Position numbers and translations under genes: made by a program | The notes under the pieces: generated by a model | Told to the model about the DNA's origin: nothing | What the model saw: only the letters and a program-made list of their open reading frames with translations | Database searches by the model: none | Shown here: piece after piece, positions 1 to 64,000 of the stretch | Layout: every line of letters starts with the position of its first letter | Numbering within the stretch: the stretch's first letter is position 1 | Sequence record: PZ386957.1 | Length of the DNA: 64,000 bases | Reading direction: 5' to 3' (one strand) | DNA from: a phage

Positions 1-163
1 CCCAATCAAATTTTTCTGATAAAGAAACCTGTAGACCTGTTTGCATGTCCAGCATCACCTGAAACGGATCTTTACCGTCCATAATCGCACCATGATAAGC
101 GGCGATTGCCGCATCGAGATCTTTTTCGTTAACCAGTTTAGCGCAAGAATTAAATTCTGACAT
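1..163 (-). CDS. hypothetical protein, 5' part only (gene runs off the window edge)
   Basis: ATG at 163 preceded by GAGGTG Shine-Dalgarno; frame open to position 1; same orientation as and downstream of the primase gene. Confidence 0.5.
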   Translation of the reverse strand, partial: MSEFNSCAKLVNEKDLDAAIAAYHGAIMDGKDPFQVMLDMQTGLQVSLSEKFDW

Positions 164-173
164 ATTCACCTCA

Positions 174-1202
174 TTAAAATTTACAATATTTCATAAACCG
201 CATTTTAGCCATCAGACCTTGTACGGTGTTCTCTTTGATATATTCCATGATCTGGTCGCGTGTAGCGCCCTCGTCCTGAATCATGGCGTTAACGTCTTTA
301 GAATGCCACGGGCAACGATCCCACAAAACAATCTTTTCCCCCGCATTGATAAACTTTTCCAGTCGGTGCATTGTATCGGCTGACCGTGGTTCCGCATCAA
401 GTACAAACACTCGCTGGTCTGGGAAAGGGATTTCATCTAATCCCAGAGTACCGCCAGTAATTGCACACCCGTTATCAATAAACAATGAATCGATCGGACC
501 TTCTAAGAAATACACTGGCTTACTCGGATCGGCGCGTTCAAGACCATAGACCTTACTCGCTAACTCGTGAGTTTTAATCGTCATATATTTGGTCTTTCCG
601 TAATCCTTTCTCAATGCTCGCCCCTGAATGGATTCTATCTTGTTCTCGCGGTTAAAGATAGGAATCACTAAACGCGGTTCAGGTTGTGGATTCTTGAAAG
701 TATCAGCCTTAATGTGATTTGCTACCTTTTGCCATTCTCTCGTGAAATACAGAAGATCCCATTTATCGTGGGGAATGCAACGATCACTGACATACTTTAT
801 TATAGGATGATTAGCCGGAAGAGTATCTAATCTTTCACAGAAAGGCAATGTTTGCACTTTCTTAATTTCCGGCTTTTCAACTTTTTTCAGTGGTTTAAAC
901 GTAGTGCTTTTATGATCGCCTTGTTCTTTTCGTCTTTCCATAAGCCATTCCCTGAATAGGTCCGGCTTATACTGCTTGAGGAACTCCCCTAGCGGCTGAT
1001 TATAGTTACAGTTGAAACAGCCGCATCGCAAACTATCTTTATATGTATAGATACGGAATCGCGCTTGAGTATGATTTTTCTTTGAGTCACCGCAGATCGG
1101 ACAACTTGCTACCAGTGTAAATGAGCTAGTATGCAACCGTTTAAAATTTCGTTCGCCGTATATGGCTTTTTCCGCTATTTCATAATCTGCGTAGTAAATC
1201 AT
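174..1202 (-). CDS. 61: DNA primase (T4 gp61-like)
   Basis: 342 aa; zinc ribbon CPICGDS...CGCFNC, Toprim-like EGPIDSLF and C-terminal EGAT..QIMEY.K recalled from T4 gp61; synteny next to helicase 41. Confidence 0.9.
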   Translation of the reverse strand: MIYYADYEIAEKAIYGERNFKRLHTSSFTLVASCPICGDSKKNHTQARFRIYTYKDSLRCGCFNCNYNQPLGEFLKQYKPDLFREWLMERRKEQGDHKSTTFKPLKKVEKPEIKKVQTLPFCERLDTLPANHPIIKYVSDRCIPHDKWDLLYFTREWQKVANHIKADTFKNPQPEPRLVIPIFNRENKIESIQGRALRKDYGKTKYMTIKTHELASKVYGLERADPSKPVYFLEGPIDSLFIDNGCAITGGTLGLDEIPFPDQRVFVLDAEPRSADTMHRLEKFINAGEKIVLWDRCPWHSKDVNAMIQDEGATRDQIMEYIKENTVQGLMAKMRFMKYCKF

Positions 1203-1211
1203 AATAACCTC

Positions 1212-1415
1212 TTATAGCTCAAATTTCATGAAAGTTCCCACACTTTCATTTTCATTCTCTCCGTTTTCATCTAAGCCAAATTTGTAGACACTACCATCTG
1301 GCGATGTGTAAGAGAATACACGAAAACGGCCTACCGGATCAAGTTCTTCAAGAACATATTCTTTTCCGGCTTCAAAAAGTGCATATGTGCTTTTAAGACA
1401 TTTCATCGTAATCAT
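1212..1415 (-). CDS. hypothetical small protein
   Basis: ORF track; tightly packed in the same orientation between 61 and the next gene. Confidence 0.45.
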   Translation of the reverse strand: MITMKCLKSTYALFEAGKEYVLEELDPVGRFRVFSYTSPDGSVYKFGLDENGENENESVGTFMKFEL

Positions 1416-1603
1416 TTAAGCGCCACCGACAACAGAATGAGAACTACACCAACATACATTGTGATCTCGGATAACTTTTCTGTTTTTGTTTTGTGTCCAG
1501 ATAATCCGAAAACAACAACACCGATAATAGCGGACAGCAAGCCAACGATAAACATGATGATACTAAGCACCGTCTTTCTCCTTCTTGCGTTTTTCTTTAC
1601 CAA
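1412..1603 (-). CDS. small membrane protein
   Basis: ORF track; basic N-terminus followed by a long hydrophobic stretch (TVLSIIMFIVGLLSAIIGVVVFGL). Confidence 0.45.
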   Translation of the reverse strand: MVKKNARRRKTVLSIIMFIVGLLSAIIGVVVFGLSGHKTKTEKLSEITMYVGVVLILLSVALK

Positions 1604-1735
1604 CTACACTAGGTCCACGATTGGTAATAGATCCGCTCGTTTCCCCTGCTGCGATCTTCTCAGGATTGCCGCCAGCATCGCCAGCGGTCATATCTTCTTT
1701 GAGTTTATTTTCTTCAACAAACTGTTTAAAGCCAA

Positions 1736-2110
1736 TCATAGAATAATCTCTTTCAGTAAGTCAACAATCTGGTCTTTCGTCAGTTTATCCTGATTCTCTA
1801 CAATCTTGATAACACAAGCGTTAACGTCTTTTCGAGTCACGCGGGAGATCGTTTTAATACGATGAAACGGTTCGTAGAAATATACTGCTTCATTATAGAG
1901 CGCAGCAATTTTTCGACGCATTTGATCTTTATCCGCCAGAAAAACAATTGCAGTTTTCGGATCTACACCAGCCACATCATAAAGTTCGGCGACTCCCCAG
2001 CGTCCTTCCGGTTCAACCATACCAGCATGTTTACCGTTAATGAAGATGAGAACATCCCCGTTGTTCGCGGTTTTAAATGCTACATCTTCCGGCGTAATCA
2101 TATTTTTCAT
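1736..2110 (-). CDS. hypothetical protein
   Basis: 124 aa ORF in the position of the T4 61.x small genes; no motif recognised. Confidence 0.55.
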   Translation of the reverse strand: MKNMITPEDVAFKTANNGDVLIFINGKHAGMVEPEGRWGVAELYDVAGVDPKTAIVFLADKDQMRRKIAALYNEAVYFYEPFHRIKTISRVTRKDVNACVIKIVENQDKLTKDQIVDLLKEIIL

Positions 2111-2140
2111 AATATAGTCTCCTTAGAGTTTCATTATAGA

Positions 2141-2776
2141 TCAATCGAATGTAGAAAGCAAATGTTTTGTTTCTTTCAGTTGTCGTTCAAGATCTTTGCG
2201 TTTCTCTTTAAGTTGCATTTTAGCATTATTTCGCTCTCTTGTAACCTCTTTATCAATGCTCTTATTCCACTTATCAATATCAGAATAAGTTGGCATACCC
2301 AATTCTAGACCTAATGCGGTTGGATACAGGGTAACAGTCCATAAACCGCTAATCTTCTTAAATAGGTCGGGGTGTAGTGTACTATCTACATCTTCCGGTG
2401 TCAACTCTTTTTCTTCTTTCAGTGGTGGGATCTCGTCATATGGTTCCAGTGCATTTACTTTAATATCAGATACCTCATCAAAGAATCCGCGTACATCCGC
2501 AGGAAATACACAAGCAATTTCCCAACCGTGATCACGCAGAGAAGTAATATTTTTCACTCCCCCACCATGTGTGATGATTGATGTGACATTGCCATCAAGG
2601 TCCACCGAATTTACGAGAAATGGCTTATCGTCTGTCAGATCATTATAAAACTGTGCTTCGGCTGTAGTCATCTCCAGAAACAGATCTCGGATCGGACGAC
2701 CATCAGGTGCGTTACCTTCCTTGAGAGTATAAAAGCGACTTACGATCCATTTTTGCGGTAAAGCATTAGCGATCAT
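2141..2776 (-). CDS. hypothetical protein
   Basis: 211 aa ORF between 41 and 61; C-terminal charged coiled-coil-like tail; no motif recognised. Confidence 0.55.
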   Translation of the reverse strand: MIANALPQKWIVSRFYTLKEGNAPDGRPIRDLFLEMTTAEAQFYNDLTDDKPFLVNSVDLDGNVTSIITHGGGVKNITSLRDHGWEIACVFPADVRGFFDEVSDIKVNALEPYDEIPPLKEEKELTPEDVDSTLHPDLFKKISGLWTVTLYPTALGLELGMPTYSDIDKWNKSIDKEVTRERNNAKMQLKEKRKDLERQLKETKHLLSTFD

Positions 2777-2826
2777 GTTATATCTCCTATCAAATCATTC
2801 ACCAGCGCCCCGTAGGGCGCATTTTA

Positions 2827-4239
2827 TTAGAAAGTCATGTTATTTGCTAGCTCGTCGAGTTTTTCGCGTTTCTCGGCTTGCTGTGCGCTTTGTGGTTTAA
2901 TTTGTGCGTTCTCCTGGTCGGCGATCTGGTTTGGAACTTCATACCAACGCTGATTTCCTTTTTTCACACCAACGTTAAAGCGAGAATAATAGTTCTTATC
3001 GCCGTAACGAGATTTGATCTGCTTGAGCAGTTGAACGCCCATTTTTGCAAGGTCTTCGGTTTCAATCACACCCAACATAAAATCGGCTGTAGCCGGAAGA
3101 CCTGCGGATTCAGCGGTATCACTCATGTTAAGGTCCGATGCATCCCATCCCGCGCGAGTAGTCTGTGCCGCAGTCCAGCCAACAACATCCCACTTAACAA
3201 AAAATCCTCGCAGTTCTTCCGCAATAGCCTTAACTAGTGTGTAACTGTTTTCAGAGTATACACGCAAACGAGACGATGCGCAAATCCCCAGATAGTCAAC
3301 AATTACAACATCAGGTTTAAACTGTTTCTTGAGTCGCAATTCATTCATTAACGCCTCAAAGTGGTTGGAGTTCGCGCCACCAGTCGGATATTGCTTGATC
3401 ATCAGCTTGCCGATTGGACGTTCTCCGGCTTTCTTATTCTTAACACGTTTCATACGTGCCGAATATTCAGCAAAAGAAACATTACCATTATCCAATTCAT
3501 CTAAGGTAATGTCAAGCAAGTTTGCGTCAATACGTTTTGCTACTACGTGCTCTGCCATCTCCATTGAGATATACAGGACATTATAACCACATTCCATATA
3601 ATCGGCAGCGAGAGAACATAAGCCCAATGATTTACCAACGTTTACACCAGCAAGCAACACATTCAAGGTCTTTTTCTCTGCCCCACCTTTCGTTATTTTA
3701 TTCAGACTAGGCAGCTTAAACGGGATCTTATTCGCTTTAGTCTGATATAACAAGAATCGTTTTTCAAAGTCATTAAACCAGTCATGACCTACATCAGAAT
3801 CAAACGTAATGGATAGTGCCTCCTGCATGATCTCAGGAATAGCGCCCTCGCCTGGCAATTTCTTATTCTGTTTTTCTTTTGGTAGCTGTGCGTTCGCCTG
3901 AATCTCTAGCGCCCGTGACATTGCATTATACATAGCACGGTCACGAATAAATTTTTCTGTTTCCTTCATTAACCAATCAAGGTCTTCCGGTGTATTCTCC
4001 AAAGAATCAAGAAGAGTTTTAGCCCCTTCATATGTTGTCTGATTGCCTCTCTCCTTGTCTAAAGCAATCTGTAATGCTGTAGGGGTAGGAATATTGGAAT
4101 ATTCGTCTACATGCTTTTTAATCAGCTTATAAATCAGTTTTTCTTCGTCTTCGGTGAAGTAGTCCGCTTTAAGATGAGGCCATACATTCGTGAAGAATGT
4201 GCCATTATAAATCAACTGTGAAAAGATAGTTTTAATCAT
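2827..4239 (-). CDS. 41: replicative DNA helicase (DnaB-like, T4 gp41-like)
   Basis: 470 aa; Walker A GVNVGKS and RecA-like core; size and position match T4 gp41. Confidence 0.9.
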   Translation of the reverse strand: MIKTIFSQLIYNGTFFTNVWPHLKADYFTEDEEKLIYKLIKKHVDEYSNIPTPTALQIALDKERGNQTTYEGAKTLLDSLENTPEDLDWLMKETEKFIRDRAMYNAMSRALEIQANAQLPKEKQNKKLPGEGAIPEIMQEALSITFDSDVGHDWFNDFEKRFLLYQTKANKIPFKLPSLNKITKGGAEKKTLNVLLAGVNVGKSLGLCSLAADYMECGYNVLYISMEMAEHVVAKRIDANLLDITLDELDNGNVSFAEYSARMKRVKNKKAGERPIGKLMIKQYPTGGANSNHFEALMNELRLKKQFKPDVVIVDYLGICASSRLRVYSENSYTLVKAIAEELRGFFVKWDVVGWTAAQTTRAGWDASDLNMSDTAESAGLPATADFMLGVIETEDLAKMGVQLLKQIKSRYGDKNYYSRFNVGVKKGNQRWYEVPNQIADQENAQIKPQSAQQAEKREKLDELANNMTF

Positions 4240-4241
4240 AC

Positions 4242-4553
4242 TTAGCCTCCAACTACACGCATAACAAAGGTCTTGAGTTTATACCAGAAAGTTTCTTTTT
4301 TCAACTTTTCTTCTGCTTCTTTGATCTGCGCGGTTAACGCCTTAATGACGTGAGGATATACCACATCACGATCTGACGGCGTGGAGTAGTCGACCACAAT
4401 ACCTTTAGTGTCTGGATCGTATTCAACATTATGAATATAGACAATATGATGCTCTCCCTCTTCATCAACAATTATCAGTTCCTGAATAACTGTCTTCATT
4501 GCTTCTTGAATCAAGCCGTGTGCTTCTTCTAAACTCGTTGGTTTCTTATCCAT
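4242..4553 (-). CDS. hypothetical protein in the T4 gene 40 position
   Basis: 103 aa ORF between uvsX and 41 where T4 has gene 40; GAGAGG RBS upstream; no sequence motif confirmed. Confidence 0.5.
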   Translation of the reverse strand: MDKKPTSLEEAHGLIQEAMKTVIQELIIVDEEGEHHIVYIHNVEYDPDTKGIVVDYSTPSDRDVVYPHVIKALTAQIKEAEEKLKKETFWYKLKTFVMRVVGG

Positions 4554-4576
4554 AATATAATCCTCTCTAGATATGA

Positions 4577-4597
4577 AAAAGGGGCACGTAGCCCCTT
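4577..4597 (-). terminator. hairpin after uvsX, possible intrinsic terminator or attenuator
   Basis: GGGGC-ACGTA-GCCCC stem-loop with flanking A/T run immediately 3' of the uvsX stop. Confidence 0.4.
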
Positions 4598-4608
4598 TAC
4601 TACCATTG

Positions 4609-5679
4609 TTATGCTAACATATCTTCGATTTCTTTGTCAACTGCTTCGTCGCTGATCACTTGCCCCAGCTTATAATGGTCATTGATTGCTTCGTTAAACT
4701 TATCGTTTGTCAGAAGTGGTTTCCAGAACTCAATGCTGTTGGTTTCTTTAGCACGGAACTTTCGTTCTTCGGTTTCCATCTCTCCGGTCTCAGTATTCAG
4801 GATGGAACGAGAATACCAGCCGTTTGACGGTTTCACTACCCAACCTAACTCTACAGCCAATTCTAGCAAACCGGAATAAGGATCGATACCACCGCTAAAG
4901 GTTACGCTAATCGGGAACTTAGATTTTTCTTTAACGGTTCGTGATTTTTCCGCATTCAGGATAAAATCATAACCAGTAATTTCGGTTCCTTCTTTCTGTT
5001 GACGACGACCGATAATAAAGCATTCGTTGGCGCTGTACATTGCGCCCGTACCACCGGACATAACGGTCTTGCTAAACATTTCTTGCGTTTCGTATGTGTG
5101 GTTAATCGCAATGCACGGAATGTCATTCATAGTCAGATATGGTGTAATCATACGGAACAAGCCTTTAAGTGCTTTAGCTCGCGTCATATCCTGCGCCGAT
5201 TTCTCATTAATCGCGTCTTCAACTTCTTTTTTGCTTGCTAAGTTACCGATTGAGTCAATAAAGATGATCACTTTATCTTCACGGGTAATTTGCTCAAGCT
5301 GGTTCATGATCTCAAATTTAAGTTCTTCGATGTTCTTGATTGGAACGTGTACCACGCGATCAGGATCTACACCCATAGATGACAGATATGCGGAAGTAAT
5401 ACCAAACTCAGAATCAAAGAACAAACAAGCCGCATCAGGATTCTGTTTCATGTATGCACTAACACAAGTTAATCCCATGTTTGATTTAAAGTGCTTAGAT
5501 GGACCAGCAAAGAAAATCAGACCAGATTGAAAGCCTTTTTTAAGATCACCAGAAAACGCAATATTCAGCATCGGGATCTTAGTGCGAGTATTTGTTTTTT
5601 CGTTAAAGAAGCTGGATTTAGACAGTACCGCAGTAGTTTTCAGGGTAGAGTTCTTTTTCAGTTTTTCCAGTACAGACAT
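4609..5679 (-). CDS. uvsX: UvsX recombinase (RecA/Rad51 family)
   Basis: 356 aa; near-colinear with recalled T4 UvsX (FFNEK..RTKIPM.NIA.SG, GPSK.FKSN, IAINHTYETQEMFSKTVM.GGTG). Confidence 0.92.
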   Translation of the reverse strand: MSVLEKLKKNSTLKTTAVLSKSSFFNEKTNTRTKIPMLNIAFSGDLKKGFQSGLIFFAGPSKHFKSNMGLTCVSAYMKQNPDAACLFFDSEFGITSAYLSSMGVDPDRVVHVPIKNIEELKFEIMNQLEQITREDKVIIFIDSIGNLASKKEVEDAINEKSAQDMTRAKALKGLFRMITPYLTMNDIPCIAINHTYETQEMFSKTVMSGGTGAMYSANECFIIGRRQQKEGTEITGYDFILNAEKSRTVKEKSKFPISVTFSGGIDPYSGLLELAVELGWVVKPSNGWYSRSILNTETGEMETEERKFRAKETNSIEFWKPLLTNDKFNEAINDHYKLGQVISDEAVDKEIEDMLA

Positions 5680-5690
5680 TATTAATACCT

Positions 5691-5918
5691 CTATTCAGTT
5701 AATCCGTAATACTTTAATTGCTTCATTGTTATTCGATCTTTGTAGTGCTCTTGAATTAACTTTTTCATCGCATCAACATCGATCGTCACAAATACTTCGT
5801 TGCTGTGATTTCCGTGAACTTTCTTGAAGTGCTCTATCGCGTCCTCTCGTTCACGTCTAATCTTTTCGATATCTCTCATAGTATATTTCTCACGCTGGCG
5901 GGTATCGTCACCCAACAC
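5691..5918 (-). CDS. hypothetical small protein
   Basis: 75 aa ORF; the only gene between polymerase and uvsX, where T4 carries imm, 42 and beta-gt. Confidence 0.45.
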   Translation of the reverse strand: MLGDDTRQREKYTMRDIEKIRREREDAIEHFKKVHGNHSNEVFVTIDVDAMKKLIQEHYKDRITMKQLKYYGLTE

Positions 5919-5940
5919 CCGCCATTATACACACTTTATC

Positions 5941-7380
5941 TTAAATGTCAAACAGGTCCGTAAGCGATGCCACTTTTTCATATTGCAGCTTTGCAGCCGT
6001 GGTAATGTTCTCCAGTGGTTTGACGAAAGTCTTATTGAACAACAAAGACCAGTCCAACCACTTTAACACCTCTGATTCAATTTCTGGAGGAATACGAGTA
6101 CCAGACAACCAACCAAAACAGATTTCTCCAAACGGATTTCGATCTTTGAGCGGTACGATCATAACTTTCTCGCCCTCACGAATCGGATCTAGTCCAAATT
6201 TTCGAGCATTACGATTATAACACAATACGCTCTTAACCGCATACGGACAGCCCTTAATCGGATACCCGTTTGAATCGCTGTATTTCTGTAGGTTGTTTGC
6301 AGATGATACCGCAGCAACCTCAAGATAGTCAAGTTTTCTAAATTCTTGCTCAAAAATACCGTAGTATTCCTGCAATGACTCTTCACCTTCCTGCAACATA
6401 CGACGAATACATTCTTTCAGTGATTTCTGACATGCTTTAGGTGTAGAACTACGTTGCGTTTCTAAGCCCATGATTTTTAGCTTAGGTTCAGCAAAGCGAG
6501 TTCCTTCCATATCCCAAACATTAAGAGCATAACGCTTTTTACCAGTCCAGAATCCACCGATACCCGCAGATTTCAACGGAGGACCAGCAATTGCCTCACG
6601 GTCCATAAACATCAAGTGCTCATAGTTGTTCATGTACTCGCATAACTCGCGATATCCCTTGTCGATAATAGGTTCCATTCGATGTTTACCGAAATTATCA
6701 AGGAAGTCAACAAGTTTTTCGGTATCGTCGAAACGGTCTTCCCCACCAACCTTATCAACAACATTGTTAACCAGCACATAAACGGAGTCAGTATCACAAT
6801 AACGAACATATGCAAAATCGGTTGTTCCGCAAAGTTCGTTTAAGTATTCGTTAATCTTACGCTCAATCCACTGAATTGCAAGCTGACCGAACAAAGTGAT
6901 CGCACTAGCATTACGCAGATCATACAAACGAAATTTCGGATTTCCTACATATTTTCAATGAGTCGCGCAACCAACTCACCCGCCGTTAGGCTGCTGCATA
7001 TCGCTATGCAGATAAGACTATATCACCTATCAACCGAAGTCAATAGCCCACCATTTCGAGCGCCATTAGCTTGCACCCTACACCGTTACACTCATCACGG
7101 TTAGTCGTTAGGCATTTACAGCATTATAGCTGATTTAGCACGGGATTGTCAACCAGTCCGTATACGTTGATATTCCCCGTTTAGATGGGTTTAAGGTGCG
7201 CTAGGATGTTTACGCACCATAAAGGCTGTTAATCAATACCTTTCGTGAAAGTTGGTTTGTGTTACATAGAATAGACTCGTCTTGACATATCGCTAGATGC
7301 CGTTCTAATTCCTCGATTGGTAACGAATCAAGATAGGCCAATTCTTCATCGGTGAAGTCTTTACGATGATCTATATTCAT
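5941..7380 (-). CDS. 43: DNA polymerase C-terminal subunit gp43B, intron-containing: exon 1 = 7212..7380, group I intron = 6948..7211, exon 2 = 5941..6947
   Basis: ATG at 7380 (AAGGAG RBS) overlaps the HEG stop as ATGA; exon 1 encodes MNIDHRKDFTDEEL...NTNQLSRKVLINSLYGA (motif B KxxxNSxYG); joining U7212 to U6947 reads ...LYGALGNPKFRLYDLRN, colinear with T4 ...LYGALGNIHFRYYDLRN; exon 2 carries motif C YCDTDSVYV; spliced product 391 aa. Confidence 0.82.
6948..7211 (-). ncRNA. group I self-splicing intron, ORF-less, within gene 43B
   Basis: 5' exon end GGUGCGU pairs with intron GCGCACC (P1, U-G wobble at splice site); adjacent intron CCUA pairs with 3' exon UAGG (P10); intron ends in G; internal P/Q/R/S-like elements (CGGGGAAUAUCAACG, AAUCCCGUGC, AACGACUAA, GAUAUAGUCU); two in-frame stops inside. 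Confidence 0.75.
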
Positions 7381-8198
7381 GATATATCTTTCTCCTTAAG
7401 CCGACAATTGTTAAAATGCCAGCGTTTTAAAGACTGTGCAACTCCAGATTTACCGCAATGTGGACATACAGCAATAATTTTCTTGCTTTCTTCCCAGCGT
7501 TTCTTTGCGGCTTCTTTCATCTTTTCTTTAGAGTCGTCAGACATTTTCTTACCTTTCATGCCCTTAACGCAATCTGGATTTTCTGCTATTCTAGCAAGCA
7601 TTCTTTGTCTTTGCAACTCTTTTTTCTCGTCGCTCCACCCTGCGGATATTTTATCACGTTCTTCCTGTGATAGCGTCTTACCAACTTGTTTGTGTGGATT
7701 TTTAGAATAATATTCTTTTAATCCTTTAGCGATCTTTGCCTTTGTATCATCAGAGTGAGATTTGTCAATATCTTTGTTGCTATTATACTTCTCGATGTTT
7801 CTTTTTGAAACGGCATCATAAAATTCTTTGTTTGACTTTCTCGTCTTTTTGATACCGTTAGAAACTTTGACAGCAATTACCGGATTTTTCATCGGGTTAT
7901 TGTCGCCGGAAGTGTCGATGTGATAGAAGCCACCGACACCGCCTAACGTGATGTTATATGTATCAGACCGCTTTAGAAAGTCTTCGTTTACGATCTCGGC
8001 CTCTTTGTCATAAGCGTCTTTCTCGTTATCATATTCAAACAGAATATCTTTATGGAAGTTTTCGACCCCATACTTCGCGATAGCTCGTTTGATATGAATA
8101 CCGCTACCCATATATGAATCATCTGGGTCGTCGGTCTTGTGTACACCAACATAGATCATATTGTTTATCTTATTTGTGATCCGATACACATAATACAT
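7377..8198 (-). CDS. freestanding GIY-YIG homing endonuclease (Seg-like) inserted between 43A and 43B
   Basis: 273 aa; N-terminal GIY-YIG module YVYRITNKINNMIYVGVH, repeated NUMOD3-like S..E.R.KIS segments, C-terminal CPHCGKSG zinc finger; start overlaps 43A stop (TAATG), stop overlaps 43B start (ATGA). Confidence 0.85.
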   Translation of the reverse strand: MYYVYRITNKINNMIYVGVHKTDDPDDSYMGSGIHIKRAIAKYGVENFHKDILFEYDNEKDAYDKEAEIVNEDFLKRSDTYNITLGGVGGFYHIDTSGDNNPMKNPVIAVKVSNGIKKTRKSNKEFYDAVSKRNIEKYNSNKDIDKSHSDDTKAKIAKGLKEYYSKNPHKQVGKTLSQEERDKISAGWSDEKKELQRQRMLARIAENPDCVKGMKGKKMSDDSKEKMKEAAKKRWEESKKIIAVCPHCGKSGVAQSLKRWHFNNCRLKEKDIS

Positions 8199-9685
8199 TA
8201 TTCACCTCGTCGTTTCTTTAACATCTCCTTAATCTTTTCAGCATTACGGTCACACGCCAACATCATGTTTTTGTACTGTTTACGCTGGTCGAACACCTTT
8301 TTGATTTCAATCGGTACTACACCCTGAATATCTTTTCGATACATCCAACCGTTAGGAGAACATGAGTATTCATCGCTAGGCCGTTCCGCTGTTTTATTAA
8401 TATAGTCGATCATTGGCGCGGTGTCAAATGATCCAGCTATAGTTTCCGGCGAAATGTTAACCTGTCGGATGATAGACGGATACAGACTTGTTAAGTCAAA
8501 GCTCATCATCCAACGGTAAGCATTAGGTACTGGTTCTTTTACAAAAGCACCTGGATACGTCTGCTTAGGCTGTATCTTATTTTCCGGTACTACTTTACCC
8601 TCAGCTTTCAGAGATCCGAAGATAATAGCATCCCATACCTTCATCGGGTTATACACATGGTTAAATTTAATCTTTGCATAGTAGCATAGACTATACACAA
8701 GATCGATAAATCCGCGCTTTTTATCAATCGCCAATACACGATCAACGTCGCCGATGTTATAATCGATGTAAAGTTGATGGTTGTCATCACGCAATTTCTT
8801 TAACGGACCATCATAATCAACCTTACCGATTCCTGTCTCATATTCAGCAACATAATCTAATGCATATGTTGGTTGAGTCGTAAAGCTGAATTTCTTGTAC
8901 AGGTCAATGTAATCAAGGCTTTCGATCCCCATGATCGTAAATGCTTCACGCTCGTTGCCAAAATCATCCTGTGAGATTCGGGATTTAATCTTACCGCACG
9001 GGCTTAATCGGTTTGCCGTTCGACTTCCAAACTTATTACTGATACGCTTAATGATATACGGGATATCGAATGTTTCTGTGTTCCAGCCAGTGAAACCAAC
9101 TGGTCGATTTTCCTCAAAGAATCGGATGTATTCTAACAGCAATTCATCTTCCGTATCGTAGACGTTATAAACAACACGCTCTACTATATCAGGTCGAAGA
9201 ATAGACTTTCTTGCTTCCCATATTTCACCGTTTTTGCCTTTCAAATCAAAGACAAAGAAACGATCATGTACGGAATCATAATGCGTAATTGCATCAATAG
9301 GATATTTTGCTTCTTCTGGCTTCGGGAATTCCGGCGCAGTAACCTCAATATCAACCCATGCTACACGGATTTTATTTCGGTCATATCGAATCTCACCCTT
9401 GTATGTGTCGGATAGATAGGAGATGATAAAATCATCCATTCCTAACGCCTCTTGCCCCATCTCTCCCATCTTTTTACGCCATTTGTTGGCCTCGTTCATA
9501 GATGGGAATTTTTTAGCAATGCAAGGCTTGCCATAGATATCTTTATAATTAGTAACCATACCAGGCGCGGCATGATGAAATAAAGTTGGCGTATACTCAA
9601 CGTAACGCTCTTGTTCTTGTCCGGTATCATCAATATAACGCTCGTAGATCTTATCACCTACTCTCTCACATGACAGAAAATACAT
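8198..9685 (-). CDS. 43: DNA polymerase N-terminal subunit gp43A (N-terminal and 3'-5' exonuclease domains, motif A)
   Basis: Start refined to ATG 9685 (MYFLSCERVGDKIYERYIDD vs T4 MKEFYISIETVGNNIVERYIDE); contains FDIPY, YNI.DV, DLTSLYPSIIRQVNISPET; ends with TAA where T4 gp43 continues. Confidence 0.9.
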   Translation of the reverse strand: MYFLSCERVGDKIYERYIDDTGQEQERYVEYTPTLFHHAAPGMVTNYKDIYGKPCIAKKFPSMNEANKWRKKMGEMGQEALGMDDFIISYLSDTYKGEIRYDRNKIRVAWVDIEVTAPEFPKPEEAKYPIDAITHYDSVHDRFFVFDLKGKNGEIWEARKSILRPDIVERVVYNVYDTEDELLLEYIRFFEENRPVGFTGWNTETFDIPYIIKRISNKFGSRTANRLSPCGKIKSRISQDDFGNEREAFTIMGIESLDYIDLYKKFSFTTQPTYALDYVAEYETGIGKVDYDGPLKKLRDDNHQLYIDYNIGDVDRVLAIDKKRGFIDLVYSLCYYAKIKFNHVYNPMKVWDAIIFGSLKAEGKVVPENKIQPKQTYPGAFVKEPVPNAYRWMMSFDLTSLYPSIIRQVNISPETIAGSFDTAPMIDYINKTAERPSDEYSCSPNGWMYRKDIQGVVPIEIKKVFDQRKQYKNMMLACDRNAEKIKEMLKKRRGE

Positions 9686-9717
9686 AATATAAACTCCTTC
9701 ACTTACGAAAGACACTC

Positions 9718-9746
9718 ATTATAGGGGAATCGACTTAGTTTGTCAA
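9718..9746 (-). promoter_or_regulatory. sigma70-type early promoter upstream of gene 43A
   Basis: Minus strand reads TTGACA-17 nt-TATAAT; flanked by inverted repeat ATAGGGG/CCCCTAT. Confidence 0.6.
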
Positions 9747-9767
9747 TACCCCTATCCCATCAGTATC

Positions 9768-10130
9768 TTAGCGTCCGATCTGATACTTTTCGATCAGTGT
9801 CCATTCTTCTTTCTGTTTGAAAGACAGAACACGGAAGTTATTCACTTCGGTAGTTTCAAAATCACTATCAATCAGGGTACACAGATTCCACTGCGCAAGA
9901 AGTTTTGCAATGTTATTACGGCGTAACTCATCTTCCCACGTCATTTTAACACTACGACCATCTAATTTCAATAACTCCTTGAAGTGAACGATATAATAGC
10001 GCCCTTTCTTCTGGAGAATATGACAAGATTGATACAGTGTCTTGTCTCGATTATTGGCAATGCCGCAGCGGGTTAAAGTCTCCTTAATTTTAAGGAAGTT
10101 TTCAGGATTAATCAAATTAATTTCAATCAT
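9768..10130 (-). CDS. regA: RegA translational repressor
   Basis: 120 aa; MIEI.L..PE.FLK.KETLTR.GIANN.DK.LYQSCHILQKKG.YYIVHFKE matches recalled T4 RegA almost residue by residue. Confidence 0.92.
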   Translation of the reverse strand: MIEINLINPENFLKIKETLTRCGIANNRDKTLYQSCHILQKKGRYYIVHFKELLKLDGRSVKMTWEDELRRNNIAKLLAQWNLCTLIDSDFETTEVNNFRVLSFKQKEEWTLIEKYQIGR

Positions 10131-10131
10131 T

Positions 10132-10710
10132 TTACCACCTTTCTATAATCTTTTTAAGTCGTTTCCTTTCTGTTTGGTTCTTAGTAACACCCGCCAAAAG
10201 TTCATCGGTCGCATACGGTTTAATGTGCTTCAATAACTTGTCCATATATCCCTTTTCATTAGCCAAATCGAGATAAAACCGGGCGTCATCCATATTTACA
10301 CAATATGCTTTCGCCACTGCCATTAAAACCAATTTTTGGTCCAATTCTTCTGTTAGTTTAGCCCATTTACCGTATCGTTTCCCCTTAGAAATACTCTGTA
10401 AGAGATAATCAAAATGCATTTGATCTGGGAGGCCATGACCGATTAAATTCATCACATACGCGCTATATAGGCAATCTGCGTGCTGGGAAAGAGCGGTGTT
10501 AATCCATCTCTGGTTATATGCAGAATTGTTTCCCACATTAACGTGCTGTTTATCTAAGGTGATATGATCCATCAGAGCAAATAATGCATTGTCGGTTTTC
10601 TCGGTGAATGTATCCGCTAATTCAGACACCTTTTCCCAATCACGAGAGCGCCATGCAATTTCATGCTCGTTTAATTGTGTATCATCTTCACCGAAAAATT
10701 GACCTAACAT
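10132..10710 (-). CDS. 62: clamp loader small subunit (gp62-like)
   Basis: 192 aa; QLNEHEIAW, KRYGKWAKL and C-terminal QLKK motifs recalled from T4 gp62; synteny regA-62-44-45. Confidence 0.8.
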   Translation of the reverse strand: MLGQFFGEDDTQLNEHEIAWRSRDWEKVSELADTFTEKTDNALFALMDHITLDKQHVNVGNNSAYNQRWINTALSQHADCLYSAYVMNLIGHGLPDQMHFDYLLQSISKGKRYGKWAKLTEELDQKLVLMAVAKAYCVNMDDARFYLDLANEKGYMDKLLKHIKPYATDELLAGVTKNQTERKRLKKIIERW

Positions 10711-11684
10711 TATACGAACTCCAATTCAACCATTAATTGCATTAACAAAAAGACAATGTGAATCTCTTTATCAGCCGCGTGCGCAAACATCTGATTATTT
10801 TCACCGATAATCTCAGTGAGACGAATAATAGACGCTGGCTTAACTTGAGTATACAACTCATTATAAAGTTTCTTGACAAATTGAGCGTATGTATTGGTAT
10901 AGCGTGGTGCGAGTTTACGCACATTAGCAAACTGTTTAGTTTTAAGTGCTTCCACCACATCGGTTACTTCGGTATTGCTACTTTCGATAACCATGCTCAA
11001 TACGCCAGCATCAATTTTACCATGTTTAGCGTAGCGGTCCAAAAGTTTCATTACGCGTCGGAAGTCTGGGAAGTTCTGCTTAACCAGTTCCGCCAATACG
11101 CGCATTTCTTCTACTGGCACACCTTCTTTATCAAGAATTGCTTTGCACCGGACGATCATTTCTTTCATCATGCGAAGCTGATCATCTTTAGTCGGAGATC
11201 CAAACGTGATGGGATCAAATCGAGATCGCAACGCTGGGATAATACCTTCTAGATCGTTTGCTGTGATAATGAATGTCACGTTGTTTGAGTATGCCTCAGA
11301 GAAACTACGCAAGTGTCTTTGAGCGTCAGCCAACCCCGCTCGGTCATACTCATCGATAATAACAACTTTGCCTTTTTCTCGTTTTTCTTCATCGAGTGAT
11401 ACACTCTGCGCAAAGCGTGTAATCTCATCGCGGATAAAATCAATCTTACAATCTGCGCCGTTAACAAACAGATAATCAACACCCACATCTTCGCAAAGCG
11501 CCTTAGCAACGGTTGTTTTACCAGTACCCGGCGATGGGCTATGCAGGATCATAGAAGGGATTCGGCCTTGCTTAACAATCTGCGCGAAGATCTTTTTATC
11601 TGCTTCCGGCAGAATACATTCAGAAATTGATTTCGGACGGTATTTCTGTTCCCACTGAAACTCATTTTCATTAACACTCAGCAT
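10710..11684 (-). CDS. 44: clamp loader large subunit (AAA+ ATPase, gp44-like)
   Basis: Walker A SPSPGTGKTTVAKALC, Walker B IIDEYDR; start refined to ATG 11684 with GAGG RBS; ATGA overlap with gene 62. Confidence 0.88.
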   Translation of the reverse strand: MLSVNENEFQWEQKYRPKSISECILPEADKKIFAQIVKQGRIPSMILHSPSPGTGKTTVAKALCEDVGVDYLFVNGADCKIDFIRDEITRFAQSVSLDEEKREKGKVVIIDEYDRAGLADAQRHLRSFSEAYSNNVTFIITANDLEGIIPALRSRFDPITFGSPTKDDQLRMMKEMIVRCKAILDKEGVPVEEMRVLAELVKQNFPDFRRVMKLLDRYAKHGKIDAGVLSMVIESSNTEVTDVVEALKTKQFANVRKLAPRYTNTYAQFVKKLYNELYTQVKPASIIRLTEIIGENNQMFAHAADKEIHIVFLLMQLMVELEFV

Positions 11685-11749
11685 ATAATCACCTCTCACA
11701 AATTACATCATTAAAACGGGGAGTATTTACACTCCCCACAAACATTATA

Positions 11750-12436
11750 TTAGTCGGTGTAGCTGGAGTCAAGGTCACACGCGATCATATAAGATACGGT
11801 TTCACTTGCCAGCCATACAGCCTTACGGCGAGTGAAGCTCAATTTGTAATCGCCGAAGTCGGTAGCAACCAGTTTCATGTTATCTTTACGAATAAAGAAA
11901 TGGAAGTCTGCGGTTCCGGCATATTCGCCCATATCAAGACAAAACATCTCATTCGGATTATTTTTGTCAATTTCTTCCCAACCTTTGATCATAAGACGAC
12001 CATCAATCGGTAGAAACTCAAGGCGATCCACTTTAAGCTGATTGCTCATTTTCATAAGCTGTTTCAGATCGTCGTTGCTCAGTTCGTAATCTACATCGCT
12101 TGCAGGTGGAGTAACTCGGCCTTTCGGTGATACGATAGCAGCAGCACTAGCACCAGGATAATTAATTTTCAGACGATCGTTAGACACACGAATGTTACCA
12201 GTGCGGTTATCAACCGTAATATCTGCTTCATCGCCTACCAGATTCAGGATACCCAAGAAAGAGTTAAGATCATAGATCCCGATTTCGTGTTCCAGTTCTT
12301 GATTCAGAGTCGCTTCACCATATACAACGTTTGTCATGTTTTTGGTGATCAGGACGTTTCCTTTTTTCAGGATGATACCTGGGTTAATAGCGGAAAAGTT
12401 TTTCAGGGTAGCAATGGTTTCTTTAGTCAGTTTCAT
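11750..12436 (-). CDS. 45: sliding clamp (gp45-like)
   Basis: about 228 aa; N-terminus MKLTKETIATLKNFSAINPGIILK matches T4 gp45 MKLSKDTTALLKNF...; synteny. Confidence 0.9.
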   Translation of the reverse strand: MKLTKETIATLKNFSAINPGIILKKGNVLITKNMTNVVYGEATLNQELEHEIGIYDLNSFLGILNLVGDEADITVDNRTGNIRVSNDRLKINYPGASAAAIVSPKGRVTPPASDVDYELSNDDLKQLMKMSNQLKVDRLEFLPIDGRLMIKGWEEIDKNNPNEMFCLDMGEYAGTADFHFFIRKDNMKLVATDFGDYKLSFTRRKAVWLASETVSYMIACDLDSSYTD

Positions 12437-12466
12437 CAAATCACCTTTATCATGTTAATCAATTAA

Positions 12467-12844
12467 TTACGGGTTTACTTCGTGTTCGTTACGAATCTTG
12501 AGCATTTTGTTTTGGAAGTTTTCCGCAGCTTGCTCATCAATAGTATGAGTATACTTAAATCCAATGTATGCTGTCAAGTATTGTTGCAGAGCATAGACAG
12601 TAACAGGATTCTTTGCGGTCTTCTTGCCTTCTAGATATACCAGATCACCACGAACATCAAACGCAAGTTTACGACGAATCACATTATCAACAAACTCATC
12701 AACAACAAAATGCCAAATGTTGCTATCGGTTCCAATATCAAAATTAATCACACAGCCTTGTTTGACATAATCAAACGGTATCGGGAATAGTTTATAGTCA
12801 AGTTCGATAAACATTAATTGTTCTTTTAAGCTCATACGTTTCAT
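12467..12844 (-). CDS. hypothetical protein in the T4 rpbA position (RNA polymerase-binding protein A-like, unverified)
   Basis: Immediately upstream of gene 45 as rpbA is in T4; start taken at internal Met (MKRMSL) just after the upstream stop; no motif confirmed. Confidence 0.45.
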   Translation of the reverse strand: MKRMSLKEQLMFIELDYKLFPIPFDYVKQGCVINFDIGTDSNIWHFVVDEFVDNVIRRKLAFDVRGDLVYLEGKKTAKNPVTVYALQQYLTAYIGFKYTHTIDEQAAENFQNKMLKIRNEHEVNP

Positions 12845-12848
12845 TCTA

Positions 12849-13241
12849 TCACTTCCCATCAGCAATTGCAATCAGACGAGTTACCACTACGCTAGCGGCT
12901 TCAATCAGCAGTTCATCGGTGTCAATCTGATAACCCTTTTCGAGAATATCTTTACCACGAATAGTTTTAGCGCCTTTAGCAATTGAATCATCGTAATACT
13001 TGCGCATTGCCGCGATCCATTCTTTTTGTACCATATCATCAATATGCGCGTACAGTTCAAAGCGTGCTTGCTGCGGGATAACCTTCATTTTAGCTTTCTC
13101 GCTTTCCGGCATTTGCAGTACCCACGCTTTACGGATCTTGTTCATTGCTCGGTCAAATTCGAGGCTGGTTTTCTTGTTCTGAATGTCTGCTACAGTAATT
13201 TTAGCCAGGTTTGCGGAAGTAGTCATAATATTAATCTCCAA
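12849..13241 (-). CDS. hypothetical protein
   Basis: 130 aa ORF between 46 and 45 (T4 45.x position). Confidence 0.5.
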   Translation of the reverse strand: MEINIMTTSANLAKITVADIQNKKTSLEFDRAMNKIRKAWVLQMPESEKAKMKVIPQQARFELYAHIDDMVQKEWIAAMRKYYDDSIAKGAKTIRGKDILEKGYQIDTDELLIEAASVVVTRLIAIADGK

Positions 13242-13256
13242 AATAAAATCAGTATA

Positions 13257-13487
13257 TCACGTTCTAAAGTTTGTTGCAACCCCAGCATCAGGGTAATCAA
13301 GTTTATCAAAGTTGGGGACCAGCATAAACTCATGATGACGACAAGACAACATTTTTGTTATGTCTTCATCGCTGTATATGCTGTTTTTCATATCCCCCAT
13401 ACTAACGACATATTCTTCACCGGAATATAGATTGATTAAGGTATACAATTCTAACTCCGGCTGCGTTACTCTGTCAAATGTTAACAT
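13257..13487 (-). CDS. hypothetical small protein
   Basis: 76 aa ORF; its upstream end overlaps the 3' end of gene 46. Confidence 0.4.
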   Translation of the reverse strand: MLTFDRVTQPELELYTLINLYSGEEYVVSMGDMKNSIYSDEDITKMLSCRHHEFMLVPNFDKLDYPDAGVATNFRT

Positions 13488-15156
13488 TCATTTCAGTGAA
13501 TCGCCCACGTTTAACCATCTTGAGATGACGGCTAAAATCATCAGGGTTATGGTCACGATGGCTGATAATATACACGTTATCATCTAACTTGTCAATGATG
13601 GAATCAAGTGCTTTTACGCCTTGAACGTCCGTAGCCCCATCATAAATTTCGTCGAGTACCAACAAAGAAATATTAGTACCAGATACTTTACCAGCAACAT
13701 CACGCCACGTAAAGAGCATCGCAAGATCAATACGTGCTTTTTCGCCTTGACTGAATGATGTATACGAAAACGATTCACGCCCCCGTGATTTAATTGTTTC
13801 GTTAAACTCTTCATCTAACGTAAAGATATAATCCGCTTCCATGATATCAAGATAATACGCAATCCGATCATTGAAATATGGAATATATTTCTTGACGATA
13901 GACGCCTTAACACCGGAATCCTTCAACATTTCTGTCACAAATCCACGATGATATTTTTCAAGAACTAGCTTTGATTTTTCATTAGTGATCTCTACCAGTT
14001 CGTGTTCCAGTTTAGCAAGTTCTTCGGAATTGTCAACCCTTTCTTTTTGCAATTCCTGCATTGCTTTCTGAATCTGTTTAGCACGACCTACAGATGCCGT
14101 TAAATTCGCTCTCTGCGACTCTATAGCGCGTTTAATTTCCAAGACCTTAGTTTGTGCTGTCTGGAAAGAATTGGCTTTCTCTGCGTATTCTACGCGTTTC
14201 TCGTCAATCAGAGACAGTTTATGTTCCGCTTGTGCTTTTTGTTCGCGTACAGCTTGATCATTACCTTGAATGATCGGTTGTGTGCACGTAGGACAGACCC
14301 CGCCTTTCTCATGCATATGAATAACACGGTCAAAGTTCTGGATCTGCGCACCAATCTGTGCGATAGCCGTATTAATTTTAGCCAATGCCGCGCTAGGATC
14401 TTCCGGCATAACAACAGCCAATAGCTCATCGGTCAAGCGAGTTTCTTCGGCTTTAAATGCTTTAGCCGATTCTACCTCTTTATCATACATATTCTGTAAA
14501 CGCTGGAGATTCTCGGCACTCGCCTTGCCAGCGTCTTCTATGTACTTTTTATGAGTGTTGATTTGTTGCTGAACGTGATTAGCTTTCATTTCCTGCATTT
14601 GGATATTCTGGGTTATCTCGCGCACATACGCTTTATTCAGTTTATCCATTTCGCCTAGCGTAGCAATATCAAGCAAATCCTCGACCAGTTTACGGCGACC
14701 CGCTGCCGGAAGACTCATAAACGGAACATAACCAGCAGTGCCTAAAACAACGATCTGTTTAAAGCTGGCTAGGTTCATGCCTATGATACCTTCAAAATAT
14801 TCCTGAAAGTCTTTGGTGCTTGCGCTCTCGTCGATCTTTTGACCGTCGCGATGCACTTCGAATACTTCCGGTTTTTGACCACGTTTGATGTAAAACTCTT
14901 TCCCGTCCAGTTCAAACCAGACTTCGACTAACAGTTTCTTTTTGTTGACGCTGTTAATCAATTGGCCTTTCTTGATACTACGAAACGGTTTACCGAACAA
15001 CACAAAGCAAAGCGCCTCGATCATTGTTGATTTACCAGCACCGTTAACACCAGTGATTAGTGTCTTTTTGAATCCGTCTAGCTGAATCTCAACAGGTTCA
15101 GCACCCACGCTCATTATATTTTGATAGCGCAAGGTTTTAAAATTTAACTTTGCCAT
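13474..15156 (-). CDS. 46: recombination nuclease subunit gp46 (SbcC/Rad50-like ATPase)
   Basis: 560 aa from ATG 15156 (GGAG RBS); Walker A GVNGAGKST, long coiled-coil, CPTC zinc hook, C-terminal signature and Walker B LLVLDEI. Confidence 0.88.
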   Translation of the reverse strand: MAKLNFKTLRYQNIMSVGAEPVEIQLDGFKKTLITGVNGAGKSTMIEALCFVLFGKPFRSIKKGQLINSVNKKKLLVEVWFELDGKEFYIKRGQKPEVFEVHRDGQKIDESASTKDFQEYFEGIIGMNLASFKQIVVLGTAGYVPFMSLPAAGRRKLVEDLLDIATLGEMDKLNKAYVREITQNIQMQEMKANHVQQQINTHKKYIEDAGKASAENLQRLQNMYDKEVESAKAFKAEETRLTDELLAVVMPEDPSAALAKINTAIAQIGAQIQNFDRVIHMHEKGGVCPTCTQPIIQGNDQAVREQKAQAEHKLSLIDEKRVEYAEKANSFQTAQTKVLEIKRAIESQRANLTASVGRAKQIQKAMQELQKERVDNSEELAKLEHELVEITNEKSKLVLEKYHRGFVTEMLKDSGVKASIVKKYIPYFNDRIAYYLDIMEADYIFTLDEEFNETIKSRGRESFSYTSFSQGEKARIDLAMLFTWRDVAGKVSGTNISLLVLDEIYDGATDVQGVKALDSIIDKLDDNVYIISHRDHNPDDFSRHLKMVKRGRFTEMNVNI

Positions 15157-15400
15157 TAATCCACTCCGCAATCACACATTCCATAATATTAAATGCTAAC
15201 ACATCTTCATCAATGTTGTAAACACTTGCCGCCTTCACTTTAACTAATGTGTCTCTGCGATCTGGCAGCATGATCACATAATCCAGTGTCGCAGGGTCAT
15301 ATGTCATAAAGGGATCAATGTAAATCCCTTTATTCAATGCCAGATATTCGCGAAGACCTTCTATAACCCTGTGTCTAAGGTAGGTCATCGATAGAATCAT
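15137..15400 (-). CDS. hypothetical small protein
   Basis: 87 aa ORF between 47 and 46. Confidence 0.45.
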   Translation of the reverse strand: MILSMTYLRHRVIEGLREYLALNKGIYIDPFMTYDPATLDYVIMLPDRRDTLVKVKAASVYNIDEDVLAFNIMECVIAEWINGKVKF

Positions 15401-15957
15401 TTTAGTTTATGTTCCTCTAAAAATTCTTCAATTTCACCTTGCAGGTCTTCCGCTTGCTGTTCCAGAATATCGCGAAACTCACCTACACTCAAGCGGTAAT
15501 CACATTTCACCAGTCGATGCGGGAGAATATACCCTTTATACATCGTCTCTGACGCTTCCAGGAATACCCCGCTATGCATAACAGAGATCCACCCTGTTAA
15601 CGTCAAAGGTGTATTCGGAAAATAATATTTGCTGGATTGTTTCCACTGGACGAAAGCACCATATACAATCGGATTATATTCACCGACAACACTCTTAATA
15701 ATGGATTCTACCCTGTCTTTTACAAAGTCGCCAATGTCCATAGTCACCATCAACTCTTGTGGGTGAATCACTTTAAGGTAACGACGATAATCATCATCAT
15801 AGTACAGCTTAACCACTGGTCCACCCCACATAGACGAAATATTCGCTTTCAGATATCCATAAATCGGATTCTTATCATAGGATTGTTTTAGCGTGTAGTT
15901 ATGCAACAGCGTAATAAAATGTTGCATCACCTCAACCGCGCCCGTAATCGTATTCAT
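15397..15957 (-). CDS. hypothetical protein
   Basis: ORF track 15397..15981; start refined to ATG 15957 with GGGGGA RBS. Confidence 0.5.
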   Translation of the reverse strand: MNTITGAVEVMQHFITLLHNYTLKQSYDKNPIYGYLKANISSMWGGPVVKLYYDDDYRRYLKVIHPQELMVTMDIGDFVKDRVESIIKSVVGEYNPIVYGAFVQWKQSSKYYFPNTPLTLTGWISVMHSGVFLEASETMYKGYILPHRLVKCDYRLSVGEFRDILEQQAEDLQGEIEEFLEEHKLK

Positions 15958-16276
15958 AATATGTCCCCCTTTCAATTTCATATTGTTTCAGGTCTTCTAA
16001 AAGCTCATCCATTGCTTGTTTCAGCACATGACGCAGAGTAAAGTAATAGCTTTCATCAAATTCTATTTCCGCGCGAGGGATAGAGCGAATCTTACACTTA
16101 ACGGTAGTATCAGTGAGTCGCTTTTCGACCATCATCCGAACTTCTTCATGCTCTTTGGAATACCATACATCAACGGAGATCCCCTTACGTCGAGCAAACA
16201 TAGGCAAAGCTGCATTAAATTCTACTACTTTTTGTGCAAGTGTTTTCATTTTACATACTCCACGATTCACGGGCAA
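15932..16276 (-). CDS. hypothetical protein
   Basis: 114 aa ORF, same orientation. Confidence 0.45.
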   Translation of the reverse strand: MPVNRGVCKMKTLAQKVVEFNAALPMFARRKGISVDVWYSKEHEEVRMMVEKRLTDTTVKCKIRSIPRAEIEFDESYYFTLRHVLKQAMDELLEDLKQYEIERGTYYEYDYGRG

Positions 16277-16514
16277 TCACATTCTGGGTAATATCAGCAA
16301 TCTTACGGGATACGATGTTTGTTAGCCCCTCTTTGGTGATATTTTCACGATCAAATGGGATTTCGTCATGAGTCCATAACCCAGAGTTAGACCGAAATGA
16401 TAGCATATACTGACCATCTCGTACAACCTCAAATACATGGATCTTAGTGAACTTCGCTAAACCTTCGTTGATTTTGTTCAGTGCATCAGTAATCATAATA
16501 TAACCTCCAATCAA
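16251..16514 (-). CDS. hypothetical small protein
   Basis: 87 aa ORF directly downstream of gene 47. Confidence 0.45.
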   Translation of the reverse strand: MIGGYIMITDALNKINEGLAKFTKIHVFEVVRDGQYMLSFRSNSGLWTHDEIPFDRENITKEGLTNIVSRKIADITQNVIARESWSM

Positions 16515-16552
16515 TTTTTAGAGAGTATAACGGGGATTTCTCCCCGCGTCAA

Positions 16553-17578
16553 CTAATTTTTTGCGCTATTTACTTCGGCTAAAAGTTCATCAGAAATACG
16601 CTTGACCGCCGCAAGTTCTTCCGGTTCTAGGTTTTGTTCTTCCAGATATTCATAGACCATCTGAATAGTGCTTTTAACCTCAATAACACCAGTTTCCTGT
16701 GATGCGCTACTCTCCAGCTTATGGACCACTTTTAGCTTGTGTACAACGGCCTCTAACGCGCTTTCTAACTTAGTTAACCCATTATCAGCGACCGTTGCGA
16801 TAAGACGCACACTAAGCCCCTTATAGCGTTCTACATCGATTTTATCATCTGACGGGTAAGTGATACGCACATGATAAGTTTTGTCGTTCTGGATAAACTC
16901 TTTTTTGTGTGTATCGGTATCAAATACCCAAAAACCACGCGGATCATTTTCGTCACCAGCCGTTAGTGTGTATGGTGTACCGATATACGTTACGTTACCG
17001 CCATCACTGATAGTATGAAAGTGACCAGAAAACACTTCACGGTATTTCTTGAGGAAGTCCGCGCTATAACCTTCGGATTTTAACCCTTTATAGAAATAGT
17101 AACCGGACAATTCCCAATGACCTACACAATATTCGCTAAATGAATTTTGAATAAACTCTAAAACCTCGGATTTATTGTCATCACAAAACCACGGGAACAG
17201 GTCGAATGATACCCCGTCAAAGCTAACGGTTTCCGGCTTATCAATGACCTTAATGCAATCATACTGGCTTAACACTTCACGCGGTGCGTTAGGCTGGATC
17301 TTGTTTCGTTTAAACATATCATGATTGCCTACCGTGATATAACAGGTGATTCCTGCCTCTTCCAGTAATGGGATGACCTTAGTACGGTTAAATTTCATGG
17401 TTTCATGAGTTATCGCCTTGCGGCAATCAAACCAATCCCCTGTCTGAATCCATGTCTTAATATCATGTTCTTTTGAGTATTCAACCGCTTTCTTGATGGT
17501 ATCAAGAATATAATCATGTACCCACGGATCATCGCCACCGATACCAGTATGCAGATCACCCAAAAGCAAAATTTTCAT
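16553..17578 (-). CDS. 47: recombination nuclease subunit gp47 (Mre11/SbcD-like phosphoesterase)
   Basis: 341 aa; calcineurin-like motifs LLLGDLH, GDWFD, GNHD, GHFH. Confidence 0.9.
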   Translation of the reverse strand: MKILLLGDLHTGIGGDDPWVHDYILDTIKKAVEYSKEHDIKTWIQTGDWFDCRKAITHETMKFNRTKVIPLLEEAGITCYITVGNHDMFKRNKIQPNAPREVLSQYDCIKVIDKPETVSFDGVSFDLFPWFCDDNKSEVLEFIQNSFSEYCVGHWELSGYYFYKGLKSEGYSADFLKKYREVFSGHFHTISDGGNVTYIGTPYTLTAGDENDPRGFWVFDTDTHKKEFIQNDKTYHVRITYPSDDKIDVERYKGLSVRLIATVADNGLTKLESALEAVVHKLKVVHKLESSASQETGVIEVKSTIQMVYEYLEEQNLEPEELAAVKRISDELLAEVNSAKN

Positions 17579-17668
17579 AGTCTCTTCCTCTCTTCGTTTT
17601 CGATGCTCTCACTATATCATAGAAAAATAAAAAGGGAAACCCCTTTCAGAGTCTCCCTTATAAAGCCA

Positions 17669-17956
17669 TTACAGCATACTTAATACCGTTTGACGTGTAC
17701 TAACCCACATAGCGGAAAGCAGTTCTGGAGTGTGTGGCTGTTTGTAGATATCACGTAATTTTCCGATAGCGTAGATATACGCATCACGGTTATCATCGAT
17801 GATAGCTTGTTCAGCCCACCGCTTAAGGCGTGCAATCTCTCGCGAGTTCTTACGCAAGATCTTTTCCGCTTTCTTAGCGGCTTTCGCCTCTAGTTCTGCT
17901 TGTACTTTGTCTACTTCATTCACTACAATCTGGTCATGTTGTTCATCGTAAGTCAT
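17669..17956 (-). CDS. hypothetical small protein
   Basis: 95 aa ORF in the T4 alpha-gt interval; much too small to be a glucosyltransferase. Confidence 0.45.
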   Translation of the reverse strand: MTYDEQHDQIVVNEVDKVQAELEAKAAKKAEKILRKNSREIARLKRWAEQAIIDDNRDAYIYAIGKLRDIYKQPHTPELLSAMWVSTRQTVLSML

Positions 17957-17957
17957 A

Positions 17958-18191
17958 TTATTTTCCTTCTGGGATATAGTCGATGATTAAAGAAAATTCA
18001 TCTTCTGATACATTATAGCTATGTGAGATTGTACCCGTCAAGACCTCAAGATCCGGTGACTTGATATTACACGGATCGATAATCACCGGAACGCCGCAAT
18101 CTCTCAAAAATAATTTGGCGAAATACGGCACAAGGTCAGTTTCAAACTCTGCTTCTTCCAGCAAACGGGAAATATTAATTTTCAATCTCAT
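17958..18191 (-). CDS. hypothetical small protein
   Basis: 77 aa ORF. Confidence 0.4.
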
Positions 18192-18708
18192 AGAATTGGT
18201 CCAGGCTAGGCAATTCCTCGGTCAATACATCTTCAACCTTCGGCGCTTTCGGCTTATTGACCGATTCCTCGTAATTGTTGATCTTATCGTAAATGTCCTG
18301 AATGAATGCCTCATCAGCAATCTGGCACATATCAGCGTCGCGTTCGTCATATACATGATGCACAAAATACTTATATTTTGCGGCTGTCGCTGTTCTTTCT
18401 TTTTTAATGCGCTGTACAAAGGCATTAAAGCACGCTTGCGTAATGTAAGCATGAGGATTTTTATACTTTGTCTCGTCAAAATTAATCAAACCTTTGACCG
18501 CCGCTTCGATTCCATCGTCGATCATTTCTTCGCGCCATGTTTGACTATAACCAGAAAAGTTAAAACGCCGTGATAGATTTTTAGAGATTTGCATAATTGC
18601 TAGACCGATTTGATCGCTCATTGGAACTTGTCGACCTTCGGCTGCAATTCGCTGTTTCCAACGACAAATTTCTTCGTAAAGTTCTTTATTGTTTACATAA
18701 TCAGACAC
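18175..18708 (-). CDS. 55: late-transcription sigma factor gp55
   Basis: 177 aa; [57 protein letters not shown] matches recalled T4 gp55. Confidence 0.92.
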
Positions 18709-18748
18709 TTCGCACCCTCGCTATTATTTAGGAAATAACCCTTTCGGG

Positions 18749-20221
18749 CTATCTCCATTCTCGTTTATATTTGCGGTCTTTATCAATCCACTGTTGCACC
18801 ATCTCTATTGATTCAGGATCATTTTCATCAAGGGTAAACCCTTTCTTCTTCATGCGGTATTTGAAACCATCAAATCTTTTAGCCTCATCACTGGTCATAT
18901 TATGTTTCTTTTTAAATGATTGCTTACTCTTACGTTGACCACAATCAAGCTGAATCATTTTATCAGTGATAATTTTTGCATTAGGGAAAAATTCTTTGAT
19001 GTATTCAGCCAAAGGCCAATCAGGAACATAGAGATTTACTTCCTGTGTTGATTCGTTATCACGCAAATTGCTACGGAGACACAACTGAAAAGCCGAATCA
19101 AGATAATCGGTTAAATGACGCGCATCAACAAAATCATTGACAGGAAGATCACAACTACGTGCTAATCCGCGAAGAATATCAATTTCCCACGGACGAGCGT
19201 TATAGCTATACAATACCGCAACATTAGTATGATGTATATAATAGTTAAGACCATGTGGACCATATGATAAGCGAACACCTTTACCGCGTGTTGCGTATTC
19301 ACGGTCTTTGTTTACTGTATAGATGAAATTATCACCACATTCATTTATAACCAGGTCAATCATCTTTTCAAATGTACCATTAACCTTAGATTGATTTCGT
19401 GACCATCTCTCGGAATCGGTCATCAAAATGATGTTAACCCGGTGAGTATTCTTATACTCAGTAAAATACAATCTAGATCTTAACTCACTTTCGACAAATT
19501 CGCAACCAACATAATGTTTAAGATACTTCCCGCTATATGTTCGTTCCAGTTCAGCACTTGCTATAGTGACTTTCTTGAAATTTTCCCATACATGATGCTT
19601 TGTGTCGTTCAGGAAAATAACCCGTGATCCATTTTCTCGATGGCCATCATTATGCTTCACCATAACGCGAATCTTACTATTCAATAACGCTCCATAAAGC
19701 GATGTAAGCGCACTATCGATATAATCTAACCCTTTCTTACCCTCATCTAGTTTTTGCTTGATATAGGGCGTTTCAGAAGGTTTTAGAATTAATTCCTGCA
19801 TATCTTCCGATTTATCGGCTATTGGTTCGCAATATTTCAGAATCATACCCAAATTAGATTTAAGTGCGCATTCTTCAAACTCAACCAATTTAGGAACTTC
19901 GTCAATATAAAGGCTATAATCATTGAATAGCTTAGAAGGTTCCAGCGAGGCAAGCGCGTTATGTGTAATAAACAACACATCAATATCATCTCTAAGAGAT
20001 TGAATAATAGACGCTTGCACTGTCATGTAACTTTTTAGTTTGCTGTCACTATCAATCAAGACAGCACGACCGCCTAACTTCATAAACTTATTGTAAGATT
20101 GTTCACTTAAAACACGCGTTGGTGAAGCAATAACCGCTTTTTCTTTTGTCTCTAGGACGTGGGAAAGAATTGCGTCAGTCTTCCCCGCTGCTGGTAATGC
20201 GATTAATGTTTCAATTTTCAT
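18749..20221 (-). CDS. P-loop NTPase of unknown function (possible helicase/ATPase)
   Basis: 490 aa; N-terminal Walker A ALPAAGKT and Walker B-like LYIDEVP; not assignable to a known T4 gene from memory. Confidence 0.65.
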   Translation of the reverse strand: MKIETLIALPAAGKTDAILSHVLETKEKAVIASPTRVLSEQSYNKFMKLGGRAVLIDSDSKLKSYMTVQASIIQSLRDDIDVLFITHNALASLEPSKLFNDYSLYIDEVPKLVEFEECALKSNLGMILKYCEPIADKSEDMQELILKPSETPYIKQKLDEGKKGLDYIDSALTSLYGALLNSKIRVMVKHNDGHRENGSRVIFLNDTKHHVWENFKKVTIASAELERTYSGKYLKHYVGCEFVESELRSRLYFTEYKNTHRVNIILMTDSERWSRNQSKVNGTFEKMIDLVINECGDNFIYTVNKDREYATRGKGVRLSYGPHGLNYYIHHTNVAVLYSYNARPWEIDILRGLARSCDLPVNDFVDARHLTDYLDSAFQLCLRSNLRDNESTQEVNLYVPDWPLAEYIKEFFPNAKIITDKMIQLDCGQRKSKQSFKKKHNMTSDEAKRFDGFKYRMKKKGFTLDENDPESIEMVQQWIDKDRKYKREWR

Positions 20222-20526
20222 TAGAAACCCTTACGTCGTGCTTTCTGGCATTTCTTGATCGCCTTATCCGAAATTTCACGTTTCGGGGCGATCTCTTTAA
20301 CGCCAAATGCTTTCACTCCAAATTCAGAAAGAATATATTCTACCATCAATTCACGCACACGCGCTTTACCGATATTCACACCATTATTTTTCAGATATTG
20401 CTGGCCTTCTACTTGCATAAGGTCCAGATCTGCATCAGTGATATTAATCTCTTCCATGCGTCCAAATCGAGAGTAAACCATGTGTGCGATTGCATTGTGT
20501 ACTAACATAATATATTCCTCACTCAA
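20221..20526 (-). CDS. hypothetical protein
   Basis: 101 aa ORF. Confidence 0.45.
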   Translation of the reverse strand: MSEEYIMLVHNAIAHMVYSRFGRMEEINITDADLDLMQVEGQQYLKNNGVNIGKARVRELMVEYILSEFGVKAFGVKEIAPKREISDKAIKKCQKARRKGF

Positions 20527-20529
20527 GAA

Positions 20530-20637
20530 TTACTTAATGATACTTACTTTACCAGATCCGTGACAATGAGCGCAACACCCATCACCACGCAATCCTGTTC
20601 CGTTACAGTGTTTACACTTCTTCAAAGGTAAAGCCAT
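20530..20637 (-). CDS. 35-aa zinc-ribbon mini-protein (two DnaJ-type CxxCxGxG motifs)
   Basis: Unlisted short ORF MALPLKKCKHCNGTGLRGDGCCAHCHGSGKVSIIK; two perfect CxxCxGxG motifs; no obvious Shine-Dalgarno. Confidence 0.35.
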   Translation of the reverse strand: MALPLKKCKHCNGTGLRGDGCCAHCHGSGKVSIIK

Positions 20638-20677
20638 TATGGCAAATAAAGCAATAATGAACACCGAAACTAAATTC

Positions 20678-20947
20678 TCAATAATCATAAATCGCCCTCA
20701 GTTCTTTATAGCCTCCAATGTGCTCGTTGTCAATGAATATCTGGGGGTATACAAATCGGAGGCTGTCTTTACCCAACCTCCCCGCCAGTTCTTCAATCAT
20801 ATCACGGTCGGGAATAATGTCAACCCCGACCTGCTTGAATACTGGTTTAAGTGTATACGGAATACCCAGATCATCCAGTAGCTTCATTGCACTAATACAA
20901 CCATAACAATGATAAGCCTCTTTCGGTATACCGTATATCTCGATCAT
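20678..20947 (-). CDS. glutaredoxin/NrdH-like small redoxin
   Basis: 89 aa; CxxC (CYGC) near N-terminus and C-terminal IGGY..L motif; in the T4 nrdH position. Confidence 0.65.
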   Translation of the reverse strand: MIEIYGIPKEAYHCYGCISAMKLLDDLGIPYTLKPVFKQVGVDIIPDRDMIEELAGRLGKDSLRFVYPQIFIDNEHIGGYKELRAIYDY

Positions 20948-21444
20948 TTCTCAGCCTTTAATCTTTCCAGTTCTTCTTCCAGTTCCTTGATGCGTTGTTC
21001 TCGTTCAAAATCACGCTGTAACTTAGTGGCGAATACTCGTTTAAACTGATTGTAATCATCGATTTTAAACACTTCTTCTTCGCCATAGCGACGTACAGAA
21101 ACTTCGTAGTTATTGAAGAATTGTTGCATCATTGCTTCGGATGATAGTTCTGCTGATACTACTTTAAAATATTGATCTTCTGTAGGCGAAAACCAATTGC
21201 AAGCATAAAGATAAACCTTTTCATTGTCTGGACACTGGTAAGCCTTACCATCGATTTCAATCACAGAAACATATTCAGGTATAGTAGATGAATCAATAGC
21301 TAAGACTTTAAACTGACGGTCCCCGATAAACTCGGAGATCGCACGATTCGCATCACTGATCGCAAATGCTTTACGCGCTTGTTCGTTTTTCCACTGATAG
21401 GTCATGCCAACAACAAACATATTACCAACCTCGCTCTTTACCAA
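20944..21444 (-). CDS. tandem-paralog family protein (one repeat domain plus coiled-coil tail)
   Basis: 166 aa; repeat-domain signature (G.TYQWK...F.V..ID....YVSVIEIDGKAY) shared with neighbouring genes; C-terminal charged helix. Confidence 0.6.
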   Translation of the reverse strand: MVKSEVGNMFVVGMTYQWKNEQARKAFAISDANRAISEFIGDRQFKVLAIDSSTIPEYVSVIEIDGKAYQCPDNEKVYLYACNWFSPTEDQYFKVVSAELSSEAMMQQFFNNYEVSVRRYGEEEVFKIDDYNQFKRVFATKLQRDFEREQRIKELEEELERLKAEK

Positions 21445-22255
21445 TCAAAAATTCAACTTCACGACGTTTAATGTCTTCTTGAAGGTCTTTAATCTTCTGG
21501 CGATCTTGCATGATTTCGTCCATTTTGTCAAGTGCTGCGATGAAATCATCGAAACGTTCAAAGGTTTTACCTTCATTTGCTTCGCCAAATTTAACCATTG
21601 TCAGGCCGTAACGACTACTAAACAGACGTTTCAACTGTCCAACGACCTTAGAATCATCGTTCACCTTTTCTTCTGGTTCTTTCACTGTTTCAACTTCACG
21701 AAAATATTTTCGTTCAAGCCCAACAAACCACACAGCATCAACATCATCATCAACACCCGCCGAATGAGGATTAAATGTTCCACAAGCATTATCATTATTG
21801 ACGTCGATCATAGTAACGAAACCAACAGAATCAACGGAAGATACCGTAAAAGTCTCATCTCCTATCCAATCAGCAATTTTACGGTTGATATTAGAACAGT
21901 GAGAAAACGTCACTTTTGCGTTTACATCTTTCCAAGTATAAGTTTTACCAACTTCCCATTTAGGAGGAACTTCTTCAACTTCACGAAAGAATTTTCTATC
22001 GAATGGACTAAAGAAATATGTTGATGTCCAAATGTCTTTTCCTGTAGCAGTTTTCGCCGTATGATAAACACCGTCTAGCTCTATTGCATCAATCCAACCG
22101 TTACCCTCGATCTCGATGATGGTAAATGGCTTGTCACCAATAGCTACACTAATATCGCTGTTAAGTGGAGAAAGACAACCGTCTACGTTAGTAATAAACT
22201 CAGTTTTAGCGTTTTCGTCTTTCCAAGTGTAAGTTTTACCAATTTCCCATTTCAT
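21422..22255 (-). CDS. tandem-paralog family protein (two repeat domains)
   Basis: 277 aa; internal duplication KWEIGKTYTWKDENAK... and KWEVGKTYTWKDVNAK..., each ending [DE]RK[FY]FREVE. Confidence 0.65.
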   Translation of the reverse strand: MKWEIGKTYTWKDENAKTEFITNVDGCLSPLNSDISVAIGDKPFTIIEIEGNGWIDAIELDGVYHTAKTATGKDIWTSTYFFSPFDRKFFREVEEVPPKWEVGKTYTWKDVNAKVTFSHCSNINRKIADWIGDETFTVSSVDSVGFVTMIDVNNDNACGTFNPHSAGVDDDVDAVWFVGLERKYFREVETVKEPEEKVNDDSKVVGQLKRLFSSRYGLTMVKFGEANEGKTFERFDDFIAALDKMDEIMQDRQKIKDLQEDIKRREVEFLIGKERGW

Positions 22256-22267
22256 AATATAATCCTC

Positions 22268-22747
22268 TTAACCGATTTTATCAAGTTCGTTTAATGCTTT
22301 CTCTGCTTCCTGTATAGCTTGCACCCTTTCCGGCATTTTGTCAAGAAAATCTTTCAACTCTTCAAAACTGGAGATATGACGCAAGGCGTTAGCACCGATA
22401 GCCGCATGTGATTTGCATTCAAAGCGAATTTTATAATTATCCATCGCCAACTTGAGAAGATCAATTAGTTTAGATTCTTCTGGAATAATAATTTCTTCAA
22501 ATCTGCTACGGTCATGATCCAGAAACCAACAAGATAGACCTACATCGGTTGAACTCATATAAGTTCCATCATGAAGATATACAGACCGCACGTATCCTTT
22601 TTTCGCATCAACCGACGCAACTTTAAACGGTAATCTCAGATATTTCAAATAATCAACATCATACCATTTAAAAAATTGGTTTGCATCTTTTACATCTTTC
22701 CACGCATAGGTCTTACCAGCTTCCCATTTCATAATATCATCTCTCAT
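22268..22747 (-). CDS. tandem-paralog family protein
   Basis: 159 aa; KWEAGKTYAWKDVKDANQF start of repeat domain; helical tail. Confidence 0.6.
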   Translation of the reverse strand: MRDDIMKWEAGKTYAWKDVKDANQFFKWYDVDYLKYLRLPFKVASVDAKKGYVRSVYLHDGTYMSSTDVGLSCWFLDHDRSRFEEIIIPEESKLIDLLKLAMDNYKIRFECKSHAAIGANALRHISSFEELKDFLDKMPERVQAIQEAEKALNELDKIG

Positions 22748-23276
22748 TTTTGATACGTGATTCTAATTGGATCATACGGTCGCGCGTTTGCTTGTATTCA
22801 CGGATAGCACCGATCCGGCTAGGCATACCATCTAGGACGCTCTTAATCCCTTCTAGGGTAGTGATTTTAGCAATGCTATTATGTAACCCCATCTTATCGA
22901 TCAACTGAATGTCGTAGGCTTCCATAAGCAGTCCCAGACGTTCTAAGGTTAAATCTTGTTCTTTATCTTCTTCCGATTCTGGAATCTTAGGTTCAATAGT
23001 AACTTCGGTAAAGAAACGACGCTCACCACCCCAAAACCACACACCGGAACAGTCAATAGGGGATTCTTTTAAAGTCATGGAGTCGAAATCACTACCAATA
23101 ATAGTAATTTCTCTAACATCACCATCGTCGTCAATGTCTTCTACCTTAAACGGGCGACCAGCCAACAGGTCCATAATACATCTGTTAATACCAGACGAAA
23201 ATTTAGTCAGTTCGGCTTTCGACGCTTCGCATTCAATCTTGTAAGTTTTACCAACTTCCCATTCCATAATAATCAC
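22737..23276 (-). CDS. tandem-paralog family protein
   Basis: 179 aa; EWEVGKTYKIECEASKAEL and ERRFFTEV repeat-domain signature. Confidence 0.6.
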   Translation of the reverse strand: MIIMEWEVGKTYKIECEASKAELTKFSSGINRCIMDLLAGRPFKVEDIDDDGDVREITIIGSDFDSMTLKESPIDCSGVWFWGGERRFFTEVTIEPKIPESEEDKEQDLTLERLGLLMEAYDIQLIDKMGLHNSIAKITTLEGIKSVLDGMPSRIGAIREYKQTRDRMIQLESRIKNER

Positions 23277-23277
23277 C

Positions 23278-23787
23278 TCAAATAATTTTCACTGGAATAC
23301 TATTAACAATCTTGTATTGTACTTGATTGTCAGACCCCCGCCACGGCTTCTTCGTTGGCATATCTTTAATATAACGCCCATCGATGAACATGTCAACTGA
23401 TTCTACAATTTTTCTTTGCTCATCATTCAATTGGTCAAGGGTATAACCGGACCATAGCCAAATATCTTTATTTGGCATCCATGATTTTACTTCATCGATG
23501 ATCCGCTGTACACCCTTTAAATTGCGTTTATACAGTGGATCACCACCTAAGAATGTTAGCCCCTGAATAAAATCAGGTCTAAGCAGATCCAGAATCAATC
23601 CCATTGTATCATCGGTGAATGGTTCCCCGTTCTTAGGATTGAGTAGGCTAGCATTAAAGCAACCATCACATGCGTGTGAACATCCGGTAACGTAAAGGGA
23701 GACTCTCACTCCCTCACCGTTAACCATATCACAATCTTTAATATCGGCATAGCGTAGTTTGCCGTATGTATCAGAACTCATATTCAA
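23278..23787 (-). CDS. nrdG: anaerobic ribonucleotide reductase activating protein NrdG (radical SAM)
   Basis: 169 aa; radical SAM cluster motif CSHACDGC; size and position match T4 NrdG. Confidence 0.88.
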   Translation of the reverse strand: MNMSSDTYGKLRYADIKDCDMVNGEGVRVSLYVTGCSHACDGCFNASLLNPKNGEPFTDDTMGLILDLLRPDFIQGLTFLGGDPLYKRNLKGVQRIIDEVKSWMPNKDIWLWSGYTLDQLNDEQRKIVESVDMFIDGRYIKDMPTKKPWRGSDNQVQYKIVNSIPVKII

Positions 23788-23923
23788 TTACCCCGAACTC
23801 GTTTACAATCTGCGCTTTATAGTAACCACCGCGAGATGCTAATAGATAAGCTGGGCTTAGGTATTCGTATTCACGGATTTCTACTTGTGCGTTTTCAGTT
23901 TCCCAAATCAGTAAAGTCCACAT
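23771..23923 (-). CDS. hypothetical small protein
   Basis: ORF track 23771..23998 trimmed to ATG 23923 (AGGAGA RBS) because the longer start would lie upstream of its own promoter. Confidence 0.4.
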   Translation of the reverse strand: MWTLLIWETENAQVEIREYEYLSPAYLLASRGGYYKAQIVNEFGVIEYEF

Positions 23924-23965
23924 ATTTGATTCTCCTGTAAAGTTGTATCTCGTCTTGATGAATAT

Positions 23966-23994
23966 AGTATAGGGGATCTCGCGATCCCCGTCAA
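23966..23994 (-). promoter_or_regulatory. sigma70-type early promoter
   Basis: Minus strand TTGACG-17-TATACT; spacer contains palindrome GGGGATCGCGAGATCCCC. Confidence 0.55.
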
Positions 23995-23998
23995 GCAT

Positions 23999-24547
23999 TT
24001 ATTTTAAATTTTTTCGAATGTATTCAGACCATTCCTTCCCTGTCAGTTCGGTCCCATTCTGGAAACTGAAATATTCATACGGCATCGAGTCAAGATAAAA
24101 CAGGATCATACATCGCGCCATATAATACCAATCACGATTAAAGTAAACTACGTTATCACCAGTACCATCAACCCCTTTATCATAACCATCGCTGGTACGG
24201 GCGACCCATTGAATAGTATCATTTTTCTCACGGATAGTCACAGGTTCCCAATATCCAGCACATCCAGCATGACCACACGAACAAGTAAGGAAATATTGCC
24301 CTTTTGCTTTGTTGTCATCCCATTCACGATGGATTGGTTCGATCTCGTGAAACAGTGCCAAACAATCATGATTATGCAACACTGGCTTACCATCAATCAA
24401 TGCATGGAATGTATACAAACGACCCGTAGACAAATAGCTATCCTCACGCTCAACCAGTTCAATAGCAATCTTTTTAGCTCGTTCTTTGTGTCGTTGTGCT
24501 TTACGCTTACGGTTTAATGATTTCATATTCACCTCACACATTATCAA
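23999..24547 (-). CDS. hypothetical protein (Cys/His-rich)
   Basis: 182 aa ORF between nrdD and nrdG; CSCGHAGCAGY motif. Confidence 0.55.
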   Translation of the reverse strand: MIMCEVNMKSLNRKRKAQRHKERAKKIAIELVEREDSYLSTGRLYTFHALIDGKPVLHNHDCLALFHEIEPIHREWDDNKAKGQYFLTCSCGHAGCAGYWEPVTIREKNDTIQWVARTSDGYDKGVDGTGDNVVYFNRDWYYMARCMILFYLDSMPYEYFSFQNGTELTGKEWSEYIRKNLK

Positions 24548-25083
24548 AGGTCGCGATATAGTACATTATGAAAATGAGAACTTGCATTACCAATATTGTA
24601 GATAACAAATTCTTCATCCGGCGCTTGCGCTACAAATTGAGTATGAGCAACCGCTACGACTTTAAAAATACGATCCGTGATCTTGTGCTTAATTTCTGCC
24701 CCTACTTCCATAGGAACATATTCATTTGTTTCTGTTTCAGTCGCAAAACAGCCATCTTCTTCATAAGCACGAACAAATCGGTCGCAATCAGTACGCTTAA
24801 CAAATTCAAGAGTATATAATTCTCGTGAATTGTCGGTATAGACCAATACAGAATTATTATGATAGCGAATCACATACAGGTTATTATCATCGTCAATTAC
24901 GCAAAAGCTACGGATTCCTTCGCCTTGACTCCAGCAGATATTAACCACCGTTCCTCTAATAAAAAAACTTTCCTTTAAATTAAAACTAGTCAATGTGCTA
25001 GCGTGCATTTTAACAACAACACCATCACCAATTTCCAGTTTACGAAGTTTAACTTCTTTGCTCAGTACACAAAACATCATCAT
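24544..25083 (-). CDS. hypothetical protein
   Basis: ORF track 24544..25131 trimmed to ATG 25083 (the MMMF start) downstream of the promoter at 25112-25139. Confidence 0.55.
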   Translation of the reverse strand: MMMFCVLSKEVKLRKLEIGDGVVVKMHASTLTSFNLKESFFIRGTVVNICWSQGEGIRSFCVIDDDNNLYVIRYHNNSVLVYTDNSRELYTLEFVKRTDCDRFVRAYEEDGCFATETETNEYVPMEVGAEIKHKITDRIFKVVAVAHTQFVAQAPDEEFVIYNIGNASSHFHNVLYRDL

Positions 25084-25111
25084 ATTGTCCTCTCTTTGTT
25101 TCGATGTGAGC

Positions 25112-25139
25112 ATTATACATGAGCTAATCATGTTGTCAA
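25112..25139 (-). promoter_or_regulatory. sigma70-type early promoter
   Basis: Minus strand TTGACA-16-TATAAT directly after the nrdD terminator. Confidence 0.55.
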
Positions 25140-25155
25140 CACCCCAAAACGAAAA

Positions 25156-25177
25156 AGCCGACCCTTTCGGATCGGCT
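25156..25177 (-). terminator. rho-independent terminator after nrdD
   Basis: AGCCGATCCGAAAGGGTCGGCT hairpin followed by a U-tract on the minus strand. Confidence 0.6.
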
Positions 25178-25182
25178 AAAAA

Positions 25183-27045
25183 TTACATGTGCTTAACGCG
25201 GTTTACCATCTCGGAGTGTTTCCCGTGGTTAAATGGACGCAGATCAACAGATCCAAGATATCCACTAACGCGGCGGATAACATTCATCTTTTCCAGATTG
25301 TCATTGCCGCAATCAGGGCAAACAAAACCAGACTCGGTCGCTCTCATTTCCTTATTAGATCCGCATACATGACATACATCAGAAGGAGTATTAACACCGA
25401 AGTAGTGCAATTTATCCATTGCATAGTCTACTACAGTTTCAAGACCTTTCAGGTTGTTTTTCATGTCTGGGAACTCAACATAAGAGATCATGCCACCGGA
25501 CGCCAGACAGTGATAATCTTTCTCAAAGTCGATTTTCTCAAACGGTGTAACCTTCCGGTCTACGTCAAGGTGGAATGAGTTGGTGTACCAGTCTTTATCG
25601 GTAGCACCCTTAACAATACCAAATTGCTCTCGGTCCAGTCGATTAAATCGATAGCAAAGGCTCTCGGCTGGCGTACCGTAAAGACTAAAACCAAGTCCGG
25701 TTTCGTCCTTCCATTTTTCAGTATAATGACGCAAGATCTTAAGAATATGTTTACCGTATCGCTGCGCATCTTCCGAATCAAACGGATGAACACCAAACAG
25801 GACGCTCAATACCTCATGTAAACCAATATACCCAAGAGAGATACTAGCGCGACCATCTTTCAGCACTTCCAAAATTTCATCGTTTTGATGAATACGGAAA
25901 AATGCACCTTCGGTATACAGTACAGGGGCAACATTGGCTTTAGCACCTTTTAAAGCGTCTACGCGACTCATGAGAGCATCAAAACAAATAGGCATACGAT
26001 TAGCTAGCTCTTGTTCGAATAGCTCAATTCTGCGCATTACAGACGCTTTACCAGCACGACGCGCGGCAATAAGGGCAATACGCGGAAGATTCAGAGTCAC
26101 AACACCCAAGTTATTACGTCCGTCTAATACTTCTTCGCCTTTCTCATTATGCCACACACCCAGGAAGCTACGACAACCCATCGGGCTAACCGGAACACTA
26201 GATCCGGTGATACTACGGTTATTCTTCGCAGAGATATAATCAGGGTAAAGACGCTTACTAGAACATTCCAATGCAAGTTGCTTAATGTCGTAGTTCGGAT
26301 CTTCCGGTTTAAGGTTTAATCCTTCTTCTAAGAACATCACCAGCTTAGGAAACACCGGAGTTATACCATCTTTACCTAAACCTTTAGTTCGAACTTTCAG
26401 GATCGCTTTCTGAATCAGTTTTTCTTCCCAGCTAGTACCCATACCAAAGGTTAAAGTCACAAAAGGCGTTTGACCGTTGGTGGAGAACAAAGTGTTGATT
26501 TCATATTCCAACGCTTGATACCCGTCTAAAGTTTCTTTTTCTGTCTTCTCTTGTGCATAGAGAGTATCAGCTTTGATTCCGTAGGTTTCGGCATCAGCAA
26601 GGTGTTTATGATATGTTTTCTCAACATACGGTGCTAACACCTGATCGATGTTTGCAATTGTGGTCCCGCCATATTGATGACTTGCCACCTGTGCGATAAT
26701 TTGAGCGGTTACAGCACAAGCAACGCCGATTGATCTCGGACTTTCGATTTGTGCACTACCCAATTTAAAACCATTCTCTAACATGTCCTTGAGATTAACA
26801 AGACAGCAGTTAGTAAACGGCATAGCGGGTGCATAATCCATATCATGATAATGAATATCACCGTCTACATGCGCTTTATAGATGTGCTCAGGTAACACGG
26901 TTTTAGCAATCTGTTTAGACACAGCGCCAGCAATCAGATCTCGACGTGTCGGGAATGTTCGCGCGTCTTTGTTCGCGTTCTCTTTGCTTACTTCGTTTTC
27001 TTTACCCGTTGCAATCTCTGTAATGTCTTTGATTAGTTTTTCCAT
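25183..27045 (-). CDS. nrdD: anaerobic ribonucleoside-triphosphate reductase NrdD (glycyl radical enzyme)
   Basis: 620 aa uninterrupted; C-terminal glycyl-radical motif RRVSGYLGS and CxxC...CxxC zinc site (CHVCG, CPDCG). Confidence 0.92.
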   Translation of the reverse strand: MEKLIKDITEIATGKENEVSKENANKDARTFPTRRDLIAGAVSKQIAKTVLPEHIYKAHVDGDIHYHDMDYAPAMPFTNCCLVNLKDMLENGFKLGSAQIESPRSIGVACAVTAQIIAQVASHQYGGTTIANIDQVLAPYVEKTYHKHLADAETYGIKADTLYAQEKTEKETLDGYQALEYEINTLFSTNGQTPFVTLTFGMGTSWEEKLIQKAILKVRTKGLGKDGITPVFPKLVMFLEEGLNLKPEDPNYDIKQLALECSSKRLYPDYISAKNNRSITGSSVPVSPMGCRSFLGVWHNEKGEEVLDGRNNLGVVTLNLPRIALIAARRAGKASVMRRIELFEQELANRMPICFDALMSRVDALKGAKANVAPVLYTEGAFFRIHQNDEILEVLKDGRASISLGYIGLHEVLSVLFGVHPFDSEDAQRYGKHILKILRHYTEKWKDETGLGFSLYGTPAESLCYRFNRLDREQFGIVKGATDKDWYTNSFHLDVDRKVTPFEKIDFEKDYHCLASGGMISYVEFPDMKNNLKGLETVVDYAMDKLHYFGVNTPSDVCHVCGSNKEMRATESGFVCPDCGNDNLEKMNVIRRVSGYLGSVDLRPFNHGKHSEMVNRVKHM

Positions 27046-27089
27046 TGTATCACCTATGAAAAAGCGGGATTTCTCCCGCTCGTTGATAG

Positions 27090-27584
27090 TTATTTTACCA
27101 GTTCTGCTAATTCTTTTTCCGCCGCTTCCAGTTCAGCTTTCAGTTGTTTGATCTCTTGTCGCTTCTTATTAGCGGCTTCCTGCTTACTATTTCGGATAAC
27201 CTGATCTAGATACAACTCCCAATCCTGAATATTTTTGATAATGTAGCCGTCAACATTAATTGGTCGGAGATTCAGTACAGCTTCCAGTTTAGTTGCAAAA
27301 ACTTTAATTGCTGGGGTGAAGTATTCATATTCGTTATCTTCAAACCAATAACCTAGACTTGCATTCTCAATACGAAGATGAAGTTTAAGATCAAGGTCTT
27401 TATCATCGGTATATAGGTCTTTTACACACCCCATAGAATTAACAACAACTTTAAAACGAATTTTATCTACACCACCAAAAACATCTTCAAGAATATCAGC
27501 AATTGAGCTATTAGCGCAAGATTGGTCGCTGAATGCGTCAAGGTTTTCTTTAGTTACAGTATACCAAACATCTTGTACCCACAT
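27090..27584 (-). CDS. hypothetical protein, related to the tandem-paralog family
   Basis: 164 aa; shares the VFATKL segment and C-terminal coiled-coil with the 20944..21444 protein. Confidence 0.55.
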   Translation of the reverse strand: MWVQDVWYTVTKENLDAFSDQSCANSSIADILEDVFGGVDKIRFKVVVNSMGCVKDLYTDDKDLDLKLHLRIENASLGYWFEDNEYEYFTPAIKVFATKLEAVLNLRPINVDGYIIKNIQDWELYLDQVIRNSKQEAANKKRQEIKQLKAELEAAEKELAELVK

Positions 27585-27615
27585 AATATAATCCTCTCGT
27601 TGTTAAGTGGGAGTA

Positions 27616-27643
27616 TTATAGCATACTCCCTTCGCATGTCAAG
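27616..27643 (-). promoter_or_regulatory. sigma70-type early promoter
   Basis: Minus strand TTGACA-16-TATAAT; -10 lies inside inverted repeat GGGAGTAT..ATACTCCC. Confidence 0.6.
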
Positions 27644-28817
27644 CACTAACTTTTTTCTTTACTGCTTTCACCTTCTGGCGAATTGCTCGAATCTCTTCGA
27701 TCTCTTTTTCAGTCTCTTTAACAATTTCTTTGCGATTCTGAATATCTGTATCGAGATTATCATCAAGTTTAGGCAGCATGTCAATCAAGAACTTTTTAAA
27801 GTCTTTCAGGTTTCGAATAACAGCACCTTCGCCCATTACCGCAACACCCACACCATCCGGCAGATCACCAAACAGCTTAACCAGTTCAGACAGATGATCA
27901 TGATCTTCTAGTGCTTCTTCCGGTTCAGATGGCAGTTCAACAAAGTTATAACGTTCATCATTGCTGATCAAGTGATACCAGCAAAGCCCGAAAGATTTCG
28001 GTGTATATTCTACACCATCAATTTCAACCGCGTCAACACTTCCATAATCATCTACTTTAGTTACCTTAAATCCTTGTCCCAGCTTTTGAACAATTTCAAC
28101 AACATGACTTGATACAGTTTCAGCGGTAAACCAATATGGCAAATTATGCTGATTTGGCTTGTAGCGTTCACCTACTTTAAATCTCTGACCATCCGCTTGC
28201 ATAGAATGAAATTGTTGTTTCGTGATTTCCGCGAAGTATTCAAATTCGCCACCATCAAACACACAAGCCCATTGATCACAAAAACGATCTGCCTTAACAG
28301 TTTCACCTTTCGCGGTGATCATGGTAGCTGATCCGTGCAATTCTTCTTCAACTAAAAAGCCATATTCGACAAAATCAACAAGTTTCATAGCTTCTTTGTG
28401 ATCTGGATCATGCTCTCCCCAGAATCGCTTAAATTCTTGCAAACCTTCTGGGGTAAACGAATAACATTTACCTTTTTCAAAGTAAGTCGGCATTGCATCC
28501 TCTTTCTTGTTCATCGCTTCGTATGCCTCTTTTGAGATGCGTTTAAAGTATTTACGCTCATTGTGCATAATCATAGTAGCCCAATAATCAACAATATCAT
28601 TAGCGGAATAAACTACATCTCCAGCTTCAATAGTAATAACATGACCGTGGTCATCTTTTTCTAATACTTTAAAGCCCTTTTCTACGATTTCAGCAACCCG
28701 AATATGACCACGGCGCGAAGCATCGGTCAGAATAATTGAATAGCGAGAAAAGTCTAGAAACTCATCTTTACCGCCTTCACGGAATGCATAGTAATGACCT
28801 TCAAAGAATTTAGCCAT
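27639..28817 (-). CDS. tandem-paralog family protein (three repeat domains)
   Basis: 392 aa; three internal copies of the roughly 85-aa repeat domain, each ending in an ERKYF-like motif; C-terminal lysine-rich helix. Confidence 0.65.
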   Translation of the reverse strand: MAKFFEGHYYAFREGGKDEFLDFSRYSIILTDASRRGHIRVAEIVEKGFKVLEKDDHGHVITIEAGDVVYSANDIVDYWATMIMHNERKYFKRISKEAYEAMNKKEDAMPTYFEKGKCYSFTPEGLQEFKRFWGEHDPDHKEAMKLVDFVEYGFLVEEELHGSATMITAKGETVKADRFCDQWACVFDGGEFEYFAEITKQQFHSMQADGQRFKVGERYKPNQHNLPYWFTAETVSSHVVEIVQKLGQGFKVTKVDDYGSVDAVEIDGVEYTPKSFGLCWYHLISNDERYNFVELPSEPEEALEDHDHLSELVKLFGDLPDGVGVAVMGEGAVIRNLKDFKKFLIDMLPKLDDNLDTDIQNRKEIVKETEKEIEEIRAIRQKVKAVKKKVSA

Positions 28818-28848
28818 AATATAATCCTCTCGTTGTTTAGATGGGAGT

Positions 28849-28877
28849 ATCTTACTACTCCCGTTTCATCATGTCAA
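28849..28877 (-). promoter_or_regulatory. sigma70-type early promoter
   Basis: Minus strand TTGACA-17-TAAGAT inside inverted repeat GGGAGTA..TACTCCC. Confidence 0.5.
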
Positions 28878-29440
28878 GCGTTAAATGACTTTTGGATCTC
28901 TTTCAGTTCAGCTACTTTATCGGCGCTATATTTTGCTTGATGTTCCATGCGCTTAAGCTCACCTTTGATATAGGTTTCTAGCTTAGGTTTATTCTCAATC
29001 AGAAAATCTTTCAAGTCATCGGCATTTTTAAAGTATAGCTGATTATCAAAGCTAAAATCTTCCAGCGTCAAGGATACCAAAGAAGATTTCGCAAACAAGT
29101 TAATCAGATCTTCCAGAGATTCTTCTTTCTTAACTGGTTTCATTTCTTCAAACTGCTTTTTAGTGATGCGTTTAAAGTATTTGCGCTCGTTTGCAGCAAT
29201 CAGAACAGATGCACCTTCATACCCATGAGTTTCTACCAGATACACACGCCCCATCGCATCAACAGTGAGAACTTTAAAGCCGTTACAAAGCACGTCATAC
29301 AAGAACTTATTATGTTGCGGACATCGTTTGATAAATTCTGCGGCTGTTTCTGCACTACGGAAAGTGTAATAACGACCTCGTTCAAAAGCAGCATCATTTG
29401 AAGACTTAGCCGGATACAATTTATACGTTTTCTGTACCAT
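28874..29440 (-). CDS. tandem-paralog family protein
   Basis: ORF track 28874..29458; start refined to ATG 29440 (GAGG RBS); contains NGFKVLTVDAMGRVYLVE and ERKYFKRI repeat signature. Confidence 0.6.
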   Translation of the reverse strand: MVQKTYKLYPAKSSNDAAFERGRYYTFRSAETAAEFIKRCPQHNKFLYDVLCNGFKVLTVDAMGRVYLVETHGYEGASVLIAANERKYFKRITKKQFEEMKPVKKEESLEDLINLFAKSSLVSLTLEDFSFDNQLYFKNADDLKDFLIENKPKLETYIKGELKRMEHQAKYSADKVAELKEIQKSFNA

Positions 29441-29454
29441 AATATAATCCTCTA

Positions 29455-29727
29455 TCATTTCACTAATTGAACAGCACGAAACAGAATGCGGTCACACGGA
29501 AGAAGCATAAATTCCCAACGCGGATCAAAGTCTTTAGCGGTATATGTTTTCCCATCAACCGAGATTTCACTTACATAACCAATAGGTGACACTTTAAGAA
29601 CAGTAAACCCATTCTTGATGACTTCGTAGGTATCTTTCAAACCTTCGTAGTCATCCTCTAGGAAGTCTTTACGTGCTTGCTCAGATTTAAAAACATAGGC
29701 CACACCGGATTTAAACATCTTACGCAT
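29455..29727 (-). CDS. tandem-paralog family protein (single repeat domain)
   Basis: ORF track 29455..29787 trimmed to ATG 29727 (AGGAGA RBS), downstream of the promoter at 29759-29787; NGFTVLKVSPIGYVSEISVDGKTY signature. Confidence 0.55.
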   Translation of the reverse strand: MRKMFKSGVAYVFKSEQARKDFLEDDYEGLKDTYEVIKNGFTVLKVSPIGYVSEISVDGKTYTAKDFDPRWEFMLLPCDRILFRAVQLVK

Positions 29728-29758
29728 TGTTGATTCTCCTTCTTGATTAGATGGGAGT

Positions 29759-29787
29759 ATTTTACTACTCCCATTTCTTATTGTCAA
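29759..29787 (-). promoter_or_regulatory. sigma70-type early promoter
   Basis: Minus strand TTGACA-17-TAAAAT inside inverted repeat GGGAGTA..TACTCCC. Confidence 0.5.
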
Positions 29788-29790
29788 CTA

Positions 29791-30264
29791 CTATCTTAAT
29801 CTTTGTATAAATTGTTTCTTATACTTCTTCGTGATCTCTTCTCTTGTATCAGCGTCACAGTAATCGAAACCTTCTGCGTCCATAATAGCAACCATCTCCG
29901 CGCGTGTCAAGCGTGAAAATCGTTTTACTTTATCAACAGCATATTGAGGATGTAAATGATTGTTGGTGTAGTCTCCTTTGATGTAATTAACATAGTTTGT
30001 AGCCCAAACAACGAAATCAGCACCTAAAGCACCAACACCAAACCGTTTAAAGTCTCCGGTCAACGATCCTTCTAGGCGGTTGCAACACGAATGAAGCAAT
30101 CCCCTTACGCGGCCTTGCCCTTTACCATCTAGATCGTGGTCGTGGTCAAGATGGTTTTTGCTCATATCCTCAAAAAGTGGCAATTGACAAAGGGGGCAAA
30201 TGCCCCCCTGTTTTTCGAATAGTTCTTGTTTGTACTCTTTAGCACTCTTAGCAGTCAGTAACAT
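29791..30264 (-). CDS. 49: recombination endonuclease VII (gp49, Holliday junction resolvase)
   Basis: Start refined to ATG 30264 (MLLTAK, GGAGGG RBS); CPLCQ and HLDHDHDL motifs; colinear with recalled T4 gp49. Confidence 0.88.
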   Translation of the reverse strand: MLLTAKSAKEYKQELFEKQGGICPLCQLPLFEDMSKNHLDHDHDLDGKGQGRVRGLLHSCCNRLEGSLTGDFKRFGVGALGADFVVWATNYVNYIKGDYTNNHLHPQYAVDKVKRFSRLTRAEMVAIMDAEGFDYCDADTREEITKKYKKQFIQRLR

Positions 30265-30288
30265 AAATTCACCCTCCAAAGAAGGTAT

Positions 30289-30570
30289 TTAACCATGAAT
30301 CTTGTTTTTGACTACAAAGGATCGGAACTCATCAAAGCCACCAATATAATCACCATCATAGAAAATCTGCGGCATGGTGGCAATAACTTCTACCCCTGCG
30401 CGATCCTGAATATCGGCAATGATAGAATCAATCTTTACAGGGCGACCGTTTTCGTCCACACCATCATTAACCGGAATGTAGATGTAAGGGATCTTACGCG
30501 CTTCACAAAGGCGCTTTGCATTCTGGCAATACTTACAGTTGTAACCTTCAAAACCAAAAATTTCTACCAT
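30289..30570 (-). CDS. nrdC: thioredoxin/glutaredoxin NrdC
   Basis: CKYC active site (T4 NrdC CVYC), conserved IGGFD..R.F; start refined to ATG 30570. Confidence 0.8.
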   Translation of the reverse strand: MVEIFGFEGYNCKYCQNAKRLCEARKIPYIYIPVNDGVDENGRPVKIDSIIADIQDRAGVEVIATMPQIFYDGDYIGGFDEFRSFVVKNKIHG

Positions 30571-30578
30571 GTTATACC

Positions 30579-31391
30579 TCAATCTACGTTAGTTACATAA
30601 ACTTCTTGCGTATCAGAAGACTTGCCACCTGAACGATCTAGGCAATAGGTCTTATTCAACAGGACGCAGTTTAAATCATTCCGCTTGATAAAATCAAGCA
30701 AATGGTTGTTAACTTTCCCTTTGTGGTGAGTAACATTGCTTAATCCAAACTTAGTACCGCTAGACATTAATGATTCTATCCACATGTAGAATTTAATCTC
30801 TTCTTCTTCACTCCAGAACTTATTATATTCTGCCGACGTGATCCAATATGGCGGGTCCAAATAAACGAAATCACCGGGCAAGATCTCGATCTCGTCATAA
30901 CGACCAGACGTAAAATTGATTCGACCGTCTTTGTTTTCTTCTTTAAAATTCAGGACACGCTCTACCGCGTTTTCGTTAAAAGTCCGGCGACCAAAATTAG
31001 CATTAAATTCGCCCTTTCGGTTATGGCGGTTAATGTTGCTAAAACTATGCTGAATCAGAACAAACAGAGATAGCGGATCTGGATTCTCGTTATACTTCTT
31101 GCGGAATGCCATATAAGAATCTTTATCATCACGAGACAAACCATTCTCGGCAATAATCCGCTTGATCGTAGAAACCGGATCAGGGCACTCGTCAATCGCT
31201 TTGTAAGCATCAATTAAGCGGTGATCATAGTCATTAGCCAGAACATCCCCTTCGACGTACAGAGACACGCTCAAACCGCCACAAAAGGCATCGACAAAGC
31301 GGTTATAGTGCTTAGGGAAATACTTACTAACACCTGGCAATAACTTTTCCTTATTGCCAGTATAGGGAATTAAACCTAATGCTTTCTTCAT
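30579..31391 (-). CDS. dam: DNA adenine methyltransferase (Dam, N6-A MTase)
   Basis: 270 aa; AdoMet motif FVD.FCGGLSVSL and catalytic DPPY; colinear with recalled T4 Dam. Confidence 0.88.
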   Translation of the reverse strand: MKKALGLIPYTGNKEKLLPGVSKYFPKHYNRFVDAFCGGLSVSLYVEGDVLANDYDHRLIDAYKAIDECPDPVSTIKRIIAENGLSRDDKDSYMAFRKKYNENPDPLSLFVLIQHSFSNINRHNRKGEFNANFGRRTFNENAVERVLNFKEENKDGRINFTSGRYDEIEILPGDFVYLDPPYWITSAEYNKFWSEEEEIKFYMWIESLMSSGTKFGLSNVTHHKGKVNNHLLDFIKRNDLNCVLLNKTYCLDRSGGKSSDTQEVYVTNVD

Positions 31392-31822
31392 TATCCCTTC
31401 CTCAAATAAGTTCTTTCAATTTCTACCAGTTCGAAAAATTCATCCCAATCACACGGAAAATTGCAGTTTCCGAAATGATCCTCTTTGTAAAGTTCTTTAC
31501 CGGATGGCAGCTTAATATCTGTTACGCTGTAGTATCCGCAACAATCGCAATCACCATCTGTATATTCTGTTTTGGTAGGAATATCCATCATTGCCAGATA
31601 CAAAGGTACATCGTCTTGCTCAAAGTTCATGTAACCTTCATGGTCGAATGAAACAAAGTTATCATCGCCACCGAAAGGGATATAGTGGTCATAATCGGTT
31701 ACAGGTTGACCGTGCAATTCCCATTCTACAATTTTAACATTACCGCTAAACTTGATACCCATAATTTCAACAAGAAAATGAGTATCGTCAATGTAAATCT
31801 TACTAGGAGTTGGATAAACCAT
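31391..31822 (-). CDS. hypothetical protein
   Basis: 143 aa ORF, Cys-rich C-terminus (DGDCDCCGY, CNFPC). Confidence 0.5.
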   Translation of the reverse strand: MVYPTPSKIYIDDTHFLVEIMGIKFSGNVKIVEWELHGQPVTDYDHYIPFGGDDNFVSFDHEGYMNFEQDDVPLYLAMMDIPTKTEYTDGDCDCCGYYSVTDIKLPSGKELYKEDHFGNCNFPCDWDEFFELVEIERTYLRKG

Positions 31823-31832
31823 TATATAATCC

Positions 31833-32129
31833 TCATATCTCAGAGAATAGAATCTCTGTTAGCTTCACTGACTGCTCTCTGAATGTTAGCGTATACTCGA
31901 AAGGAAAGTCAACACCCAATTTCAGAAGAGAATAGCCTACCGCCTCTTTATGCTTGTCGGTTAGGGCGATCCTAACCAATTCCCGTTGAATCTCTTTAGG
32001 CGGTGAATGGATAGTAACACGGGTATCATGCAATGTCCAGTCACCATTACGAATCAAGATTAACGGTTTATCGTCATTGAAGATCACCGACCCCTTTCCG
32101 GTCGGTGAGTGTTTTATACTAATCATCAA
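31833..32129 (-). CDS. hypothetical protein
   Basis: 98 aa ORF. Confidence 0.45.
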   Translation of the reverse strand: MMISIKHSPTGKGSVIFNDDKPLILIRNGDWTLHDTRVTIHSPPKEIQRELVRIALTDKHKEAVGYSLLKLGVDFPFEYTLTFREQSVKLTEILFSEI

Positions 32130-32340
32130 ATTCTAAGAAATATTCTGGAACGATATAACCGTTAAAGTCATTACACTTATAAAAATGTGGTGCATTTAAT
32201 GCTGGATGAGCATTAGTAAAGAGTGTACCCTCTAGAAACAGAATGTAATTAACAGGTCTGATACCGACAGAATCTGGATCTAATCCTTTTTCTCTCAGTT
32301 CAGCCAGCGTTAAAACTCGTCCAGATCGTCCCTTAGTCAT
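32119..32340 (-). CDS. hypothetical small protein
   Basis: 73 aa ORF. Confidence 0.4.
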   Translation of the reverse strand: MTKGRSGRVLTLAELREKGLDPDSVGIRPVNYILFLEGTLFTNAHPALNAPHFYKCNDFNGYIVPEYFLEFDD

Positions 32341-32626
32341 GATTTACCCCAAATTCATCAAGATTATGTCGCAGCATTTCAGAGTATTTTTCTACTTCTT
32401 TAATCTTAGTGTGGATCTCCACGATCTCATCTCCAATATCAGAAAGTTTAATGGCAATTGCGAGCGTGCTTTTACCAGCTTTCGCAATCTCTTTCAGTTC
32501 AACCAATAGATCCGCGTATTTCAGTAGCAGTTCTTCACGTCGAACATAAGCGACGGTCAAAGCCTCATCAGCGATTTCTAAAGCATTTTCAGCGACACCA
32601 ACAACCATTTTACGAGTAGACAGCAT
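32333..32626 (-). CDS. hypothetical protein
   Basis: 97 aa ORF, helical. Confidence 0.45.
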   Translation of the reverse strand: MLSTRKMVVGVAENALEIADEALTVAYVRREELLLKYADLLVELKEIAKAGKSTLAIAIKLSDIGDEIVEIHTKIKEVEKYSEMLRHNLDEFGVNHD

Positions 32627-32640
32627 AAATTCACCTCACA

Positions 32641-32949
32641 TTATTTCACGTTAACGCCGTCATCAATCCAGCCGACGCTATTTGGTTTAACAGTTTTACC
32701 ATAGGATGCATACTTAATCAAGCATGGTTTAACATCATTATCAAATCTTCCTAAACGTACTCCCAAATCAGGAATATCCATGTATGCGGCTTTATATCCC
32801 CATGTACAATATTCAGCATCAATCTCAACCGGACGGCCTTTAAAAGCATACACTACACCGTGACGGTCAACGATAACATAGCGATAGCCAGCCGGAAGAT
32901 ACACAGTTTCGCCGTAAACTTTAACTGGAGTAGCAGAAGAGATAAACAT
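32641..32949 (-). CDS. hypothetical protein
   Basis: 102 aa ORF. Confidence 0.45.
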   Translation of the reverse strand: MFISSATPVKVYGETVYLPAGYRYVIVDRHGVVYAFKGRPVEIDAEYCTWGYKAAYMDIPDLGVRLGRFDNDVKPCLIKYASYGKTVKPNSVGWIDDGVNVK

Positions 32950-33019
32950 AATATAATCCTCACATCGTTCATTTGATGCGGTTATTATAGGATAACCGCA
33001 TTTTCATATCAACAGTTTT

Positions 33020-33394
33020 TTAAAAATCTTCTTCCGGTTTATATCGACCGTCATCGACTGGTTTTGGACTGAATCCTTTATGCGTGCGCGGCTTCGCTTC
33101 CGGTTTACCAGCAATCATCAAACCAAAACATTTCAGCCCCTTATAACACATAACAATATCAACCACGGTCCACGTTATAGGCCATACGATTGCAGCAATA
33201 CAAAATGCTCCTGTATCGACCTCTTTGGTGTCCTTGTCGAATCTGGCATACAAGCAGAATACTAGATACGAGATCATTGCACCAGTAGTCCAGATATAAA
33301 GTACATTAACAATATCTTGTGTTGTCACATTGTCCTCCTTACATGTCTTGCAGTGCGTAAAAGCATTTTTCTTCGTAGTCATAGAAAATGTCAA
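33020..33394 (-). CDS. membrane protein, start uncertain
   Basis: Hydrophobic helices (MISYLVFCLYARF, AFCIAAIVWPITWTVVDIVMCY); 5' end overlaps the upstream gene, so the true start is probably internal. Confidence 0.45.
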   Translation of the reverse strand: MTFSMTTKKNAFTHCKTCKEDNVTTQDIVNVLYIWTTGAMISYLVFCLYARFDKDTKEVDTGAFCIAAIVWPITWTVVDIVMCYKGLKCFGLMIAGKPEAKPRTHKGFSPKPVDDGRYKPEEDF

Positions 33395-33617
33395 AGTATG
33401 CTTTTTCTACATACTCGCCATTGATCCAAGAGGCAGTAACAATCATAGTTGTCCAGTTAGATCCACTCTCAACAGCAAAGGTTTTGATGCCCAGCTTCGC
33501 TGCTAAGTCGAAAGCAAACCGGACGCAACCACGGCAGGAAGTGATATTGGAAGTTTTGATTTTGATGCCACCGCGAGTTTTGGAAATTTCTACTTTAGCG
33601 AAAGACAAGTTGCTCAT
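33339..33617 (-). CDS. hypothetical protein
   Basis: 92 aa; ATG with GGAGA RBS downstream of the promoter at 33651-33679. Confidence 0.5.
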   Translation of the reverse strand: MSNLSFAKVEISKTRGGIKIKTSNITSCRGCVRFAFDLAAKLGIKTFAVESGSNWTTMIVTASWINGEYVEKAYFDIFYDYEEKCFYALQDM

Positions 33618-33650
33618 TTTGATTCTCCTTAAGAAAGTGTGTTTCGTTTT

Positions 33651-33679
33651 GATGTGTGTAGTATAGGGGATACGTGATC
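33651..33679 (-). promoter_or_regulatory. sigma70-type early promoter
   Basis: Minus strand TTGACA-17-TATACT; spacer palindrome GGGGAT..ATCCCC. Confidence 0.55.
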
Positions 33680-33696
33680 CCCTGTCAACAACTTTT

Positions 33697-34026
33697 TTAT
33701 GATTTTAGTGAATTAACCACTACATCAAAATGATGTACAGAGCACACCTTACGAAACACATATTCATCATGTTTAGGAATCGCCCCTAACCGCTCTATTT
33801 CGCTTGCTGACACGATAAACTGTTTATCTGGTGCATATGCCTTGCGTGCTTCAACAACGCACGGGAAACGCGTTTCAGAGAGTTCTGGATAGTTTTCTGA
33901 ATCCATCAGGACAATGAATACCCTGTTACATTGATTGTAGAATCCTGTTTTTGATTTCATCAAGTTTTCTTCTCTGTACAATTCGTGCAATCTTCCTTTC
34001 ATGATTTCGTTGGTTCTTGTCTTCAC
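33697..34026 (-). CDS. hypothetical protein, start uncertain
   Basis: 109 aa ORF overlapping the upstream gene by about 100 nt. Confidence 0.4.
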   Translation of the reverse strand: MKTRTNEIMKGRLHELYREENLMKSKTGFYNQCNRVFIVLMDSENYPELSETRFPCVVEARKAYAPDKQFIVSASEIERLGAIPKHDEYVFRKVCSVHHFDVVVNSLKS

Positions 34027-34282
34027 AGTTTACCCATTCAACAAGATCTTTACCTAACTCGAAAGCCCATTCTCGGTCTTGCTTTACGTTTTGTAGGTAT
34101 GGACTTTCTGACACTCTACGAAGTGATGTTGTCGTAACAAGAATGATCCCAGGAATGGTCGGATGTTCCTTTCCATATACAATAGGACGAGAGTCACGCT
34201 CGACACCTTCCAAGAAGGTGTATCCTGAATCATTTAGAATCATATACATTTTCGGTTCGTTCATCACAGATTCCTCAGCCAA
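33926..34282 (-). CDS. hypothetical protein
   Basis: 118 aa ORF. Confidence 0.45.
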   Translation of the reverse strand: MAEESVMNEPKMYMILNDSGYTFLEGVERDSRPIVYGKEHPTIPGIILVTTTSLRRVSESPYLQNVKQDREWAFELGKDLVEWVNCEDKNQRNHERKIARIVQRRKLDEIKNRILQSM

Positions 34283-34518
34283 TTGTTAAAACGAGCAAAC
34301 AATGATGCTTTTCGTGCTTCTTTTACTCTACTCGCAGATAAGCCACTGAAACACCACTCATAATTATCGTGAAACTCAGGATCAACGGGAACGCCAGCTT
34401 TGCGTAATTCTCCGGTTGTTACTAAGAATCCCTCATAGTATGGCGTACCTTCAACAATAATTGGAAGGTTAACTTCATCCAAGAATGAATAACGTCGGCA
34501 GAAAATTTCAATTTTCAT
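34264..34518 (-). CDS. hypothetical small protein
   Basis: 84 aa ORF. Confidence 0.45.
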   Translation of the reverse strand: MKIEIFCRRYSFLDEVNLPIIVEGTPYYEGFLVTTGELRKAGVPVDPEFHDNYEWCFSGLSASRVKEARKASLFARFNNWLRNL

Positions 34519-34763
34519 TTTACATTGTCTCCATAGATCTTGCCATCAATATCAATCTCACCAGCACGAACATCTAAGATAAGATGCGGTAGGTGTATGC
34601 AGTTTTCCCAACCTACGCGCTTCATTTCGGCTACAGCAACGTAAGCCCATCCGTTCGCTGTAATAAAGTCTACTTCAACTTTCAGGGGAAAGCAAGACTT
34701 TTCTATGTCTTCGAATCCGACAATGTGTTTTGTTGTTGAATATGGAATGTATCCGGTAATCAT
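34515..34763 (-). CDS. hypothetical small protein
   Basis: 82 aa ORF, stop/start overlap with neighbours. Confidence 0.45.
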   Translation of the reverse strand: MITGYIPYSTTKHIVGFEDIEKSCFPLKVEVDFITANGWAYVAVAEMKRVGWENCIHLPHLILDVRAGEIDIDGKIYGDNVK

Positions 34764-35008
34764 TTTGTGATCTCCTTGTACTCAACACACCATAAGCGAG
34801 TAGCCCATGATAAACGCTCGTAACGCTGGCAGAAATCAGACCATAGGTATTGTGTACCGTCGTCCTGCATGGTTGAAATATGCGTCTTCTCTCCTACTTT
34901 CACGAATGAAGTATTCGATTTTGTGATCTCGACCGGAGTATAGCCAACTAGCGCCGCATGTACTTTAGTCTCGATTTCATCCATATCAGCCAATGTTTTA
35001 ACCTTCAT
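34760..35008 (-). CDS. hypothetical small protein
   Basis: 82 aa ORF. Confidence 0.45.
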   Translation of the reverse strand: MKVKTLADMDEIETKVHAALVGYTPVEITKSNTSFVKVGEKTHISTMQDDGTQYLWSDFCQRYERLSWATRLWCVEYKEITK

Positions 35009-35018
35009 AATTTAATCC

Positions 35019-35309
35019 TCAAATGGTAGTTTTGCGAAGATGGTCATTACATGCTTTTAATGCATCAGTCGCGGTGTCATAGCGAGTATTATCATAGCAC
35101 CAATCACCATCCGTCAACTGATAAATTAATCCATCCTTTTTAGCTTCGATGAAAGATAACTCTTTGAAAGTTTCTACTTTCTTTGCTGACACTCCACGGT
35201 CACGGCGTTTGTAAAGTTTCTTTAAAACTCTTTCCGCTTGTTCTTCTTTCTCGCCAGACAGATCCCAGATAATGCTACGGATATGTTTGATCATTTGTTC
35301 GGTGTTCAT
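35019..35309 (-). CDS. hypothetical protein
   Basis: 96 aa; AGGAGA RBS; promoter at 35339-35366. Confidence 0.5.
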   Translation of the reverse strand: MNTEQMIKHIRSIIWDLSGEKEEQAERVLKKLYKRRDRGVSAKKVETFKELSFIEAKKDGLIYQLTDGDWCYDNTRYDTATDALKACNDHLRKTTI

Positions 35310-35338
35310 CTTTGATTCTCCTTAGTTGGTATGTGCGC

Positions 35339-35366
35339 ATTATAACATTGGGATTTTCATTGTCAA
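35339..35366 (-). promoter_or_regulatory. sigma70-type early promoter
   Basis: Minus strand TTGACA-16-TATAAT. Confidence 0.55.
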
Positions 35367-35410
35367 CACCTAAAAACAAAAAGGCTATCCCGAAGGACAG
35401 CCCATAAAAA

Positions 35411-36229
35411 TTACACGCGAGCACCGTAGATCGTGCCAACTTTAGTCCATGTTGGGGCATTACCAGTAACAGCTTTACCAGCAGCACCACCAGGCCACGG
35501 AACACCAGCGCGACCAGTACCATCATACCATGAGTCGTTAGCCTTAGCACCTGCTTGACCAGCGTCACCACCGTTACCAGCATAATATATATTACCGTTA
35601 TACGATCCTCTACCCGGCGCGGTATATGTAGCAGCGGTTGACCCTATTTCCATGTTGGAATATGCACCAGCCGCACCATAAGGACGACCACCACCACCAC
35701 CCATTGACAACCCAATGATCGGATAATATGAGTAATAAGCACCGCCACCGCCACCGCCACCGCCAGCGATGACACCATTATTTGTGATGCGTAGACGTGT
35801 ACCGATACCATTATTGATAGCAGTCCCGCCAGCTTGTCCAGGACCAGTGCTGGAATTAGTACCGCCATCACCACCCTTACCACCACGACCCCAAACATGG
35901 ACACCTGGGTTAATGTTTAATGTAATATACTCATTAGCAAGATCGCTAGGAAAATCGAGACACGGAACACTAGCAGAATGAGAAACAATATCCCCGGTAA
36001 TGGTAATTACTACCGGAGTAGACCCGTGTGATCTTAGATAACTAATCAAAGTATCTTTATTGTAACTATGGTTAGACCCAATACTATAATAAACCTCTTT
36101 AGAACGTCCCACCATCGCACTCATCCAAGCCGGACGACCTAAGCGTACAGCTTCCATTGCGGCACTCATCCACCGTTGGCCTGTTTCATTAACGGCAGAT
36201 GATCCTACCCATCCAGAAGATATTGCCAT
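35411..36229 (-). CDS. glycine-rich protein of unknown function
   Basis: 272 aa; C-terminal half dominated by poly-Gly and GGxGG tracts (GGGGGGGGAYYSYY, MGGGGGRPYG, GNGGDAGQAG); locally GC-rich; hairpin terminator downstream. Confidence 0.6.
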   Translation of the reverse strand: MAISSGWVGSSAVNETGQRWMSAAMEAVRLGRPAWMSAMVGRSKEVYYSIGSNHSYNKDTLISYLRSHGSTPVVITITGDIVSHSASVPCLDFPSDLANEYITLNINPGVHVWGRGGKGGDGGTNSSTGPGQAGGTAINNGIGTRLRITNNGVIAGGGGGGGGAYYSYYPIIGLSMGGGGGRPYGAAGAYSNMEIGSTAATYTAPGRGSYNGNIYYAGNGGDAGQAGAKANDSWYDGTGRAGVPWPGGAAGKAVTGNAPTWTKVGTIYGARV

Positions 36230-36283
36230 AAAATTTCCTCACAAGAAAAGCCCCAATTAAGGGGCATTGATTAATAATATTAC

Positions 36284-36505
36284 TTAGATGATCTCTGCTT
36301 CAACATTCAGGAAGAAAGACCATGTTTTGTTTGGGTAACGAAGCGCCCAAGATTCGGCAGTTTTAACACCAACTTCGAACAATTGACGGCTGGTTACTTT
36401 AGCCATACCATCTTCGATGATAACGTTTTCAATAATCATCGGGTACTTAGCTCCACGCATGAAACCAAAGCCAGCAGATGATTTGATGATTTTAACAGTT
36501 GCCAT
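36284..36505 (-). CDS. hypothetical small protein
   Basis: 73 aa; ATG with GGAGA RBS downstream of the promoter at 36544-36572. Confidence 0.5.
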   Translation of the reverse strand: MATVKIIKSSAGFGFMRGAKYPMIIENVIIEDGMAKVTSRQLFEVGVKTAESWALRYPNKTWSFFLNVEAEII

Positions 36506-36543
36506 TTTGATTCTCCTAGAAAGTGTCGTGTTTCGATGTGTGC

Positions 36544-36572
36544 ATTATGATATATCCAGATCCGGCTGTCAA
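36544..36572 (-). promoter_or_regulatory. sigma70-type early promoter
   Basis: Minus strand TTGACA-17-CATAAT. Confidence 0.55.
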
Positions 36573-36591
36573 CACTTTCTAAGAAAAATTT

Positions 36592-36876
36592 TTAAATTAA
36601 TCGAATGTAGCCCAAAATTTCAGCACTTTTAGCCAGACCTAAAACTTCCCATTCAAGGTCGCCGTAGTCATAATTTGCAACCATCAGTTCACCGTTTTTC
36701 ATACAGCAATCATGAGAGAAAATTTGCCCCGCATAAACCACGATAGTGATAAACTTTCCTGATTCTGGCGGTGTGGAAGACAAAGCGACCATATGACCAT
36801 TCAGTTTAGTCACAAGTGATGGAACAATAAAATTCGGGTTTACCTGAATCCCTTTCAATTCGTTAGTATCTTTCAT
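36592..36876 (-). CDS. hypothetical protein
   Basis: 94 aa ORF. Confidence 0.45.
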   Translation of the reverse strand: MKDTNELKGIQVNPNFIVPSLVTKLNGHMVALSSTPPESGKFITIVVYAGQIFSHDCCMKNGELMVANYDYGDLEWEVLGLAKSAEILGYIRLI

Positions 36877-37253
36877 GCCATACCTCTTAAAACACTAATA
36901 GCATAATCATGCTGGTTATTCATAATATCGATTGCATTGTGGTAACGAGCTAAACCATCGAGGATAAATTCTTGTTTATCCTGTTTCAGCTTAGTATCAC
37001 GCGCAGCCATCAGAGCATCAAGGACAGGTCCAAAGTGATTGTCTAATTCATATTCGGTCGCAATGTTTCCTATGGCCTCATCGATCCGTGATTCCAATGC
37101 TTGTTTTTCGTTGATCACTTGCTGGGTATATTCCAACACATCAAGAATATCGCGGGTAACATCGCCGTGATAAGGTATTCCCGCGTGAAGGTGATCAATT
37201 AGTCTTTGAATATCAATGTTCAATTGTAGCCCTCCTCTGAAAGTACATCCCAA
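36873..37253 (-). CDS. hypothetical protein
   Basis: 126 aa ORF. Confidence 0.45.
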   Translation of the reverse strand: MGCTFRGGLQLNIDIQRLIDHLHAGIPYHGDVTRDILDVLEYTQQVINEKQALESRIDEAIGNIATEYELDNHFGPVLDALMAARDTKLKQDKQEFILDGLARYHNAIDIMNNQHDYAISVLRGMA

Positions 37254-37558
37254 ATCGTTGCGTCAAGATGCATTAAGTTCCACATAATAGAGTCATAACT
37301 ACCGAAGCCAGAAGTAAAAATTACATCACACTGTCGATAGGTCTTATGAAAATCGGTGGCTGTCTCTGCATCAATCGGCATATCGTCACCGGAAAGCACC
37401 AGACATTTAAGAATCATAACTCTGTTAGCCGTCGGCGCTTGCTTAGTCTTTTCAGCATATTTTTCGATGATCCGTTTTGCCTTTTCTTCTTTGATACGTC
37501 CAGACATAATCCGGTTTTGGTATTGATTCATAATAACTTCAATTACATCATTTTGCAT
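37220..37558 (-). CDS. hypothetical protein
   Basis: 112 aa ORF. Confidence 0.45.
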   Translation of the reverse strand: MQNDVIEVIMNQYQNRIMSGRIKEEKAKRIIEKYAEKTKQAPTANRVMILKCLVLSGDDMPIDAETATDFHKTYRQCDVIFTSGFGSYDSIMWNLMHLDATIWDVLSEEGYN

Positions 37559-37757
37559 TCTTCACGGTCTCCATAATTGTTTTGTAAGCCAGTTTAAGAT
37601 GATCACCGAAAAACTTTGCGGTATTACCTTTCGGATCGCGAAGCATTGTTTCTACGATCTCGTCAGCAGTAACAATTTCTCCTTTCTTTGCGGCATGTTC
37701 TACCATATACTTCAAAGTTTCTTCGGAAGCAAGTGCTGCGGCTACTGGATTAATCAT
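37548..37757 (-). CDS. hypothetical small protein
   Basis: 69 aa; AGGAGA RBS; promoter at 37787-37815. Confidence 0.5.
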   Translation of the reverse strand: MINPVAAALASEETLKYMVEHAAKKGEIVTADEIVETMLRDPKGNTAKFFGDHLKLAYKTIMETVKNAK

Positions 37758-37786
37758 TTTGGTTCTCCTTTGTTGTCGATGTGTGC

Positions 37787-37815
37787 ATTATGCTATACCT
37801 TATTCTTGTTGTCAA
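37787..37815 (-). promoter_or_regulatory. sigma70-type early promoter
   Basis: Minus strand TTGACA-17-CATAAT. Confidence 0.55.
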
Positions 37816-37831
37816 CACCTAAAAACGAAAA

Positions 37832-37854
37832 AGCCACCCTTTCGGATGGCTTTT
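37832..37854 (-). terminator. rho-independent terminator after the 715-aa gene
   Basis: AGCCATCCGAAAGGGTGGCT hairpin followed by a U-tract on the minus strand. Confidence 0.6.
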
Positions 37855-37863
37855 GATTACATT

Positions 37864-40011
37864 TTATTCTCGTCCATTTGTATAGTAGTGTTTGAATCGC
37901 CCATAGCCAGTTTCAATAGACATATCTTTCTGTCGGACAATCGCCCAATAGCCATTGCATGAATCTTGCAAATACAGATCCTTACCTTTTAGGAACTCGT
38001 TAAAGATCGTAATCTGCCAATCATAATAGACGGCATCAGCGAGACTATCCATCCAACCATGTGGATCATCCATCAGTTCGACAAGCTCATCGATAACCCA
38101 ATATGGACACGGGCTAAATTTACCTTTACTAAAATCATTGAACAAGGTAACAAGTTTAACTTCCGGTCGCGGTTCATCCGGCTGCACAGGTCGTTTATTA
38201 ACCACAACCTGTACATATTTCGTATACCCGATGATTTCGCCGGAGTCAAGAGTATCGTTATTGTTCTTATCTGCATAAGCCACAAAACGATAAACACCGG
38301 AATCATTTATTGTTGCATTAGCTTTACGGTAAATCGGCACGCGAGAATCAGCAATAGGTAATTTAACACCAGCTTTGCTAAACTCATAGGTAGGTACATA
38401 ATCAGCCGGAGGCTTCAACATGGTAGCCTCAAGAACAAGCGGTTCACCTTCCGTAATCTGTACCGGATGCGGACCATCAAATTCCATATTAGGCACTACC
38501 TCAACATGGTAGGTAGCGCGTGCTGCAATATCGTAATCGGTATGCGCACTATATGGATCTTTACTCGGACTATCGCGGTATTCATGCGACCAGATACCGT
38601 TATGGTCTCGGTCTGCGGAATCAGTGATCTTATACTCTTTCGCTTCAATAGGCAAATCTGCGACTTTAACATCATTTTTCAGAATTACTAATGAACGCGT
38701 TTGAGTCGGATCACCGCTTGCTGGCGGTTCTGGATCGACGATCTTAATTACAATCGGTTCACCAATCTCAATATTACGATAATCATATTCTTTATCGTAA
38801 ATGTCAAGCATACGGCGGTCATAGAACAAAGGACGTCCGGTCGGTGTTCTCTGCGGATCATCATCACGCGCGGGAGCCACCAACAGTTGAAGTGCTACGC
38901 TATCGTCATATTGCAATTCATTAAGCGTAATGCGGTCATATCCCGGATCACCGTATTTCTTGCTTTGGAGTTGCTTACCGCCTAGCATCCACGTAAAGTA
39001 AACATTATTTGCAAGCATACCATAATGGCGGTTCCATGAGTTATCCGCTGGTAATACTGGCATATCAAAGTTTACTTCCGATCCAGAAGGATAACGAAAT
39101 TCGATTGCTGCAAAGTCATTACGGAAAAATTCGTTTTCCTTAACTTTGACAGTAAATCGGTGTCGCTGCCCTTCAATGAATGATTCACCAGCACCAGGTC
39201 CATTAACCACTTTATAGGAGCGAACGCAAGCTACATATTCACCTGCATCATTTTCGGTAGCATGTTTGGTTGCATAGAGTGTTTTGTTGGTAGACTCATA
39301 AACAAGAGTACCGTCGCCACGCTCTAAGCGATACCTTACAATGGTATGCTCTGCGTCATTAGGCGCATCATCTTCTACCGTGAAATAAGCTGGTGCATAT
39401 TTCTGGACATTGAATACTGCGGGATTTTCCTTAATATCGGCAACAAACGGATAAACAAATTTAACGTCGCCGTGTTCGTCGCTCAATTCCATTCGGTAAT
39501 TACCGGAAAATTCAGGCCATGCAAATTTTGCAATTTTAAATTCACGATGGTCTAATCCCAGATCACCATCAATGGAATCAACGAGGCCATTATTATAATA
39601 CAGGTCAACCGAAATATTAGCCGGAATATTACTACGGAAAACAATTTTTGCTTTAATTTCATCACCAATATCAAAAGACGTTGGAGGATGAACATATTCG
39701 ACAAAGACATTATCGAATAAACTAAAGGTAAAGTTTTCCGTGCCGATATCTACGGATTCGCCAGAAAAATTTTCATCATCTTGCGCATAACCACGAAGGT
39801 TAACAGACCATCCGGTTTTATCCTCTTCTTTCACTGAATCCAATACATAGGAAGGAGTTGCAGTAGTCGCAATGACCTTATTGTCTTTCTTCCACGTAAA
39901 ACCCTTTTTAGGTTTAGTTGGTTCAGGGGATTCCCCAGCAAGGGAACAAGCGAAAGTATGAGGAAGCCAAATGGTAGTATTAACGCTAGTATCTTTATTT
40001 TCTACTGGCAT
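37864..40011 (-). CDS. large protein of unknown function with Ig-like-looking repeats
   Basis: 715 aa; repeated D.G.Y.C/F-type motifs (ENDAGEYVACVRS, INDSGVYRFVAYA) suggestive of Ig-like beta-sandwich domains; no signal peptide or catalytic motif recognised. Confidence 0.65.
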   Translation of the reverse strand: MPVENKDTSVNTTIWLPHTFACSLAGESPEPTKPKKGFTWKKDNKVIATTATPSYVLDSVKEEDKTGWSVNLRGYAQDDENFSGESVDIGTENFTFSLFDNVFVEYVHPPTSFDIGDEIKAKIVFRSNIPANISVDLYYNNGLVDSIDGDLGLDHREFKIAKFAWPEFSGNYRMELSDEHGDVKFVYPFVADIKENPAVFNVQKYAPAYFTVEDDAPNDAEHTIVRYRLERGDGTLVYESTNKTLYATKHATENDAGEYVACVRSYKVVNGPGAGESFIEGQRHRFTVKVKENEFFRNDFAAIEFRYPSGSEVNFDMPVLPADNSWNRHYGMLANNVYFTWMLGGKQLQSKKYGDPGYDRITLNELQYDDSVALQLLVAPARDDDPQRTPTGRPLFYDRRMLDIYDKEYDYRNIEIGEPIVIKIVDPEPPASGDPTQTRSLVILKNDVKVADLPIEAKEYKITDSADRDHNGIWSHEYRDSPSKDPYSAHTDYDIAARATYHVEVVPNMEFDGPHPVQITEGEPLVLEATMLKPPADYVPTYEFSKAGVKLPIADSRVPIYRKANATINDSGVYRFVAYADKNNNDTLDSGEIIGYTKYVQVVVNKRPVQPDEPRPEVKLVTLFNDFSKGKFSPCPYWVIDELVELMDDPHGWMDSLADAVYYDWQITIFNEFLKGKDLYLQDSCNGYWAIVRQKDMSIETGYGRFKHYYTNGRE

Positions 40012-40032
40012 ATTATCCCCTTATTGCTGACA

Positions 40033-40431
40033 CTAAGCCAGCTTAGTGAGTTTATAGATGGTTTTAAAGCATAGAACTTTAATATCGTCTAAAACGCTCT
40101 GTAGAGAGCTATCAACATCATTATAAATCTCACTTGCCATTTGCGCTAATTCCTGCAAATAGGCAACTTCGCTAATCTCCTTTCGGACGACCAACGTCGG
40201 TTGATATCTTCCGGTAATACCGATATTAGTTTCCGTGAAAGTATCAACCAATTCTTGCATTTCAAGATAGAACTCTTCTAGCGCCTTATGTTTTGCGTAA
40301 GACCCCGGACCAGTTACCCCAAAATGCGCAGAATGCATATAAGTAACGCTCATTAGGCATTCACCAATAAAGCGGTCCACATTATTAGCCTTTCCTTCAT
40401 CGGAAGTTTTTCTAAATTCGCTGAATTTCAA
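40033..40431 (-). CDS. hypothetical protein
   Basis: 132 aa ORF. Confidence 0.5.
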   Translation of the reverse strand: MKFSEFRKTSDEGKANNVDRFIGECLMSVTYMHSAHFGVTGPGSYAKHKALEEFYLEMQELVDTFTETNIGITGRYQPTLVVRKEISEVAYLQELAQMASEIYNDVDSSLQSVLDDIKVLCFKTIYKLTKLA

Positions 40432-40721
40432 TTTCGTCGATTCTCCACATTATAAGCAACTACAAATTGCTTCGCAGCATATTCGCCCATCATAAAACAT
40501 TGTCTTGCATCCATACACCTACTACGTGCATATGTTTTCATTAAATGCTCATGAAATTTTTGGCTAGTTTCAACGGATGGTTGGATCTTGCTTATATAGA
40601 CAATCATCGCACCATCAAAATAATCGGTAAAATCACCGACTGGATTATTTTGGTCGGCACTTACACTACCGACTGCCATTAGACAAAATGCTGCGGTTAA
40701 AGTTTTACGAATAAATGACAT
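40428..40721 (-). CDS. small secreted/periplasmic protein
   Basis: 97 aa; N-terminal signal-peptide-like sequence MSFIRKTLTAAFCLMAVGSVSA; TATAAATA-like element upstream. Confidence 0.5.
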   Translation of the reverse strand: MSFIRKTLTAAFCLMAVGSVSADQNNPVGDFTDYFDGAMIVYISKIQPSVETSQKFHEHLMKTYARSRCMDARQCFMMGEYAAKQFVVAYNVENRRN

Positions 40722-40783
40722 AAGTCATTCCCCCAGATTAAAAAAGTTCAAGTATATTTATAATCTAGGGTATATTTTAACCC

Positions 40784-41380
40784 TTATTGGGTAGTACCAT
40801 CAGTAAAATGTTTACGACAAACAGAAACATATTTATCCTCGGCACCGACTTCTATTTGAGCACCATCACGGATAACGTTTCCATCTTTATCAACACGAAG
40901 GACCATTGTCGCTTTCTTGCCACAATGACAGATACCCTTCATTTCGACCAGTTTATCAGCCAATGCCATTAATGCCGCAGATCCTTCAAATAAATTTCCC
41001 TGAAAGTCGGTGCGAAGTCCATAGCACAAAACAGGGATATTGGCATCATCAACCAGTGCACATAAGCCTAAAACATGTTCTTTAGTCATAAATTGGGCTT
41101 CATCCACAAATACAGCATCAGGACGCCAGCGTTCCGGTCTACGCTTACCTAGTGATTCACGGTACACAAGGTCGAAAAGATCATCAGATTTAGTGAATGT
41201 GATCGCTGGAGCACTTAGACCAATCCGTGAAACAACTTCACTTTCTGAATCTCGATTATCAATCGCTGGTTTAAGAATTAATACTCGCATATCACGTTCT
41301 GTATAGTTATAAGCACTTTGTAACAGGGAAGTAGACTTACCAGCGTTCATAGATGCATAGTAGAAATATAGTTGCGCCAT
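40784..41380 (-). CDS. tk: thymidine kinase
   Basis: 198 aa; P-loop AQLYFYYASMNAGKST, FVDEAQF, C-terminal zinc-binding Cys pairs. Confidence 0.92.
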   Translation of the reverse strand: MAQLYFYYASMNAGKSTSLLQSAYNYTERDMRVLILKPAIDNRDSESEVVSRIGLSAPAITFTKSDDLFDLVYRESLGKRRPERWRPDAVFVDEAQFMTKEHVLGLCALVDDANIPVLCYGLRTDFQGNLFEGSAALMALADKLVEMKGICHCGKKATMVLRVDKDGNVIRDGAQIEVGAEDKYVSVCRKHFTDGTTQ

Positions 41381-41673
41381 TAATTAATCTCCAAAAATCC
41401 AGCAAGACCTAAACCGATATAAGTCCAGATACCAATGAAAAAGATGTTAATACTCATGGCAAGGATAAACCCTTTTAGCGTTTTAGGATACCCAACCCAA
41501 TATTCCCGACCATCTTCTAACCGGATCAGTTTATTGCCTTGCGAGTCCATATCAACTACAACATGTTTATTTCGAGATTGCAATAGATATTGGTTTACAA
41601 TCTCTACACCAGCCATAATACAAATAACGAAAAGAAAAGTCCACACAACAAGATTAATGATAGTCTCAAGCAT
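41380..41673 (-). CDS. small membrane protein
   Basis: 97 aa; two hydrophobic helices. Confidence 0.45.
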   Translation of the reverse strand: MLETIINLVVWTFLFVICIMAGVEIVNQYLLQSRNKHVVVDMDSQGNKLIRLEDGREYWVGYPKTLKGFILAMSINIFFIGIWTYIGLGLAGFLEIN

Positions 41674-41920
41674 TTTCTATCACCTCAACCCAATCCGGTA
41701 GTTCTTGAAAGACTCCATCGCCTTCATGATGTTTACAGCCTTTATTGGTGCAATACATCCACCAATCCCACATTCCCCACGGTAAACGCTGCATATCGTC
41801 GTTGCAGCAAGTGAAGATAATAGGCCAACCACATCTAACACATCGGCAGTTTTCCTTCATGTGAGCGCTATTAGGCTTCATATTCCACCACCACAATATT
41901 GATATCCGGCGTAAAATCAT
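41666..41920 (-). CDS. Cys/Trp-rich small protein, start uncertain
   Basis: 84 aa ORF; CRCVRCGW and CTNKGCKHH motifs. Confidence 0.4.
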   Translation of the reverse strand: MILRRISILWWWNMKPNSAHMKENCRCVRCGWPIIFTCCNDDMQRLPWGMWDWWMYCTNKGCKHHEGDGVFQELPDWVEVIENA

Positions 41921-42326
41921 TAATGATTTCTTCTACGCATTCCCATTCTAGGCCGCCAATCCCACAACCAATTTTAGGAATATAGAACGGCTTAACAGTA
42001 CCTTCAAATGCGAAGTTAAGTTGTTCGAATCCACGGATGATAGCGGAATATTCAGCATTTGGTCCTGGACGGAATTGCGTATAAAGATTAATACCCATCC
42101 AGTTATAACCATTAACGGTATGATGCCAAACATTAAACTCGCCTAGCTTACTAGCCGTTCCTCTCGGTGTCTTTTTGTCAGTAGCCAATGCTTGTGGGAA
42201 CTCTTTTGCGATCTTTGCAGCAATACCAGCGCCCATAGTATGAAAACAATTACAACCATGAATCAAATGACCGTTTCCTTGTTTAAACAGGGCGATGAGA
42301 TCGCCCTTTACAGTATCAATAATCAT
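41871..42326 (-). CDS. macro-domain-like protein (possible ADP-ribose binding/hydrolase)
   Basis: 151 aa; HGCNCFHTMGAGIAAKI motif recalled as typical of phage macro-like domains; assignment from memory only. Confidence 0.5.
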   Translation of the reverse strand: MIIDTVKGDLIALFKQGNGHLIHGCNCFHTMGAGIAAKIAKEFPQALATDKKTPRGTASKLGEFNVWHHTVNGYNWMGINLYTQFRPGPNAEYSAIIRGFEQLNFAFEGTVKPFYIPKIGCGIGGLEWECVEEIINDFTPDINIVVVEYEA

Positions 42327-42341
42327 AATATAAACCTCTCA

Positions 42342-42701
42342 TTAGTCACGGGAAGACAACCCAGCCATAAAACGGCTTAAAAGCGTGTCACGATAAGCAA
42401 AGCATAATTGCTTATCAGGGGCAGTATCACACAGGTTGCGTTTTGTTTTAGCAAAGCTGGCAATACTCAGATCCCATGCTCGATTTTTTCGTTTTTCGTC
42501 TCGGCCTTGTTTGTAGGCTTCGTCGAGTTCAAGTGCGATAAAATCGCTACACATGTTATCATCATCACAGAAGGTTTTAATGATCTTTTTGTTGATCTCA
42601 AATCCTTTGTATTCGAATTTTGGATAAGGTCGCTCATTACTAGCAAGCGCACCAGCAGAGAACATCATAGCAATCATAGCAATTATTGTCAACTTTTTCA
42701 T
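42342..42701 (-). CDS. secreted/periplasmic protein
   Basis: 119 aa; signal peptide MKKLTIIAMIAMMFSAGALASN. Confidence 0.5.
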   Translation of the reverse strand: MKKLTIIAMIAMMFSAGALASNERPYPKFEYKGFEINKKIIKTFCDDDNMCSDFIALELDEAYKQGRDEKRKNRAWDLSIASFAKTKRNLCDTAPDKQLCFAYRDTLLSRFMAGLSSRD

Positions 42702-42708
42702 ATATTCC

Positions 42709-43299
42709 TCAATAGCGTTTAGTTTTAAGGATGCCTTTACTCTTTAAATGGTTAGCCTTTTTTAGTACATCATCAGCATAACCCAATCCGGCTTTATAGT
42801 TCCATCCAGCATTGTAAGAAGCTAGCGCGAGTCGGATATTACCGTTTCGAACATCCAGCCAGTATGCTAACTCATCCATCGCGTAGAATGCAGAAACCTC
42901 GCGATTCATGATAAAGTTAATTGTCTGGCGATCACTCATTTTAACACCGCGCTTTGCATTTTTCGCTTTCACCGTTTTAAGGTAATTTTGAAATAATCCA
43001 TAAGCATGATGATTTTTCTTTGGTGCTAAGTTTGCACCCGCGCTTGATTCTTGCCATGCGATACCCGCCAGGATGTGACCTAAACCCTTTCCGTTATAGC
43101 GAATATTCGGATGGTCATTTTTCAACTTACCGCTTTTCTCGAATTGTTCGCCGTATTGATAGGCGAAATGTAAATTATCTAGTTGGTGTGCTGTAAAGTT
43201 GTCTATCGGCGCTTTTTTGATCGGTGCGCTAGTCGATGCGTGTGCAGCACCAACGGCTAGTGACAGACTCAATACTATCGCTTTTAGAACTTTTAACAT
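42709..43299 (-). CDS. secreted lytic transglycosylase-like protein (SLT domain)
   Basis: 196 aa; signal peptide; SLT-like catalytic AWQESS and GLFQ, AYN motifs. Confidence 0.7.
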   Translation of the reverse strand: MLKVLKAIVLSLSLAVGAAHASTSAPIKKAPIDNFTAHQLDNLHFAYQYGEQFEKSGKLKNDHPNIRYNGKGLGHILAGIAWQESSAGANLAPKKNHHAYGLFQNYLKTVKAKNAKRGVKMSDRQTINFIMNREVSAFYAMDELAYWLDVRNGNIRLALASYNAGWNYKAGLGYADDVLKKANHLKSKGILKTKRY

Positions 43300-43384
43300 T
43301 AATTTCTCCTGTTTGGCTTAACTTTCTGATTCCATAATATAGCCCTATCACCAGAAAGTCAAGCATTAATTTAACCAATTTCCA

Positions 43385-43807
43385 TTATTGGTCCACTTTC
43401 AAAACAACCGCCGACATTTTACCAGCCAGTCGTTTTGGATTCTCTATAATCATTCGGCAGCATAGACCGTGATACGGTTTACCCTCTTCGATTAGATCTA
43501 CTGTCATCCCGATCCACATGTTATTGTCAGTGATTTCTAATCGATTAGGTCGGTCTTCCATTTTCAGGAAGTCGAAGATCTCTGGCAAACGAGTTTCAAT
43601 CTTATTGAATAGTTCCATCGTTTTATGTTCATCAATATGACGATCTGTTAGTCGATCAATCATGTGTGGACTAAAACGAATGAAAATATATTCACCGTAA
43701 CCATCATTCAAGCATTTTTCTTTAATCTGCGCGTTAGTCTTACGCATTTCGGTTTCGAAGAATCTGCGCAGCTTGCTACGGCGAACGTGTACGTTAATTG
43801 TTTCCAT
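43385..43807 (-). CDS. regB: RegB site-specific endoribonuclease
   Basis: ORF track 43385..43849; start refined to ATG 43807 (METINVHVRRSKLRR vs T4 MTINTEVFIRRNKLRR); conserved RLEITD and CRM.I.N.RL.GK. Confidence 0.85.
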   Translation of the reverse strand: METINVHVRRSKLRRFFETEMRKTNAQIKEKCLNDGYGEYIFIRFSPHMIDRLTDRHIDEHKTMELFNKIETRLPEIFDFLKMEDRPNRLEITDNNMWIGMTVDLIEEGKPYHGLCCRMIIENPKRLAGKMSAVVLKVDQ

Positions 43808-43808
43808 T

Positions 43809-44120
43809 TTATTCTCCTTTCTTAAACAAATTGTGAAGCCAGTATACAAACGGGATTTCTTTAAACTTGAACTTACCCATATTGAGCATATTCACGCCGA
43901 CACTTAAATCCCATAATTCTTTTGGGGTGATAATATGCCATTGATGGTCATGAAGATAAACACAACCGTGGCCTTTTGCAATAATAACATCAACCCAAAT
44001 GCCTTGTTTTGTTCTAACTTTTGCGGTAATGCCATCCCCATTATCAATGGCAGCATAAGGTTTAAACGCTTCGAAATATCGGCTTCCGTCGTAATTTGTA
44101 TAAATCAAAATTTCTTTCAT
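43809..44120 (-). CDS. hypothetical protein
   Basis: 103 aa; GGGAGA RBS; promoter at 44148-44177. Confidence 0.5.
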   Translation of the reverse strand: MKEILIYTNYDGSRYFEAFKPYAAIDNGDGITAKVRTKQGIWVDVIIAKGHGCVYLHDHQWHIITPKELWDLSVGVNMLNMGKFKFKEIPFVYWLHNLFKKGE

Positions 44121-44147
44121 TTGGTTCTCCCTTGTTTCGATGGGGGT

Positions 44148-44177
44148 ATATTACTACCCCCCGTTTCATGTTGTCAA
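44148..44177 (-). promoter_or_regulatory. sigma70-type early promoter
   Basis: Minus strand TTGACA-17/18-TAATAT inside inverted repeat GGGGGTA..TACCCCC. Confidence 0.5.
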
Positions 44178-44438
44178 CTACTTTTTCAAGAATTTTTTAA
44201 TTGCGTTCCAAAGACCTTTATTCTCAGGTTGTTTTGGTTCTTCGATCAGTGTCCATGTTCGACCGTCTAAGTGTGCACAATTTTTAAGGCAAATAAAAAT
44301 CTGGTGTCCCTTATCATCACGGATATAACCACTATTCGCAAATCTTTCATGTGGTGTATATTCATACAGTGTATTTGGTGTAATATACTTGCGGTTACTA
44401 TAAGGTGTCATCACATACATCATGGTATTAACTCCCAT
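44178..44438 (-). CDS. hypothetical small protein
   Basis: 86 aa ORF. Confidence 0.45.
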   Translation of the reverse strand: MGVNTMMYVMTPYSNRKYITPNTLYEYTPHERFANSGYIRDDKGHQIFICLKNCAHLDGRTWTLIEEPKQPENKGLWNAIKKFLKK

Positions 44439-44614
44439 TTATCACCGCGAAGATGAGAACATCCACCATCAAGAAGTATCGTAATACGATAACCTATATC
44501 ATCTTTGATGTAACCGATTGTCGGTGGATTTTCGTCGTCTCGTGTCGGGGTAAAATCATACATCTTTCCGGGCGTAATATCTTGTCCTTTATTGCTATTG
44601 GTATAAACTTGCAT
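44420..44614 (-). CDS. hypothetical small protein
   Basis: 64 aa ORF. Confidence 0.4.
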   Translation of the reverse strand: MQVYTNSNKGQDITPGKMYDFTPTRDDENPPTIGYIKDDIGYRITILLDGGCSHLRGDKWELIP

Positions 44615-44635
44615 TTTCTTAATCTCCTATATTAA

Positions 44636-45334
44636 CTAACCACGTGTATAGTGTTCCAGAACAACGGTCAGATGAATATCTTCTAATAAATCTTTCCAAA
44701 AGTCAACATATGGTTCTTCCGGCATACCGTTTTTCTTTGCCTCTTCACGCGCGAGTTTAACACGCTCGTAGAGATCTTTCAATTCTTCCCGCACATCATC
44801 AAAGGTTCTTTCGCCCATCTTACATGCTAAGATAGAATCACGTTGAGATAGCGGGAATTGTAGATCACCTGTCTGATAGATTTCAAGTAGCTGATAACCA
44901 ACACGCAGAGCATGAGAAAGATCTTTCCAGTTACTGAAATACTTTTCAGATTTGGCTACCTGTTTCTTGAGATAACCAGACAAACCCCACATCCCAACAT
45001 GATAGAATTTATCGCGATGTGTTCGGATGTATTCCCATTCTCTGGAGGATTCAATCAACATGTTACTAGGCGCGTGCACCATGTCAATAGCGCCAATATC
45101 ACCTTTACATGCCAGATTGATAAACCGTTTTAGACTGAACATATTAACGTCAATATCGTCTTTGGTGTTCTTGATACCTTGACCGCTAGTGCTTTGGTCA
45201 TAGTGTTCTTTCATCGATCCTAAGATAATTTCTTTAGCAGTCGGAACAAAGATACCACGATAATCTTTATCGGAATTTTCAGTATTAAGGCCGTATAAGT
45301 GAGATCCGAAGACCATTTTAACCATTGTATGCAT
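44636..45334 (-). CDS. Pol-beta-superfamily nucleotidyltransferase-like protein
   Basis: 232 aa; N-terminal GS-x10-DKD (GSHLYGLNTENSDKDYRG) plus downstream acidic DIDVNM, matching the minimal nucleotidyltransferase signature. Confidence 0.6.
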   Translation of the reverse strand: MHTMVKMVFGSHLYGLNTENSDKDYRGIFVPTAKEIILGSMKEHYDQSTSGQGIKNTKDDIDVNMFSLKRFINLACKGDIGAIDMVHAPSNMLIESSREWEYIRTHRDKFYHVGMWGLSGYLKKQVAKSEKYFSNWKDLSHALRVGYQLLEIYQTGDLQFPLSQRDSILACKMGERTFDDVREELKDLYERVKLAREEAKKNGMPEEPYVDFWKDLLEDIHLTVVLEHYTRG

Positions 45335-45387
45335 AATTAAACCCTCAGTTGATTAAGAGATTGCATCATATCATCATAAAAAGAAAA

Positions 45388-45410
45388 AGCCAACCCTTTC
45401 GGATTGGCTT
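45388..45410 (-). terminator. rho-independent terminator after the GrcA-like gene
   Basis: GCCAATCCGAAAGGGTTGGC hairpin followed by a U-tract on the minus strand. Confidence 0.55.
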
Positions 45411-45415
45411 AGAGT

Positions 45416-45832
45416 TTACATTGATTCCGTAAAGGTTCGAGTAATAATATCTAATTGTTGCTCACGAGTTAAGCTATTGAAGCGGCAAGCATAGCCCGAA
45501 ATTCGTACAGTTAGCGACGGGTATTTTTCAGGATTTTCCAGCGCATCCAGAAGAAGATCGCGATTCATTACGTTGACATTGATATGTTGAGCACCGCGAT
45601 TAGTTCCGATCTCACCGTCAACCATCACCGAACGGAAGCTAGTTGTGTGCAGTGCCAGCGAATCTACGTCTTCGGCAGTGATCACATGGTCTTCTGCGAA
45701 AGTCTTACTAACAATTACTTTAGCACCGATCAGTGCTTTCGGTTCTGATACCAGAATCATAGGCGCGAAGTGTCCACCAATAACAGTACCTTTATGCTCA
45801 CCTTTCATGATTTGAATTGCTTTAAATTCCAT
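45416..45832 (-). CDS. grcA: autonomous glycyl radical cofactor (GrcA/YfiD-like)
   Basis: 138 aa; C-terminus QHINVNVMNRDLLLDALENPEKYPSLTVRISGYACRFNSLTREQQLDIITRTFTES nearly identical in pattern to recalled E. coli YfiD glycyl-radical domain. Confidence 0.85.
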   Translation of the reverse strand: MEFKAIQIMKGEHKGTVIGGHFAPMILVSEPKALIGAKVIVSKTFAEDHVITAEDVDSLALHTTSFRSVMVDGEIGTNRGAQHINVNVMNRDLLLDALENPEKYPSLTVRISGYACRFNSLTREQQLDIITRTFTESM

Positions 45833-45967
45833 AATTCACCTCTTATAGATCAGGACGTTCGTCATTAATTTTACCAACCAAAACCCCATAGAGTTTATCA
45901 GGTTGGACTTTACGATTCTTTTTAATTGTAGCACGAAATCGACGAGCTACGCTATCTTTATTTTTCA

Positions 45968-46459
45968 TCAGTTGATACCTAAGCCAATGAAAATAGGTTG
46001 GTCTTCTACATTACCCATCCCAACACTAAGTCGATTTACTTCTAAAAACTGCAATACGCTGTCAGTAAATCCGCGCATGGTAGTATCTAGGATAAAAATT
46101 GTTTTGTCAAGCCGACGACCTCGCCATGTAATCGGATTCAGGAAAGTTCGGATAGACGTGCAATCTATATTTGAAATGTTGATATTTTCACCACGACCGC
46201 GATCTCGGATCGTTTTGGCATGTTCCCGCGTCGTTGAAACGATAAAGACACTATAGCCTTTTCGCGTATAATGGTCATATAACTTGATTGTAGCGTCTGT
46301 ATGCCCTGTTTGACGTCCTAAATTGATTGAGACGATGGAATCTAGGTCATCAGCAAAATTGCGCTTCTTACGGCGTTCTATGATGCCATTTACGGAAGAA
46401 ACACACATAGCATAAATCAAATCTTTACTTTCTAATTCTAAATCAATGTCAATATTCAT
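45968..46459 (-). CDS. hypothetical protein
   Basis: 163 aa ORF. Confidence 0.5.
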   Translation of the reverse strand: MNIDIDLELESKDLIYAMCVSSVNGIIERRKKRNFADDLDSIVSINLGRQTGHTDATIKLYDHYTRKGYSVFIVSTTREHAKTIRDRGRGENINISNIDCTSIRTFLNPITWRGRRLDKTIFILDTTMRGFTDSVLQFLEVNRLSVGMGNVEDQPIFIGLGIN

Positions 46460-46519
46460 AATAAGTCTCCAGTAAACGGGGAGAGATCCTTAGATTGTCT
46501 CCCCATTGATGGTTAATAA

Positions 46520-46909
46520 TTATTTTGGATCTGGGTAAGCAGAACTCAGCAATTCAAAATGCACACCGTCTTTGAATGCCAAAAAATCCCCGCCCCATTT
46601 AATCGGAATATTCAATTCCTTACTAGCTTGTTTAAATGCATCAGCGATCATTCGGTAATATTTCATGTTCCATGTATCCTTATCTTTCGGATACGCTACA
46701 ACATCAACCGCGAAGCCATGAAGATGGCGAGATTTCATAGTCTTAGACTTACCTTCCGCAAAATATTTCTTCTGCGTTTCCAGACTGCGCACACCTTCCG
46801 TAATGCCAAAATCTACAGGAGTTAATTCAAGTGCGCGAGTCGCCACCTTAACCAGATCTGGATGCACACCAACAAGTCGGTCTTTACTTCTTTGAGATAA
46901 TTTAAACAT
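46520..46909 (-). CDS. peptidase M15-family cell-wall hydrolase (T5-type L-Ala-D-Glu endopeptidase, candidate endolysin)
   Basis: 129 aa; zinc-ligand motifs SRHLHGFAVD and GVHFEL; resembles recalled phage T5 endolysin. Confidence 0.78.
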   Translation of the reverse strand: MFKLSQRSKDRLVGVHPDLVKVATRALELTPVDFGITEGVRSLETQKKYFAEGKSKTMKSRHLHGFAVDVVAYPKDKDTWNMKYYRMIADAFKQASKELNIPIKWGGDFLAFKDGVHFELLSSAYPDPK

Positions 46910-46937
46910 TATTCACCCCCTTTGTGAGTGATAATAT

Positions 46938-47129
46938 TTAGATTCCGGTGATCCTGCATAGAGTTCTTGTATTAGCACCAATCAGGATAGCATTAACGAC
47001 AACCATTCCCCAATCAACCCACGGATTATTATAAATGCTGAATCCGTTTGCAAGGCCAAATACAAGCATTCCGGTACACATACTCAGAGCAATAATCAAC
47101 ATCACGGTAAAACCAAATGCAAATTTCAT
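46938..47129 (-). CDS. small membrane protein
   Basis: 63 aa, two hydrophobic helices; directly upstream of the M15 peptidase gene. Confidence 0.45.
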   Translation of the reverse strand: MKFAFGFTVMLIIALSMCTGMLVFGLANGFSIYNNPWVDWGMVVVNAILIGANTRTLCRITGI

Positions 47130-47130
47130 A

Positions 47131-47361
47131 TTATTTTCCTTTTCTCTGTTTACGTTTATAAAAGTAATACATTACCTCATCGCGTCCGGTGATCCAACAT
47201 GCTAGGGCAGTAAACAAGTTTACAATTCCCAACACACCTACGGATGCGGCGCTATCAACGGACATAGGAACAGTAAAGGCCATAGCTAGCATCGCAACGC
47301 CACAAATGATATTAAGCACCATTATAATAAGACCGAAGAAAACCATTGTCAATCCTCCCAA
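47131..47361 (-). CDS. small membrane protein
   Basis: 76 aa, hydrophobic, basic C-terminus. Confidence 0.45.
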   Translation of the reverse strand: MGGLTMVFFGLIIMVLNIICGVAMLAMAFTVPMSVDSAASVGVLGIVNLFTALACWITGRDEVMYYFYKRKQRKGK

Positions 47362-47540
47362 ATAAGAAAACCAACAATCACACCCATAATAAGAGAGGAT
47401 GCACCACTAATCAAGCAACCCGCGCCAAGTGATTCCCACCAGATCAGGGAAGCGACAATAACGCAAAATCCCCAGACTACCGCAATTATAACATAGACAA
47501 ACATAATCCAAAATAGATACTTGTTCATAATAAATCCCAT
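47349..47540 (-). CDS. small membrane protein
   Basis: 63 aa, hydrophobic. Confidence 0.45.
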   Translation of the reverse strand: MGFIMNKYLFWIMFVYVIIAVVWGFCVIVASLIWWESLGAGCLISGASSLIMGVIVGFLIWED

Positions 47541-47713
47541 TCACCAATCAAATATGAAAATAGCCAAATAAACAGAAACGAGACAATTGATCCAGCAAGC
47601 AAAATAATATTAGAGAATCCGCCGTTTATCCAGTCGATCAAACAGAATATTCCAGTATAGAAACACAACCCAATTACAAAACAGACGATAAGCAACCATA
47701 GGTAAAACGCCAT
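47525..47713 (-). CDS. small membrane protein
   Basis: 62 aa, hydrophobic. Confidence 0.45.
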   Translation of the reverse strand: MAFYLWLLIVCFVIGLCFYTGIFCLIDWINGGFSNIILLAGSIVSFLFIWLFSYLIGEWDLL

Positions 47714-47774
47714 AGAAAGCCCTCCAGTGAGCTAAATTAGTGCGGGTAGTACATTCTCCTACCCGCGTTGTTAA

Positions 47775-47933
47775 TCATCGTATAGCGTGTTCTATGGCGA
47801 CTCCTACAAGGCCACTAACAACACCAGTACAGAAAGCAACTAGAGCATTCATTCGGTCTTTAGGGATCATTGCAAACAGTACAACACCCACACAGAAAGC
47901 CATCACCATTGAAGTTAACATTTGTTCCATCAT
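47775..47933 (-). CDS. small membrane protein (52 aa, not in ORF track)
   Basis: ATG immediately after the upstream stop; hydrophobic MMEQMLTSMVMAFCVGVVLFAMIP...; antisense to plus-strand ORF 47740..47955. Confidence 0.4.
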   Translation of the reverse strand: MMEQMLTSMVMAFCVGVVLFAMIPKDRMNALVAFCTGVVSGLVGVAIEHAIR

Positions 47934-47935
47934 TA

Positions 47936-48274
47936 TTACACCTTTAAAGTCATAGACGCATAAACATTAATACCAGGCCAATTGGGATCACAATTATACT
48001 CAACATCCCACAAATAAAGCGGTTTGGATGTATCAGCCAAGTTTTTAAAATCTTCTACCCACATTTCAAGGCTATAGGATGGATAAACTAGGCTATCATA
48101 TCCACCGTAACGTTGGCCTACTGGTCTGTCAGTAAAAACTACCTCAAGATCCGGTAATTCTTTTTCTAGGATAACCGCCAGCGCATAAATCAGGCGGTCT
48201 TCCTTGTTACGCTGCCGTAGGACCGTTGTCAGTTGGTTCTTCTGGTTCACTAGCAAGTACCTCCACATTTTCAC
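47936..48274 (-). CDS. hypothetical protein, start uncertain
   Basis: 112 aa ORF with non-ATG first codon; overlaps the upstream gene. Confidence 0.4.
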   Translation of the reverse strand: MKMWRYLLVNQKNQLTTVLRQRNKEDRLIYALAVILEKELPDLEVVFTDRPVGQRYGGYDSLVYPSYSLEMWVEDFKNLADTSKPLYLWDVEYNCDPNWPGINVYASMTLKV

Positions 48275-48527
48275 AGAATGAAATTTTCACGGACACAATT
48301 TTACCATAAGTGAAGAATGAATATACATTATCGAGATATTCAACATCACCTACAATCACATCAAACTGCGGGTCAGCCACTGCCGCAACATATTCTACCA
48401 GTTCATCAAGAGAATGCAACTTAATTTCATCAATTCGGCTATATTTGGTTGCATCTTTAATTTTAAAACCACGTTCTTTCAGCTTATCAATCAGAATTTC
48501 ACGCGGAGTTTCAAACAGTTTGCTCAT
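48207..48527 (-). CDS. hypothetical protein
   Basis: ORF track 48207..48545; start refined to ATG 48527 (GAGG RBS). Confidence 0.5.
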   Translation of the reverse strand: MSKLFETPREILIDKLKERGFKIKDATKYSRIDEIKLHSLDELVEYVAAVADPQFDVIVGDVEYLDNVYSFFTYGKIVSVKISFCENVEVLASEPEEPTDNGPTAA

Positions 48528-48549
48528 AATATAATCCTCACACAATTAA

Positions 48550-48744
48550 TCAATGGTCAATAATCTTACACATTACAATTGAAAGAACAAAGACAGCAAC
48601 CCACATATAGATCCCAGCAATCAGGGCAATTTCAATCTCACAGTATCCAAGAAGTACAACAGGAATAAAAACAAACATACAGACCAGCGCAAAGAAACTA
48701 GCAAAGGCGCTCGAAAATCCGATGGCAGTATTAGTAATCTTCAT
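48550..48744 (-). CDS. small membrane protein
   Basis: 64 aa, hydrophobic. Confidence 0.45.
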   Translation of the reverse strand: MKITNTAIGFSSAFASFFALVCMFVFIPVVLLGYCEIEIALIAGIYMWVAVFVLSIVMCKIIDH

Positions 48745-48750
48745 ATTAAG

Positions 48751-48948
48751 TCATCTCACAGTTTTATAAATGAAAACAATAAAATCCCAGACAAAAAAGA
48801 CAGTGAAAATAATCATCGTCAAGACAGTAAACACTGTCAGATTTTCATCGTTAGTTAATTCATAGTCGCCCATCCATACAATCACAAGATATAGCATTGA
48901 AAGAACGGAAGCACCTACGAAGTTGAAAAACATATTCTTGAGCGTCAT
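48751..48948 (-). CDS. small membrane protein
   Basis: 65 aa, hydrophobic. Confidence 0.45.
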   Translation of the reverse strand: MTLKNMFFNFVGASVLSMLYLVIVWMGDYELTNDENLTVFTVLTMIIFTVFFVWDFIVFIYKTVR

Positions 48949-48949
48949 A

Positions 48950-49132
48950 TTAACAATCCTCGCGGCTTAAGTCAACTGCAATTGCATACAGCATAATGAA
49001 TATGCTAGCAGATCCTAGAATCAATGCACCTTCACATGTTGTAACCCGCTCGTCAAAGTATAGCATCAGCCATCCGAGGATGTTAAAGGCGCATACAGCG
49101 CCTATGTTGGCTAACCAATTAATCTTTTTCAT
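48950..49132 (-). CDS. small membrane protein
   Basis: 60 aa, hydrophobic. Confidence 0.45.
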   Translation of the reverse strand: MKKINWLANIGAVCAFNILGWLMLYFDERVTTCEGALILGSASIFIMLYAIAVDLSREDC

Positions 49133-49140
49133 ATTGTACC

Positions 49141-49467
49141 TTAGAAAGAAACTGTTTTCAAGAAATCCAGATTTTCAGTGCCGAAAGTAGAAAAGTAGTG
49201 TTTTCCTTTTTCGGTTTTAGAGAAAGCGATTGTCTTCTCTACATGGTGACGGAAGCCAGACAGACGATCACCCAGATCAAGGCGGCAAGCGTAAGTAGTG
49301 CCGTTTTCGAAAGTAACCTCGATTTGAGTTTTGTCATATTCGCCTTCATAGGCTTTTGCTGCGGCGTCCTGTGCTTTACGCTCGAAGTCTTCGAAGTGGA
49401 ATACTTCGTTTGCGTTAGCGAATACGGAAGATTCAGAGAAGATAACTTTAACAGATACTGGTTTCAT
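49141..49467 (-). CDS. hypothetical protein
   Basis: ORF track 49141..49536 trimmed to ATG 49467 (AGGAG RBS), downstream of the promoter at 49505-49533. Confidence 0.5.
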   Translation of the reverse strand: MKPVSVKVIFSESSVFANANEVFHFEDFERKAQDAAAKAYEGEYDKTQIEVTFENGTTYACRLDLGDRLSGFRHHVEKTIAFSKTEKGKHYFSTFGTENLDFLKTVSF

Positions 49468-49504
49468 TTTGATACTCCTTTGTGTGTTTCGTTTCGATGG
49501 GTGT

Positions 49505-49533
49505 ATTATGCTATACACCCTATCGTATGTCAA
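49505..49533 (-). promoter_or_regulatory. sigma70-type early promoter
   Basis: Minus strand TTGACA-17-CATAAT. Confidence 0.55.
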
Positions 49534-49540
49534 CAACTTT

Positions 49541-49729
49541 TTAGTCTTTTTTCATAATTTCTAGGGCAGCTTCTACCGCACCTTTCCAACCTTCCCACAT
49601 GATGGACATGGTAAGGAAGTTAAAGCACCCGCAGGAATCGGCCTTTTTAGAAATAAACCATTCTACAAACTCTGTGCTAATGCCATTCTCTTTAGCAGAT
49701 TCGCGCAGTTGTTCAATCTGGTCTTCCAT
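49541..49729 (-). CDS. hypothetical small protein
   Basis: 62 aa ORF. Confidence 0.45.
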   Translation of the reverse strand: MEDQIEQLRESAKENGISTEFVEWFISKKADSCGCFNFLTMSIMWEGWKGAVEAALEIMKKD

Positions 49730-49738
49730 AGTATCACC

Positions 49739-49927
49739 TCAACACTTAACGTTATTCAAACGGTTTTGAAAATAAACATAACATGCATAATTCTGTTTTG
49801 GCTGTACCGTATCAGATAAGCACGCTTTTACCGCTTCGCGATCCGATGGATCTACACCCTCAGCTTTAAGTAGTGCTAAGATCTGGTAGTAGCGTTCTCT
49901 CAGTTGCGCTAATGGTTTCTCTCCCAT
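49739..49927 (-). CDS. hypothetical small protein
   Basis: 62 aa ORF. Confidence 0.45.
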   Translation of the reverse strand: MGEKPLAQLRERYYQILALLKAEGVDPSDREAVKACLSDTVQPKQNYACYVYFQNRLNNVKC

Positions 49928-49936
49928 AATACCCCC

Positions 49937-50158
49937 TTACAGTTGATCAGCAATGTAAGCATGACAAGCTCGAAGTTTCATTAATGCACTACCTTTCACT
50001 TCGCCTACGATGTTCATAACTTCTAAGCGGTCAGATGGATTCATTTTAGAGCACCAGATCTGGTTAGCCAGTTCCAGCTTGCTCATATTAGGTTCCATCT
50101 CAAACAGTTCACGCTCAAAGTCGATAATTTCTTTTGCTGCTTCTTTAAAGTTGATCAT
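49937..50158 (-). CDS. hypothetical small protein
   Basis: 73 aa; GGGAGA RBS; promoter at 50188-50216. Confidence 0.5.
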   Translation of the reverse strand: MINFKEAAKEIIDFERELFEMEPNMSKLELANQIWCSKMNPSDRLEVMNIVGEVKGSALMKLRACHAYIADQL

Positions 50159-50187
50159 TTTGATTCTCCCGTTCAGTTGATGGGTGT

Positions 50188-50216
50188 ATTGTAGGGGAGT
50201 TGTCCTCCCCTGTCAA
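50188..50216 (-). promoter_or_regulatory. sigma70-type early promoter
   Basis: Minus strand TTGACA-17-TACAAT; spacer inverted repeat GGGGAGG..CTCCCC. Confidence 0.55.
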
Positions 50217-50226
50217 CACTTTTTTA

Positions 50227-50412
50227 TTAGAAATATGCAATATAGTTTGCCAGTCCTACAGAGTCATCATTCGGCATTGCTTTTACTGCCAGTTCAAATC
50301 CTGCTTCAACTTTCTGTTTAGCGGATTCTTCGTTATAACCCCAGATCACCAGAATAGCTACTACGTTTTCTTTGCTTACTGCTTTCAGTGCTTTAGTGAT
50401 GCGACGTGCCAT
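50227..50412 (-). CDS. hypothetical small protein
   Basis: 61 aa; AGGAGA RBS; promoter at 50459-50487. Confidence 0.5.
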   Translation of the reverse strand: MARRITKALKAVSKENVVAILVIWGYNEESAKQKVEAGFELAVKAMPNDDSVGLANYIAYF

Positions 50413-50458
50413 AATTTGATTCTCCTAGTTAGAAAGTGTATCTCGTTTCGATGGGTGT

Positions 50459-50487
50459 ATTATGCTATAGACCGGATCTGGTGTCAA
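50459..50487 (-). promoter_or_regulatory. sigma70-type early promoter
   Basis: Minus strand TTGACA-17-CATAAT. Confidence 0.55.
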
Positions 50488-50514
50488 CAACTTTTTTAAA
50501 AAAATTTAGGTAAT

Positions 50515-50540
50515 AAAAAAGCCACTCCGAAGAGTGGCTT
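50515..50540 (-). terminator. rho-independent terminator
   Basis: GCCACTC-TTCGG-AGTGGC hairpin followed by a U-tract on the minus strand. Confidence 0.6.
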
Positions 50541-50542
50541 AT

Positions 50543-50690
50543 AGGGAAGGTAGCGAATCTTCCTTGTCTCCAACCTGCTAGCGGCCTAGCAAGTGAATGC
50601 TTTAGCGTACCGGATTACCCCCATACGCTGTAATAAATGCGGCTAGGTGACGTCCAAATCATTCTAACCGCGCTGTTTTTAGTTCACTAT
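50543..50690 (-). ncRNA. candidate small structured RNA (speculative)
   Basis: About 150-nt GC-rich ORF-free interval between a TATAAATA late-promoter-like element (about 50683-50690) and the terminator at 50515-50540; three predicted hairpins; no tRNA T-loop. Confidence 0.25.
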
Positions 50691-50908
50691 TATTTATATA
50701 GCTTTCTATCGCTACGTTTCCGGTCTTCTTCCTTGATACAATTAAATGCATCAAACAGACACATACCGCTGATAGTGAACATGATCAGGTTTTCGACGAT
50801 ATCCCACGTTTTAGCCCCTGTGCAGATATTCCAAACAGTCATAAAAGCAAATAGTGCAGAAGAGATCACAAGCATGATACTTGCTAAGATATAAAAAGTC
50901 ATTTTCAT
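50690..50908 (-). CDS. small membrane protein
   Basis: 72 aa, hydrophobic. Confidence 0.45.
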   Translation of the reverse strand: MKMTFYILASIMLVISSALFAFMTVWNICTGAKTWDIVENLIMFTISGMCLFDAFNCIKEEDRKRSDRKLYK

Positions 50909-51099
50909 GGTTTTACCTCAATTCTTCGATATTCATCACACATCCACGCAGTAAGCAAGAATCCCATCACATAAGCAACAAAATACGTTAATGCTTCTTC
51001 TGGTTCGGTGCTATGCGCCATCATCAGACCAGCGAGAAAGGTCTTAACAATTACATTTAAAATAATTAGCCACGCAAATAATTTCATCGTTTGCCCCAT
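50905..51099 (-). CDS. small membrane protein
   Basis: 64 aa, hydrophobic. Confidence 0.45.
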   Translation of the reverse strand: MGQTMKLFAWLIILNVIVKTFLAGLMMAHSTEPEEALTYFVAYVMGFLLTAWMCDEYRRIEVKP

Positions 51100-51308
51100 T
51101 TCGGACGAGATTTTTCAAATTTATACATTCCGTAACAATCTCGGATCATCCACGTAACAAGAGCACCAGTCAATACAGAAAGTACACAGAAAAAGTAAAA
51201 CGGTCCAGTTGCATTGTCAACATGAGCAAGCCAGGTAAAGAAAGCACATGCTAAGAACGTAAAGAACATCATAAAACACAGGAAAGCGAAATATTTTATG
51301 CTACTCAT
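51084..51308 (-). CDS. small membrane protein
   Basis: ORF track 51084..51326; start refined to ATG 51308 (MSSIKYFAFLCF). Confidence 0.45.
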   Translation of the reverse strand: MSSIKYFAFLCFMMFFTFLACAFFTWLAHVDNATGPFYFFCVLSVLTGALVTWMIRDCYGMYKFEKSRPKWGKR

Positions 51309-51411
51309 AGCGCCACCATACAACAAATCATAAGAAAGCCCAACGCAATAAGAATTGCATCAAATTTAGTGAACTCCGGTCCACCTATCAACATCATTCG
51401 TTCTATCTCGT

Positions 51412-51657
51412 TCATAGCGTACATACCCATCTGAAAGCTCCACATAAAGCGATCAGTAGACTAGGTATAAACGAGACTAAAACAAGATAACAAAAATCAT
51501 CTAAGGTAACACCGGAATAGCTACCAACTGTAATCACACCGATGATCAGACACAGAAAGAAAACAAATGCAATCAGAAACAAAGTATTGCTAAACAGTTT
51601 AGTGATCATTAGACACCCCACGACGGTCAATTTCAAAAACTTTCTTATCACCAACAA
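51412..51657 (-). CDS. small membrane protein, start uncertain
   Basis: 81 aa hydrophobic ORF overlapping the upstream gene. Confidence 0.4.
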   Translation of the reverse strand: MLVIRKFLKLTVVGCLMITKLFSNTLFLIAFVFFLCLIIGVITVGSYSGVTLDDFCYLVLVSFIPSLLIALCGAFRWVCTL

Positions 51658-51808
51658 AGCAGGTCACTACCGCCTCGTTGACTTCCGCAAATTGTTGTGT
51701 TACCCACTTAAGGTCATTGCGCATCAATGTTTTATTAATAACAAATGTTGTGCCTTTCTTATCCTTACCCATAAATTTTGCTTTAACCACATCAAAATCA
51801 TATTCCAT
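51599..51808 (-). CDS. hypothetical small protein
   Basis: 69 aa ORF with GGTGA RBS. Confidence 0.45.
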   Translation of the reverse strand: MEYDFDVVKAKFMGKDKKGTTFVINKTLMRNDLKWVTQQFAEVNEAVVTCFVGDKKVFEIDRRGVSNDH

Positions 51809-51817
51809 ATTATCACC

Positions 51818-51988
51818 TTATTTGCTAATCGCTAAACCCAATCCAAAGAGAGCACCCGATGCTACAGTATATCCGAAAGTTTCAAGGGCAGTAAAGATAT
51901 CGAAGCCACCAGCTAACAGAGTTGCAGCAAACATAGAGCCACCTGCGAACATAAACACATTTCCAAAAGTTTTAGCAATAATTTTCAT
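51818..51988 (-). CDS. small membrane protein (56 aa, not in ORF track)
   Basis: ATG 51988 with AGGAGA RBS downstream of a promoter at about 52015-52048; hydrophobic MKIIAKTFGNVFMFAGGSMFAATLLAGGFDIF... Confidence 0.4.
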   Translation of the reverse strand: MKIIAKTFGNVFMFAGGSMFAATLLAGGFDIFTALETFGYTVASGALFGLGLAISK

Positions 51989-52054
51989 GTTGATTCTCCT
52001 CTCGTTTGTTTGTGGGGGTATCTTACTACCCCCGTTTCATGTTGTCAATTGTTT

Positions 52055-52432
52055 TTAAGAAAATTTTACTTCGTCTACAATGTCTTTCATGACATTGATT
52101 TCCATTCCGGTCAGAACACGTTGGAACATGTGCTGCACATACGCTTTCAGGTATCCATTTGATGGCTTGCTATCAAAAGTCTTTTTAGTGTAGTAGTCAT
52201 CACCGAAAGCTACTGTAATTACATTTTCGTCGTCGTTCCAAGCGATATAAGCAAATTTGCCGTTATCCCAGAAGCGAGCACTAATTGCTACTTTTGTTGA
52301 ATCGAATCCTACTTCGCTGTGAGATTCAAGAACTACTTGCGTGCCAGTTTCTTTATGAATGTAGTAGCGGGATACTAAGTCAAAGTTACGGGTGTAGTGA
52401 CATTCGAAGTTATCTTTAAACATCATCATCAT
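52055..52432 (-). CDS. hypothetical protein
   Basis: 125 aa; AGGAGA RBS; promoter at 52471-52499. Confidence 0.5.
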   Translation of the reverse strand: MMMMFKDNFECHYTRNFDLVSRYYIHKETGTQVVLESHSEVGFDSTKVAISARFWDNGKFAYIAWNDDENVITVAFGDDYYTKKTFDSKPSNGYLKAYVQHMFQRVLTGMEINVMKDIVDEVKFS

Positions 52433-52470
52433 TTTTGATTCTCCTAAGTGTGTTTCGTTTCGATGTGTGC

Positions 52471-52499
52471 ATTATGCTATAGTCGTTTATGGTTGTCAA
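52471..52499 (-). promoter_or_regulatory. sigma70-type early promoter
   Basis: Minus strand TTGACA-17-CATAAT. Confidence 0.55.
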
Positions 52500-52516
52500 C
52501 ACCTAAAAACAAAAAA

Positions 52517-52534
52517 CCCCGAAAAAATTCGGGG
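52517..52534 (-). terminator. rho-independent terminator after the 2H-phosphoesterase gene
   Basis: CCCCGAA-AAAA-TTCGGGG hairpin followed by a U-tract on the minus strand. Confidence 0.6.
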
Positions 52535-52541
52535 TATAGAA

Positions 52542-53012
52542 TTACAGTTTGGTCGTCCACTCCAGATCTAGATCTTCGACATACTCATGAGATCGGACAA
52601 TCTCTAAATCGAACTCTAGGTCAGTGCCAAATTTACGCGCACCAACATCATAAGAAAGCGTGATATGCGGTACATATTCAGGATAATCCCACGTCGCACC
52701 TAAAGCAGTTCCGATATCGTGTCTGAATTGCATGTAGTCGCTTTCAAATGCCAGCACAAGTGCATTAGTACCGGATTGAGTTTCAAACACTTTCAGATGG
52801 CATAGAGAGCCTAAGAACTTCTCCCCTTCTTCTGGGATAAACGGAACATAAACACGAGAATATAAGATAGTGCTATGCAGTTTATCACGAGGAACGGCAT
52901 TAGGAAGATCGTAGAACTCTTGCAATTTTTCAATGCGGTCTAGTGTATCCTCAGTGAATTTAACCGCCGCATATGTACCTTTAACGGATTCTTTGAACGG
53001 GGTCATAATCAA
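52542..53012 (-). CDS. 2H-phosphoesterase (two HxT/S motifs), probable Acb1/gp57B-like cyclic-nucleotide phosphodiesterase
   Basis: 156 aa; HSTI and HITL motifs at positions typical of the 2H fold; sits immediately upstream of 57A-like and gene 1 as 57B does in T4. Confidence 0.65.
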   Translation of the reverse strand: MIMTPFKESVKGTYAAVKFTEDTLDRIEKLQEFYDLPNAVPRDKLHSTILYSRVYVPFIPEEGEKFLGSLCHLKVFETQSGTNALVLAFESDYMQFRHDIGTALGATWDYPEYVPHITLSYDVGARKFGTDLEFDLEIVRSHEYVEDLDLEWTTKL

Positions 53013-53275
53013 GCCTCCGTGATCAGTTCTACTTCCTCTTTAGCGTCTTCCGCTGCTTCGTCTTTAGAGAGAAGTGCTTTTACTTCTTCAACAATTGCAT
53101 CAAGGGAAACAGTGCCATTTTCATCTGGCTGAATACCCAGAATACGCACCAATTCCATCAAGACGCGCTCACGATCTTTCAGTTGGCCTTCTAAGAATGC
53201 GGCTTTTTCTTGAGTGTCAAACAGACGTACTTTCAGGACATTAATCATTTGTTCATGCTGATTGGACATATTCAC
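53009..53275 (-). CDS. 57A: gp57A-like small chaperone (tail fibre assembly), by position
   Basis: 88 aa acidic coiled-coil ORF between the 57B-like gene and gene 1. Confidence 0.55.
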   Translation of the reverse strand: MNMSNQHEQMINVLKVRLFDTQEKAAFLEGQLKDRERVLMELVRILGIQPDENGTVSLDAIVEEVKALLSKDEAAEDAKEEVELITEA

Positions 53276-53301
53276 ATCTCCTACTTGTTGATAACTTTTT
53301 A

Positions 53302-53958
53302 TTAAATGTTCGCGAGAATCGCGCTTTCAAATTCTTCTAATGTACCATTATTTATGATAATGGTTTCACCGTCAATAGGCAAAATTCCTTTTTCGGTGGA
53401 GTGAGTCGATACAATACCAGTATCACGCTGAATATGCAACACCTTAGCACCCATAGCACGCATGAGAGCAATTTCAATAGGCTGACGAACATCAACCACT
53501 ACAAAATACCCTTCTTCATTTTTGCGCTTCATAAACTCATTCACGAAGAGATTACACCAGTAAAGCGGATTAATCAAGTTAACCATTATATCAGTACCGA
53601 GAGTGGTTAACATGAGACGAATAGACCAGACGTTATTATGTTTTTCGCCGATCTCATTAACGACCTTGTAAATCTCAACCAGACGGTCACACGTAAAGGA
53701 ACTACCGCCACACTTCGAATCTAGCATAAGAAGACACTGGATAAACCATTTATGCGCTGTGTAGGTATCAATACCTAGATCGGCTTCTCTGTCACGCCCT
53801 AGCCCATCAAAATCAAGATACGTTAGACCTAAATCCGGTTGACATTCACATAAGACTTCTTTGATCGGTGCTGCTAGTTGATAACTATGACCATCAATGA
53901 TTAACGCGGCAGTATCTTTCCCCACTCGTTTTTTACCACAAAGTGCAATCAATTTCAT
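53302..53958 (-). CDS. 1: deoxynucleoside monophosphate kinase (gp1)
   Basis: 218 aa; N-terminal P-loop MKLIALCGKKRVGKDT matches T4 gp1 MKLIFLSGVKRSGKDT. Confidence 0.85.
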   Translation of the reverse strand: MKLIALCGKKRVGKDTAALIIDGHSYQLAAPIKEVLCECQPDLGLTYLDFDGLGRDREADLGIDTYTAHKWFIQCLLMLDSKCGGSSFTCDRLVEIYKVVNEIGEKHNNVWSIRLMLTTLGTDIMVNLINPLYWCNLFVNEFMKRKNEEGYFVVVDVRQPIEIALMRAMGAKVLHIQRDTGIVSTHSTEKGILPIDGETIIINNGTLEEFESAILANI

Positions 53959-53973
53959 AATATAATCCTCGTA

Positions 53974-54564
53974 TTACTTTCTAAAAGCTGGATGCATTGC
54001 TTTGATACCCTCAACCCTCTGGCGGTCAGCCGCCTGAATTGCCGGACGAGGAACGATCAATTGTCCATCCCGTTCAATGCTCATTGTTTTAAATGGAAGA
54101 ATTGCAGTACATACCAGAGATTCATGCATATCATCGGTGTATGTTAACTCAAGTTCTCCTAATTGGGAACACCAACAACCATAAAAGTTAAATGTGCATA
54201 CAATGTTACGGCGTTCATTGTCCATCATGTGAACTTGAACGGCTTCCGGCATTGAATCCTTCCACGCAGTGGAGTTCCCGTTATTGTAGTCTACTATAGA
54301 AAGCATCCAGGTGTAAAGGTTTAGATAGCTTTCTAGATGTTCATCGACAATAAACCGGACTACCAACGGATCAAACTCTACATGACTAGAAGGATAGTCT
54401 GCCATAGCCAAACCATATTGACCAGCAACTTGTTTAGTCGGTGGAATTGTTATAGCAGGAAGTGTAACACCTTGACAGTTTAAAGTAAAGCCTTTTGTTA
54501 GTTGACCATCTGGAATGGTTATTTGCCAGTTACTAGGATTAGCATAGTTAAAGAGATTAGACAT
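53974..54564 (-). CDS. 3: tail completion/sheath stabiliser protein (gp3), by synteny
   Basis: 196 aa ORF between gene 1 and gene 2 in T4 order; sequence not verified from memory. Confidence 0.55.
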   Translation of the reverse strand: MSNLFNYANPSNWQITIPDGQLTKGFTLNCQGVTLPAITIPPTKQVAGQYGLAMADYPSSHVEFDPLVVRFIVDEHLESYLNLYTWMLSIVDYNNGNSTAWKDSMPEAVQVHMMDNERRNIVCTFNFYGCWCSQLGELELTYTDDMHESLVCTAILPFKTMSIERDGQLIVPRPAIQAADRQRVEGIKAMHPAFRK

Positions 54565-54769
54565 GTTAATACCTTCTTAAATGAAAATATTTATCAAATA
54601 GTATCGCTTCGCGAGTGCCGGAGGCACTATTTTTGTTATTATTTTTGATGATTAATTATTAATCAAACGTGTATCTTTCAGGATAATAAAGATCACCGTT
54701 TTGGTGCTTTTTTAATCACTACCTGTAAATTTATACAGTAATAAATAAAAGGGATAAACCGTTAGAGTA

Positions 54770-55030
54770 TTGCTTATGTCAGAAGATATTTTGTTAAAAC
54801 TCTATGATCGATTAGATAACGAGTTAGCAACATTACGTGGTGAAGTTCTCTATTTGTCTAAATGTAATCAGGATCTGCTTAAGCAGATTGCAGAAAGGGA
54901 TGACCAAATAAAATCCCTTTCCGGTGCATTACGTGATCGTGACAAGGCATTAGAGATTTTACAGCGTGTAACCAATAAAGAAGAATTGAAAGATTTTCTA
55001 CATGGTTATGCTCACGCCATCGATCTATAA
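54770..55030 (+). CDS. hypothetical coiled-coil protein
   Basis: 86 aa plus-strand ORF between genes 3 and 2; AATAAATA late-promoter-like element about 20 nt upstream, hairpin terminator just downstream; weak RBS. Confidence 0.4.
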   Translation: MLMSEDILLKLYDRLDNELATLRGEVLYLSKCNQDLLKQIAERDDQIKSLSGALRDRDKALEILQRVTNKEELKDFLHGYAHAIDL

Positions 55031-55031
55031 T

Positions 55032-55056
55032 AAAAAAGCCCGTCAATGACGGGCTT
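55032..55056 (-). terminator. bidirectional hairpin terminator (strongest on minus strand, after gene 2)
   Basis: AGCCCGTC-AATG-ACGGGCT hairpin with a T-run on the minus strand and a weaker one on the plus strand. Confidence 0.55.
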
Positions 55057-55069
55057 AATTGTATGTAGT

Positions 55070-55897
55070 TTAAAACAGTTTCCAGACTTTTCGAGCGTCG
55101 TAATTTTTTCCTTTGGACAAAAATTTATAGGTCGGAAGATATACTGCCCTAGCCCAATCTTTTGGCGATATCTCTATCAGTTTTGTCCTGATATGTCCTG
55201 GCAAATATGCTTTGATCATGTGATCACTTCCACGCATACCCTTTACGTCGCTCCATTTGATTTTTAAGCGAGTTTTATTGCTTAGACTAGGGGTAGATGC
55301 GTATTGCTTTAAAAGTGCTTCTAAGAACTGTTGACGCGCTTTAGGAGGCGCATAGTGCAAGTTCAAGCCTAACATGATCGTATTACCCGCTTTACTGGTT
55401 CCTTCACCTAGACAGATGATCAACGGAAAAGCATCGTAAAATTCAAGAGTATTCTTATATTTTGGGTCATATGCATAAGTATAGATCCGGCCTACTTGTG
55501 GTTTTACTACCTGGTGACCTTTTACTCCTGCTTTGATAGTCTTCATAAACCATTCTTGCGACTTCTCTTTAGGTCGGGATACTTTAGCCATATCCCGGAG
55601 GGACGCACGAAAATCATTAATAAGCATCATAGCACGTTGTTGCTTATTCAAACCTTTAGCACTTTTACCCTTTAATCGTGCAATCTCAATTGCTTGTTTA
55701 ATCTCTCCTGAATAACGAGACATACTCTTAGTGAATGTGGTATAGGGTATTCCTTTTTCTTGAGCAAATGCTTTAGCTGTAATGCCTTTTGCTTTCGCTT
55801 TAGCGAACTCTATACCCAGGTCAATCCACTGTTTAGCCTTTCTTTGTTGTGGCGTTTGCTTAACGTCTTCTTCTGTGATTATTTCAAATACGCTCAT
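55070..55897 (-). CDS. 2: DNA end-protector protein (gp2), by size and synteny
   Basis: 275 aa (T4 gp2 about 274 aa), basic; between gene 3 and gene 4. Confidence 0.65.
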   Translation of the reverse strand: MSVFEIITEEDVKQTPQQRKAKQWIDLGIEFAKAKAKGITAKAFAQEKGIPYTTFTKSMSRYSGEIKQAIEIARLKGKSAKGLNKQQRAMMLINDFRASLRDMAKVSRPKEKSQEWFMKTIKAGVKGHQVVKPQVGRIYTYAYDPKYKNTLEFYDAFPLIICLGEGTSKAGNTIMLGLNLHYAPPKARQQFLEALLKQYASTPSLSNKTRLKIKWSDVKGMRGSDHMIKAYLPGHIRTKLIEISPKDWARAVYLPTYKFLSKGKNYDARKVWKLF

Positions 55898-55908
55898 AAT
55901 ATTATCCT

Positions 55909-56385
55909 CTATTTGTTAAGCCCTTTAAACCCGAATACTTTCTTTAATGCATGTTCGGTGATGATCTTAAACTCCATGTTATTTTTCTTACATAGTTCCA
56001 CCGCCGCAGCCCATTTTTCTGTATTCACTGTGTATGTGTAACATTCTTGCATATATCTTTGCTTAGTCTTTGCCGTTATTCGTTTTGGTTTTTGTGGTGG
56101 CATTGTTTCTTTTGCTGGTTTTATTTCCCATAGATACTCCTTACCATCATCAAATTTAACTGCGATATCCATATAATAACGGCGTTTCTTGTTATCGGCG
56201 CTGGACCAGTATGGAATTACTACCGTCTCAGATCCCCACCTAACCACATGTGGATTGCGGTCGAGCCAACGGAAAATGTGCAGCTCCCAAGATGACCGAT
56301 ACGTGATTTTATGAATGTTGGGACCGCGATACTTCTCAGGATTTTCTGGCTTAAATTTGCCCTTGTAAGTGTTAGATCCTCCCAT
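55909..56385 (-). CDS. 4: head completion protein (gp4)
   Basis: 158 aa; position adjacent to and divergent from gene 53 as in T4. Confidence 0.75.
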   Translation of the reverse strand: MGGSNTYKGKFKPENPEKYRGPNIHKITYRSSWELHIFRWLDRNPHVVRWGSETVVIPYWSSADNKKRRYYMDIAVKFDDGKEYLWEIKPAKETMPPQKPKRITAKTKQRYMQECYTYTVNTEKWAAAVELCKKNNMEFKIITEHALKKVFGFKGLNK

Positions 56386-56400
56386 TTTAGCACCCTTTCT

Positions 56401-56408
56401 TATAAATA
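56401..56408 (+). promoter_or_regulatory. T4-type late promoter (gp55-dependent) for gene 53
   Basis: Exact TATAAATA about 30 nt upstream of the gene 53 start codon. Confidence 0.6.
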
Positions 56409-56440
56409 CATAATACTATTTATTAATTGGAGTGCGAAAA

Positions 56441-56995
56441 ATGCTCTTTTCTTTCTTCCCAGCCGTAGAATACAATGGCAAGATGATTACTGACATTGTG
56501 CGAAATTATCGCGCCTACTTTAATTCTATCATCTCAGATTATAATATTCAAACTTATTACATTCAGGGTAGCCCACGACCGGAACAAGTTGCATATGAAG
56601 TATACGGAAATCAGCAATTATATTGGATCTTGTTGATGTTAAATGACGTATATGATCCGTTCCATGACTGGATCACCGATCAGGAGACTGCCTATGAATC
56701 AGCCGAACAGCGTTACTCCCGCGTAGGAGGAAATCAGGTATTATATCACGTTGACATTGACGGAAACAAGTATTGGAACTTAACAGAATATCCGAAGGGA
56801 TCAGAGAACTGGTATGATAAAGGCGATATTCATCACCGTCATTTGCAGTTTCATGGTGCATTGTCGGCAGTCGATACACTAGAAGATGCAATTCTTCGTA
56901 ATGAGGAACGACGCAAGATTAAAATTATCGATCCGACTCAAATTAAACAATTCATTAACGCGTTTATTCGTGAAATGGAAAAGGCTGATGTGTAA
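56441..56995 (+). CDS. 53: baseplate wedge protein gp53
   Basis: Start refined to ATG 56441 (MLFSFFPAVEY vs T4 MLFTFFDPIEY); YYI.GSPRPE, GN.QLYW.LLM.ND.YDP, VGG.Q..YHV, GAL.AVDT, R.IKII all match. Confidence 0.88.
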   Translation: MLFSFFPAVEYNGKMITDIVRNYRAYFNSIISDYNIQTYYIQGSPRPEQVAYEVYGNQQLYWILLMLNDVYDPFHDWITDQETAYESAEQRYSRVGGNQVLYHVDIDGNKYWNLTEYPKGSENWYDKGDIHHRHLQFHGALSAVDTLEDAILRNEERRKIKIIDPTQIKQFINAFIREMEKADV

Positions 56996-57004
56996 GGTGA
57001 TAAC

Positions 57005-58804
57005 ATGTTAATGATTAATAACTCCGTTAAATGGTTTACCGGGATTGTGGAAAACAGGGAAGATCCATTGATGTTAGGACGGTTACAGGTCCGTATTCAT
57101 GGTGTACACCCTTCATTATCCGCTCACGGTGATATACAAGGTTTACCGACCGAAGACCTGATATGGATTACTCCAGTACAAGATATTACAAGCGCGGCGA
57201 TCTCCGGTATAGGCCAAAGTCCTACTGGTATTGTTGAAGGTTCAATGGTATTTGGTTTAGCCTTAGATGAACGTTATTTGAATTGCCTTATTCTGGGGAC
57301 AATTGCAGGACAATATACAGAGCAACCATTAACAACCGAGGGATTTTGTGATCCGTCCGGTGCATATCCTCGCTATATCGGCAACGATGTTAATATTCTT
57401 GCTCGCGGCGGGGTTAATCCATCAACGGGACAAACAACAAAACCTGATAGTGTCTATATTCGAGATGAAAACACTGGAGTTGCCGTAAATCCAGACGACG
57501 AGCCATTAGACCAAATTCCGGTTGACGATAACCCAGAATACACAATAGAAAAAATGTTGCGGGGCGATGAGGGATATCGCGAGAAATGGTATCTTGATTC
57601 AGAAGGATATCCGACAATAGGCATCGGGCATTTGATCATTTATAAGAAAACCAGTGATCTGGGTATTATCAATAATGAACTTTCTAAGCTGGTAGGGCGT
57701 GAAGTTACAAACGGAAGACTTACCGCCGAAGAAGTTAGTAAAGTATTTGCTGACGATATAGAAAAGACTCGTCGTGATATGCGCAAACATCCACGAATTG
57801 CACCTGTCTATAATAAATGTAATGCCTCACGTCGTATGGCATTAGAAAATATGGCGTTTCAAATGGGTGTTGGTGGATTGGGTAAATTTAAGAATAGTCT
57901 TGCTGCAATGCTGGCGGAAGAATGGAAACAAGCCTATGATGGATTACGTCAATCTGTATGGGCTAATCAAACTCCAGGACGCTCCAGCCGTGTTTCTAAA
58001 ATTATTTTAACTGGTAACTTAGAATCATATGGCGTAATTGCTCCAAAGAAAGAGGAATCAATTTCGGATGATCCGCGAGCACGTTTAAGAAATGCCCGTA
58101 TTGCTGCCTATAAGACACAGAGAGCAGAAGAAGACCCAGAAGCACCGTTTACCCCACAAGACACACGAATCATGTTTAAAGAGCCTAAGAGTTCGTATTC
58201 TGCAAGGTATCCTTATAACCATGTGTACGAGTCAGAGAGCGGTCATATTATCGAGATTGATGATACTCCTTCTCATGAGCGATATCATCGTAAACATCCT
58301 TCTGGTACATTTGAAGAAACCAGACCGGACGGAACGAGGGTAGAAAAGATTGAAGGCGATGACTATTTGATCGTTAAACAAGGCCGGAAAGTAAACGTTA
58401 AGGGTAATTTGCAAGTTGTTGTTGAAGGTGACGCGCAAGTTTATTATATGGGTAATGTTATGCAAACCGTTGATGGTAACGTCACTGAATTTATTCGTGG
58501 CAATGTTAATCAGACCGTTGAAGGCACTGCTAACATGCATGTTGTCGGTGATGTTATCGCACAGCTTGACGCTAATTTGACGGCTAATGTCAAGGGTAAT
58601 GCTGAATTAATGATCGAGGGTAACACTACAGAGACAATTAAAGGTAACTATGATTTAACCGTTGAGGGTAATTTTAATATGACCGTCAATGGCACTAAAT
58701 CAGATCAGGTTAATGGTGACTGGTCCCGTAATTGTGGTGCAAGCGTTAAAGATATTGCATCTGGTACAGTTAAAATTGATGGTAGCCGTATTGATCTTGG
58801 GTGA
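57005..58804 (+). CDS. 5: baseplate hub/central spike with lysozyme domain (gp5)
   Basis: 599 aa; internal T4-lysozyme-like DSEGYPTIGIGHLI; C-terminal beta-helix repeats (VEGN...VKGN...). Confidence 0.9.
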   Translation: MLMINNSVKWFTGIVENREDPLMLGRLQVRIHGVHPSLSAHGDIQGLPTEDLIWITPVQDITSAAISGIGQSPTGIVEGSMVFGLALDERYLNCLILGTIAGQYTEQPLTTEGFCDPSGAYPRYIGNDVNILARGGVNPSTGQTTKPDSVYIRDENTGVAVNPDDEPLDQIPVDDNPEYTIEKMLRGDEGYREKWYLDSEGYPTIGIGHLIIYKKTSDLGIINNELSKLVGREVTNGRLTAEEVSKVFADDIEKTRRDMRKHPRIAPVYNKCNASRRMALENMAFQMGVGGLGKFKNSLAAMLAEEWKQAYDGLRQSVWANQTPGRSSRVSKIILTGNLESYGVIAPKKEESISDDPRARLRNARIAAYKTQRAEEDPEAPFTPQDTRIMFKEPKSSYSARYPYNHVYESESGHIIEIDDTPSHERYHRKHPSGTFEETRPDGTRVEKIEGDDYLIVKQGRKVNVKGNLQVVVEGDAQVYYMGNVMQTVDGNVTEFIRGNVNQTVEGTANMHVVGDVIAQLDANLTANVKGNAELMIEGNTTETIKGNYDLTVEGNFNMTVNGTKSDQVNGDWSRNCGASVKDIASGTVKIDGSRIDLG

Positions 58805-58812
58805 GGTAACTA

Positions 58813-59379
58813 ATGGTTGAAATTCTTCCGATGAGTTCAAAATTGGAGGATATCAGCGAGCGAGAACTCTTTGAGGTGGTGTTCTCTTATAAAGCAACGC
58901 CACCGGATGCAAATACCACATACACGATTAAAGAGTTTAAGATCAGCGAGTATCGCCCTAATAAGGGCGTTACCGTTGAAGAAACTAAAATATCTGGTGA
59001 GTATCTGGATAGTTTTTCGCTTGGCGCGGATTCTCTTAAATATATAACGAAAGATCGAATTAAAAAATCTGCCGGAAGTTTTGATGATTTACCAGATCCA
59101 ACTACCGCAGATCTATATTATTTTAACGCTCCTACACGTCTACAGGAGGTTTATACTTATAAAGTAACCCTAACCTATATCCAATCTGTTTCAGAGTCTT
59201 CTGGGGGTTCTGGTGAAGGAAATAGTGGTGGTTCCAATAGCCGAGAGGGTGCTGGTGAAACTAATCCGCCTCCGGTAGTAACAGAGCACACAATAGAGAA
59301 AGTTTATACTCAAACCGTTTTTGGAAATTGGGATGTGTGGGCGCAACAACTAAGAGACTATGTACATAGGGGTGTTTAA
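58813..59379 (+). CDS. baseplate-associated protein (gp5.1-like), by position
   Basis: 188 aa ORF between gene 5 and the PAAR-like gene; Gly/Ser-rich linker. Confidence 0.5.
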
Positions 59380-59672
59380 TGGCTGGATTATCATATGACA
59401 AAGCACGAACAACCGGACATGAACAATTTCCACCCACGATAATTAATGCATCACAATCTAAGGTATTCGTTGAAGGTATTCCGGTATTAGTGGAAGGTGA
59501 TTCTATAATTCCACATACACGAACAGTTAAGCCCTATGATACACACGGAGGAACTACCGTAGCCAGTACCCCGAAAGTATTTGTTACCGGAAAGAAAGCA
59601 ATTCAAATGGCAGATCGTATTAGCTGTGGCGATACCGTCGCTATGGCATCTTCTAAGGTTTATATAAGGTAG
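59379..59672 (+). CDS. 5.4: PAAR-repeat spike-tip protein (gp5.4-like)
   Basis: 97 aa; position after gene 5; N-terminus [14 protein letters not shown] resembles recalled T4 gp5.4. Confidence 0.7.
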
Positions 59673-59676
59673 TAAC

Positions 59677-60231
59677 ATGAAAGAAAACGTCATTCATTAC
59701 ACAGAAGAAGACCGTAATTTTTATAACGAACTTCATAATGCTTTCGTCTATGATGATGGTATTCTTTATTGGAAACATACAAGATCGAATCGTATAAAAC
59801 CCGGCGACATTGCAGGTGTGTTATGGACAAACAATAAAACCGGATATTCTAGTTGGAAGATCGGATTTAATGGCAAGAAATATCATCGGTCATTACTGGT
59901 TTATGTTATGCACTATGGACATATACCAACGGCTTCTCAAGTTATCGACCATATAAACAACACATCAACGAATGACAGAATAGAAAATTTGCGGGTCACA
60001 ACCCAGCATCAAAATACTCAGAATAAGTCGAAGGCGAGAAATAAAACCAATGGAAAATACAAGGGTGTGTTTTTAACCAAAAACGGAAGATGGAAAACCC
60101 AGATTGTCGTGAATGGTCGATGTGTTTACTTAGGAACATTTGACTGTGAAGAAACCGCCGCAAAAGAATACAACAAAGCTGCAACTCATTATTTTGGTGA
60201 GTATGCGAAATTGAACGAATTAAGGGTATAA
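59677..60231 (+). CDS. freestanding HNH homing endonuclease with AP2 DNA-binding domain
   Basis: 184 aa; HNH core IDHINNTSTNDRIENLRVTTQHQN; AP2-like YKGVFLTKNGRWKTQIVVNGRCVYLGTFDCEETAAKEYNKAA; inserted between 5.4 and 6. Confidence 0.85.
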   Translation: MKENVIHYTEEDRNFYNELHNAFVYDDGILYWKHTRSNRIKPGDIAGVLWTNNKTGYSSWKIGFNGKKYHRSLLVYVMHYGHIPTASQVIDHINNTSTNDRIENLRVTTQHQNTQNKSKARNKTNGKYKGVFLTKNGRWKTQIVVNGRCVYLGTFDCEETAAKEYNKAATHYFGEYAKLNELRV

Positions 60232-60232
60232 A

Positions 60233-62137
60233 ATGACAAAGCAAAAGATTACACAAATTCCTGATATTTTTAATGCTGCTACATTCGATGAAATTAAAAG
60301 CGCATTAACAGACTGGATGAGAAACCAGGAAGAATTTAAAGATTTTGATTTTAATGGTGCTGGTATTAACGTATTGATGGACTTGCTTGCATATAACACT
60401 CTGTATATTCAGCAATTCGCTAACGCCGCTCTATATGAATCTTTTATCAGAACGGCAATTAAGCGTAGTTCAGTTGTTCAAGCCGCGCAAGATTTAGGAT
60501 ATTTGCCAGCGAGTAAAACTAGTGCATCAACTACTATTATGTTGCACGTATCACATCCGCGAAATCCGGCAAGTATTCGAATCCCACGAGGAACTAAATT
60601 TATTGCAAGTGTGGATCGCCAGACTTCTTACCCATTTGTTACTACAGAAGACGTTGTGAGCGTTTTAGGTTCAAATGGTTTATATACGCCTATGCTTAAA
60701 GTCGCACAAGGTCGTATCGTTAGAACAGAAATGTTATTCGATCCTAAAAAGCAAATTCTGATCCGCGATCCAGATATTGACCGCGCTCAGGTTAAATTGT
60801 GGGTGGATGGTGCTGAATGGAAAGACTGGACACGAGAAAGTATTGTTAATGCAACTGGCGCTAGTAATATTTTCTATATGCGCGAAACCGTAGACGGACA
60901 TACAGAAATTTTCTTTGGTGAAGGTGAATCAACTTTATCTGCTGCTGGCGGTGCACTGGAAGCAAATTATATTGGTGGACTTAAGCCGTCAACTGGTGCT
61001 AATATTGTTATCGAATATATCAGCACTAAAGGCGCGGAAGCTAACGGATCTGTCAATTTCACATACGCGGATACATTGTCATCTATCTCTATTGTTAAAA
61101 TTATTGAGAATCCGACAAATGATCGTGATTATGTCGGTGCTGATGGTGGCGGTGATCCTGAATCAATCGAACGTATTCGTGAACTTGCTCCGGTAATGCG
61201 TGAATCTCAGCGTCGTTGTGTAACTGCTTCCGACTATGAGGCTTTTGTTTCAAGCCGATTTGGTAGTATTGTTCAGGCGGTACAATGTTTCACCGATCGA
61301 GAAAAACCTGGTTATGCTTTTGTTGCTGTTAAGCCTAAATCTGGTTTGCGCTTGACAACTGTTCAAAAAGAAGATATGCGGGATTATCTGGCAAAATATA
61401 ATCTTGCTCCTATCACGCCGAGCATCATTGACCCTAACTATCTGTATATTAAACAGAATATTAAAGTTTCCTATTCAATCAATGACTTGTCAGAATCAGA
61501 GCAGTGGTTGCGCGGTGCGGTTATTGATCAGATTGATGCATACTATACCGATGAAGTGGAAATTTTTAACCAGACCTTTAGTAAGTCTAAAATGCTTGCG
61601 CGTATTGACAAAGCCGATGTTTCTGTGATAGGTTCTAGTGCAGAGATTGAAATGGTGCGTGAAATTGACAATTTCTATAAAGCGCCTATGGCTGGCATCA
61701 AATTTTTAAACCAGTATAAGAGCGGTGTTAAATCAAGTTCGTTTAACTTTGAGAAAGACGGGAAGCAATATCCGATCCACTATGTGAGCACCGAAATGGA
61801 CACCGAAAGCGGATTGGCTAAAATGCTGGTTGGACCATTCCCTGTAGGGGCAACAATAGCATTACCTCATTATGACGGCACTGATTTTGATAAAGAGACT
61901 ATCGAAGGTGCGGATCTTTACTTTGTGGTAGGTGAAGTTGACCATTACAATGATTTAATCTCATGGGATCTGGGTAGACTTAACATTCATTCCGATTTCT
62001 TCACTGGTTCTTATATTGAGTTGACAGCGAAGCCAATCGCTGATAACATCTTTACAAGAGACGGGTCATTGATTGTATTCGAAAATGATCTTCGTCCGCA
62101 GTATACAACTATTAGTCTGGAGGCAATTGCTCAATGA
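60233..62137 (+). CDS. 6: baseplate wedge protein gp6
   Basis: 634 aa; position and size match T4 gp6; stop overlaps gp7 start (ATGA). Confidence 0.88.
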   Translation: MTKQKITQIPDIFNAATFDEIKSALTDWMRNQEEFKDFDFNGAGINVLMDLLAYNTLYIQQFANAALYESFIRTAIKRSSVVQAAQDLGYLPASKTSASTTIMLHVSHPRNPASIRIPRGTKFIASVDRQTSYPFVTTEDVVSVLGSNGLYTPMLKVAQGRIVRTEMLFDPKKQILIRDPDIDRAQVKLWVDGAEWKDWTRESIVNATGASNIFYMRETVDGHTEIFFGEGESTLSAAGGALEANYIGGLKPSTGANIVIEYISTKGAEANGSVNFTYADTLSSISIVKIIENPTNDRDYVGADGGGDPESIERIRELAPVMRESQRRCVTASDYEAFVSSRFGSIVQAVQCFTDREKPGYAFVAVKPKSGLRLTTVQKEDMRDYLAKYNLAPITPSIIDPNYLYIKQNIKVSYSINDLSESEQWLRGAVIDQIDAYYTDEVEIFNQTFSKSKMLARIDKADVSVIGSSAEIEMVREIDNFYKAPMAGIKFLNQYKSGVKSSSFNFEKDGKQYPIHYVSTEMDTESGLAKMLVGPFPVGATIALPHYDGTDFDKETIEGADLYFVVGEVDHYNDLISWDLGRLNIHSDFFTGSYIELTAKPIADNIFTRDGSLIVFENDLRPQYTTISLEAIAQ

Positions 62138-64000
62138 TTAAAGCGCCTAGTGTTACCAGCTTGACAATTGAAAAATTGTCTGCAAATCAGGCGTATATCA
62201 CATGGGATGACGTAGGCGAAAACTTCTTTTATTTTGTGGAGTTAGCCGAAACCAGAACTCAAGACGGGGAGGAAATCCCCGTCGAGGAATTGACATGGGT
62301 CAATCTGGGATATACAGCCGATAATAACTGGTTTGAAGATAAAAACTTATTCCCTGAATATTTTTACAAGTTCAGGGTAGCTGTTGCCGCAGAAGGGTTT
62401 GAACAAAGCAAATGGATCGAAACAGAAGAATTTCAGACATTTGCGACCAATGCTTATAACTTCTCTATGATGCGTGAATTTAATCTCGCGAATGAGTTTG
62501 TTAAACAAAAATTTACTTTGGATAATCGGGATTATATCAAGTTTAATACTGACTTGATTCAAGCGTCATTGATGAAAGAAGATTTTATCTTTAGTCCAGA
62601 ATATGCGAATATTACAAATATCGCCGATAAAATCATTGTAGATGAGAACTTTCATGAGATCCAAGATCACATAGAAAAAGTCTGTACAGACATTAACCGC
62701 ACTATGTTAGCGGAAATGAACGGCGTGCTATATCTCTTCGAACGTTTTCAGCCGATTGTCAAAGTATCCAATGACAAAGGTCAGACATGGAAAGCATATA
62801 AGGCATTCAATGACCGTGTAGGCAATCCAGTTTCCAGAACATGCGTTTATCAGTCTAAGACGACTACTTACGTGCTAGGGTATGACCGTATATTTTATGG
62901 ACGACAAGCAAGCGATACTCGCTGGAGTGCCGACGATGTGCGGTTTAGTGATGATACTATCACATTTGCTAAAATTGGCGATGAGAATGACTTAGGCTTT
63001 GATGTTGAAGTCTTTGGTGTGTTTGCTCGATTGACTGGCGATACCACGAAATACGCCGAAGCAATGGCGTGTAATGACGCTTATTTGTGGGTTGGTGCTA
63101 AAGACATTATCCGTCGTATTCGTCTTACTAATACCCCGGTCGATACCGTGCAAGGATCACCGACTTTCGGGGAGAAGATATTCGATCCTGATGTTATTCG
63201 TGTTACTGGTAATGATAAAGCAGTAATTCAGAAAATGGATGTGGTAGACGGGCAATTATTGGTCTTTGTTACTGGTGAAGTAAAACAGAGATATCAAGAT
63301 CCGACTAAACCGGAAAACGTGATTCCGTCCGAGGATGCTGGTGTATATCTTATGGTTGAAGATGGTCTGTCTTTTATTCGTGTATTCGGGAATACCCCAG
63401 AAGAACGTGAATACATTCAGCACGGATTTAGTAACATGTCAACCAATGGTGATGAGGCGTTTATTAGCCATTATAATCATCATTTCGGGGCAATATTACC
63501 TGATCCAGAAACTGCCGCAAAATATGACGGGTTAAGTGCTGCTGTAAAATATTCTCAGGAGCCAACTTATCTAACTGATAAGAAAATTCATCAAACGACA
63601 TTCCGCGCAAGCTACGATGACCTGCGTATGTGGCAATTAGGACCGCAATCCTATTACAATGAGGCCGATTATACATGGATGCGTCGAAATGGTGTGCGAG
63701 TATGGATCACTAATGATAATAGACCACTGGTTGTTTATCCAGAGGTAGTGTACACTCAGGAAGTAGATCCAACTGGTATTGCTGATGAAAACAGAATTAA
63801 TAAAGAAGTTTACGATAAAGGAACAGTCACCTGCTACCTGAATAATGTTAAATTTGAAGGATTCAAACAATATGCATCCGGTGTAATGTTCCATAAGAAC
63901 ACAGGGGAGATCATAGGATTCTATCAATTTAACTATCGTGTTCGCGACCAAGTTGGTGTATACTGGAAGCCTACTAATGTTGCATTCATCGCAGAATTGC
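62134..64000 (+). CDS. 7: baseplate wedge protein gp7, N-terminal part (continues beyond window)
   Basis: Frame open from ATG 62134 to the window end; MIKAPSVTSLTIEKLSANQAYITWDDVG...YLFERFQPIVKVSNDKGQTWKA...SADDVRFS closely matches recalled T4 gp7. Confidence 0.9.
   Translation, partial: MIKAPSVTSLTIEKLSANQAYITWDDVGENFFYFVELAETRTQDGEEIPVEELTWVNLGYTADNNWFEDKNLFPEYFYKFRVAVAAEGFEQSKWIETEEFQTFATNAYNFSMMREFNLANEFVKQKFTLDNRDYIKFNTDLIQASLMKEDFIFSPEYANITNIADKIIVDENFHEIQDHIEKVCTDINRTMLAEMNGVLYLFERFQPIVKVSNDKGQTWKAYKAFNDRVGNPVSRTCVYQSKTTTYVLGYDRIFYGRQASDTRWSADDVRFSDDTITFAKIGDENDLGFDVEVFGVFARLTGDTTKYAEAMACNDAYLWVGAKDIIRRIRLTNTPVDTVQGSPTFGEKIFDPDVIRVTGNDKAVIQKMDVVDGQLLVFVTGEVKQRYQDPTKPENVIPSEDAGVYLMVEDGLSFIRVFGNTPEEREYIQHGFSNMSTNGDEAFISHYNHHFGAILPDPETAAKYDGLSAAVKYSQEPTYLTDKKIHQTTFRASYDDLRMWQLGPQSYYNEADYTWMRRNGVRVWITNDNRPLVVYPEVVYTQEVDPTGIADENRINKEVYDKGTVTCYLNNVKFEGFKQYASGVMFHKNTGEIIGFYQFNYRVRDQVGVYWKPTNVAFIAEL

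Follow-up and report, generated by a model that had tools for sequence, protein, structure and literature searches.

Absence of hydroxymethylase and glucosyltransferase genes and presence of a dam-nrdC-49 block in a 64-kb segment of a phage assigned to Krischvirus

The stretch of phage DNA analysed in this study (i.e., the window, 64 kb) contains no dCMP hydroxymethylase or DNA glucosyltransferase genes at the positions where T4 carries them, and it encodes a full-length Dam methyltransferase next to nrdC. The explanation that we consider best, with a probability of about 0.88, is that the window comes from an RB49-like Krischvirus that is without the genes for hydroxymethylcytosine (hmC) synthesis and glucosylation, has ordinary cytosine in its DNA and possesses its own Dam, which most likely methylates GATC. 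Whether cytosine is plain or hypermodified decides which restriction, CRISPR and type IV defences can strike a T4-like phage; it also decides whether the phage DNA is amenable to cloning and cutting and how easily host DNA is transduced, and transduction matters for phage therapy. The cytosine status of RB49-type phages has been known since their genomes were published and was verified experimentally, and the window adds no new biology in this respect. The gene distribution, the lack of hmC in RB49 and the canonical cytosine of TB34 are all published; because the same gene absences are already known for the genus Krischvirus, the finding is correct but ordinary.

By its sequence, the window is ~64 kb of an RB49-like Krischvirus of the family Straboviridae, outside the Tevenvirinae. 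The replication block has 96% nucleotide identity to Krischvirus and the variable block (28-52 kb) 90-92%, the number of matching records being 59-66, and the core proteins of Krischvirus/RB49 are 95-99% identical to their counterparts in the window. Nearly all the ORFs of the window map onto RB49 in the same order, and the order from gene 56 to gene 7 is identical to that in RB49 (NC_005066), Phi1, JSE, GEC-3S, TB34 and SAP. The replication and recombination genes are also shared with T4, with their order kept. No database record is a perfect match for the window, and searches for exact copies of its homing endonuclease and Dam sequences, and of a 32-nt intron probe in IMG/VR, were negative. 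At positions where RB49 lacks them, the window has an Ig/Hoc-like ORF of 715 aa and an HNH-AP2 gene (59677-60231), while the HNH gene found between 47 and a-gt.4 of RB49 is missing from the window. Given that the observation is one of gene content, chance is not at issue; the real limit is that 64 kb of a genome of ~165 kb was seen, and the complete RB49 and SAP genomes stood in for the remainder.

Gene content at the junctions that carry modification genes in T4

The uvsX recombinase gene (4609..5679, minus strand; Pfam T4_UVSX_C, 4.7e-35; 63% identity to T4 UvsX) and gene 43, whose stop codon is at 5941, are 261 nt apart, and the sole gene inside this interval is a small conserved ORF (5691..5918, minus strand) that corresponds to RB49p025 (93% identity) and matches phrog_12120 (1.9e-40, residues 14-75). 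In T4, the order is uvsX-segA-b-gt-42-imm-imm.1-43 (NC_000866 annotation). The 261 nt therefore leave no room for remnants of 42, beta-gt and imm, and the uvsX-small ORF-43 junction of RB49 and other Krischvirus is as compact as that of the window. A consensus sigma-70 promoter of the T4 early type is predicted at 5924..5951 on the minus strand (TTGACA-16-TATAAT, 12/12 matches). It overlaps the end of gene 43, has an annotated early promoter at the same place in RB49 and would drive the small ORF and uvsX. Because this promoter ends only ~6 nt before the GTG at 5918 and because RB49p025 and the 62-residue profile of PHROG 12120 align with the small ORF from residue 14 on, the true start is probably the ATG at 5879, which would give a protein of 62 aa. 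The sequence-only reading was thus right in placing a single ORF between gene 43 and uvsX, while its length of 75 aa is probably too long. The T4 imm, imm.1, 42, b-gt and segA products showed no similarity to this ORF in tblastn searches, and its peptide is a hydrophilic, strongly charged sequence, whereas Imm is a membrane protein. We consequently rejected the ORF as a remnant of imm, imm.1 or segA; the PHROG that it matches is of the Krischvirus type and has no function assignment.

The junction between gene 47 and gene 55 is similarly reduced. Gene 47, encoding an Mre11/SbcD-like nuclease subunit (16553..17578; 56% identity to T4 gp47, E 9e-116; Pfam Metallophos), and gene 55, encoding the late sigma factor (18175..18708; 61% identity to T4 gp55, E 6e-68), are separated by exactly two small ORFs, as had been noted from the sequence alone, and all four are on the minus strand. 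The two ORFs are the orthologues of T4 a-gt.4 (17669..17956; DUF2654, 5.8e-23; 44% identity, E 2e-12) and a-gt.5 (17958..18191; 32% identity, E 2e-7; phrog_1169, 4e-29). The T4 order is 47-47.1-a-gt-mobB-a-gt.2..5-55 (NC_000866 annotation), while RB49 and other Krischvirus have the same 47-(a-gt.4)-(a-gt.5)-55 arrangement as the window. The T4 genes without counterpart in the window are 42, b-gt, a-gt, imm, imm.1, segA, mobB, 47.1 and a-gt.2/3, and the syntenic gaps for the glucosyltransferase genes measure 261 nt and, outside the small ORFs, 90 nt.

Searches beyond these junctions were also negative. With T4 gp42 as the tblastn query, no match was found in the window (best E 3.9), and the only match in the whole genomes of RB49 and SAP was the td paralogue (E 0.008 and 0.006). 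This match lies inside td, which is identified by Thymidylat_synt at 1e-84; it therefore reflects paralogy, and a hidden hydroxymethylase was rejected as its source. With T4 a-gt and b-gt as the only glucosyltransferase queries, the best tblastn E values were 0.5-1.8 in the window, RB49 and SAP, and neither Imm nor Imm.1 of T4 had a tblastn match in the window or the whole RB49 and SAP genomes. With 40 window proteins, plus four RB49 proteins, as queries, Pfam and PHROG searches revealed neither a glycosyltransferase nor a thymidylate-synthase-like domain in the window. The larger unassigned ORFs (715, 490, 392, 277, 211, 195, 194, 182, 179, 166, 164, and 159 aa) were considered as glycosyltransferases or base-modifying enzymes and rejected, as the same two collections returned only Ig/Hoc-like, DEAD-like or goF-like matches or nothing.

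Alc, EndoIV (denB) and Arn are T4 functions that are meaningful only with hmC DNA, as they discriminate or protect by cytosine status. No significant match to any of them was found in the window, RB49 or SAP. The two complete Krischvirus genomes resemble the window in having no 42, a-gt, b-gt, alc, denB or arn, and they have no ndd either. Other T4 homologues were kept in the set formed by the window, RB49 and SAP, including gp56 (49-51% identity), Dam (46%), DenA (49-50%) and Cd (56%), and orthologues of gp56, DenA, Cd, gp1 and Dam are found in both T4 and Krischvirus. Of gene 56, which encodes a protein of the dCTPase/dUTPase family, the window contains the 5' part, with the first ~49 codons (17..163, minus strand; tblastn with T4 gp56, 47% identity over 49 aa, E 7e-8), and the remainder is beyond the window edge. 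In RB49, the full gene 56 is directly downstream of gene 61, and the full gp56 of RB49 and SAP, for which the identity to T4 gp56 is given above, matches Pfam dUTPase_2. Among the four genes at issue (i.e., 42, 56, a-gt, and b-gt), 56 is thus the one present. It should be noted that a phage obliged to incorporate dCTP would not be expected to retain a gp56 homologue of the dCTPase family.

These absences are consistent with previous findings. RB49-type phages lack 42, denB and alc and possess 56 and denA (Petrov, 2010, Table 4), and RB49 was reported to be without hydroxymethylase and beta-gt (Yaung, 2014). HpaII and NheI cut RB49 DNA, and the digests show no hmC or glucosylated hmC (Yaung, 2014). 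The cytosine of Krischvirus TB34 was found to be canonical by HPLC/MS, while nothing is said on dam or hmC in the account of RB49 by Nolan (2006). Because the genus is without dCMP hydroxymethylase, DNA glucosyltransferases, Alc, EndoIV and Arn, we infer that this particular phage also has unmodified cytosine; it would replicate and package ordinary-cytosine DNA while retaining the nucleotide-pool enzymes that are independent of hmC, which would include the gp56 homologue, Cd, Td, gp1 and the Nrd proteins. The suggestion from the sequence alone that the phage probably does not make glucosyl-hydroxymethylcytosine DNA is supported by the missing gp42, a-gt, b-gt and Imm homologues, the absence of Alc, EndoIV and Arn, the restriction-site counts described below and the published chemistry of RB49 and TB34. 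Gene 42 and the glucosyltransferase genes could instead be located in the ~100 kb outside the window, given that the window is a partial view of the genome and that this phage differs from all the database records and carries insertions that RB49 lacks. We regard such a location as exceedingly improbable: the tblastn searches were negative across the whole RB49 and SAP genomes, the published distribution is negative for RB49, Phi1 and JSE (Petrov, 2010), and the window itself displays the site-avoidance signature of unprotected cytosine.

Dam methyltransferase and the dam-nrdC-49 block

The sequence-only reading of a full-length Dam-type methyltransferase at 30579-31391 was confirmed. The gene (minus strand) is predicted to encode a T4 Dam-like GATC N6-adenine DNA methyltransferase of the D12 class with 270 aa that matches PF02086 (MethyltransfD12; 1.4e-30, residues 10-224) and aligns with T4 Dam from end to end at 46% identity. 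Among solved structures, T4 Dam is the nearest (1YFJ, and also 1YF3 and 1Q0S; E 7e-65, full length), followed by M.DpnII (1.6e-15) and E. coli Dam (3e-9), and all the nearest ones are GATC methylases. In an alignment of seven T4-like Dam proteins, D179-P-P-Y182 (D171-P-P-Y174 in T4) and F36/G38/G39 of the AdoMet-binding FxGxG motif are invariant. In the T4 Dam-DNA structures, GATC is reportedly read by K11, S112, R116, P126 and R130. Four of these residues are conserved in the window Dam as K14, S118, R122 and R136, while N132 is in place of P126 and I120 is in place of M114; the same N is also found in KP15.

It is likely that the GATC specificity is unchanged despite the replacements of P126 by N and M114 by I. 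As these two residues are near the recognition loop of T4 Dam, the homologue might be inactive or have a specificity other than GATC, in which case the GATC sites of the phage would depend on host Dam only; our literature search found neither methylation data for the DNA of any Krischvirus or RB49-type phage nor biochemical data for the genus. We consider this improbable, given that the seven T4-like Dam proteins do not differ in any of the residues checked for catalysis, AdoMet binding and guanine contact, that the full-length gene is conserved in 59 of 59 Krischvirus records with 90-99% identity and that GATC is abundant and not avoided in the window. The Dam of this phage is thus most likely active. 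Expressed from the dam-nrdC-49 gene block as a full-length orthologue of T4 Dam, it would most likely turn GATC into G(m6A)TC on rapidly replicating phage DNA. Such methylation would shield about one site per 176 bp from nucleases of the MboI/DpnII type and would maintain full methylation at times when the host enzyme falls behind. Protection from restriction is accordingly the benefit that we infer for this enzyme, and the plentiful GATC sites of the window (363, Markov O/E 1.02) are in line with it.

As had been claimed from the sequence alone, the dam gene adjoins nrdC in the window, away from its T4 position; gene 49 is in the same block. Directly downstream of dam are the nrdC thioredoxin gene (30289..30582; 37% identity to T4 NrdC, E 3e-12; phrog_22 thioredoxin; RB49p062), whose start is probably an ATG near 30570 by the RB49 annotation, and gene 49 for endonuclease VII (29791..30279; 45% identity to T4 gp49, E 3e-44). 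On the other side, the stop of a conserved ORF without assigned function (31391..31822; RB49p064, 99% identity to RB49; phrog_8157, 2.4e-78) overlaps the dam start. All of these genes are on the minus strand. In T4, the order is 56-dam-61 (NC_000866), while gene 61 for primase in the window (174..1202, minus strand; 51% identity to T4 gp61, E 1e-110; 99% identity to RB49 gp61) abuts gene 56 directly, with no dam between them.

The same 49-nrdC-dam block is found in RB49 and other Krischvirus, in which dam is already annotated. The local dam-nrdC-49 order is also found in Slopekvirus KP15, the RB43-like Pseudotevenvirus CfP1 and Pectobacterium phage POP12, whose Dam proteins are the closest to the window Dam outside the genus (49-52% identity). 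The surroundings of the block vary: in KP15, CfP1 and POP12, at most one ORF is between 49 and the nrdD that follows it, while Krischvirus has several ORFs there, and nadV is upstream of dam in these three phages, unlike in Krischvirus. In Jiaodavirus KPV15 and Nanhuvirus LPCS28, dam is at yet other locations. Because the dam-nrdC-49 order is common to at least three other T4-like lineages, it may be T4 whose dam position is derived. Thus, describing the window dam as relocated is correct in that its position differs from that in T4, but the word is T4-centred, and the move may instead have taken place in the T4 lineage, a point that we consider mildly useful.

Restriction-site frequencies and the reported modification of SAP

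Restriction sites that contain C are avoided in the window. CCWGG occurs 28 times, compared to an expectation of 52.6 +/- 6.7, and its O/E of 0.40 is close to that of RB49 (0.38) and far below that of T4 (1.05). No EcoKI site is found in the window (5.4 +/- 2.1 expected) or in the whole RB49 and SAP genomes, while 84 kb of T4 contain five. For the window, RB49 and T4, the O/E values of GGCC are 0.56, 0.41 and 1.05, and those of AGCT are 0.59, 0.61 and 1.02, respectively. Strong avoidance of C-containing sites is also seen in SAP. For GATC, the Markov O/E (window, 1.02; RB49, 1.07) shows no depletion, compared to 0.33 in T4; the site statistics of T4 are thus opposite to those of the window. 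The 363 GATC sites of the window exceed the 261 +/- 13 found in dinucleotide shuffles by 8 sd. Because the trinucleotide-based expectation gives an O/E of 1.02, we rejected the reading of this enrichment as selection for GATC. Avoidance of C-containing sites together with the lack of GATC avoidance agrees with long-term unprotected cytosine and protected GATC, and this signature is new, independent and, for the cytosine, indirect genomic support for both, which makes it mildly useful.

These results bear on a 2026 paper, in which the DNA of Krischvirus SAP was reported to contain ~1/3 5-hmdC and ~2/3 alpha-gentiobiosyl-mdC without known pathway genes, and SAP was restricted by BrxU. SAP, which is reportedly 99.96% identical to the unmodified TB34, contains no homologue of gp42, a-gt or b-gt, so that in this one report the chemistry did not follow from the missing genes. 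Our phage could, in the same way, replace cytosine with hmC-derived bases by means of enzymes that are not related to T4 gp42, a-gt and b-gt. The genus retains gp56, gp1 and Cd homologues, and its td has an unusual insertion of ~140 aa, which would be in keeping with such a route. The DNA of RB49 and TB34 is, however, unmodified as determined by digestion and LC-MS, respectively, Alc, EndoIV and Arn are absent, and the avoidance of C-containing sites by SAP, RB49 and the window is unexpected for protected cytosines. The published modification profile of SAP is also that of seven Tequatroviruses from the same collection, and it would fit a mixed stock, which is suspected. We therefore regard replacement by unrelated enzymes as very improbable, and the narrower proposal of a sugar-modified, hmC-derived cytosine made as reported for SAP, by a pathway without a gp42-type hydroxymethylase or a recognisable DNA glycosyltransferase, as slightly more improbable still. 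If such a pathway did exist, gene content at the T4 positions would not predict DNA chemistry. Because SAP shares the site signature of RB49 and the window, the hmC-type DNA published for SAP becomes harder to reconcile with its genome, which we also consider mildly useful.

Interruption of gene 43

The more unusual feature of this neighbourhood is not the missing hmC genes but the interruption of gene 43 for DNA polymerase (5941..9715, minus strand), whose coding sequence is broken up by a homing endonuclease gene of the GIY-YIG type and by a group I intron. All its parts are on the minus strand: the cistron 43A (8198-9715), the GIY-YIG homing endonuclease ORF (7377-8198, 273 aa; GIY-YIG domain, 1.1e-5; phrog_314, 1e-46), exon 1 of 43B (7212-7380), the predicted group I intron (6948-7211) and exon 2 of 43B (5941-6947). 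The intron was recognized by RF00028 at 6994-7245 with 52 bits, compared to the gathering threshold of 50, and E 5.7e-12 in a local scan of 1.45 kb; a scan of the whole window with Rfam at gathering thresholds was empty, which was a filter effect. The intron is in 43B at the motif B site between LYGA and L, and deletion of 6948-7211 restores NSLYGALGNPKF as found in RB49. None of the 59 Krischvirus records has gene 43 split in this way. The same insertion site, immediately after TATGGTGCGT, and the same conserved intron core blocks are found in Aeromonas phage 25 and Mosigvirus G2285, and the window gene 43 matches the phage 25-type interruption, which consists of a split polB, a free-standing GIY-YIG homing endonuclease gene and an ORF-less group I intron.

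Gene order at the T4 hydroxymethylation loci

By megablast, positions 4000-12000 of the window were ~96% identical to 59 RB49-like phages of the genus Krischvirus and positions 28000-52000 were ~90-92% identical to 66 records, with no identical record among the database matches to these two regions. Mapping of all window ORFs showed near-complete collinearity with RB49 (NC_005066) from ~9.85 to 71.7 kb, and the core proteins were 95-99% identical to those of RB49. In the NCBI taxonomy, Krischvirus belongs to the Straboviridae, outside the Tevenvirinae. Several minus-strand ORFs (18749-20221, 43809-44120, 48550-48744, 35411-36229, and 55070-56385) were strongly diverged, while their neighbors were 95-99% identical to RB49. 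They are the ORF for a 490-aa DEAD-like protein (67% identity to RB49), two small ORFs (39 and 34%), the gp38 adhesin (61%) and genes 2 and 4 (78-79%), and diversifying selection or exchange may be concentrated at them.

The T4 gene orders assumed in the sequence-only reading (i.e., uvsX-segA-b-gt-42-imm-imm.1-43, 47-47.1-a-gt-mobB-a-gt.2-5-55, and 56-dam-61) agree with NC_000866, and all its coordinates held when the ORF layout was re-examined. Between uvsX (4609-5679, minus strand; T4_UVSX_C at 4.7e-35; 63% identity to T4 UvsX) and the end of gene 43 (5941, minus strand), a small ORF (5691-5918, minus strand) is indeed the sole gene. Its length, previously given as 75 aa, is most likely 62 aa with a start at ATG 5879, because a perfect sigma-70 consensus promoter (TTGACA-16-TATAAT; 5951..5924, minus strand), which overlaps the gene 43 end and stop codon, would put GTG 5918 about at the transcription start. 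The 62-aa version also agrees with the annotation of RB49p025, and the phrog_12120 profile (62 residues) aligns with the ORF from residue 14. Between genes 47 (16553-17578) and 55 (18175-18708) there are, as claimed, only two small ORFs, which are orthologues of T4 a-gt.4 (17669-17956; DUF2654; E 2e-12) and a-gt.5 (17958-18191; E 2e-7). The synteny with T4 is exact here, the window lacking no more than 47.1, a-gt, mobB, a-gt.2, and a-gt.3. The first ~49 codons of gene 56 (17-163) abut gene 61 with no space for dam.

Absence of the hydroxymethylcytosine module

Proteins of the annotated T4 genome served as tblastn queries against the window and the complete RB49 and SAP genomes. No match to the dCMP hydroxymethylase gp42 was found in the window, and a-gt, b-gt, Imm, Imm.1, Alc, EndoIV (denB), Arn, and Ndd had no significant match in any of the three sequences. 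The gp42 matches in RB49 (E 0.008) and SAP (E 0.006), considered as a hidden hydroxymethylase, fell only inside td, which encodes a genuine thymidylate synthase (1e-84). Homologues of gp56 (49-51%), DenA (49-50%), Cd (56%), and Dam (45-46%) were found. When 40 window proteins, among them every large unassigned one, and four RB49 proteins were compared with Pfam and PHROG profiles, those of the window showed neither a glycosyltransferase nor a thymidylate-synthase-like domain. Thus, the whole hydroxymethylcytosine (hmC) module is missing, i.e., synthesis, glucosylation and the functions attacking or ignoring cytosine DNA, and the hmC-independent pool enzymes are kept. Beyond the T4 positions, genes 42, a-gt, and b-gt were thus not found in the window or in complete RB49 and SAP, and gene 56 is retained.

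These results agree with previous findings that gene 42, denB, and alc are absent from RB49-type phages and that 56 and denA are present (Petrov et al., 2010, PMC2993671, Table 4). RB49 lacks hydroxymethylase and beta-glucosyltransferase, and its DNA is cut by HpaII and NheI and therefore contains neither hmC nor glucosyl-hmC (Yaung et al., 2014, PMC4041780). Unmodified cytosine was also found by others in the Krischvirus phage TB34, in which HPLC/MS detected canonical cytosine only, and Krischvirus was noted to lack the genes for hmC and glycosylation at the syntenic positions (2026 study, PMC13390438). Given this gene distribution, the RB49 digests, the TB34 HPLC/MS data and the RB49 RefSeq record, which already annotates dam adjoining nrdC, the lack of hmC genes is a correct observation that was already known for the genus. 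The missing genes and the Dam gene beside nrdC are thus confirmed, and the proposal that the DNA contains no glucosyl-hmC is supported; the present phage presumably behaves like RB49.

A different outcome was reported for SAP, which is 99.96% identical to TB34, with 5-hmdC and alpha-gentiobiosyl-mdC, restriction by BrxU and no explanatory gene; seven Tequatroviruses in the collection that includes SAP have a modification profile equal to that of SAP (2026 study, PMC13390438). The complete SAP genome contained no homologues of gp42, a-gt, b-gt, alc, denB, or arn detectable by tblastn, and its layout at all three loci is that of the window. A mixed stock would explain why the SAP profile equals that of the seven Tequatroviruses, which is only a suspicion. 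It is very improbable that the present phage has an unrecognized hmC-type pathway such as that reported for SAP.

Dam methyltransferase and restriction-site avoidance

The full-length Dam-type methyltransferase (270 aa; PF02086 at 1.4e-30) proposed at 30579-31391, away from the T4 location between 56 and 61, was borne out; it is directly followed by nrdC (30289-30582) and then gene 49 (29791-30279). The solved structures nearest to it all belong to GATC methylases, first T4 Dam (E 7e-65) and then M.DpnII and E. coli Dam. The DPPY motif (179-182) and the FxGxG region did not vary in an alignment with Dam of RB49, T4, KP15, CfP1, POP12, and KPV15, nor did the equivalents of T4 K11, S112, R116, and R130. 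Residues taken to read GATC were those of the T4 Dam-DNA structures; N in place of P126 and I in place of M114 were the sole differences among the positions compared. Dam is found in 59 of 59 Krischvirus records (90-99% identity), and its next relatives are the Dam proteins of other T4-like phages (44-52%). As this falls in the range of other window orthologues shared with T4 (45-63%), the sequences argue for vertical descent with positional change rather than separate capture from bacteria.

Slopekvirus KP15, Pseudotevenvirus CfP1, and Pectobacterium phage POP12 also have the dam-nrdC-49 order, with nrdD coming next or one ORF further on; in Jiaodavirus KPV15 and Nanhuvirus LPCS28, dam lies elsewhere. 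Of these locations, the one next to nrdC is therefore the most widely shared. Dam was described as relocated, and its position does differ from that in T4, but it may be T4 that has the derived arrangement, a polarity that we infer. Outside the region corresponding to the window, RB49 has two more annotated DNA methyltransferase genes, RB49p143 (34465-35304 of genome piece L003), with MTS and Eco57I-type N6-methylase signatures, and RB49p189 (25890-26606 of piece L004), for which Pfam gave no match; methylation besides that of Dam may therefore be present in Krischvirus DNA.

With cytosines unprotected over evolutionary time, the sites of C-sensitive host systems are expected to be avoided, which was the case. 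The observed/expected (O/E) ratios in the window, RB49 and T4 were, respectively, 0.40, 0.38, and 1.05 for CCWGG, 0.56, 0.41, and 1.05 for GGCC, 0.59, 0.61, and 1.02 for AGCT, and 0.66, 0.72, and 0.87 for GTAC. The window contained 28 CCWGG sites (52.6 +/- 6.7 in shuffles) and 0 EcoKI sites (AACN6GTGC; 5.4 +/- 2.1 expected), compared to 0 EcoKI sites in 164 kb of RB49 and 5 in 84 kb of T4. SAP has the same signature (0 EcoKI sites in 165 kb, 79 CCWGG, and 86 GGCC). GATC behaved in the opposite way to the C-containing sites, with 363 sites in the window and Markov O/E ratios of 1.02 in the window and 1.07 in RB49. In T4 the pattern is reversed, GATC being depleted (0.33) and the C-containing sites lying at ~1.0. 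Indirectly, this pattern fits exposed cytosine sites and GATC sites covered by Dam methylation. In such a phage, sigma-70-type promoters would drive early transcription of both the dam-nrdC-49 block and the replication genes, dCTP would be incorporated as such, and Dam, if active, would methylate GATC on newly replicated DNA and probably shield it from cleavage of the MboI/DpnII type; the remaining sites that contain C would be dealt with by avoidance, not modification.

The interrupted gene 43 and other observations

More noteworthy than the missing hmC genes is gene 43 (5941-9715, minus strand), directly upstream of the reported interval, which is a single gene of 2679 nt in RB49 and is in pieces in the window. 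Between 43A (8198-9715) and 43B lies a free-standing ORF for a 273-aa GIY-YIG homing endonuclease (7377-8198), and 43B exons 1 (7212-7380) and 2 (5941-6947) are separated by a predicted ORF-less group I intron of 264 nt (6948-7211; RF00028, 52 bits, E 5.7e-12), all on the minus strand. Excision of the intron in the sequence restores ..NSLYGALGNPKF.., as in RB49, at the motif B site (..LYGA|L..). Rfam at gathering thresholds gave no match in the whole window; in 1.45 kb alone the intron scored 52 bits against a family gathering score of 50, so genuine RNAs can be overlooked when a whole-window scan gives no match. The nearest relatives of the endonuclease lie in polymerase genes that are likewise split, those of Aeromonas phages 25, phiAS4, and Aes508 and Mosigvirus G2285; the cassette, intron insertion site and core sequence blocks are common to the window, Aeromonas phage 25, and Mosigvirus G2285. 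The cassette is in 0 of 59 Krischvirus records, and JSE gene 43 is interrupted too, at a different place. Judged by sequence, this is a known mobile cassette in a new host genus.

An HNH-AP2 homing endonuclease gene (59677-60231, plus strand) separates the PAAR-like gene from gene 6, a place at which RB49 has none; RB49p040, 37% identical to its product, lies between 47 and a-gt.4, an interval of only 90 nt in the window (17579-17668). A 715-aa ORF (37864-40011, minus strand) that gave weak matches to Ig_2 and to Hoc-like head decoration is represented in RB49 by only a 36-aa remnant between RB49p084 and rI.-1. Krischvirus td encodes 410 aa (RB49, 46870-48102 of piece L004; SAP, 10691-11923 of piece L016), while T4 Td is much shorter; the Pfam match in two stretches implies a putative in-frame insertion of ~140 aa in mid-enzyme. 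The 138-aa vs.6 homologue (45416-45832, minus strand) has a glycine-radical domain at its C terminus (PF01228, 4.2e-14) and resembles a free-standing spare glycyl-radical module, of a type that could repair anaerobic reductases or formate-lyase type enzymes damaged by oxygen.

Follow-up and report, generated by a model that had tools for sequence, protein, structure and literature searches.

The DNA polymerase of an RB49-type coliphage is encoded as two polypeptides, with the break in the variable loop of the fingers tip. Gene 43 reads, in order, 43A, a freestanding GIY-YIG homing endonuclease gene (HEG) and 43B, the last of which contains a group I intron (Table 1). The imported cassette extends beyond the HEG and includes the two new polymerase termini as well as the intron in 43B, and we consider it highly likely that a composite mobile cassette, perhaps moving by collaborative homing, invaded gene 43 and left the polymerase in two polypeptides. 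The window, a 64,000-nucleotide stretch of phage DNA (sequence record PZ386957.1), has a Krischvirus backbone with 93–96% DNA identity to RB49, in which gene 43 is one cistron of 892 aa. All gene 43 features lie on the minus strand, and coordinates were read directly.

Organization of the split gene 43

The first-pass annotation had described gene 43 as two cistrons with a freestanding GIY-YIG HEG between them, and its coordinates match ours base for base. The range it assigned, 5941–9746, does contain this anatomy, but the upper end is set by the early promoter's −35 hexamer and is non-coding; RB49 is annotated with a hypothetical early promoter at the equivalent spot upstream of gene 43. The 43A ATG (9685–9683), with a GAAGGAG just 5′ of it, agrees with the annotated gp43 start of RB49. 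Its product carries the Pfam domains DNA_pol_B_exo1 and DNA_pol_B, shares 97% aa identity with RB49 (tail excluded) and terminates in ...NAEKIKEMLKKRRGE, followed by a TAA at 8200–8198. This stop and the HEG ATG (8198–8196) have one A in common (TAATG), while the HEG TGA (7379–7377) overlaps the 43B ATG (7380–7378) in the motif ATGA; both overlaps, already reported in the first-pass annotation, are seen in the sequence.

Table 1. Features of the gene 43 region in the window, in order of transcription.
Feature	Coordinates	Strand	Description
Early sigma-70-type promoter of gene 43	9718..9746	-	TTGACA-17-TATAAT, 12/12; hexamers verified
43A	8198..9685	-	495 aa; N-terminal domain, exonuclease domain, palm motif A, first fingers helix
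Upstream reduced-identity tract	8246..8485	-	72-88% to RB49 vs 95-100% further out; candidate co-conversion tract
Foreign cassette vs RB49	6948..8236	-	1289 nt; 43A tail (13 codons), HEG, 43B head, intron; from blastn and protein alignment
HEG Shine-Dalgarno GAGG	8205..8208	-	inside last 43A codons; 6 nt 5′ of HEG ATG
Freestanding GIY-YIG homing endonuclease gene	7377..8198	-	273 aa; from Pfam, PHROG, homologues
43B Shine-Dalgarno AAGGAG	7392..7397	-	inside last HEG codons
43B exon 1	7212..7380	-	56 codons + 1 nt; new N-terminus, second fingers helix up to motif B (KVLINSLYGA)
Group I intron, ORF-less	6948..7211	-	264 nt; after first base of Leu codon in YGA-L-GN (motif B)
Downstream reduced-identity tract	6886..6945	-	87% to RB49, then 98-100%; candidate co-conversion tract
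43B exon 2	5941..6947	-	palm motif C, thumb, C-terminal tail ...LTDLFDI

The HEG product has a GIY-YIG domain at its N-terminus, a NUMOD3-like middle and, at the C-terminal end, a zinc-finger-like motif (CPHC...H..C). Its Pfam match is GIY-YIG PF01541 (26.1 bits; cutoff 22.6) and its PHROG match is 314 'homing endonuclease' (E 1e-46); it retains the invariant residues and has a dN/dS of 0.096 relative to the HEG of metagenomic contig L005; no identical protein is on record. Downstream of it, 43B exon 1 begins with 92 nt that lack RB49 homology and closes with 77 nt that match RB49 at 82% identity, the value found between the HEG and the intron, while exon 2 reaches 96.4% nt identity (blastn). 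The intron match to Rfam RF00028 is barely over threshold (52 bits; gathering score 50; E 1.9e-11), and the 90%-identical intron of L005 and L006 was not reported by cmscan. In P1, exon GGUGCGU pairs with intron GCGCACC (7201–7195), so that the 5′ splice site has a U.G pair; the intron ends in a G at 6948, and in-silico removal yields ...YGALGNPKFR... with the reading frame exact.

As the first-pass annotation had suggested, we aligned the two halves to phage gp43 sequences. Residues 2–490 of 43A cover RB69 gp43 residues 4–504 (E 2.8e-189) and residues 2–390 of 43B cover 515–902, so that no essential part of the polymerase is missing. The split thus maps to RB69 residues 504/515 (T4 residues about 510/511), and it occupies the same alignment column in the window, in L011 and in the split-gp43 phages G2285 and 25. 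Our recomputed length of 886 aa (495 aa for 43A plus 391 aa for spliced 43B) upholds the earlier sum and lies close to T4 gp43 (898 aa) and RB49 gp43 (892 aa). Both halves are under strong purifying selection, as dN/dS relative to RB49 is 0.027 for 43A and 0.017 for 43B exon 2.

The conserved overlaps and Shine-Dalgarno sequences suggest that 43A, the HEG and 43B are translationally coupled. The segments holding the ribosome-binding sites, CGACGAGGKGAATAATG at the end of 43A for the HEG and AAGGAGAAAGATATATYATGA at the end of the HEG for 43B, are kept in L005, L006, L011 and L012. RNA folds at the two junctions were not more stable than shuffled sequence (z = +0.32 and −0.83) and hence provide no structural evidence for regulated coupling.

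The cassette and its relatives

Relative to RB49, the cassette stands in for about 224 nt of sequence. It was carried by 0 of 70 matching phage records, none of which covers it. The stretches of reduced identity on either side resemble co-conversion tracts and are candidates for such. The first-pass annotation noted that split gp43 genes have been described in a few T4-related phages; the present arrangement is indeed known in kind (phage 25, the Aes-series, phiAS4 and G2285), but no Krischvirus record of the phage collection has it. The BLAST search of the insert that it had proposed returned HEGs homologous over their full length in vB_EcoM_G2285 (47% aa identity) and in Aeromonas phages Aes120, phiAS4 and 25 (43–37%), as well as metagenomic contigs.

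The best-described relative is Aeromonas salmonicida phage 25, whose gene 43, described by Petrov, Ratnayaka and Karam (J Mol Biol 2010 395:457), consists of 43A, an intercistronic untranslated sequence, the GIY-YIG gene seg43(25) and 43B with a group IA2 intron; phiAS4, Aes120, Aes508, Aes512, Aes517 and Aes002 have this layout in common. Like the window, these phages carry the split in the same fingers-tip column, a HEG of 37–43% identity, an ORF-less group I intron with a homologous core at the same nucleotide (GGTGCGT|), and a 43B head with the signature DF..(D/A)E(L/I).YL..L. Unlike the window, in which stop and start overlap by one base, the Aeromonas alleles separate 43A from the HEG by a 44–58-nt untranslated spacer that contains a hairpin; in structure, the gene 43 described here departs from theirs in lacking this spacer and in nothing else. 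The phages themselves are more distant, being Tulanevirus on Aeromonas as against Krischvirus on E. coli, and their 43A proteins share about 51% aa identity.

Among cultured phages, the closest HEG is that of G2285 (Mosigvirus, MK327933), which infects E. coli and shares the split and the same-site intron (83.6 bits against Rfam), with a core that aligns to ours, but differs in its T-even backbone and in a 43–55-nt spacer with promoter-like sequence 5′ of the HEG. Its record states only 'unable to determine intron/exon boundaries'; we resolved these, in the coordinates of L002, as 43A 2416–3936, HEG 3992–4813 and 43B 4813–4981 + 5214–6217.

Nearer to the window in backbone are two sets of Krischvirus-like sequences, L005–L010 (e.g. 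ENA ERZ27235410 k99_539) and L011–L014, which are contigs rather than described phages. Although they are 84–88% identical to the window overall, their junction sequences, overlaps and Shine-Dalgarno sequences are those of the window, even where the HEG is only 56% identical (L011–L014; 86% in L005–L010). L005–L010 share the 264-nt intron, in L005 at the identical insertion nucleotide; L005, unlike the window, bears a further insertion, with an HNH HEG, at motif A of 43A. At this same motif A site L011–L014 have an ORF-less intron, and in these contigs, as in L091, a related HEG occupies the split while 43B has no intron. The intron is therefore not obligatory for carriage of the HEG; in such alleles the cleavage site may differ, or the HEG, shortened to 222 aa by an internal deletion, may be non-functional.

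Other systems share parts of this arrangement. Aeromonas phage 44RR also has gene 43 split into 43A and 43B and a two-subunit polymerase, but with only a short untranslated spacer between the cistrons, no HEG and no intron (PMC2988022). Escherichia phage JSE, a Krischvirus, has a group I intron in gene 43 (PMC2993671), but at motif A (DLTSL|YPS) instead of motif B and with no HEG split of the fingers tip, and its polymerase stays one polypeptide once spliced. Freestanding HEGs also split the essential enzyme genes nrdA of Aeromonas phage Aeh1 (mobE) and topoisomerase 60/39 of T4 (mobA), with products that reassemble (PMC2988022); these HEGs are of the HNH family, in other host genes, and are accompanied by no intron.

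Weighing alternative readings

An artefactual or dead gene, whether an assembly chimera or a defective phage with an inactivated polymerase gene, is exceedingly improbable. The cassette in a Krischvirus backbone does occur in no isolate genome of the phage collection, and the exact HEG protein has no record. Against this, at least 19 contigs with an 86%-identical HEG and at least 24 with a 56%-identical HEG show the same junctions in a Krischvirus-like context in several independent samples; dN/dS is 0.02–0.03 in both polymerase halves, the ORFs are all intact, and splicing restores the frame exactly. Specifically, we rejected a sequencing or assembly error at the 43A stop, the caveat raised in the first-pass annotation: an intact 822-nt ORF lies between the halves, and the same junctions recur in independent metagenomic assemblies. 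We regard it as very unlikely that the polymerase is rejoined to one chain, by a hidden intron around the HEG, protein splicing, translational bypassing or read-through. Introns are indeed found in gene 43 of this phage group, and T4 gene 60 is a precedent for bypassing, but to our knowledge a bypass of 822 nt has none. Zero non-coding nucleotides flank the HEG ORF, leaving no room for intron core elements; cmscan shows a single intron in 5500–10200 even at E up to 1; Pfam identifies no Hint/intein domain in the 43A, HEG or 43B products; and the conserved Shine-Dalgarno sequence and ATG belong to 43B itself. The homologous genes of phage 25 yield two polypeptides (PMC2988022).

The remaining alternatives accept the anatomy and concern its parts. 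The HEG and the intron could be independent, the HEG cutting unsplit gene 43 near the fingers tip or elsewhere (intronless homing) and the intron being a separately arrived bystander, which we consider possible but somewhat doubtful. Consistent with this are the intron-free 43B of L011–L014 and L091, the motif A introns of JSE and L011 with no linked dependence on a window-type HEG, the unequal reduced-identity tracts, about 240 nt long upstream of the HEG against about 60 nt beyond the intron, and the frequent cleavage by freestanding Seg enzymes hundreds of bp from their own genes (PMC2988022). On the other hand, the HEG and the same-nucleotide intron occur together across three phage genera (the window, L005–L010, G2285, phage 25, phiAS4 and Aes120), and the freestanding HEG of phage 25 has been reported or predicted to be the homing enzyme of its intron (PMC2993671, PMC2988022). 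It is also improbable that the HEG has been domesticated, either as a spacer or regulator of subunit stoichiometry, 43B requiring ribosomes that finish the HEG, or chiefly as a weapon against the gene 43 alleles of co-infecting phages, and is no longer just a selfish element. Zero-spacer overlaps conserved on both sides across diverged lineages, even with an internal HEG deletion, would suit such a role, as would the purifying selection on the HEG (dN/dS 0.096) and the documented part of Seg enzymes in marker exclusion among T-even phages (PMC2988022). Active homing, however, predicts purifying selection equally, the strong AAGGAG means that 43B may start translation independently, and coupling-enforcing RNA structure was not significant.

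Proposed subunit assembly and collaborative homing

We return to invasion by a composite cassette, which consists of a Seg-like GIY-YIG HEG, its flanking coding segments and an ORF-less intron 169 nt downstream in motif B, and which most likely entered gene 43 by double-strand-break repair in a mixed infection. The segments flanking the HEG create the new 43A C-terminus and 43B N-terminus. One early transcript would carry 43A, the HEG and 43B, and the overlaps of 1 nt and 4 nt, where in each case the preceding cistron contains the Shine-Dalgarno sequence of the next, would couple their translation, tying 43B output to 43A and HEG expression to gene 43. Once the intron had spliced out of the 43B message, gp43A and gp43B would reassemble into an active two-subunit enzyme, held together by palm–palm contacts and two antiparallel fingers helices, one from each subunit. 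The experimental precedent is phage 25, whose 43A and 43B co-purify and have polymerase activity (Petrov et al. 2010, J Mol Biol 395:457, as cited in PMC2988022).

In the least certain step, modelled on phage 25, the HEG would cut gene 43 alleles that lack the intron, either at its insertion site or close by. The carrier genome would be shielded from cleavage by its intron. A cyanophage psbA intron with an adjacent freestanding HEG is reportedly a case of such collaborative, or trans, homing, as attributed to Zeng, Bonocora and Shub in 2009. T4 mobE likewise lies beside an ORF-less or defunct intron, that of nrdB, which it mobilises, with the insertion site as presumed target (PMC2790892). In both cases, unlike here, the host gene is not split by the HEG, and the target of the window HEG is likewise presumed. 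The phage 25 intron has no HEG of its own and is predicted to rely on the freestanding one (PMC2993671). By collaborative homing (PMC2988022), the HEG of the window would move itself, the intron and the polymerase segment between them. The layout was already described in Aeromonas phage 25 in 2010; what is new is its host lineage, an RB49-like coliphage.

Arrangement and expression of the split polymerase gene

On the minus strand of the window, DNA polymerase gene 43 is divided into two cistrons, 43A and 43B, with a homing endonuclease gene (HEG) between them. The first-pass annotation had described these as three head-to-tail reading frames joined by TAATG and ATGA overlaps; both overlaps are present in the sequence, the lengths proposed for 43A (495 aa) and spliced 43B (391 aa) were found as stated, and the 43A-HEG spacer measures 0 nt, as the TAA and the ATG share one base.

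Features of the split gene 43 in the window and in Escherichia phage vB_EcoM_G2285 (Mosigvirus, MK327933; L002)
Feature	Position	Strand	Remarks
Early promoter, sigma-70-type	9746..9718	-	perfect TTGACA-17-TATAAT upstream of 43A; RB49 annotates an early promoter at the same place
43A, 495 aa	ATG 9685, TAA 8200-8198	-	tail ...DRNAEKIKEMLKKRRGE; GAAGGAG precedes ATG
Shine-Dalgarno for HEG, GAGG	8208-8205	-	within 43A
HEG, 273 aa	ATG 8198-8196 to TGA 7379-7377	-	first A = last base of 43A TAA
Shine-Dalgarno for 43B, AAGGAG	7397-7392	-	within HEG
43B start ATG	7380-7378	-	overlaps HEG TGA (ATGA)
43B exon 1 end, ...GGTGCGT	7212	-	RB49 comparison
43B intron, 264 nt, no ORF	7211..6948	-	RB49 comparison
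43B exon 2 start, TAGGAAAT	6947	-	RB49 comparison
G2285 43A	L002:2416-3936		boundaries resolved here
G2285 HEG	L002:3992-4813		boundaries resolved here
G2285 43B exon 1	L002:4813-4981		boundaries resolved here
G2285 intron	L002:4982-5213		boundaries resolved here
G2285 43B exon 2	L002:5214-6217		boundaries resolved here

The earlier assignment of the inserted gene as a freestanding GIY-YIG endonuclease with its own ATG and stop held: HEG residues 1-72 match PF01541 (26.1 bits against a curated cutoff of 22.6; Pfam), and the protein matches PHROG 314, 'homing endonuclease' (E 1e-46). Its score against NUMOD3 (PF07460) was 17.3 bits, below the cutoff of 20.4; this domain is precomputed as present in close relatives. 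The HEG family alignment contains 48 invariant columns, and Y5, Y16, G18, E66 and N82 are invariant among eight family members; these positions include the equivalents of the I-TevI catalytic-motif residues (Tyr of GIY, Tyr of YIG, the downstream Glu and Asn; Y5, Y16, E66 and N82). The window HEG keeps all family-invariant residues, including a C-terminal CPHC...H..C motif, shows dN/dS = 0.096 relative to the HEG of the metagenomic Krischvirus-like contig L005, and is intact and under selection. A PDB sequence search with the HEG gave no meaningful match and none to I-TevI, and an exact-sequence look-up of the protein returned no record.

Alignment placed 43A residues 2-490 on RB69 gp43 residues 4-504 (E 2.8e-189) and 43B residues 2-390 on residues 515-902 (E 3.6e-161), with the break at about 510/511 in T4 numbering; the break column is identical in the window, the metagenomic contig L011, G2285 and Aeromonas phage 25. 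Because the published boundaries of the RB69 fingers domain (residues 469-572) span this position, the polymerase is broken in the variable fingers-tip loop, and each subunit consequently supplies one of the two long fingers helices together with part of the palm. Motif A (DLTSLYPS) lies in 43A, and motifs B (KVLINSLYG, the intron site) and C (YCDTDS) lie in 43B. Relative to RB49, dN/dS was 0.027 for 43A and 0.017 for 43B exon 2, and both halves are under strong purifying selection. For phage 25, gp43A and gp43B co-purify with polymerase activity, according to a passage in PMC2988022 that cites Petrov et al. 2010, and from this precedent, with indirect backing from the dN/dS of 0.02-0.03 on the two halves, we infer that gp43A and gp43B of the window would assemble into an active enzyme.

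The 43B frame breaks off after ...KVLINSLYGA and resumes 264 nt further on. A covariance search (cmscan) matched the group I intron model RF00028 over its full length (1-253) at 7245..6994, by the narrow margin of 52 bits over a gathering score of 50 (E 1.9e-11); at E up to 1 it found no further intron within 5500-10200. Exon GGUGCGU and intron GCGCACC (7201-7195) form a P1 helix in which the 5' splice site shows the canonical U.G, the last intron bases are ...AUAUG with a terminal G, and the spliced 43B product reads ...YGALGNPKFRLYDLRN..., as in RB49, across the junction YGALGNPKFR. The interruption is a group I intron with correct splice-site features, and its splicing is predicted. The insertion point (GGTGCGT, with the intron immediately after) is identical in the window, L005, G2285 and phage 25, and the intron cores of the window and its relatives align. 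Rfam gave no match to the L005/L006 intron, which is about 92% identical to that of the window; since the introns align colinearly, we attribute the miss to filter or threshold effects.

The intron carries two further features. A 12/12 sigma-70 consensus (TTGACA-18-TATAAT) lies at 7123-7152 on the minus strand, its -35 overlapping the conserved GACAATCC core element, within an intron that has no ORF; a counterpart with a 17-nt spacer is found in the L005 intron and none in those of G2285 or phage 25. It may have arisen by chance or be what remains of a promoter for an intron ORF since lost. The core (6991-7156) shows about 75% identity to 156-nt stretches that carry no annotation in dozens of Tequatrovirus and Mosigvirus genomes (among them HY03, JK45 and vB_EcoM_F1) and also matches the nrdD region of a Vibrio phage; presumably these sequences belong to related group I introns of other genes.

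Judging from this anatomy, 43A, HEG and 43B would all be read from the gene 43 early transcript and translationally coupled via their overlaps. The single early transcript is suggested by the lack of a late promoter and of a conserved internal promoter: the T4-type late promoter TATAAATA is absent from 5700-9900, and its three copies in the whole window are no more than expected by chance. A near-consensus sigma-70 promoter (11/12) ahead of the HEG, at 8427..8399 in the imported tract, was rejected as a feature of the cassette, being absent from L005 and L011/L012, which carry the same cassette. We also considered RNA hairpins occluding the ribosome-binding sites of HEG and 43B; their fold stability was no better than that of shuffled sequence (z +0.32 and -0.83), and modeled folding thus offers no evidence that the start sites are occluded in a regulated way. 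For the gene 43 leader and promoter (9650-9760, minus strand) the predicted fold is far more stable than that of shuffled sequence (-35.6 kcal/mol, z -4.9), with an inverted repeat (ATAGGGG...CCCCTAT) flanking the -35 hexamer and a second hairpin over the Shine-Dalgarno region. This second hairpin may correspond to the gp43 translational operator of the RB49 type (PMC3014915).

An imported cassette in an RB49-type backbone

The gene 43 region is 93-96% identical to RB49 and about 60 further Krischvirus genomes, in all of which gene 43 forms one cistron (892 aa in RB49); these phages also match a further 24 kb of the window at about 93% identity. Query coverage does not exceed about 69% in any of the 70 matching phage records, and the insert is accordingly found in none of them. 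On the strength of this identity and the missing insert, the source is a distinct RB49-like phage without a record in the collection.

RB49 homology runs unbroken between 9900 and 8237, is missing over 8236-7289, stands at 82% in 7288-7212, is interrupted by the intron, and resumes at 96% from 6945 onward. A cassette of 1289 nt (8236..6948), comprising the 43A tail, the HEG, the 43B head and the intron, thereby stands in place of about 224 nt of RB49-type sequence. At the amino acid level, identity of the polymerase to RB49 gp43 is 97-99% apart from some 49 residues at the break, which have given way to a new 43A tail of 13 residues and a new 43B head of about 31. Identity to RB49 drops stepwise toward the cassette on both sides, from 95-100% beyond 8540 to 72-88% in 8485-8246 upstream, and from 98-100% to 87% in the first 60 nt of exon 2 downstream. 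Such stepped loss is what co-conversion during homing (concept in PMC2988022) would be expected to leave; the segment is imported and of mosaic origin. Within the upstream tract of reduced identity the window is no closer to L005 than to RB49, which makes an unsampled lineage the donor.

Related alleles and a gene 43 hotspot

The best full-length HEG matches lie inside gene 43 of other phages (tblastn), at 47% identity in G2285 and 43-36% in Aeromonas phages Aes120, phiAS4, Aes508, Aes512, Aes517, 25 and Aes002. The HEG of phage 25 is 36.6% identical over 98% of the query (E 2e-44) and that of Aes120 43%; the phage 25 annotation lists 43A, a GIY-YIG endonuclease and a 43B 'split by group IA2 intron', and Aes120 is annotated likewise. 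The window shares with phage 25 the break column, a homologous freestanding HEG and an ORF-less 43B intron at motif B, but lacks the intercistronic untranslated sequence (IC-UTS) between 43A and HEG, which measures 44 nt in phage 25, 58 nt in Aes120 and 43-55 nt in G2285. The IC-UTS occurs alone in 44RR and is not necessarily definitional of the phage 25 type. G2285 has the same layout as the window, in a record whose misc_feature states 'unable to determine intron/exon boundaries'; a promoter-like TTTACA...TATTAT lies in the spacer between its 43A and HEG. Split alleles have in common a 43B-head signature, DF..(D/A)E(L/I).YL..L, that is missing from the unsplit alleles of their own backbones and fits a joint transfer of fingers-tip coding sequence with the HEG.

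We rejected phiAS4 as a precedent for the 43A/HEG overlap, since its annotated 43A (L096:1448-3022) only continues across the spacer to the start of the HEG, following what looks like a change of frame close to its 3' end. Its 43A tail reads ...KKNSGFQGRKGRPLMF..., compared with ...KKILASRGEKVDH in Aes120, and the change is probably a sequencing or annotation frameshift.

Closer HEG relatives in a large protein database are all metagenomic. An 86%-identical HEG (P0001) occurs in at least 19 contigs, in Krischvirus-like context with identical overlaps and the same 264-nt intron, and a 56%-identical HEG of 222 aa (P0003) in at least 24 contigs (L011-L014); the junctions CGACGAGGKGAATAATG and AAGGAGAAAGATATATYATGA are kept in both sets. 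An IMG/VR scan with the HEG family profile yielded only distant relatives (at most 43% identity) and phage 25 itself, and the IMG/VR examples of the split (L015 and L091) are likewise distant. In L005, 43A is interrupted a second time, at motif A (DLTSL|YPS), by a 1.1-kb insertion (L005:4603-5716) encoding a 274-aa HNH endonuclease (PHROG 12434, E 1.8e-130). At motif A, contigs L011-L014 have a group I intron that lacks an ORF (Rfam, 59.5 bits), and their 43B has no intron; Krischvirus phage JSE has only the motif-A intron (cf. PMC2993671). The related contigs show that gene 43 of Krischvirus is a hotspot for three separable elements: an intron at motif A, which may or may not come with an HNH HEG, the HEG at the fingers tip and the intron at motif B.

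Part of the L011-L014 motif-A intron, at the same site as the L005 insertion, is 83% identical to the 43B intron of the window. The window itself is uninterrupted at the motif-A site (8483-8495), and its upstream tract of reduced identity stops almost exactly there. The Krischvirus-like contigs L011 (6001-7841) and L012 (528-2368) have the same split and an intron-less 43B, and their HEG lacks about 50 aa internally, in the NUMOD3/linker region; these alleles would be useful natural controls for whether the intron protects against the HEG.

Homing target, alternative readings and significance

In three genera the HEG and the motif-B intron repeatedly occur together, in keeping with a model of collaborative homing. 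Petrov and colleagues (J Mol Biol, 2010) are said to have shown cleavage of intron-free 43B alleles by the phage 25 HEG. That freestanding enzyme is the predicted homing endonuclease of the ORF-less intron (PMC2993671), and PMC2988022 gives phage 25 as an instance of collaborative homing. The association is not obligatory, as L011-L014 and L091 bear the HEG without a 43B intron. Taking the phage 25 literature, the co-occurrence and the intron-less contigs together, we consider the chances about equal that the HEG of the window would target the intron insertion site, which is the least certain part of the mechanism. Several synonymous differences from RB49 at the L011/L012 insertion site were considered as 'immunity' substitutions and dismissed, an overall divergence of about 15% making them unremarkable.

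The HEG could not be read as an intein or as intron-encoded, given its own ATG and stop, the lack of a spacer to either cistron, the lack of a Hint domain around it (Pfam) and the lack of a second intron at E up to 1. That the polymerase is rejoined at the RNA or protein level is very unlikely for similar reasons, as there is no spacer for an intron structure and no Hint domain, and 43B has its own Shine-Dalgarno sequence and ATG. The sequencing or assembly error that the first-pass annotation had named as its possible undoing, or a dead gene, is excluded by junctions that recur in independent contigs and by strong selection on both halves. With low probability, the HEG may instead be domesticated or regulatory.

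Beyond the two-cistron polymerase itself, a wider reading would treat the HEG, the fingers-tip segments and the motif-B intron as one transfer unit that moves across genera (Tulanevirus in Aeromonas; Mosigvirus and Krischvirus in Escherichia), bringing its own fingers-tip sequence each time, with a Krischvirus form that would have shed all spacer sequence and in which the HEG would be the middle cistron of an early polymerase operon, with 43B synthesis depending on it. We regard this full reading as unlikely; if true, a selfish gene would be locked in as a required part of replicative polymerase expression.

The earlier remark that split gp43 genes are known from a few T4-related phages proved correct: a 2010 publication described the architecture in Aeromonas phage 25, and it is present, with poor annotation, in the genome of at least one E. 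coli phage (G2285). New are the RB49-type Krischvirus backbone, with a cassette found in no isolate record of the collection, the loss of any untranslated spacer on either side of the HEG, and the hotspot of three separable elements revealed by the related contigs. Understanding of how such systems work is unchanged, and a specialist would not be surprised; the use of the finding lies in annotation and in an E. coli model. Automated annotation will mis-call this gene, as seen in JSE and phiAS4, which are annotated as separate 'DNA polymerase' fragments, and in G2285 with its undetermined boundaries. An E. coli phage with the split allele, alongside dozens of unsplit RB49-type genomes of about 94% identity, would provide a convenient system for collaborative homing, polymerase co-conversion and the assembly of split PolB enzymes. 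A two-polypeptide replicative polymerase produced by a homing endonuclease, so far a published curiosity of Aeromonas phages, now reaches RB49-type coliphages. The composite element occurs in T4-like phages of at least three genera, which is relevant to the view of 2010 (PMC2993671) that movement of such elements from one phage cluster to another had yet to be demonstrated.

Follow-up and report, generated by a model that had tools for sequence, protein, structure and literature searches.

Sequence comparison confirms that a 264-nt group I intron interrupts gene 43, which encodes the DNA polymerase, in an RB49-like (Krischvirus) coliphage. Together with a homing endonuclease gene (HEG) in the same gene, it very probably constitutes a composite mobile cassette, in which a self-splicing intron is spread by HEG-driven collaborative homing. 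The window, by which is meant the whole 64,000-nt stretch of DNA analysed (PZ386957.1), is ~94% RB49-like.

Gene 43 and the boundaries of its intron

Gene 43 lies on the minus strand, in the order 43A, GIY-YIG HEG, 43B exon 1, intron and exon 2. The features of the locus are as follows.

8198..9685, minus strand: 43A, encoding the N-terminal portion of PolB DNA polymerase, 495 aa (open reading frame with Pfam DNA_pol_B_exo1 and DNA_pol_B matches)
8200..8198, minus strand: stop codon of 43A, overlapping the HEG start as TAATG
7377..8198, minus strand: freestanding GIY-YIG HEG, seg43(25)-like, 273 aa (Pfam GIY-YIG, 26.1 bits, cut-off 22.6)
7212..7380, minus strand: 43B exon 1, 169 nt (56 codons and 1 nt), ending ...INSLYGA plus U
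6948..7211, minus strand: group I intron, 264 nt, without an open reading frame, IA2-like, nrdD/sunY lineage, an exact insertion relative to RB49
5941..6947, minus strand: 43B exon 2, starting UAGGAAAU..., encoding the remainder of motif B, then motif C and the C-terminus
6836..8512, minus strand: laterally shared block, 1,677 nt, near-identical to a metagenome genome (L084)

43A is colinear with residues 1 to ~489 of RB49 gp43, and exon 2 is 96.8% identical to nucleotides 1673-2679 of the RB49 gene. The 43A/43B split falls in the fingers region, and at the junction diverged sequence replaces ~43 RB49 codons. The ATG of 43B overlaps the HEG stop codon (ATGA) and is preceded by an AAGGAG Shine-Dalgarno sequence. 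As the original prediction stated, the 43B frame is broken after ...INSLYGA, where TAA follows at once. A gapped DNA alignment with the intron-less RB49 gene 43 defines the insertion as exactly 7211..6948, the same 264-nt span and boundaries that had been proposed from the window alone, and the length of exon 1 agrees with the proposal that the intron lies 169 nt downstream of the HEG. In RB49 the insertion point lies between TATGGTGCGT and TGGGGAATCC. The intron interrupts a Leu codon of motif B (...LYGA/LGN...); joining position 7212 to 6947 yields ...LYGALGNPKFRLYDLRN, colinear with ...LYGALGNPKFRFYDLRN of RB49 gp43, and motif B is restored as had been anticipated. In every comparison made, the reading frame was restored only by precise removal of the intron. 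The ligated exon junction would read GGUGCGU followed directly by UAGGAAAU, and we infer that the 43B message is spliced in the source phage.

The intron was correctly described as lacking a coding sequence, there being no open reading frame of at least 30 aa on its minus strand. In the flanking exons, exon 1 differs from RB49 at 14 of the 77 nt beside the intron with no amino-acid change, and exon 2 at 9 of 60 nt with a single amino-acid change. Judged from these sequences, the exon flanks are under purifying selection. The proposed comparison with intron-less alleles of gene 43 extended beyond RB49, as 70 phage records matched the locus, none of them covering at least 80% of the query. The 30 matches listed of these 70 are Krischvirus-type, align in two pieces and are without the HEG-intron insert; no Krischvirus record with such a cassette was found in the phage collection searched.

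Gene calls in the metagenome break the locus into products of 495, 273, 56 and 328 aa, and a program-made list of open reading frames for the window includes a TTG-initiated frame at 6927..5941, upstream of which there is no Shine-Dalgarno sequence at a usable distance. Annotation pipelines thus cut an essential gene into four or five unrelated open reading frames. Recognition of the intron leads to the correct polymerase sequence, which matters for phylogeny and for the curation of phage-therapy genomes.

Fold and ancestry of the intron

The structural elements of the intron, together with a putative promoter sequence that lies within it, are given below.

7195..7218, minus strand: P1, exon GGUGCGU (7218..7212) with guide GCGCACC (7201..7195), 7 canonical pairs
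6944..6947, minus strand: UAGG of the 3' exon, which forms P10 with intron CCUA (7205..7202)
7016..7189, minus strand: catalytic core, all pairs canonical
7189..7184/7052..7047, minus strand: P3, core helix
7179..7175/7145..7141, minus strand: P4, core helix
7170..7166/7153..7149, minus strand: P5, core helix
7139..7112, minus strand: P6 and P6a, core helices
7106..7102/7020..7016, minus strand: P7, forming a pseudoknot with P3
7046..7027, minus strand: P8, core helix with a UUCG loop
7058..7101, minus strand: P7.1 (7101..7082) and P7.2 (7078..7058), extra hairpins between P7 and P3', pairs canonical
6948..7014, minus strand: 3' domain, comprising P9.0, P9, P9.1, P9.2 and the terminal G
7014..7012/6952..6950, minus strand: P9.0, 3 bp, 3' domain
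7011..6994, minus strand: P9, with a GCGA loop, covarying among homologues
6991..6982, minus strand: P9.1, 3' domain
6980..6957, minus strand: P9.2, covarying among homologues, its pairing kept in a variant of the intron in metagenome contig L090
6948, minus strand: terminal G (omega G), last intron base
7123..7152, minus strand: perfect sigma-70 consensus TTGACA-18-TATAAT, a putative promoter pointing towards exon 2 and running from the P5 3' strand/J5/4 to the P6a loop

The pairs proposed for P1, with a U.G at the 5' splice site, were verified on the minus strand. The predicted P10 also holds (7205..7202 with 6947..6944), its intron strand being contained in the P1 loop, and base 6948 is indeed G. 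In the phiAS4 group two pairs of P1 covary between exon and guide (GCGC becoming GAGC where GCG U becomes GCU U), and analogous P10 pairings can be recognised by eye in Ae25 (ACCCA/UGGGU), phiAS4 (ACUU/AGGU) and G2285 (ACUC/GGGU). P2 is absent from the window intron, which has only UUAAA between P1 and P3, and the aligned nrdD-type introns likewise lack it. Extra hairpins between P7 and P3', such as P7.1 and P7.2, are typical of subgroup IA. The window intron bears both, and we take it to be like those of subgroup IA2 (the T4 td / nrdB / sunY type) in the scheme of Michel & Westhof 1990. Its P7.1/P7.2 segment is almost identical to that of the nrdD-type introns of HY03, Vibrio phage 1.084.O and Aeromonas phage TS9.

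The minimum free energy fold recovers P1, P3-P6, P7.1, P7.2, P8 and P9. In an alignment of the eight introns found at this site, the proportion of paired cells is 96.4%, compared with 33-44% for slid controls, and 30 of the 69 pairs have changed on both sides, compared with 2-5 for the controls; P7 is invariant across all eight. Natural variants of the intron also preserve pairing, through a change of C46-G59 to U-A, a re-registered P6a and replacements of U.G by Watson-Crick pairs. The group I core that had been proposed is thus upheld by helices that are canonical throughout, by compensatory covariation, by seven same-site homologues and by homology to nrdD introns.

The Rfam/Infernal scan suggested in the original prediction was positive in one setting and negative in another. 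In an 801-nt scan, RF00028 matched 7245..6994 on the minus strand over the full model (1-253) with 52.0 bits (E 3.2e-12), a marginal match, 2 bits above the curated gathering score of 50 bits, while scans of the whole window, both at the gathering score and at a permissive E-value, reported nothing, the intron included. As the match appears only in the short scan, it depends on the filters, and its absence from the large scans is not counter-evidence. RF00028 and its filters perform weakly on introns of the nrdD lineage, because they missed both the L090 variant of the window intron in a scan of 3 kb and the HY03 nrdD intron; the seven same-site introns of G2285 and Aeromonas phages score 64-84 bits. 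Nhmmer profiles of other phage introns, made without the window sequence, gave a single match in the 64 kb, at 7210..6955 with E 1e-38. The RF00028 and nhmmer matches together indicate that the intron is more than a chance resemblance.

The window has six perfect matches to the sigma-70 consensus, each of them on the coding strand, where 0.09 would be expected. The one within the intron is kept at 17-nt spacing in the L090 variant and is lost in contig L089.

In a blastn search of 2.3 Gb, the intron is 75% identical to T-even nrdD introns over 166 nt (E 1e-22). The nrdD introns score 101-118 bits, the highest being that of HY03 over 211 nt, and the other gene-43 introns at most 44 bits; with nhmmer, the nrdD-type profile gives E 5.8e-43 against 4.2e-12 for the gene-43 type. 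By these similarities, the core falls with the T-even nrdD (sunY) introns and not with the phage 25 lineage. Because it is nearer to nrdD than to other gene-43 introns, the window intron may have an ancestor other than the phage 25 intron on which experiments have been done. Site-specific sequence is confined to P1 and P10.

One account of this ancestry is that an nrdD-type intron RNA entered the gene 43 mRNA by reverse splicing, with reverse transcription and then recombination as the next steps, so that the adjacency of the HEG is secondary. It would fit the nrdD-type core and the restriction of site-specific sequence to P1 and P10, and low-frequency integration of introns by reverse splicing is noted in PMC2993671. 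We nevertheless regard it as unlikely, since it accounts at most for the origin of the intron and not for its spread, the intron now moving in a block with the HEG. Another possible origin is that a resident gene-43 intron recombined with an nrdD intron and so exchanged its core, and no second intron copy that might have served as donor was found within the window.

The homing endonuclease gene and movement of the cassette

The HEG product matches PHROG 314 'homing endonuclease' (E 1e-46). HEGs occupying the equivalent position in G2285 and in three Aeromonas phages (25, phiAS4 and Aes508) share 37-47% identity with it over 98% of its length. The GIY/YIG residues, a Glu, an Asn and the C-terminal CPHC...RWHF..C are conserved, and the gene is full length and apparently intact. 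No T4-type late promoter (TATAAATA) was found upstream of it within 30 kb. Hairpins that sequester the ribosome binding site are found with I-TevI, segB and mobE; at the 43A/HEG overlap, the fold is no better than that of shuffled sequences (z = +0.64).

Metagenome copies of the cassette were located by searching ENA and Logan assemblies for exact matches to the 56-aa product of exon 1. The window intron is identical in five independent contigs, including genomes of ~171 kb, and an exact search of IMG/VR with a 39-nt intron segment returned no match. The block shared with L084 runs from ~310 nt before the end of 43A, through the HEG, exon 1 and the intron, to ~110 nt into exon 2, and contains 4 mismatches in 1,677 nt, with adjoining flanks ~9-10% diverged. 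It largely overlaps the segments in which divergence from RB49 is raised (8477..8219, exon 1 and 6946..6894). This divergence climbs towards the cassette from both sides, in the manner of co-conversion tracts, and the same region of gene 43 is not variable between RB49 and JSE. The upstream end-point of the tract differs in L090, tract ends vary among recipients, and one metagenome copy of the cassette has a broken HEG.

A near-identical 1.7-kb block in otherwise diverged genomes is, by its sequence pattern, the footprint of en-bloc homing; such sharing could also come from ordinary recombination. The suggestion of collaborative, or trans, homing is supported indirectly, by the positional homology of the HEG to seg43(25) and by the movement of HEG, exon 1 and intron as one block. 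The locus would thus represent a further natural case of a freestanding HEG travelling with an endonuclease-less intron, with support that goes beyond architecture and is population-genomic: the shared block, the varied tract ends and the broken-HEG copy.

The HEG splits the essential PolB gene 43 into 43A and 43B at the fingers region. The intron RNA would fold through P1 to P10, use the U.G pair with the exon and the terminal G, and excise itself from the 43B message, after which a normal gp43B would associate with gp43A, as suggested by the sequence and by the precedent of phages 25 and 44RR. In a mixed infection, under collaborative homing, the HEG would most likely cut intron-less gene 43 alleles at or near the insertion site, and double-strand-break repair would copy the HEG and exon 1 into the recipient along with the intron and the exon sequence beside it. 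In its own genome, the intron would interrupt the HEG target and thereby protect it. This presumed specificity and immunity draw on the phage 25 precedent and on the recurrent disruption of the insertion site beside HEG homologues. The specificity of seg43(25) cannot simply be transferred to the window HEG, because the two are only 37% identical.

Seg-type enzymes can cut hundreds of bases away from their own gene, so that the cleavage site need not be the site of intron insertion. The intron might be functional and yet a close passenger of a HEG that cuts gene 43 at a different site, perhaps close to the 43A/43B junction; the process would then be ordinary 'intron-less homing', with the intron sometimes co-converted. 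Consistent with this, HEG and intron relationships are discordant, the nearest relatives of the HEG being those of G2285 and locus L009 and those of the intron being nrdD introns, and L009 has the HEG without an intron. Against it, the HEG family always occurs with an interruption of the same motif-B codon in eight T4-like phages of three genera, and more distant HEG-bearing polB loci carry a mini-insert at the same few bases. This recurrence argues that the motif-B site is a target that needs to be disrupted, and the phage 25 intron is itself predicted to use the freestanding HEG for its mobility (PMC2993671). We therefore think it distinctly improbable that the intron is a passenger. The mismatch in ancestry between HEG and intron bears on how composite mobile introns are assembled. 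That the intron is a decayed, non-splicing relic, so that the polymerase is assembled from 43A, a motif-B peptide of 56 aa and a C-terminal part initiated separately, three polypeptides in all, or the genome is defective, is very hard to sustain: the RF00028 score just 2 bits over the cut-off and the existence of the TTG-initiated frame are outweighed by the intact core helices, the pair-preserving natural variants, the identical intron in five independent contigs, the lack of a usable Shine-Dalgarno sequence for the TTG, and exon flanks under purifying selection whose frame is restored only by precise removal.

Four IMG/VR loci with the HEG (L009, L012, L013 and L022) were considered as further carriers of the intron and ruled out, as they have no intron and no RF00028 match; they carry mini-inserts instead. 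In such HEG-split polymerase genes, inserts of 5-11 nt containing a stop codon occupy the same motif-B bases, each combining a take-off codon for Gly or Ala with a stop directly after it and a landing codon that matches. These bypass-like inserts occur in contigs L009, L012, L022 and L101 and not in the window, and where tested (L009, L012/L013, L022) the GIY-YIG HEGs at the same position are homologous to the window HEG. By their make-up, the mini-inserts look like short translational bypasses. Tentatively, seg43-type HEGs and the plugs in their targets could be interchangeable modules, the plug being a retargeted nrdD/sunY intron in the window and a mini-insert elsewhere. If ribosomes do hop the mini-inserts, then introns and short bypass gaps would be alternative immunity devices for freestanding HEGs. 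The T4 gene 60/mobA case would then be one instance of a more general device, and viruses that infect bacteria would offer natural examples of short stop-hops.

Comparison with known systems

Within the Krischvirus genus, phage JSE has an insertion in gene 43 that is a putative intron with a HEG relic (PMC2993671). Genus, gene and putative group I identity are as in the window, but the JSE site (RB49 gene 43 nt 1193-1203) is ~470 nt upstream of the motif-B site and the intron is unrelated. The different site excludes the JSE insertion as a match for the window intron. Metagenome contig L090 carries both the JSE-type and the window-type elements.

At the nucleotide level, the core of the window intron is matched best by the T-even nrdD (sunY) intron, which shares P3-P4, P6, P7, P7.1, P7.2 and P9 and likewise has no P2. 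The nrdD intron differs in host gene and guide sequence, and carries in its 3' domain the open reading frame of the I-TevIII endonuclease, whereas the window intron has none.

In the mobA cassette of T4 gene 39/60, with its 50-nt translational bypass (PMC5009743; bioRxiv 10.1101/2022.08.31.505936), a HEG likewise splits an essential replication gene, and a nearby downstream untranslated insert is thought to be protective. There the ribosome skips the insert, while that of the window is removed by predicted RNA splicing.

Collaborative homing has been described for a cyanophage psbA intron and a freestanding HEG (Zeng, Bonocora & Shub 2009) and for Aeh1 mobE and the T4 nrdB intron (Bonocora & Shub 2009), and T4 mobE mobilises the nrdB intron (Wilson & Edgell 2009), all three as reported in PMC2988022 and PMC2993671. 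These systems resemble the window in pairing an endonuclease-less intron with a separate HEG that is pre-adapted to the insertion site, the intron disrupting the target. In the window, unlike in these systems, HEG and intron occupy one gene, with the HEG 169 nt upstream, and the HEG additionally breaks up the protein.

Of the HEGs in the phage collection searched, the one most similar to that of the window, at 46.7% identity, belongs to Escherichia phage vB_EcoM_G2285 (MK327933), which has the same order of 43A, HEG, exon 1, intron and exon 2, with a same-site intron of 232 nt (RF00028, 83.6 bits). The gene 43 note in MK327933 reads 'unable to determine intron/exon boundaries' and is accompanied by an Intron_gpI feature. 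G2285 is of another genus (Mosigvirus), and its intron is of the phage-25/phiAS4 type in the P7.1/P7.2 region, with ~38 bits of local similarity to that of the window.

The architecture of HEG and intron was already published in 2010 for Aeromonas salmonicida phage 25, in which 43A, seg43(25) and 43B with 'Intron 25.g43B' are arranged in this way (Petrov, Ratnayaka & Karam 2010, as presented in PMC2993671 and PMC2988022). GenBank NC_008208 annotates the phage 25 gene as 'split by group IA2 intron'. Intron 25.g43B has no HEG of its own (PMC2993671), and 43A and 43B co-purify and are active (PMC2988022). In the window, as in phage 25, gene 43 is split at the same place, the two halves enclose the HEG (36.6% identical by tblastn across residues 1-268, 98% of its length, E 2e-44) and a group I intron without an open reading frame, with the same P1, P10 and core architecture, sits at the identical nucleotide (GCG U / UN GGN), an insertion point common to all eight phages. 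The two differ in host, phage 25 being a Tulanevirus, and in the 43A-HEG junction, annotated in phage 25 as a 44-nt gap and formed in the window by the TAATG overlap, at which no intercistronic untranslated sequence (IC-UTS) or stable hairpin was found. They differ too in the intron, which in phage 25 is 347 nt long and of its own lineage. The window is thus a new example of a known mobile cassette; what is new is the Krischvirus host lineage, the nrdD-lineage core and the near-identical metagenome block.

Anatomy and identity of the intron

A megablast search with window positions 5900-9800 returned RB49-type Krischviruses as the best of 70 phage records, at ~94.5% identity. Each of these best matches falls into two pieces that cover 67% of the query, and the remaining third is found in no record of INPHARED (August 2025). 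The anatomy of the locus, in which a GIY-YIG homing endonuclease gene (HEG) separates the two cistrons of the PolB polymerase gene 43, is as follows.

Features of the gene 43 locus
9685 to 8198, minus strand: 43A, with Pfam PolB exonuclease and polymerase domains
8198..7377, minus strand: HEG, a GIY-YIG ORF of 273 aa, from ORF reading
169 nt, minus strand: 43B exon 1, a 56-codon ORF ending ...INSLYGA then TAA, from ORF reading
7211..6948, minus strand: intron, 264 nt, with stops in every frame of that strand, from gapped alignment against RB49 gene 43
6947..5941, minus strand: rest of the polymerase (43B exon 2), from alignment against RB49

The cistrons are tightly packed: the HEG ATG shares bases with the 43A stop (TAATG), and the HEG stop shares bases with the 43B ATG (ATGA). 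The original prediction of a 264-nt intron at 6948-7211 proved exact when aligned with the intron-less gene 43 of RB49. Window 7288..7212 corresponds to RB49 1596-1672 and 6947..5941 to RB49 1673-2679; as these RB49 blocks abut at 1672/1673, the insert must be exactly 7211..6948. The frame is broken, as had been claimed; a TAA follows ...INSLYGA, the 264 nt have stops in all minus-strand frames, and joining the exons restores the polymerase reading, giving ...LYGALGNPKFRLYDLRN for ...LYGALGNPKFRFYDLRN in RB49. The P1 pairing that had been proposed, GGUGCGU with GCGCACC and a U.G pair at its end, holds on the window sequence, and the same is true of P10 (CCUA/UAGG) and of the terminal G.

The fold contains standard pairs only, in P1, P3, P4, P5, P6/6a, P7, P7.1, P7.2, P8 (UUCG loop), P9 (GCGA loop), P9.0, P9.1, P9.2 and P10, while P2 is absent from the structure. 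Most of the assigned helices are recovered by a single-sequence MFE fold. The Rfam scan suggested for the group I assignment gave a match to RF00028 of 52.0 bits, against a gathering score of 50, in an 801-nt scan (7245..6994(-), full model, E 3.2e-12). Two whole-window (64-kb) Rfam scans reported nothing for RF00028. With filters, the model also missed a closely related variant of the intron in a metagenome contig (L090 3170-3433) when 3 kb were scanned, and the HY03 nrdD intron (L006 1462-1700) in a scan of 9.5 kb. The Rfam model and its filters are therefore weak on this lineage, and the case is not rested on them; by the same token, phage genome annotations probably include too few sunY-type introns.

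Homology detected by blastn and nhmmer is stronger evidence for a group I intron than the Rfam score. The T-even nrdD introns of many phages are 75% identical to the window intron over 166 nt (blastn, E ~1e-22). Profiles of other introns, built without the window sequence, match a single site in 64 kb, 7210..6955, with nhmmer E-values of 1e-38 (all six introns), 5.8e-43 (nrdD-type only) and 4.2e-12 (gene-43-type only).

Same-site relatives and discordant ancestry

In Mosigvirus vB_EcoM_G2285 and the Aeromonas phages 25, phiAS4, Aes508, Aes120, Aes512 and Aes002, a homologue of the HEG protein, with 37-47% identity across 98% of its length, occupies the position between 43A and 43B. In all seven an insertion separates GCN U from UN GGN AAY, which is to the nucleotide the position of the window intron, and all score 64-84 bits with RF00028. 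When the eight introns are aligned, with a structure that includes the P3/P7 pseudoknot, 96.4% of cells are paired (33-44% with slid partners) and 30 of 69 pairs have changed on both sides, against 2-5 in slid controls. Exon and P1 covary too, GCG U with GCGC becoming GCU U with GAGC.

In Aes508 (L080 3917-5428) and Aes512 (L082), the GenBank annotation places a split intein with a VSR-like endonuclease gene in a later part of 43B. These come on top of the HEG and intron, which marks gene 43 as a hot spot where mobile elements are stacked.

The core of the window intron is, on sequence grounds, assigned to the nrdD/sunY lineage. In local blastn it scores 118 bits against the HY03 nrdD intron, 112 against that of Vibrio phage 1.084.O and 101 against an intron of Aeromonas phage TS9, and at most 44 against other gene-43 introns; in the P7.1/P7.2 segment it hardly differs from the nrdD type. 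The window HEG, by contrast, is most closely related to gene-43 HEGs, those of G2285 and of an IMG/VR locus, L009. The histories of HEG and intron are therefore discordant. The intron of TS9 (vB_AdhM_TS9, L008 1444-1684; RF00028 65.4 bits), which is near the window intron core, is unannotated and sits between two 'hypothetical protein' CDSs.

The intron also contains a candidate promoter directed at exon 2, a perfect sigma-70 consensus (TTGACA-18-TATAAT; 7152..7123, minus strand). The 64-kb window has only six such perfect matches where 0.09 would be expected; all six are on the coding strand, and two of the others coincide with early promoters that are annotated in RB49 on either side of gene 43. 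The intron match is retained with 17-nt spacing in one natural variant, L090, lost in another, L089, and absent from the other gene-43 and nrdD-type introns.

Mobility of the cassette and inserts at motif B

Anatomy, fold and homology are established, and so are selection and the lateral transfer of the cassette (HEG, exon 1 and intron). Mismatches to RB49 climb from ~2-4 to 7-17 per 60 nt across 8485..8219. Exon 1 has 14 in its final 77 nt, every one silent, and exon 2 has 9 in its first 60 nt, after which they drop to ~1; RB49 and JSE differ over the same region by merely 0-3 per 60 nt. The exact 56-aa exon-1 product is encoded in at least 29 contigs from ENA and Logan assemblies. Five contigs have an identical intron. 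Two variants, with 5 and 19 differences, keep the helices: U-A replaces C46-G59, P6a shifts its register and several U.G pairs interchange with Watson-Crick pairs.

The genome-length (171.6-kb) source contig of L084 has 4 mismatches to the window in 1,677 nt, from 8512 to 6836, and is 9-10% different in the flanks on both sides; in the L090 cassette, the upstream tract end differs. In L085 (2176-3004) the HEG is broken into ORFs of 152 and 132 aa beside an intron identical to that of the window, a case of endonuclease decay with the intron kept. This sharing pattern is what gene conversion of the complete unit of HEG, exon and intron would produce when started by an endonuclease, although the pattern alone does not prove the initiating enzyme. 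The proposed mechanism would also include splicing of the intron, target specificity of the HEG and self-immunity, which we infer.

In the IMG/VR and other metagenome contigs listed below, polB is likewise split by a GIY-YIG HEG and motif B is without an intron. The site instead has a frame-shifting insert of 5, 10 or 11 nt that starts with a stop codon: GGT TAG GT|AAT, GGT TAA GTTAGGT|AAT, GGT TAA CTACTGGT|AAT or GCG TGA CCCGGGCT|AAC. In every mini-insert the codon before the stop is repeated as a synonymous Gly/Ala codon directly before the frame resumes (...N.YFR...).

Loci with mini-inserts
L012 3816-3826
L013 3816-3826
L022 476-492 (= L098)
L101 1131-1147
L009 3918-3934
L103, L104, L105, L106

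The insert persists across samples, the codons beside it vary synonymously and the frame after it remains open, so that the mini-inserts look real. They look like candidates for natural short translational bypassing ('stop-hop') that would plug or protect the HEG target, and may be likened to T4 gene 60/mobA (PMC5009743; bioRxiv 10.1101/2022.08.31.505936). A literature search found no description of such bypassing, and the window itself has no mini-insert. Another HEG-split polB (L099 ~4930-5000, minus strand) reads LYGALG-TAG-KGSRFFD, with an in-frame TAG where LGN has its Asn codon, next to a NUMOD3-rich 218-aa ORF. Possible explanations are readthrough, recoding of the stop codon and a 9-nt hop (GGT...GGA).

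Comparison with known gene 43 introns

The feature is real, its original interpretation is correct and its kind is already known. For Aeromonas salmonicida phage 25, Petrov, Ratnayaka and Karam reportedly found in 2010 that the intron self-splices and that the HEG cuts intron-free 43B sites. The group I intron that this phage carries in gene 43, labelled IA2 in its GenBank record, has been described as "Intron 25.g43B"; it has no HEG of its own and is predicted to rely on the freestanding one for mobility (PMC2993671). The phage 25 HEG is named seg43(25), and 43A and 43B co-purify with polymerase activity (PMC2988022).

A putative gene 43 intron has also been described in JSE, a relative of RB49 (PMC2993671), but at a site other than that of the window intron. 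This second insertion in gene 43 of Krischviruses, unrelated to the first, falls at RB49 nt 1193-1203; it is 473 nt long and ORF-less in JSE (L005 8540-9012), and 1.1 kb long with a 274-aa ORF in L090 (775-1897). The ORF has no Pfam match, and the RF00028 match of the L090 insertion is sub-threshold at 31 bits. L090 carries the window-type HEG and intron cassette as well, which leaves its polymerase gene in five pieces.

Unlike that of phage 25, the window cassette contains no intercistronic untranslated sequence or hairpin. Its host, unlike those of earlier gene-43 cassettes, is a Krischvirus; the cassette is a new member of its kind, from a phage lineage new to it, and the population evidence for it is informative.
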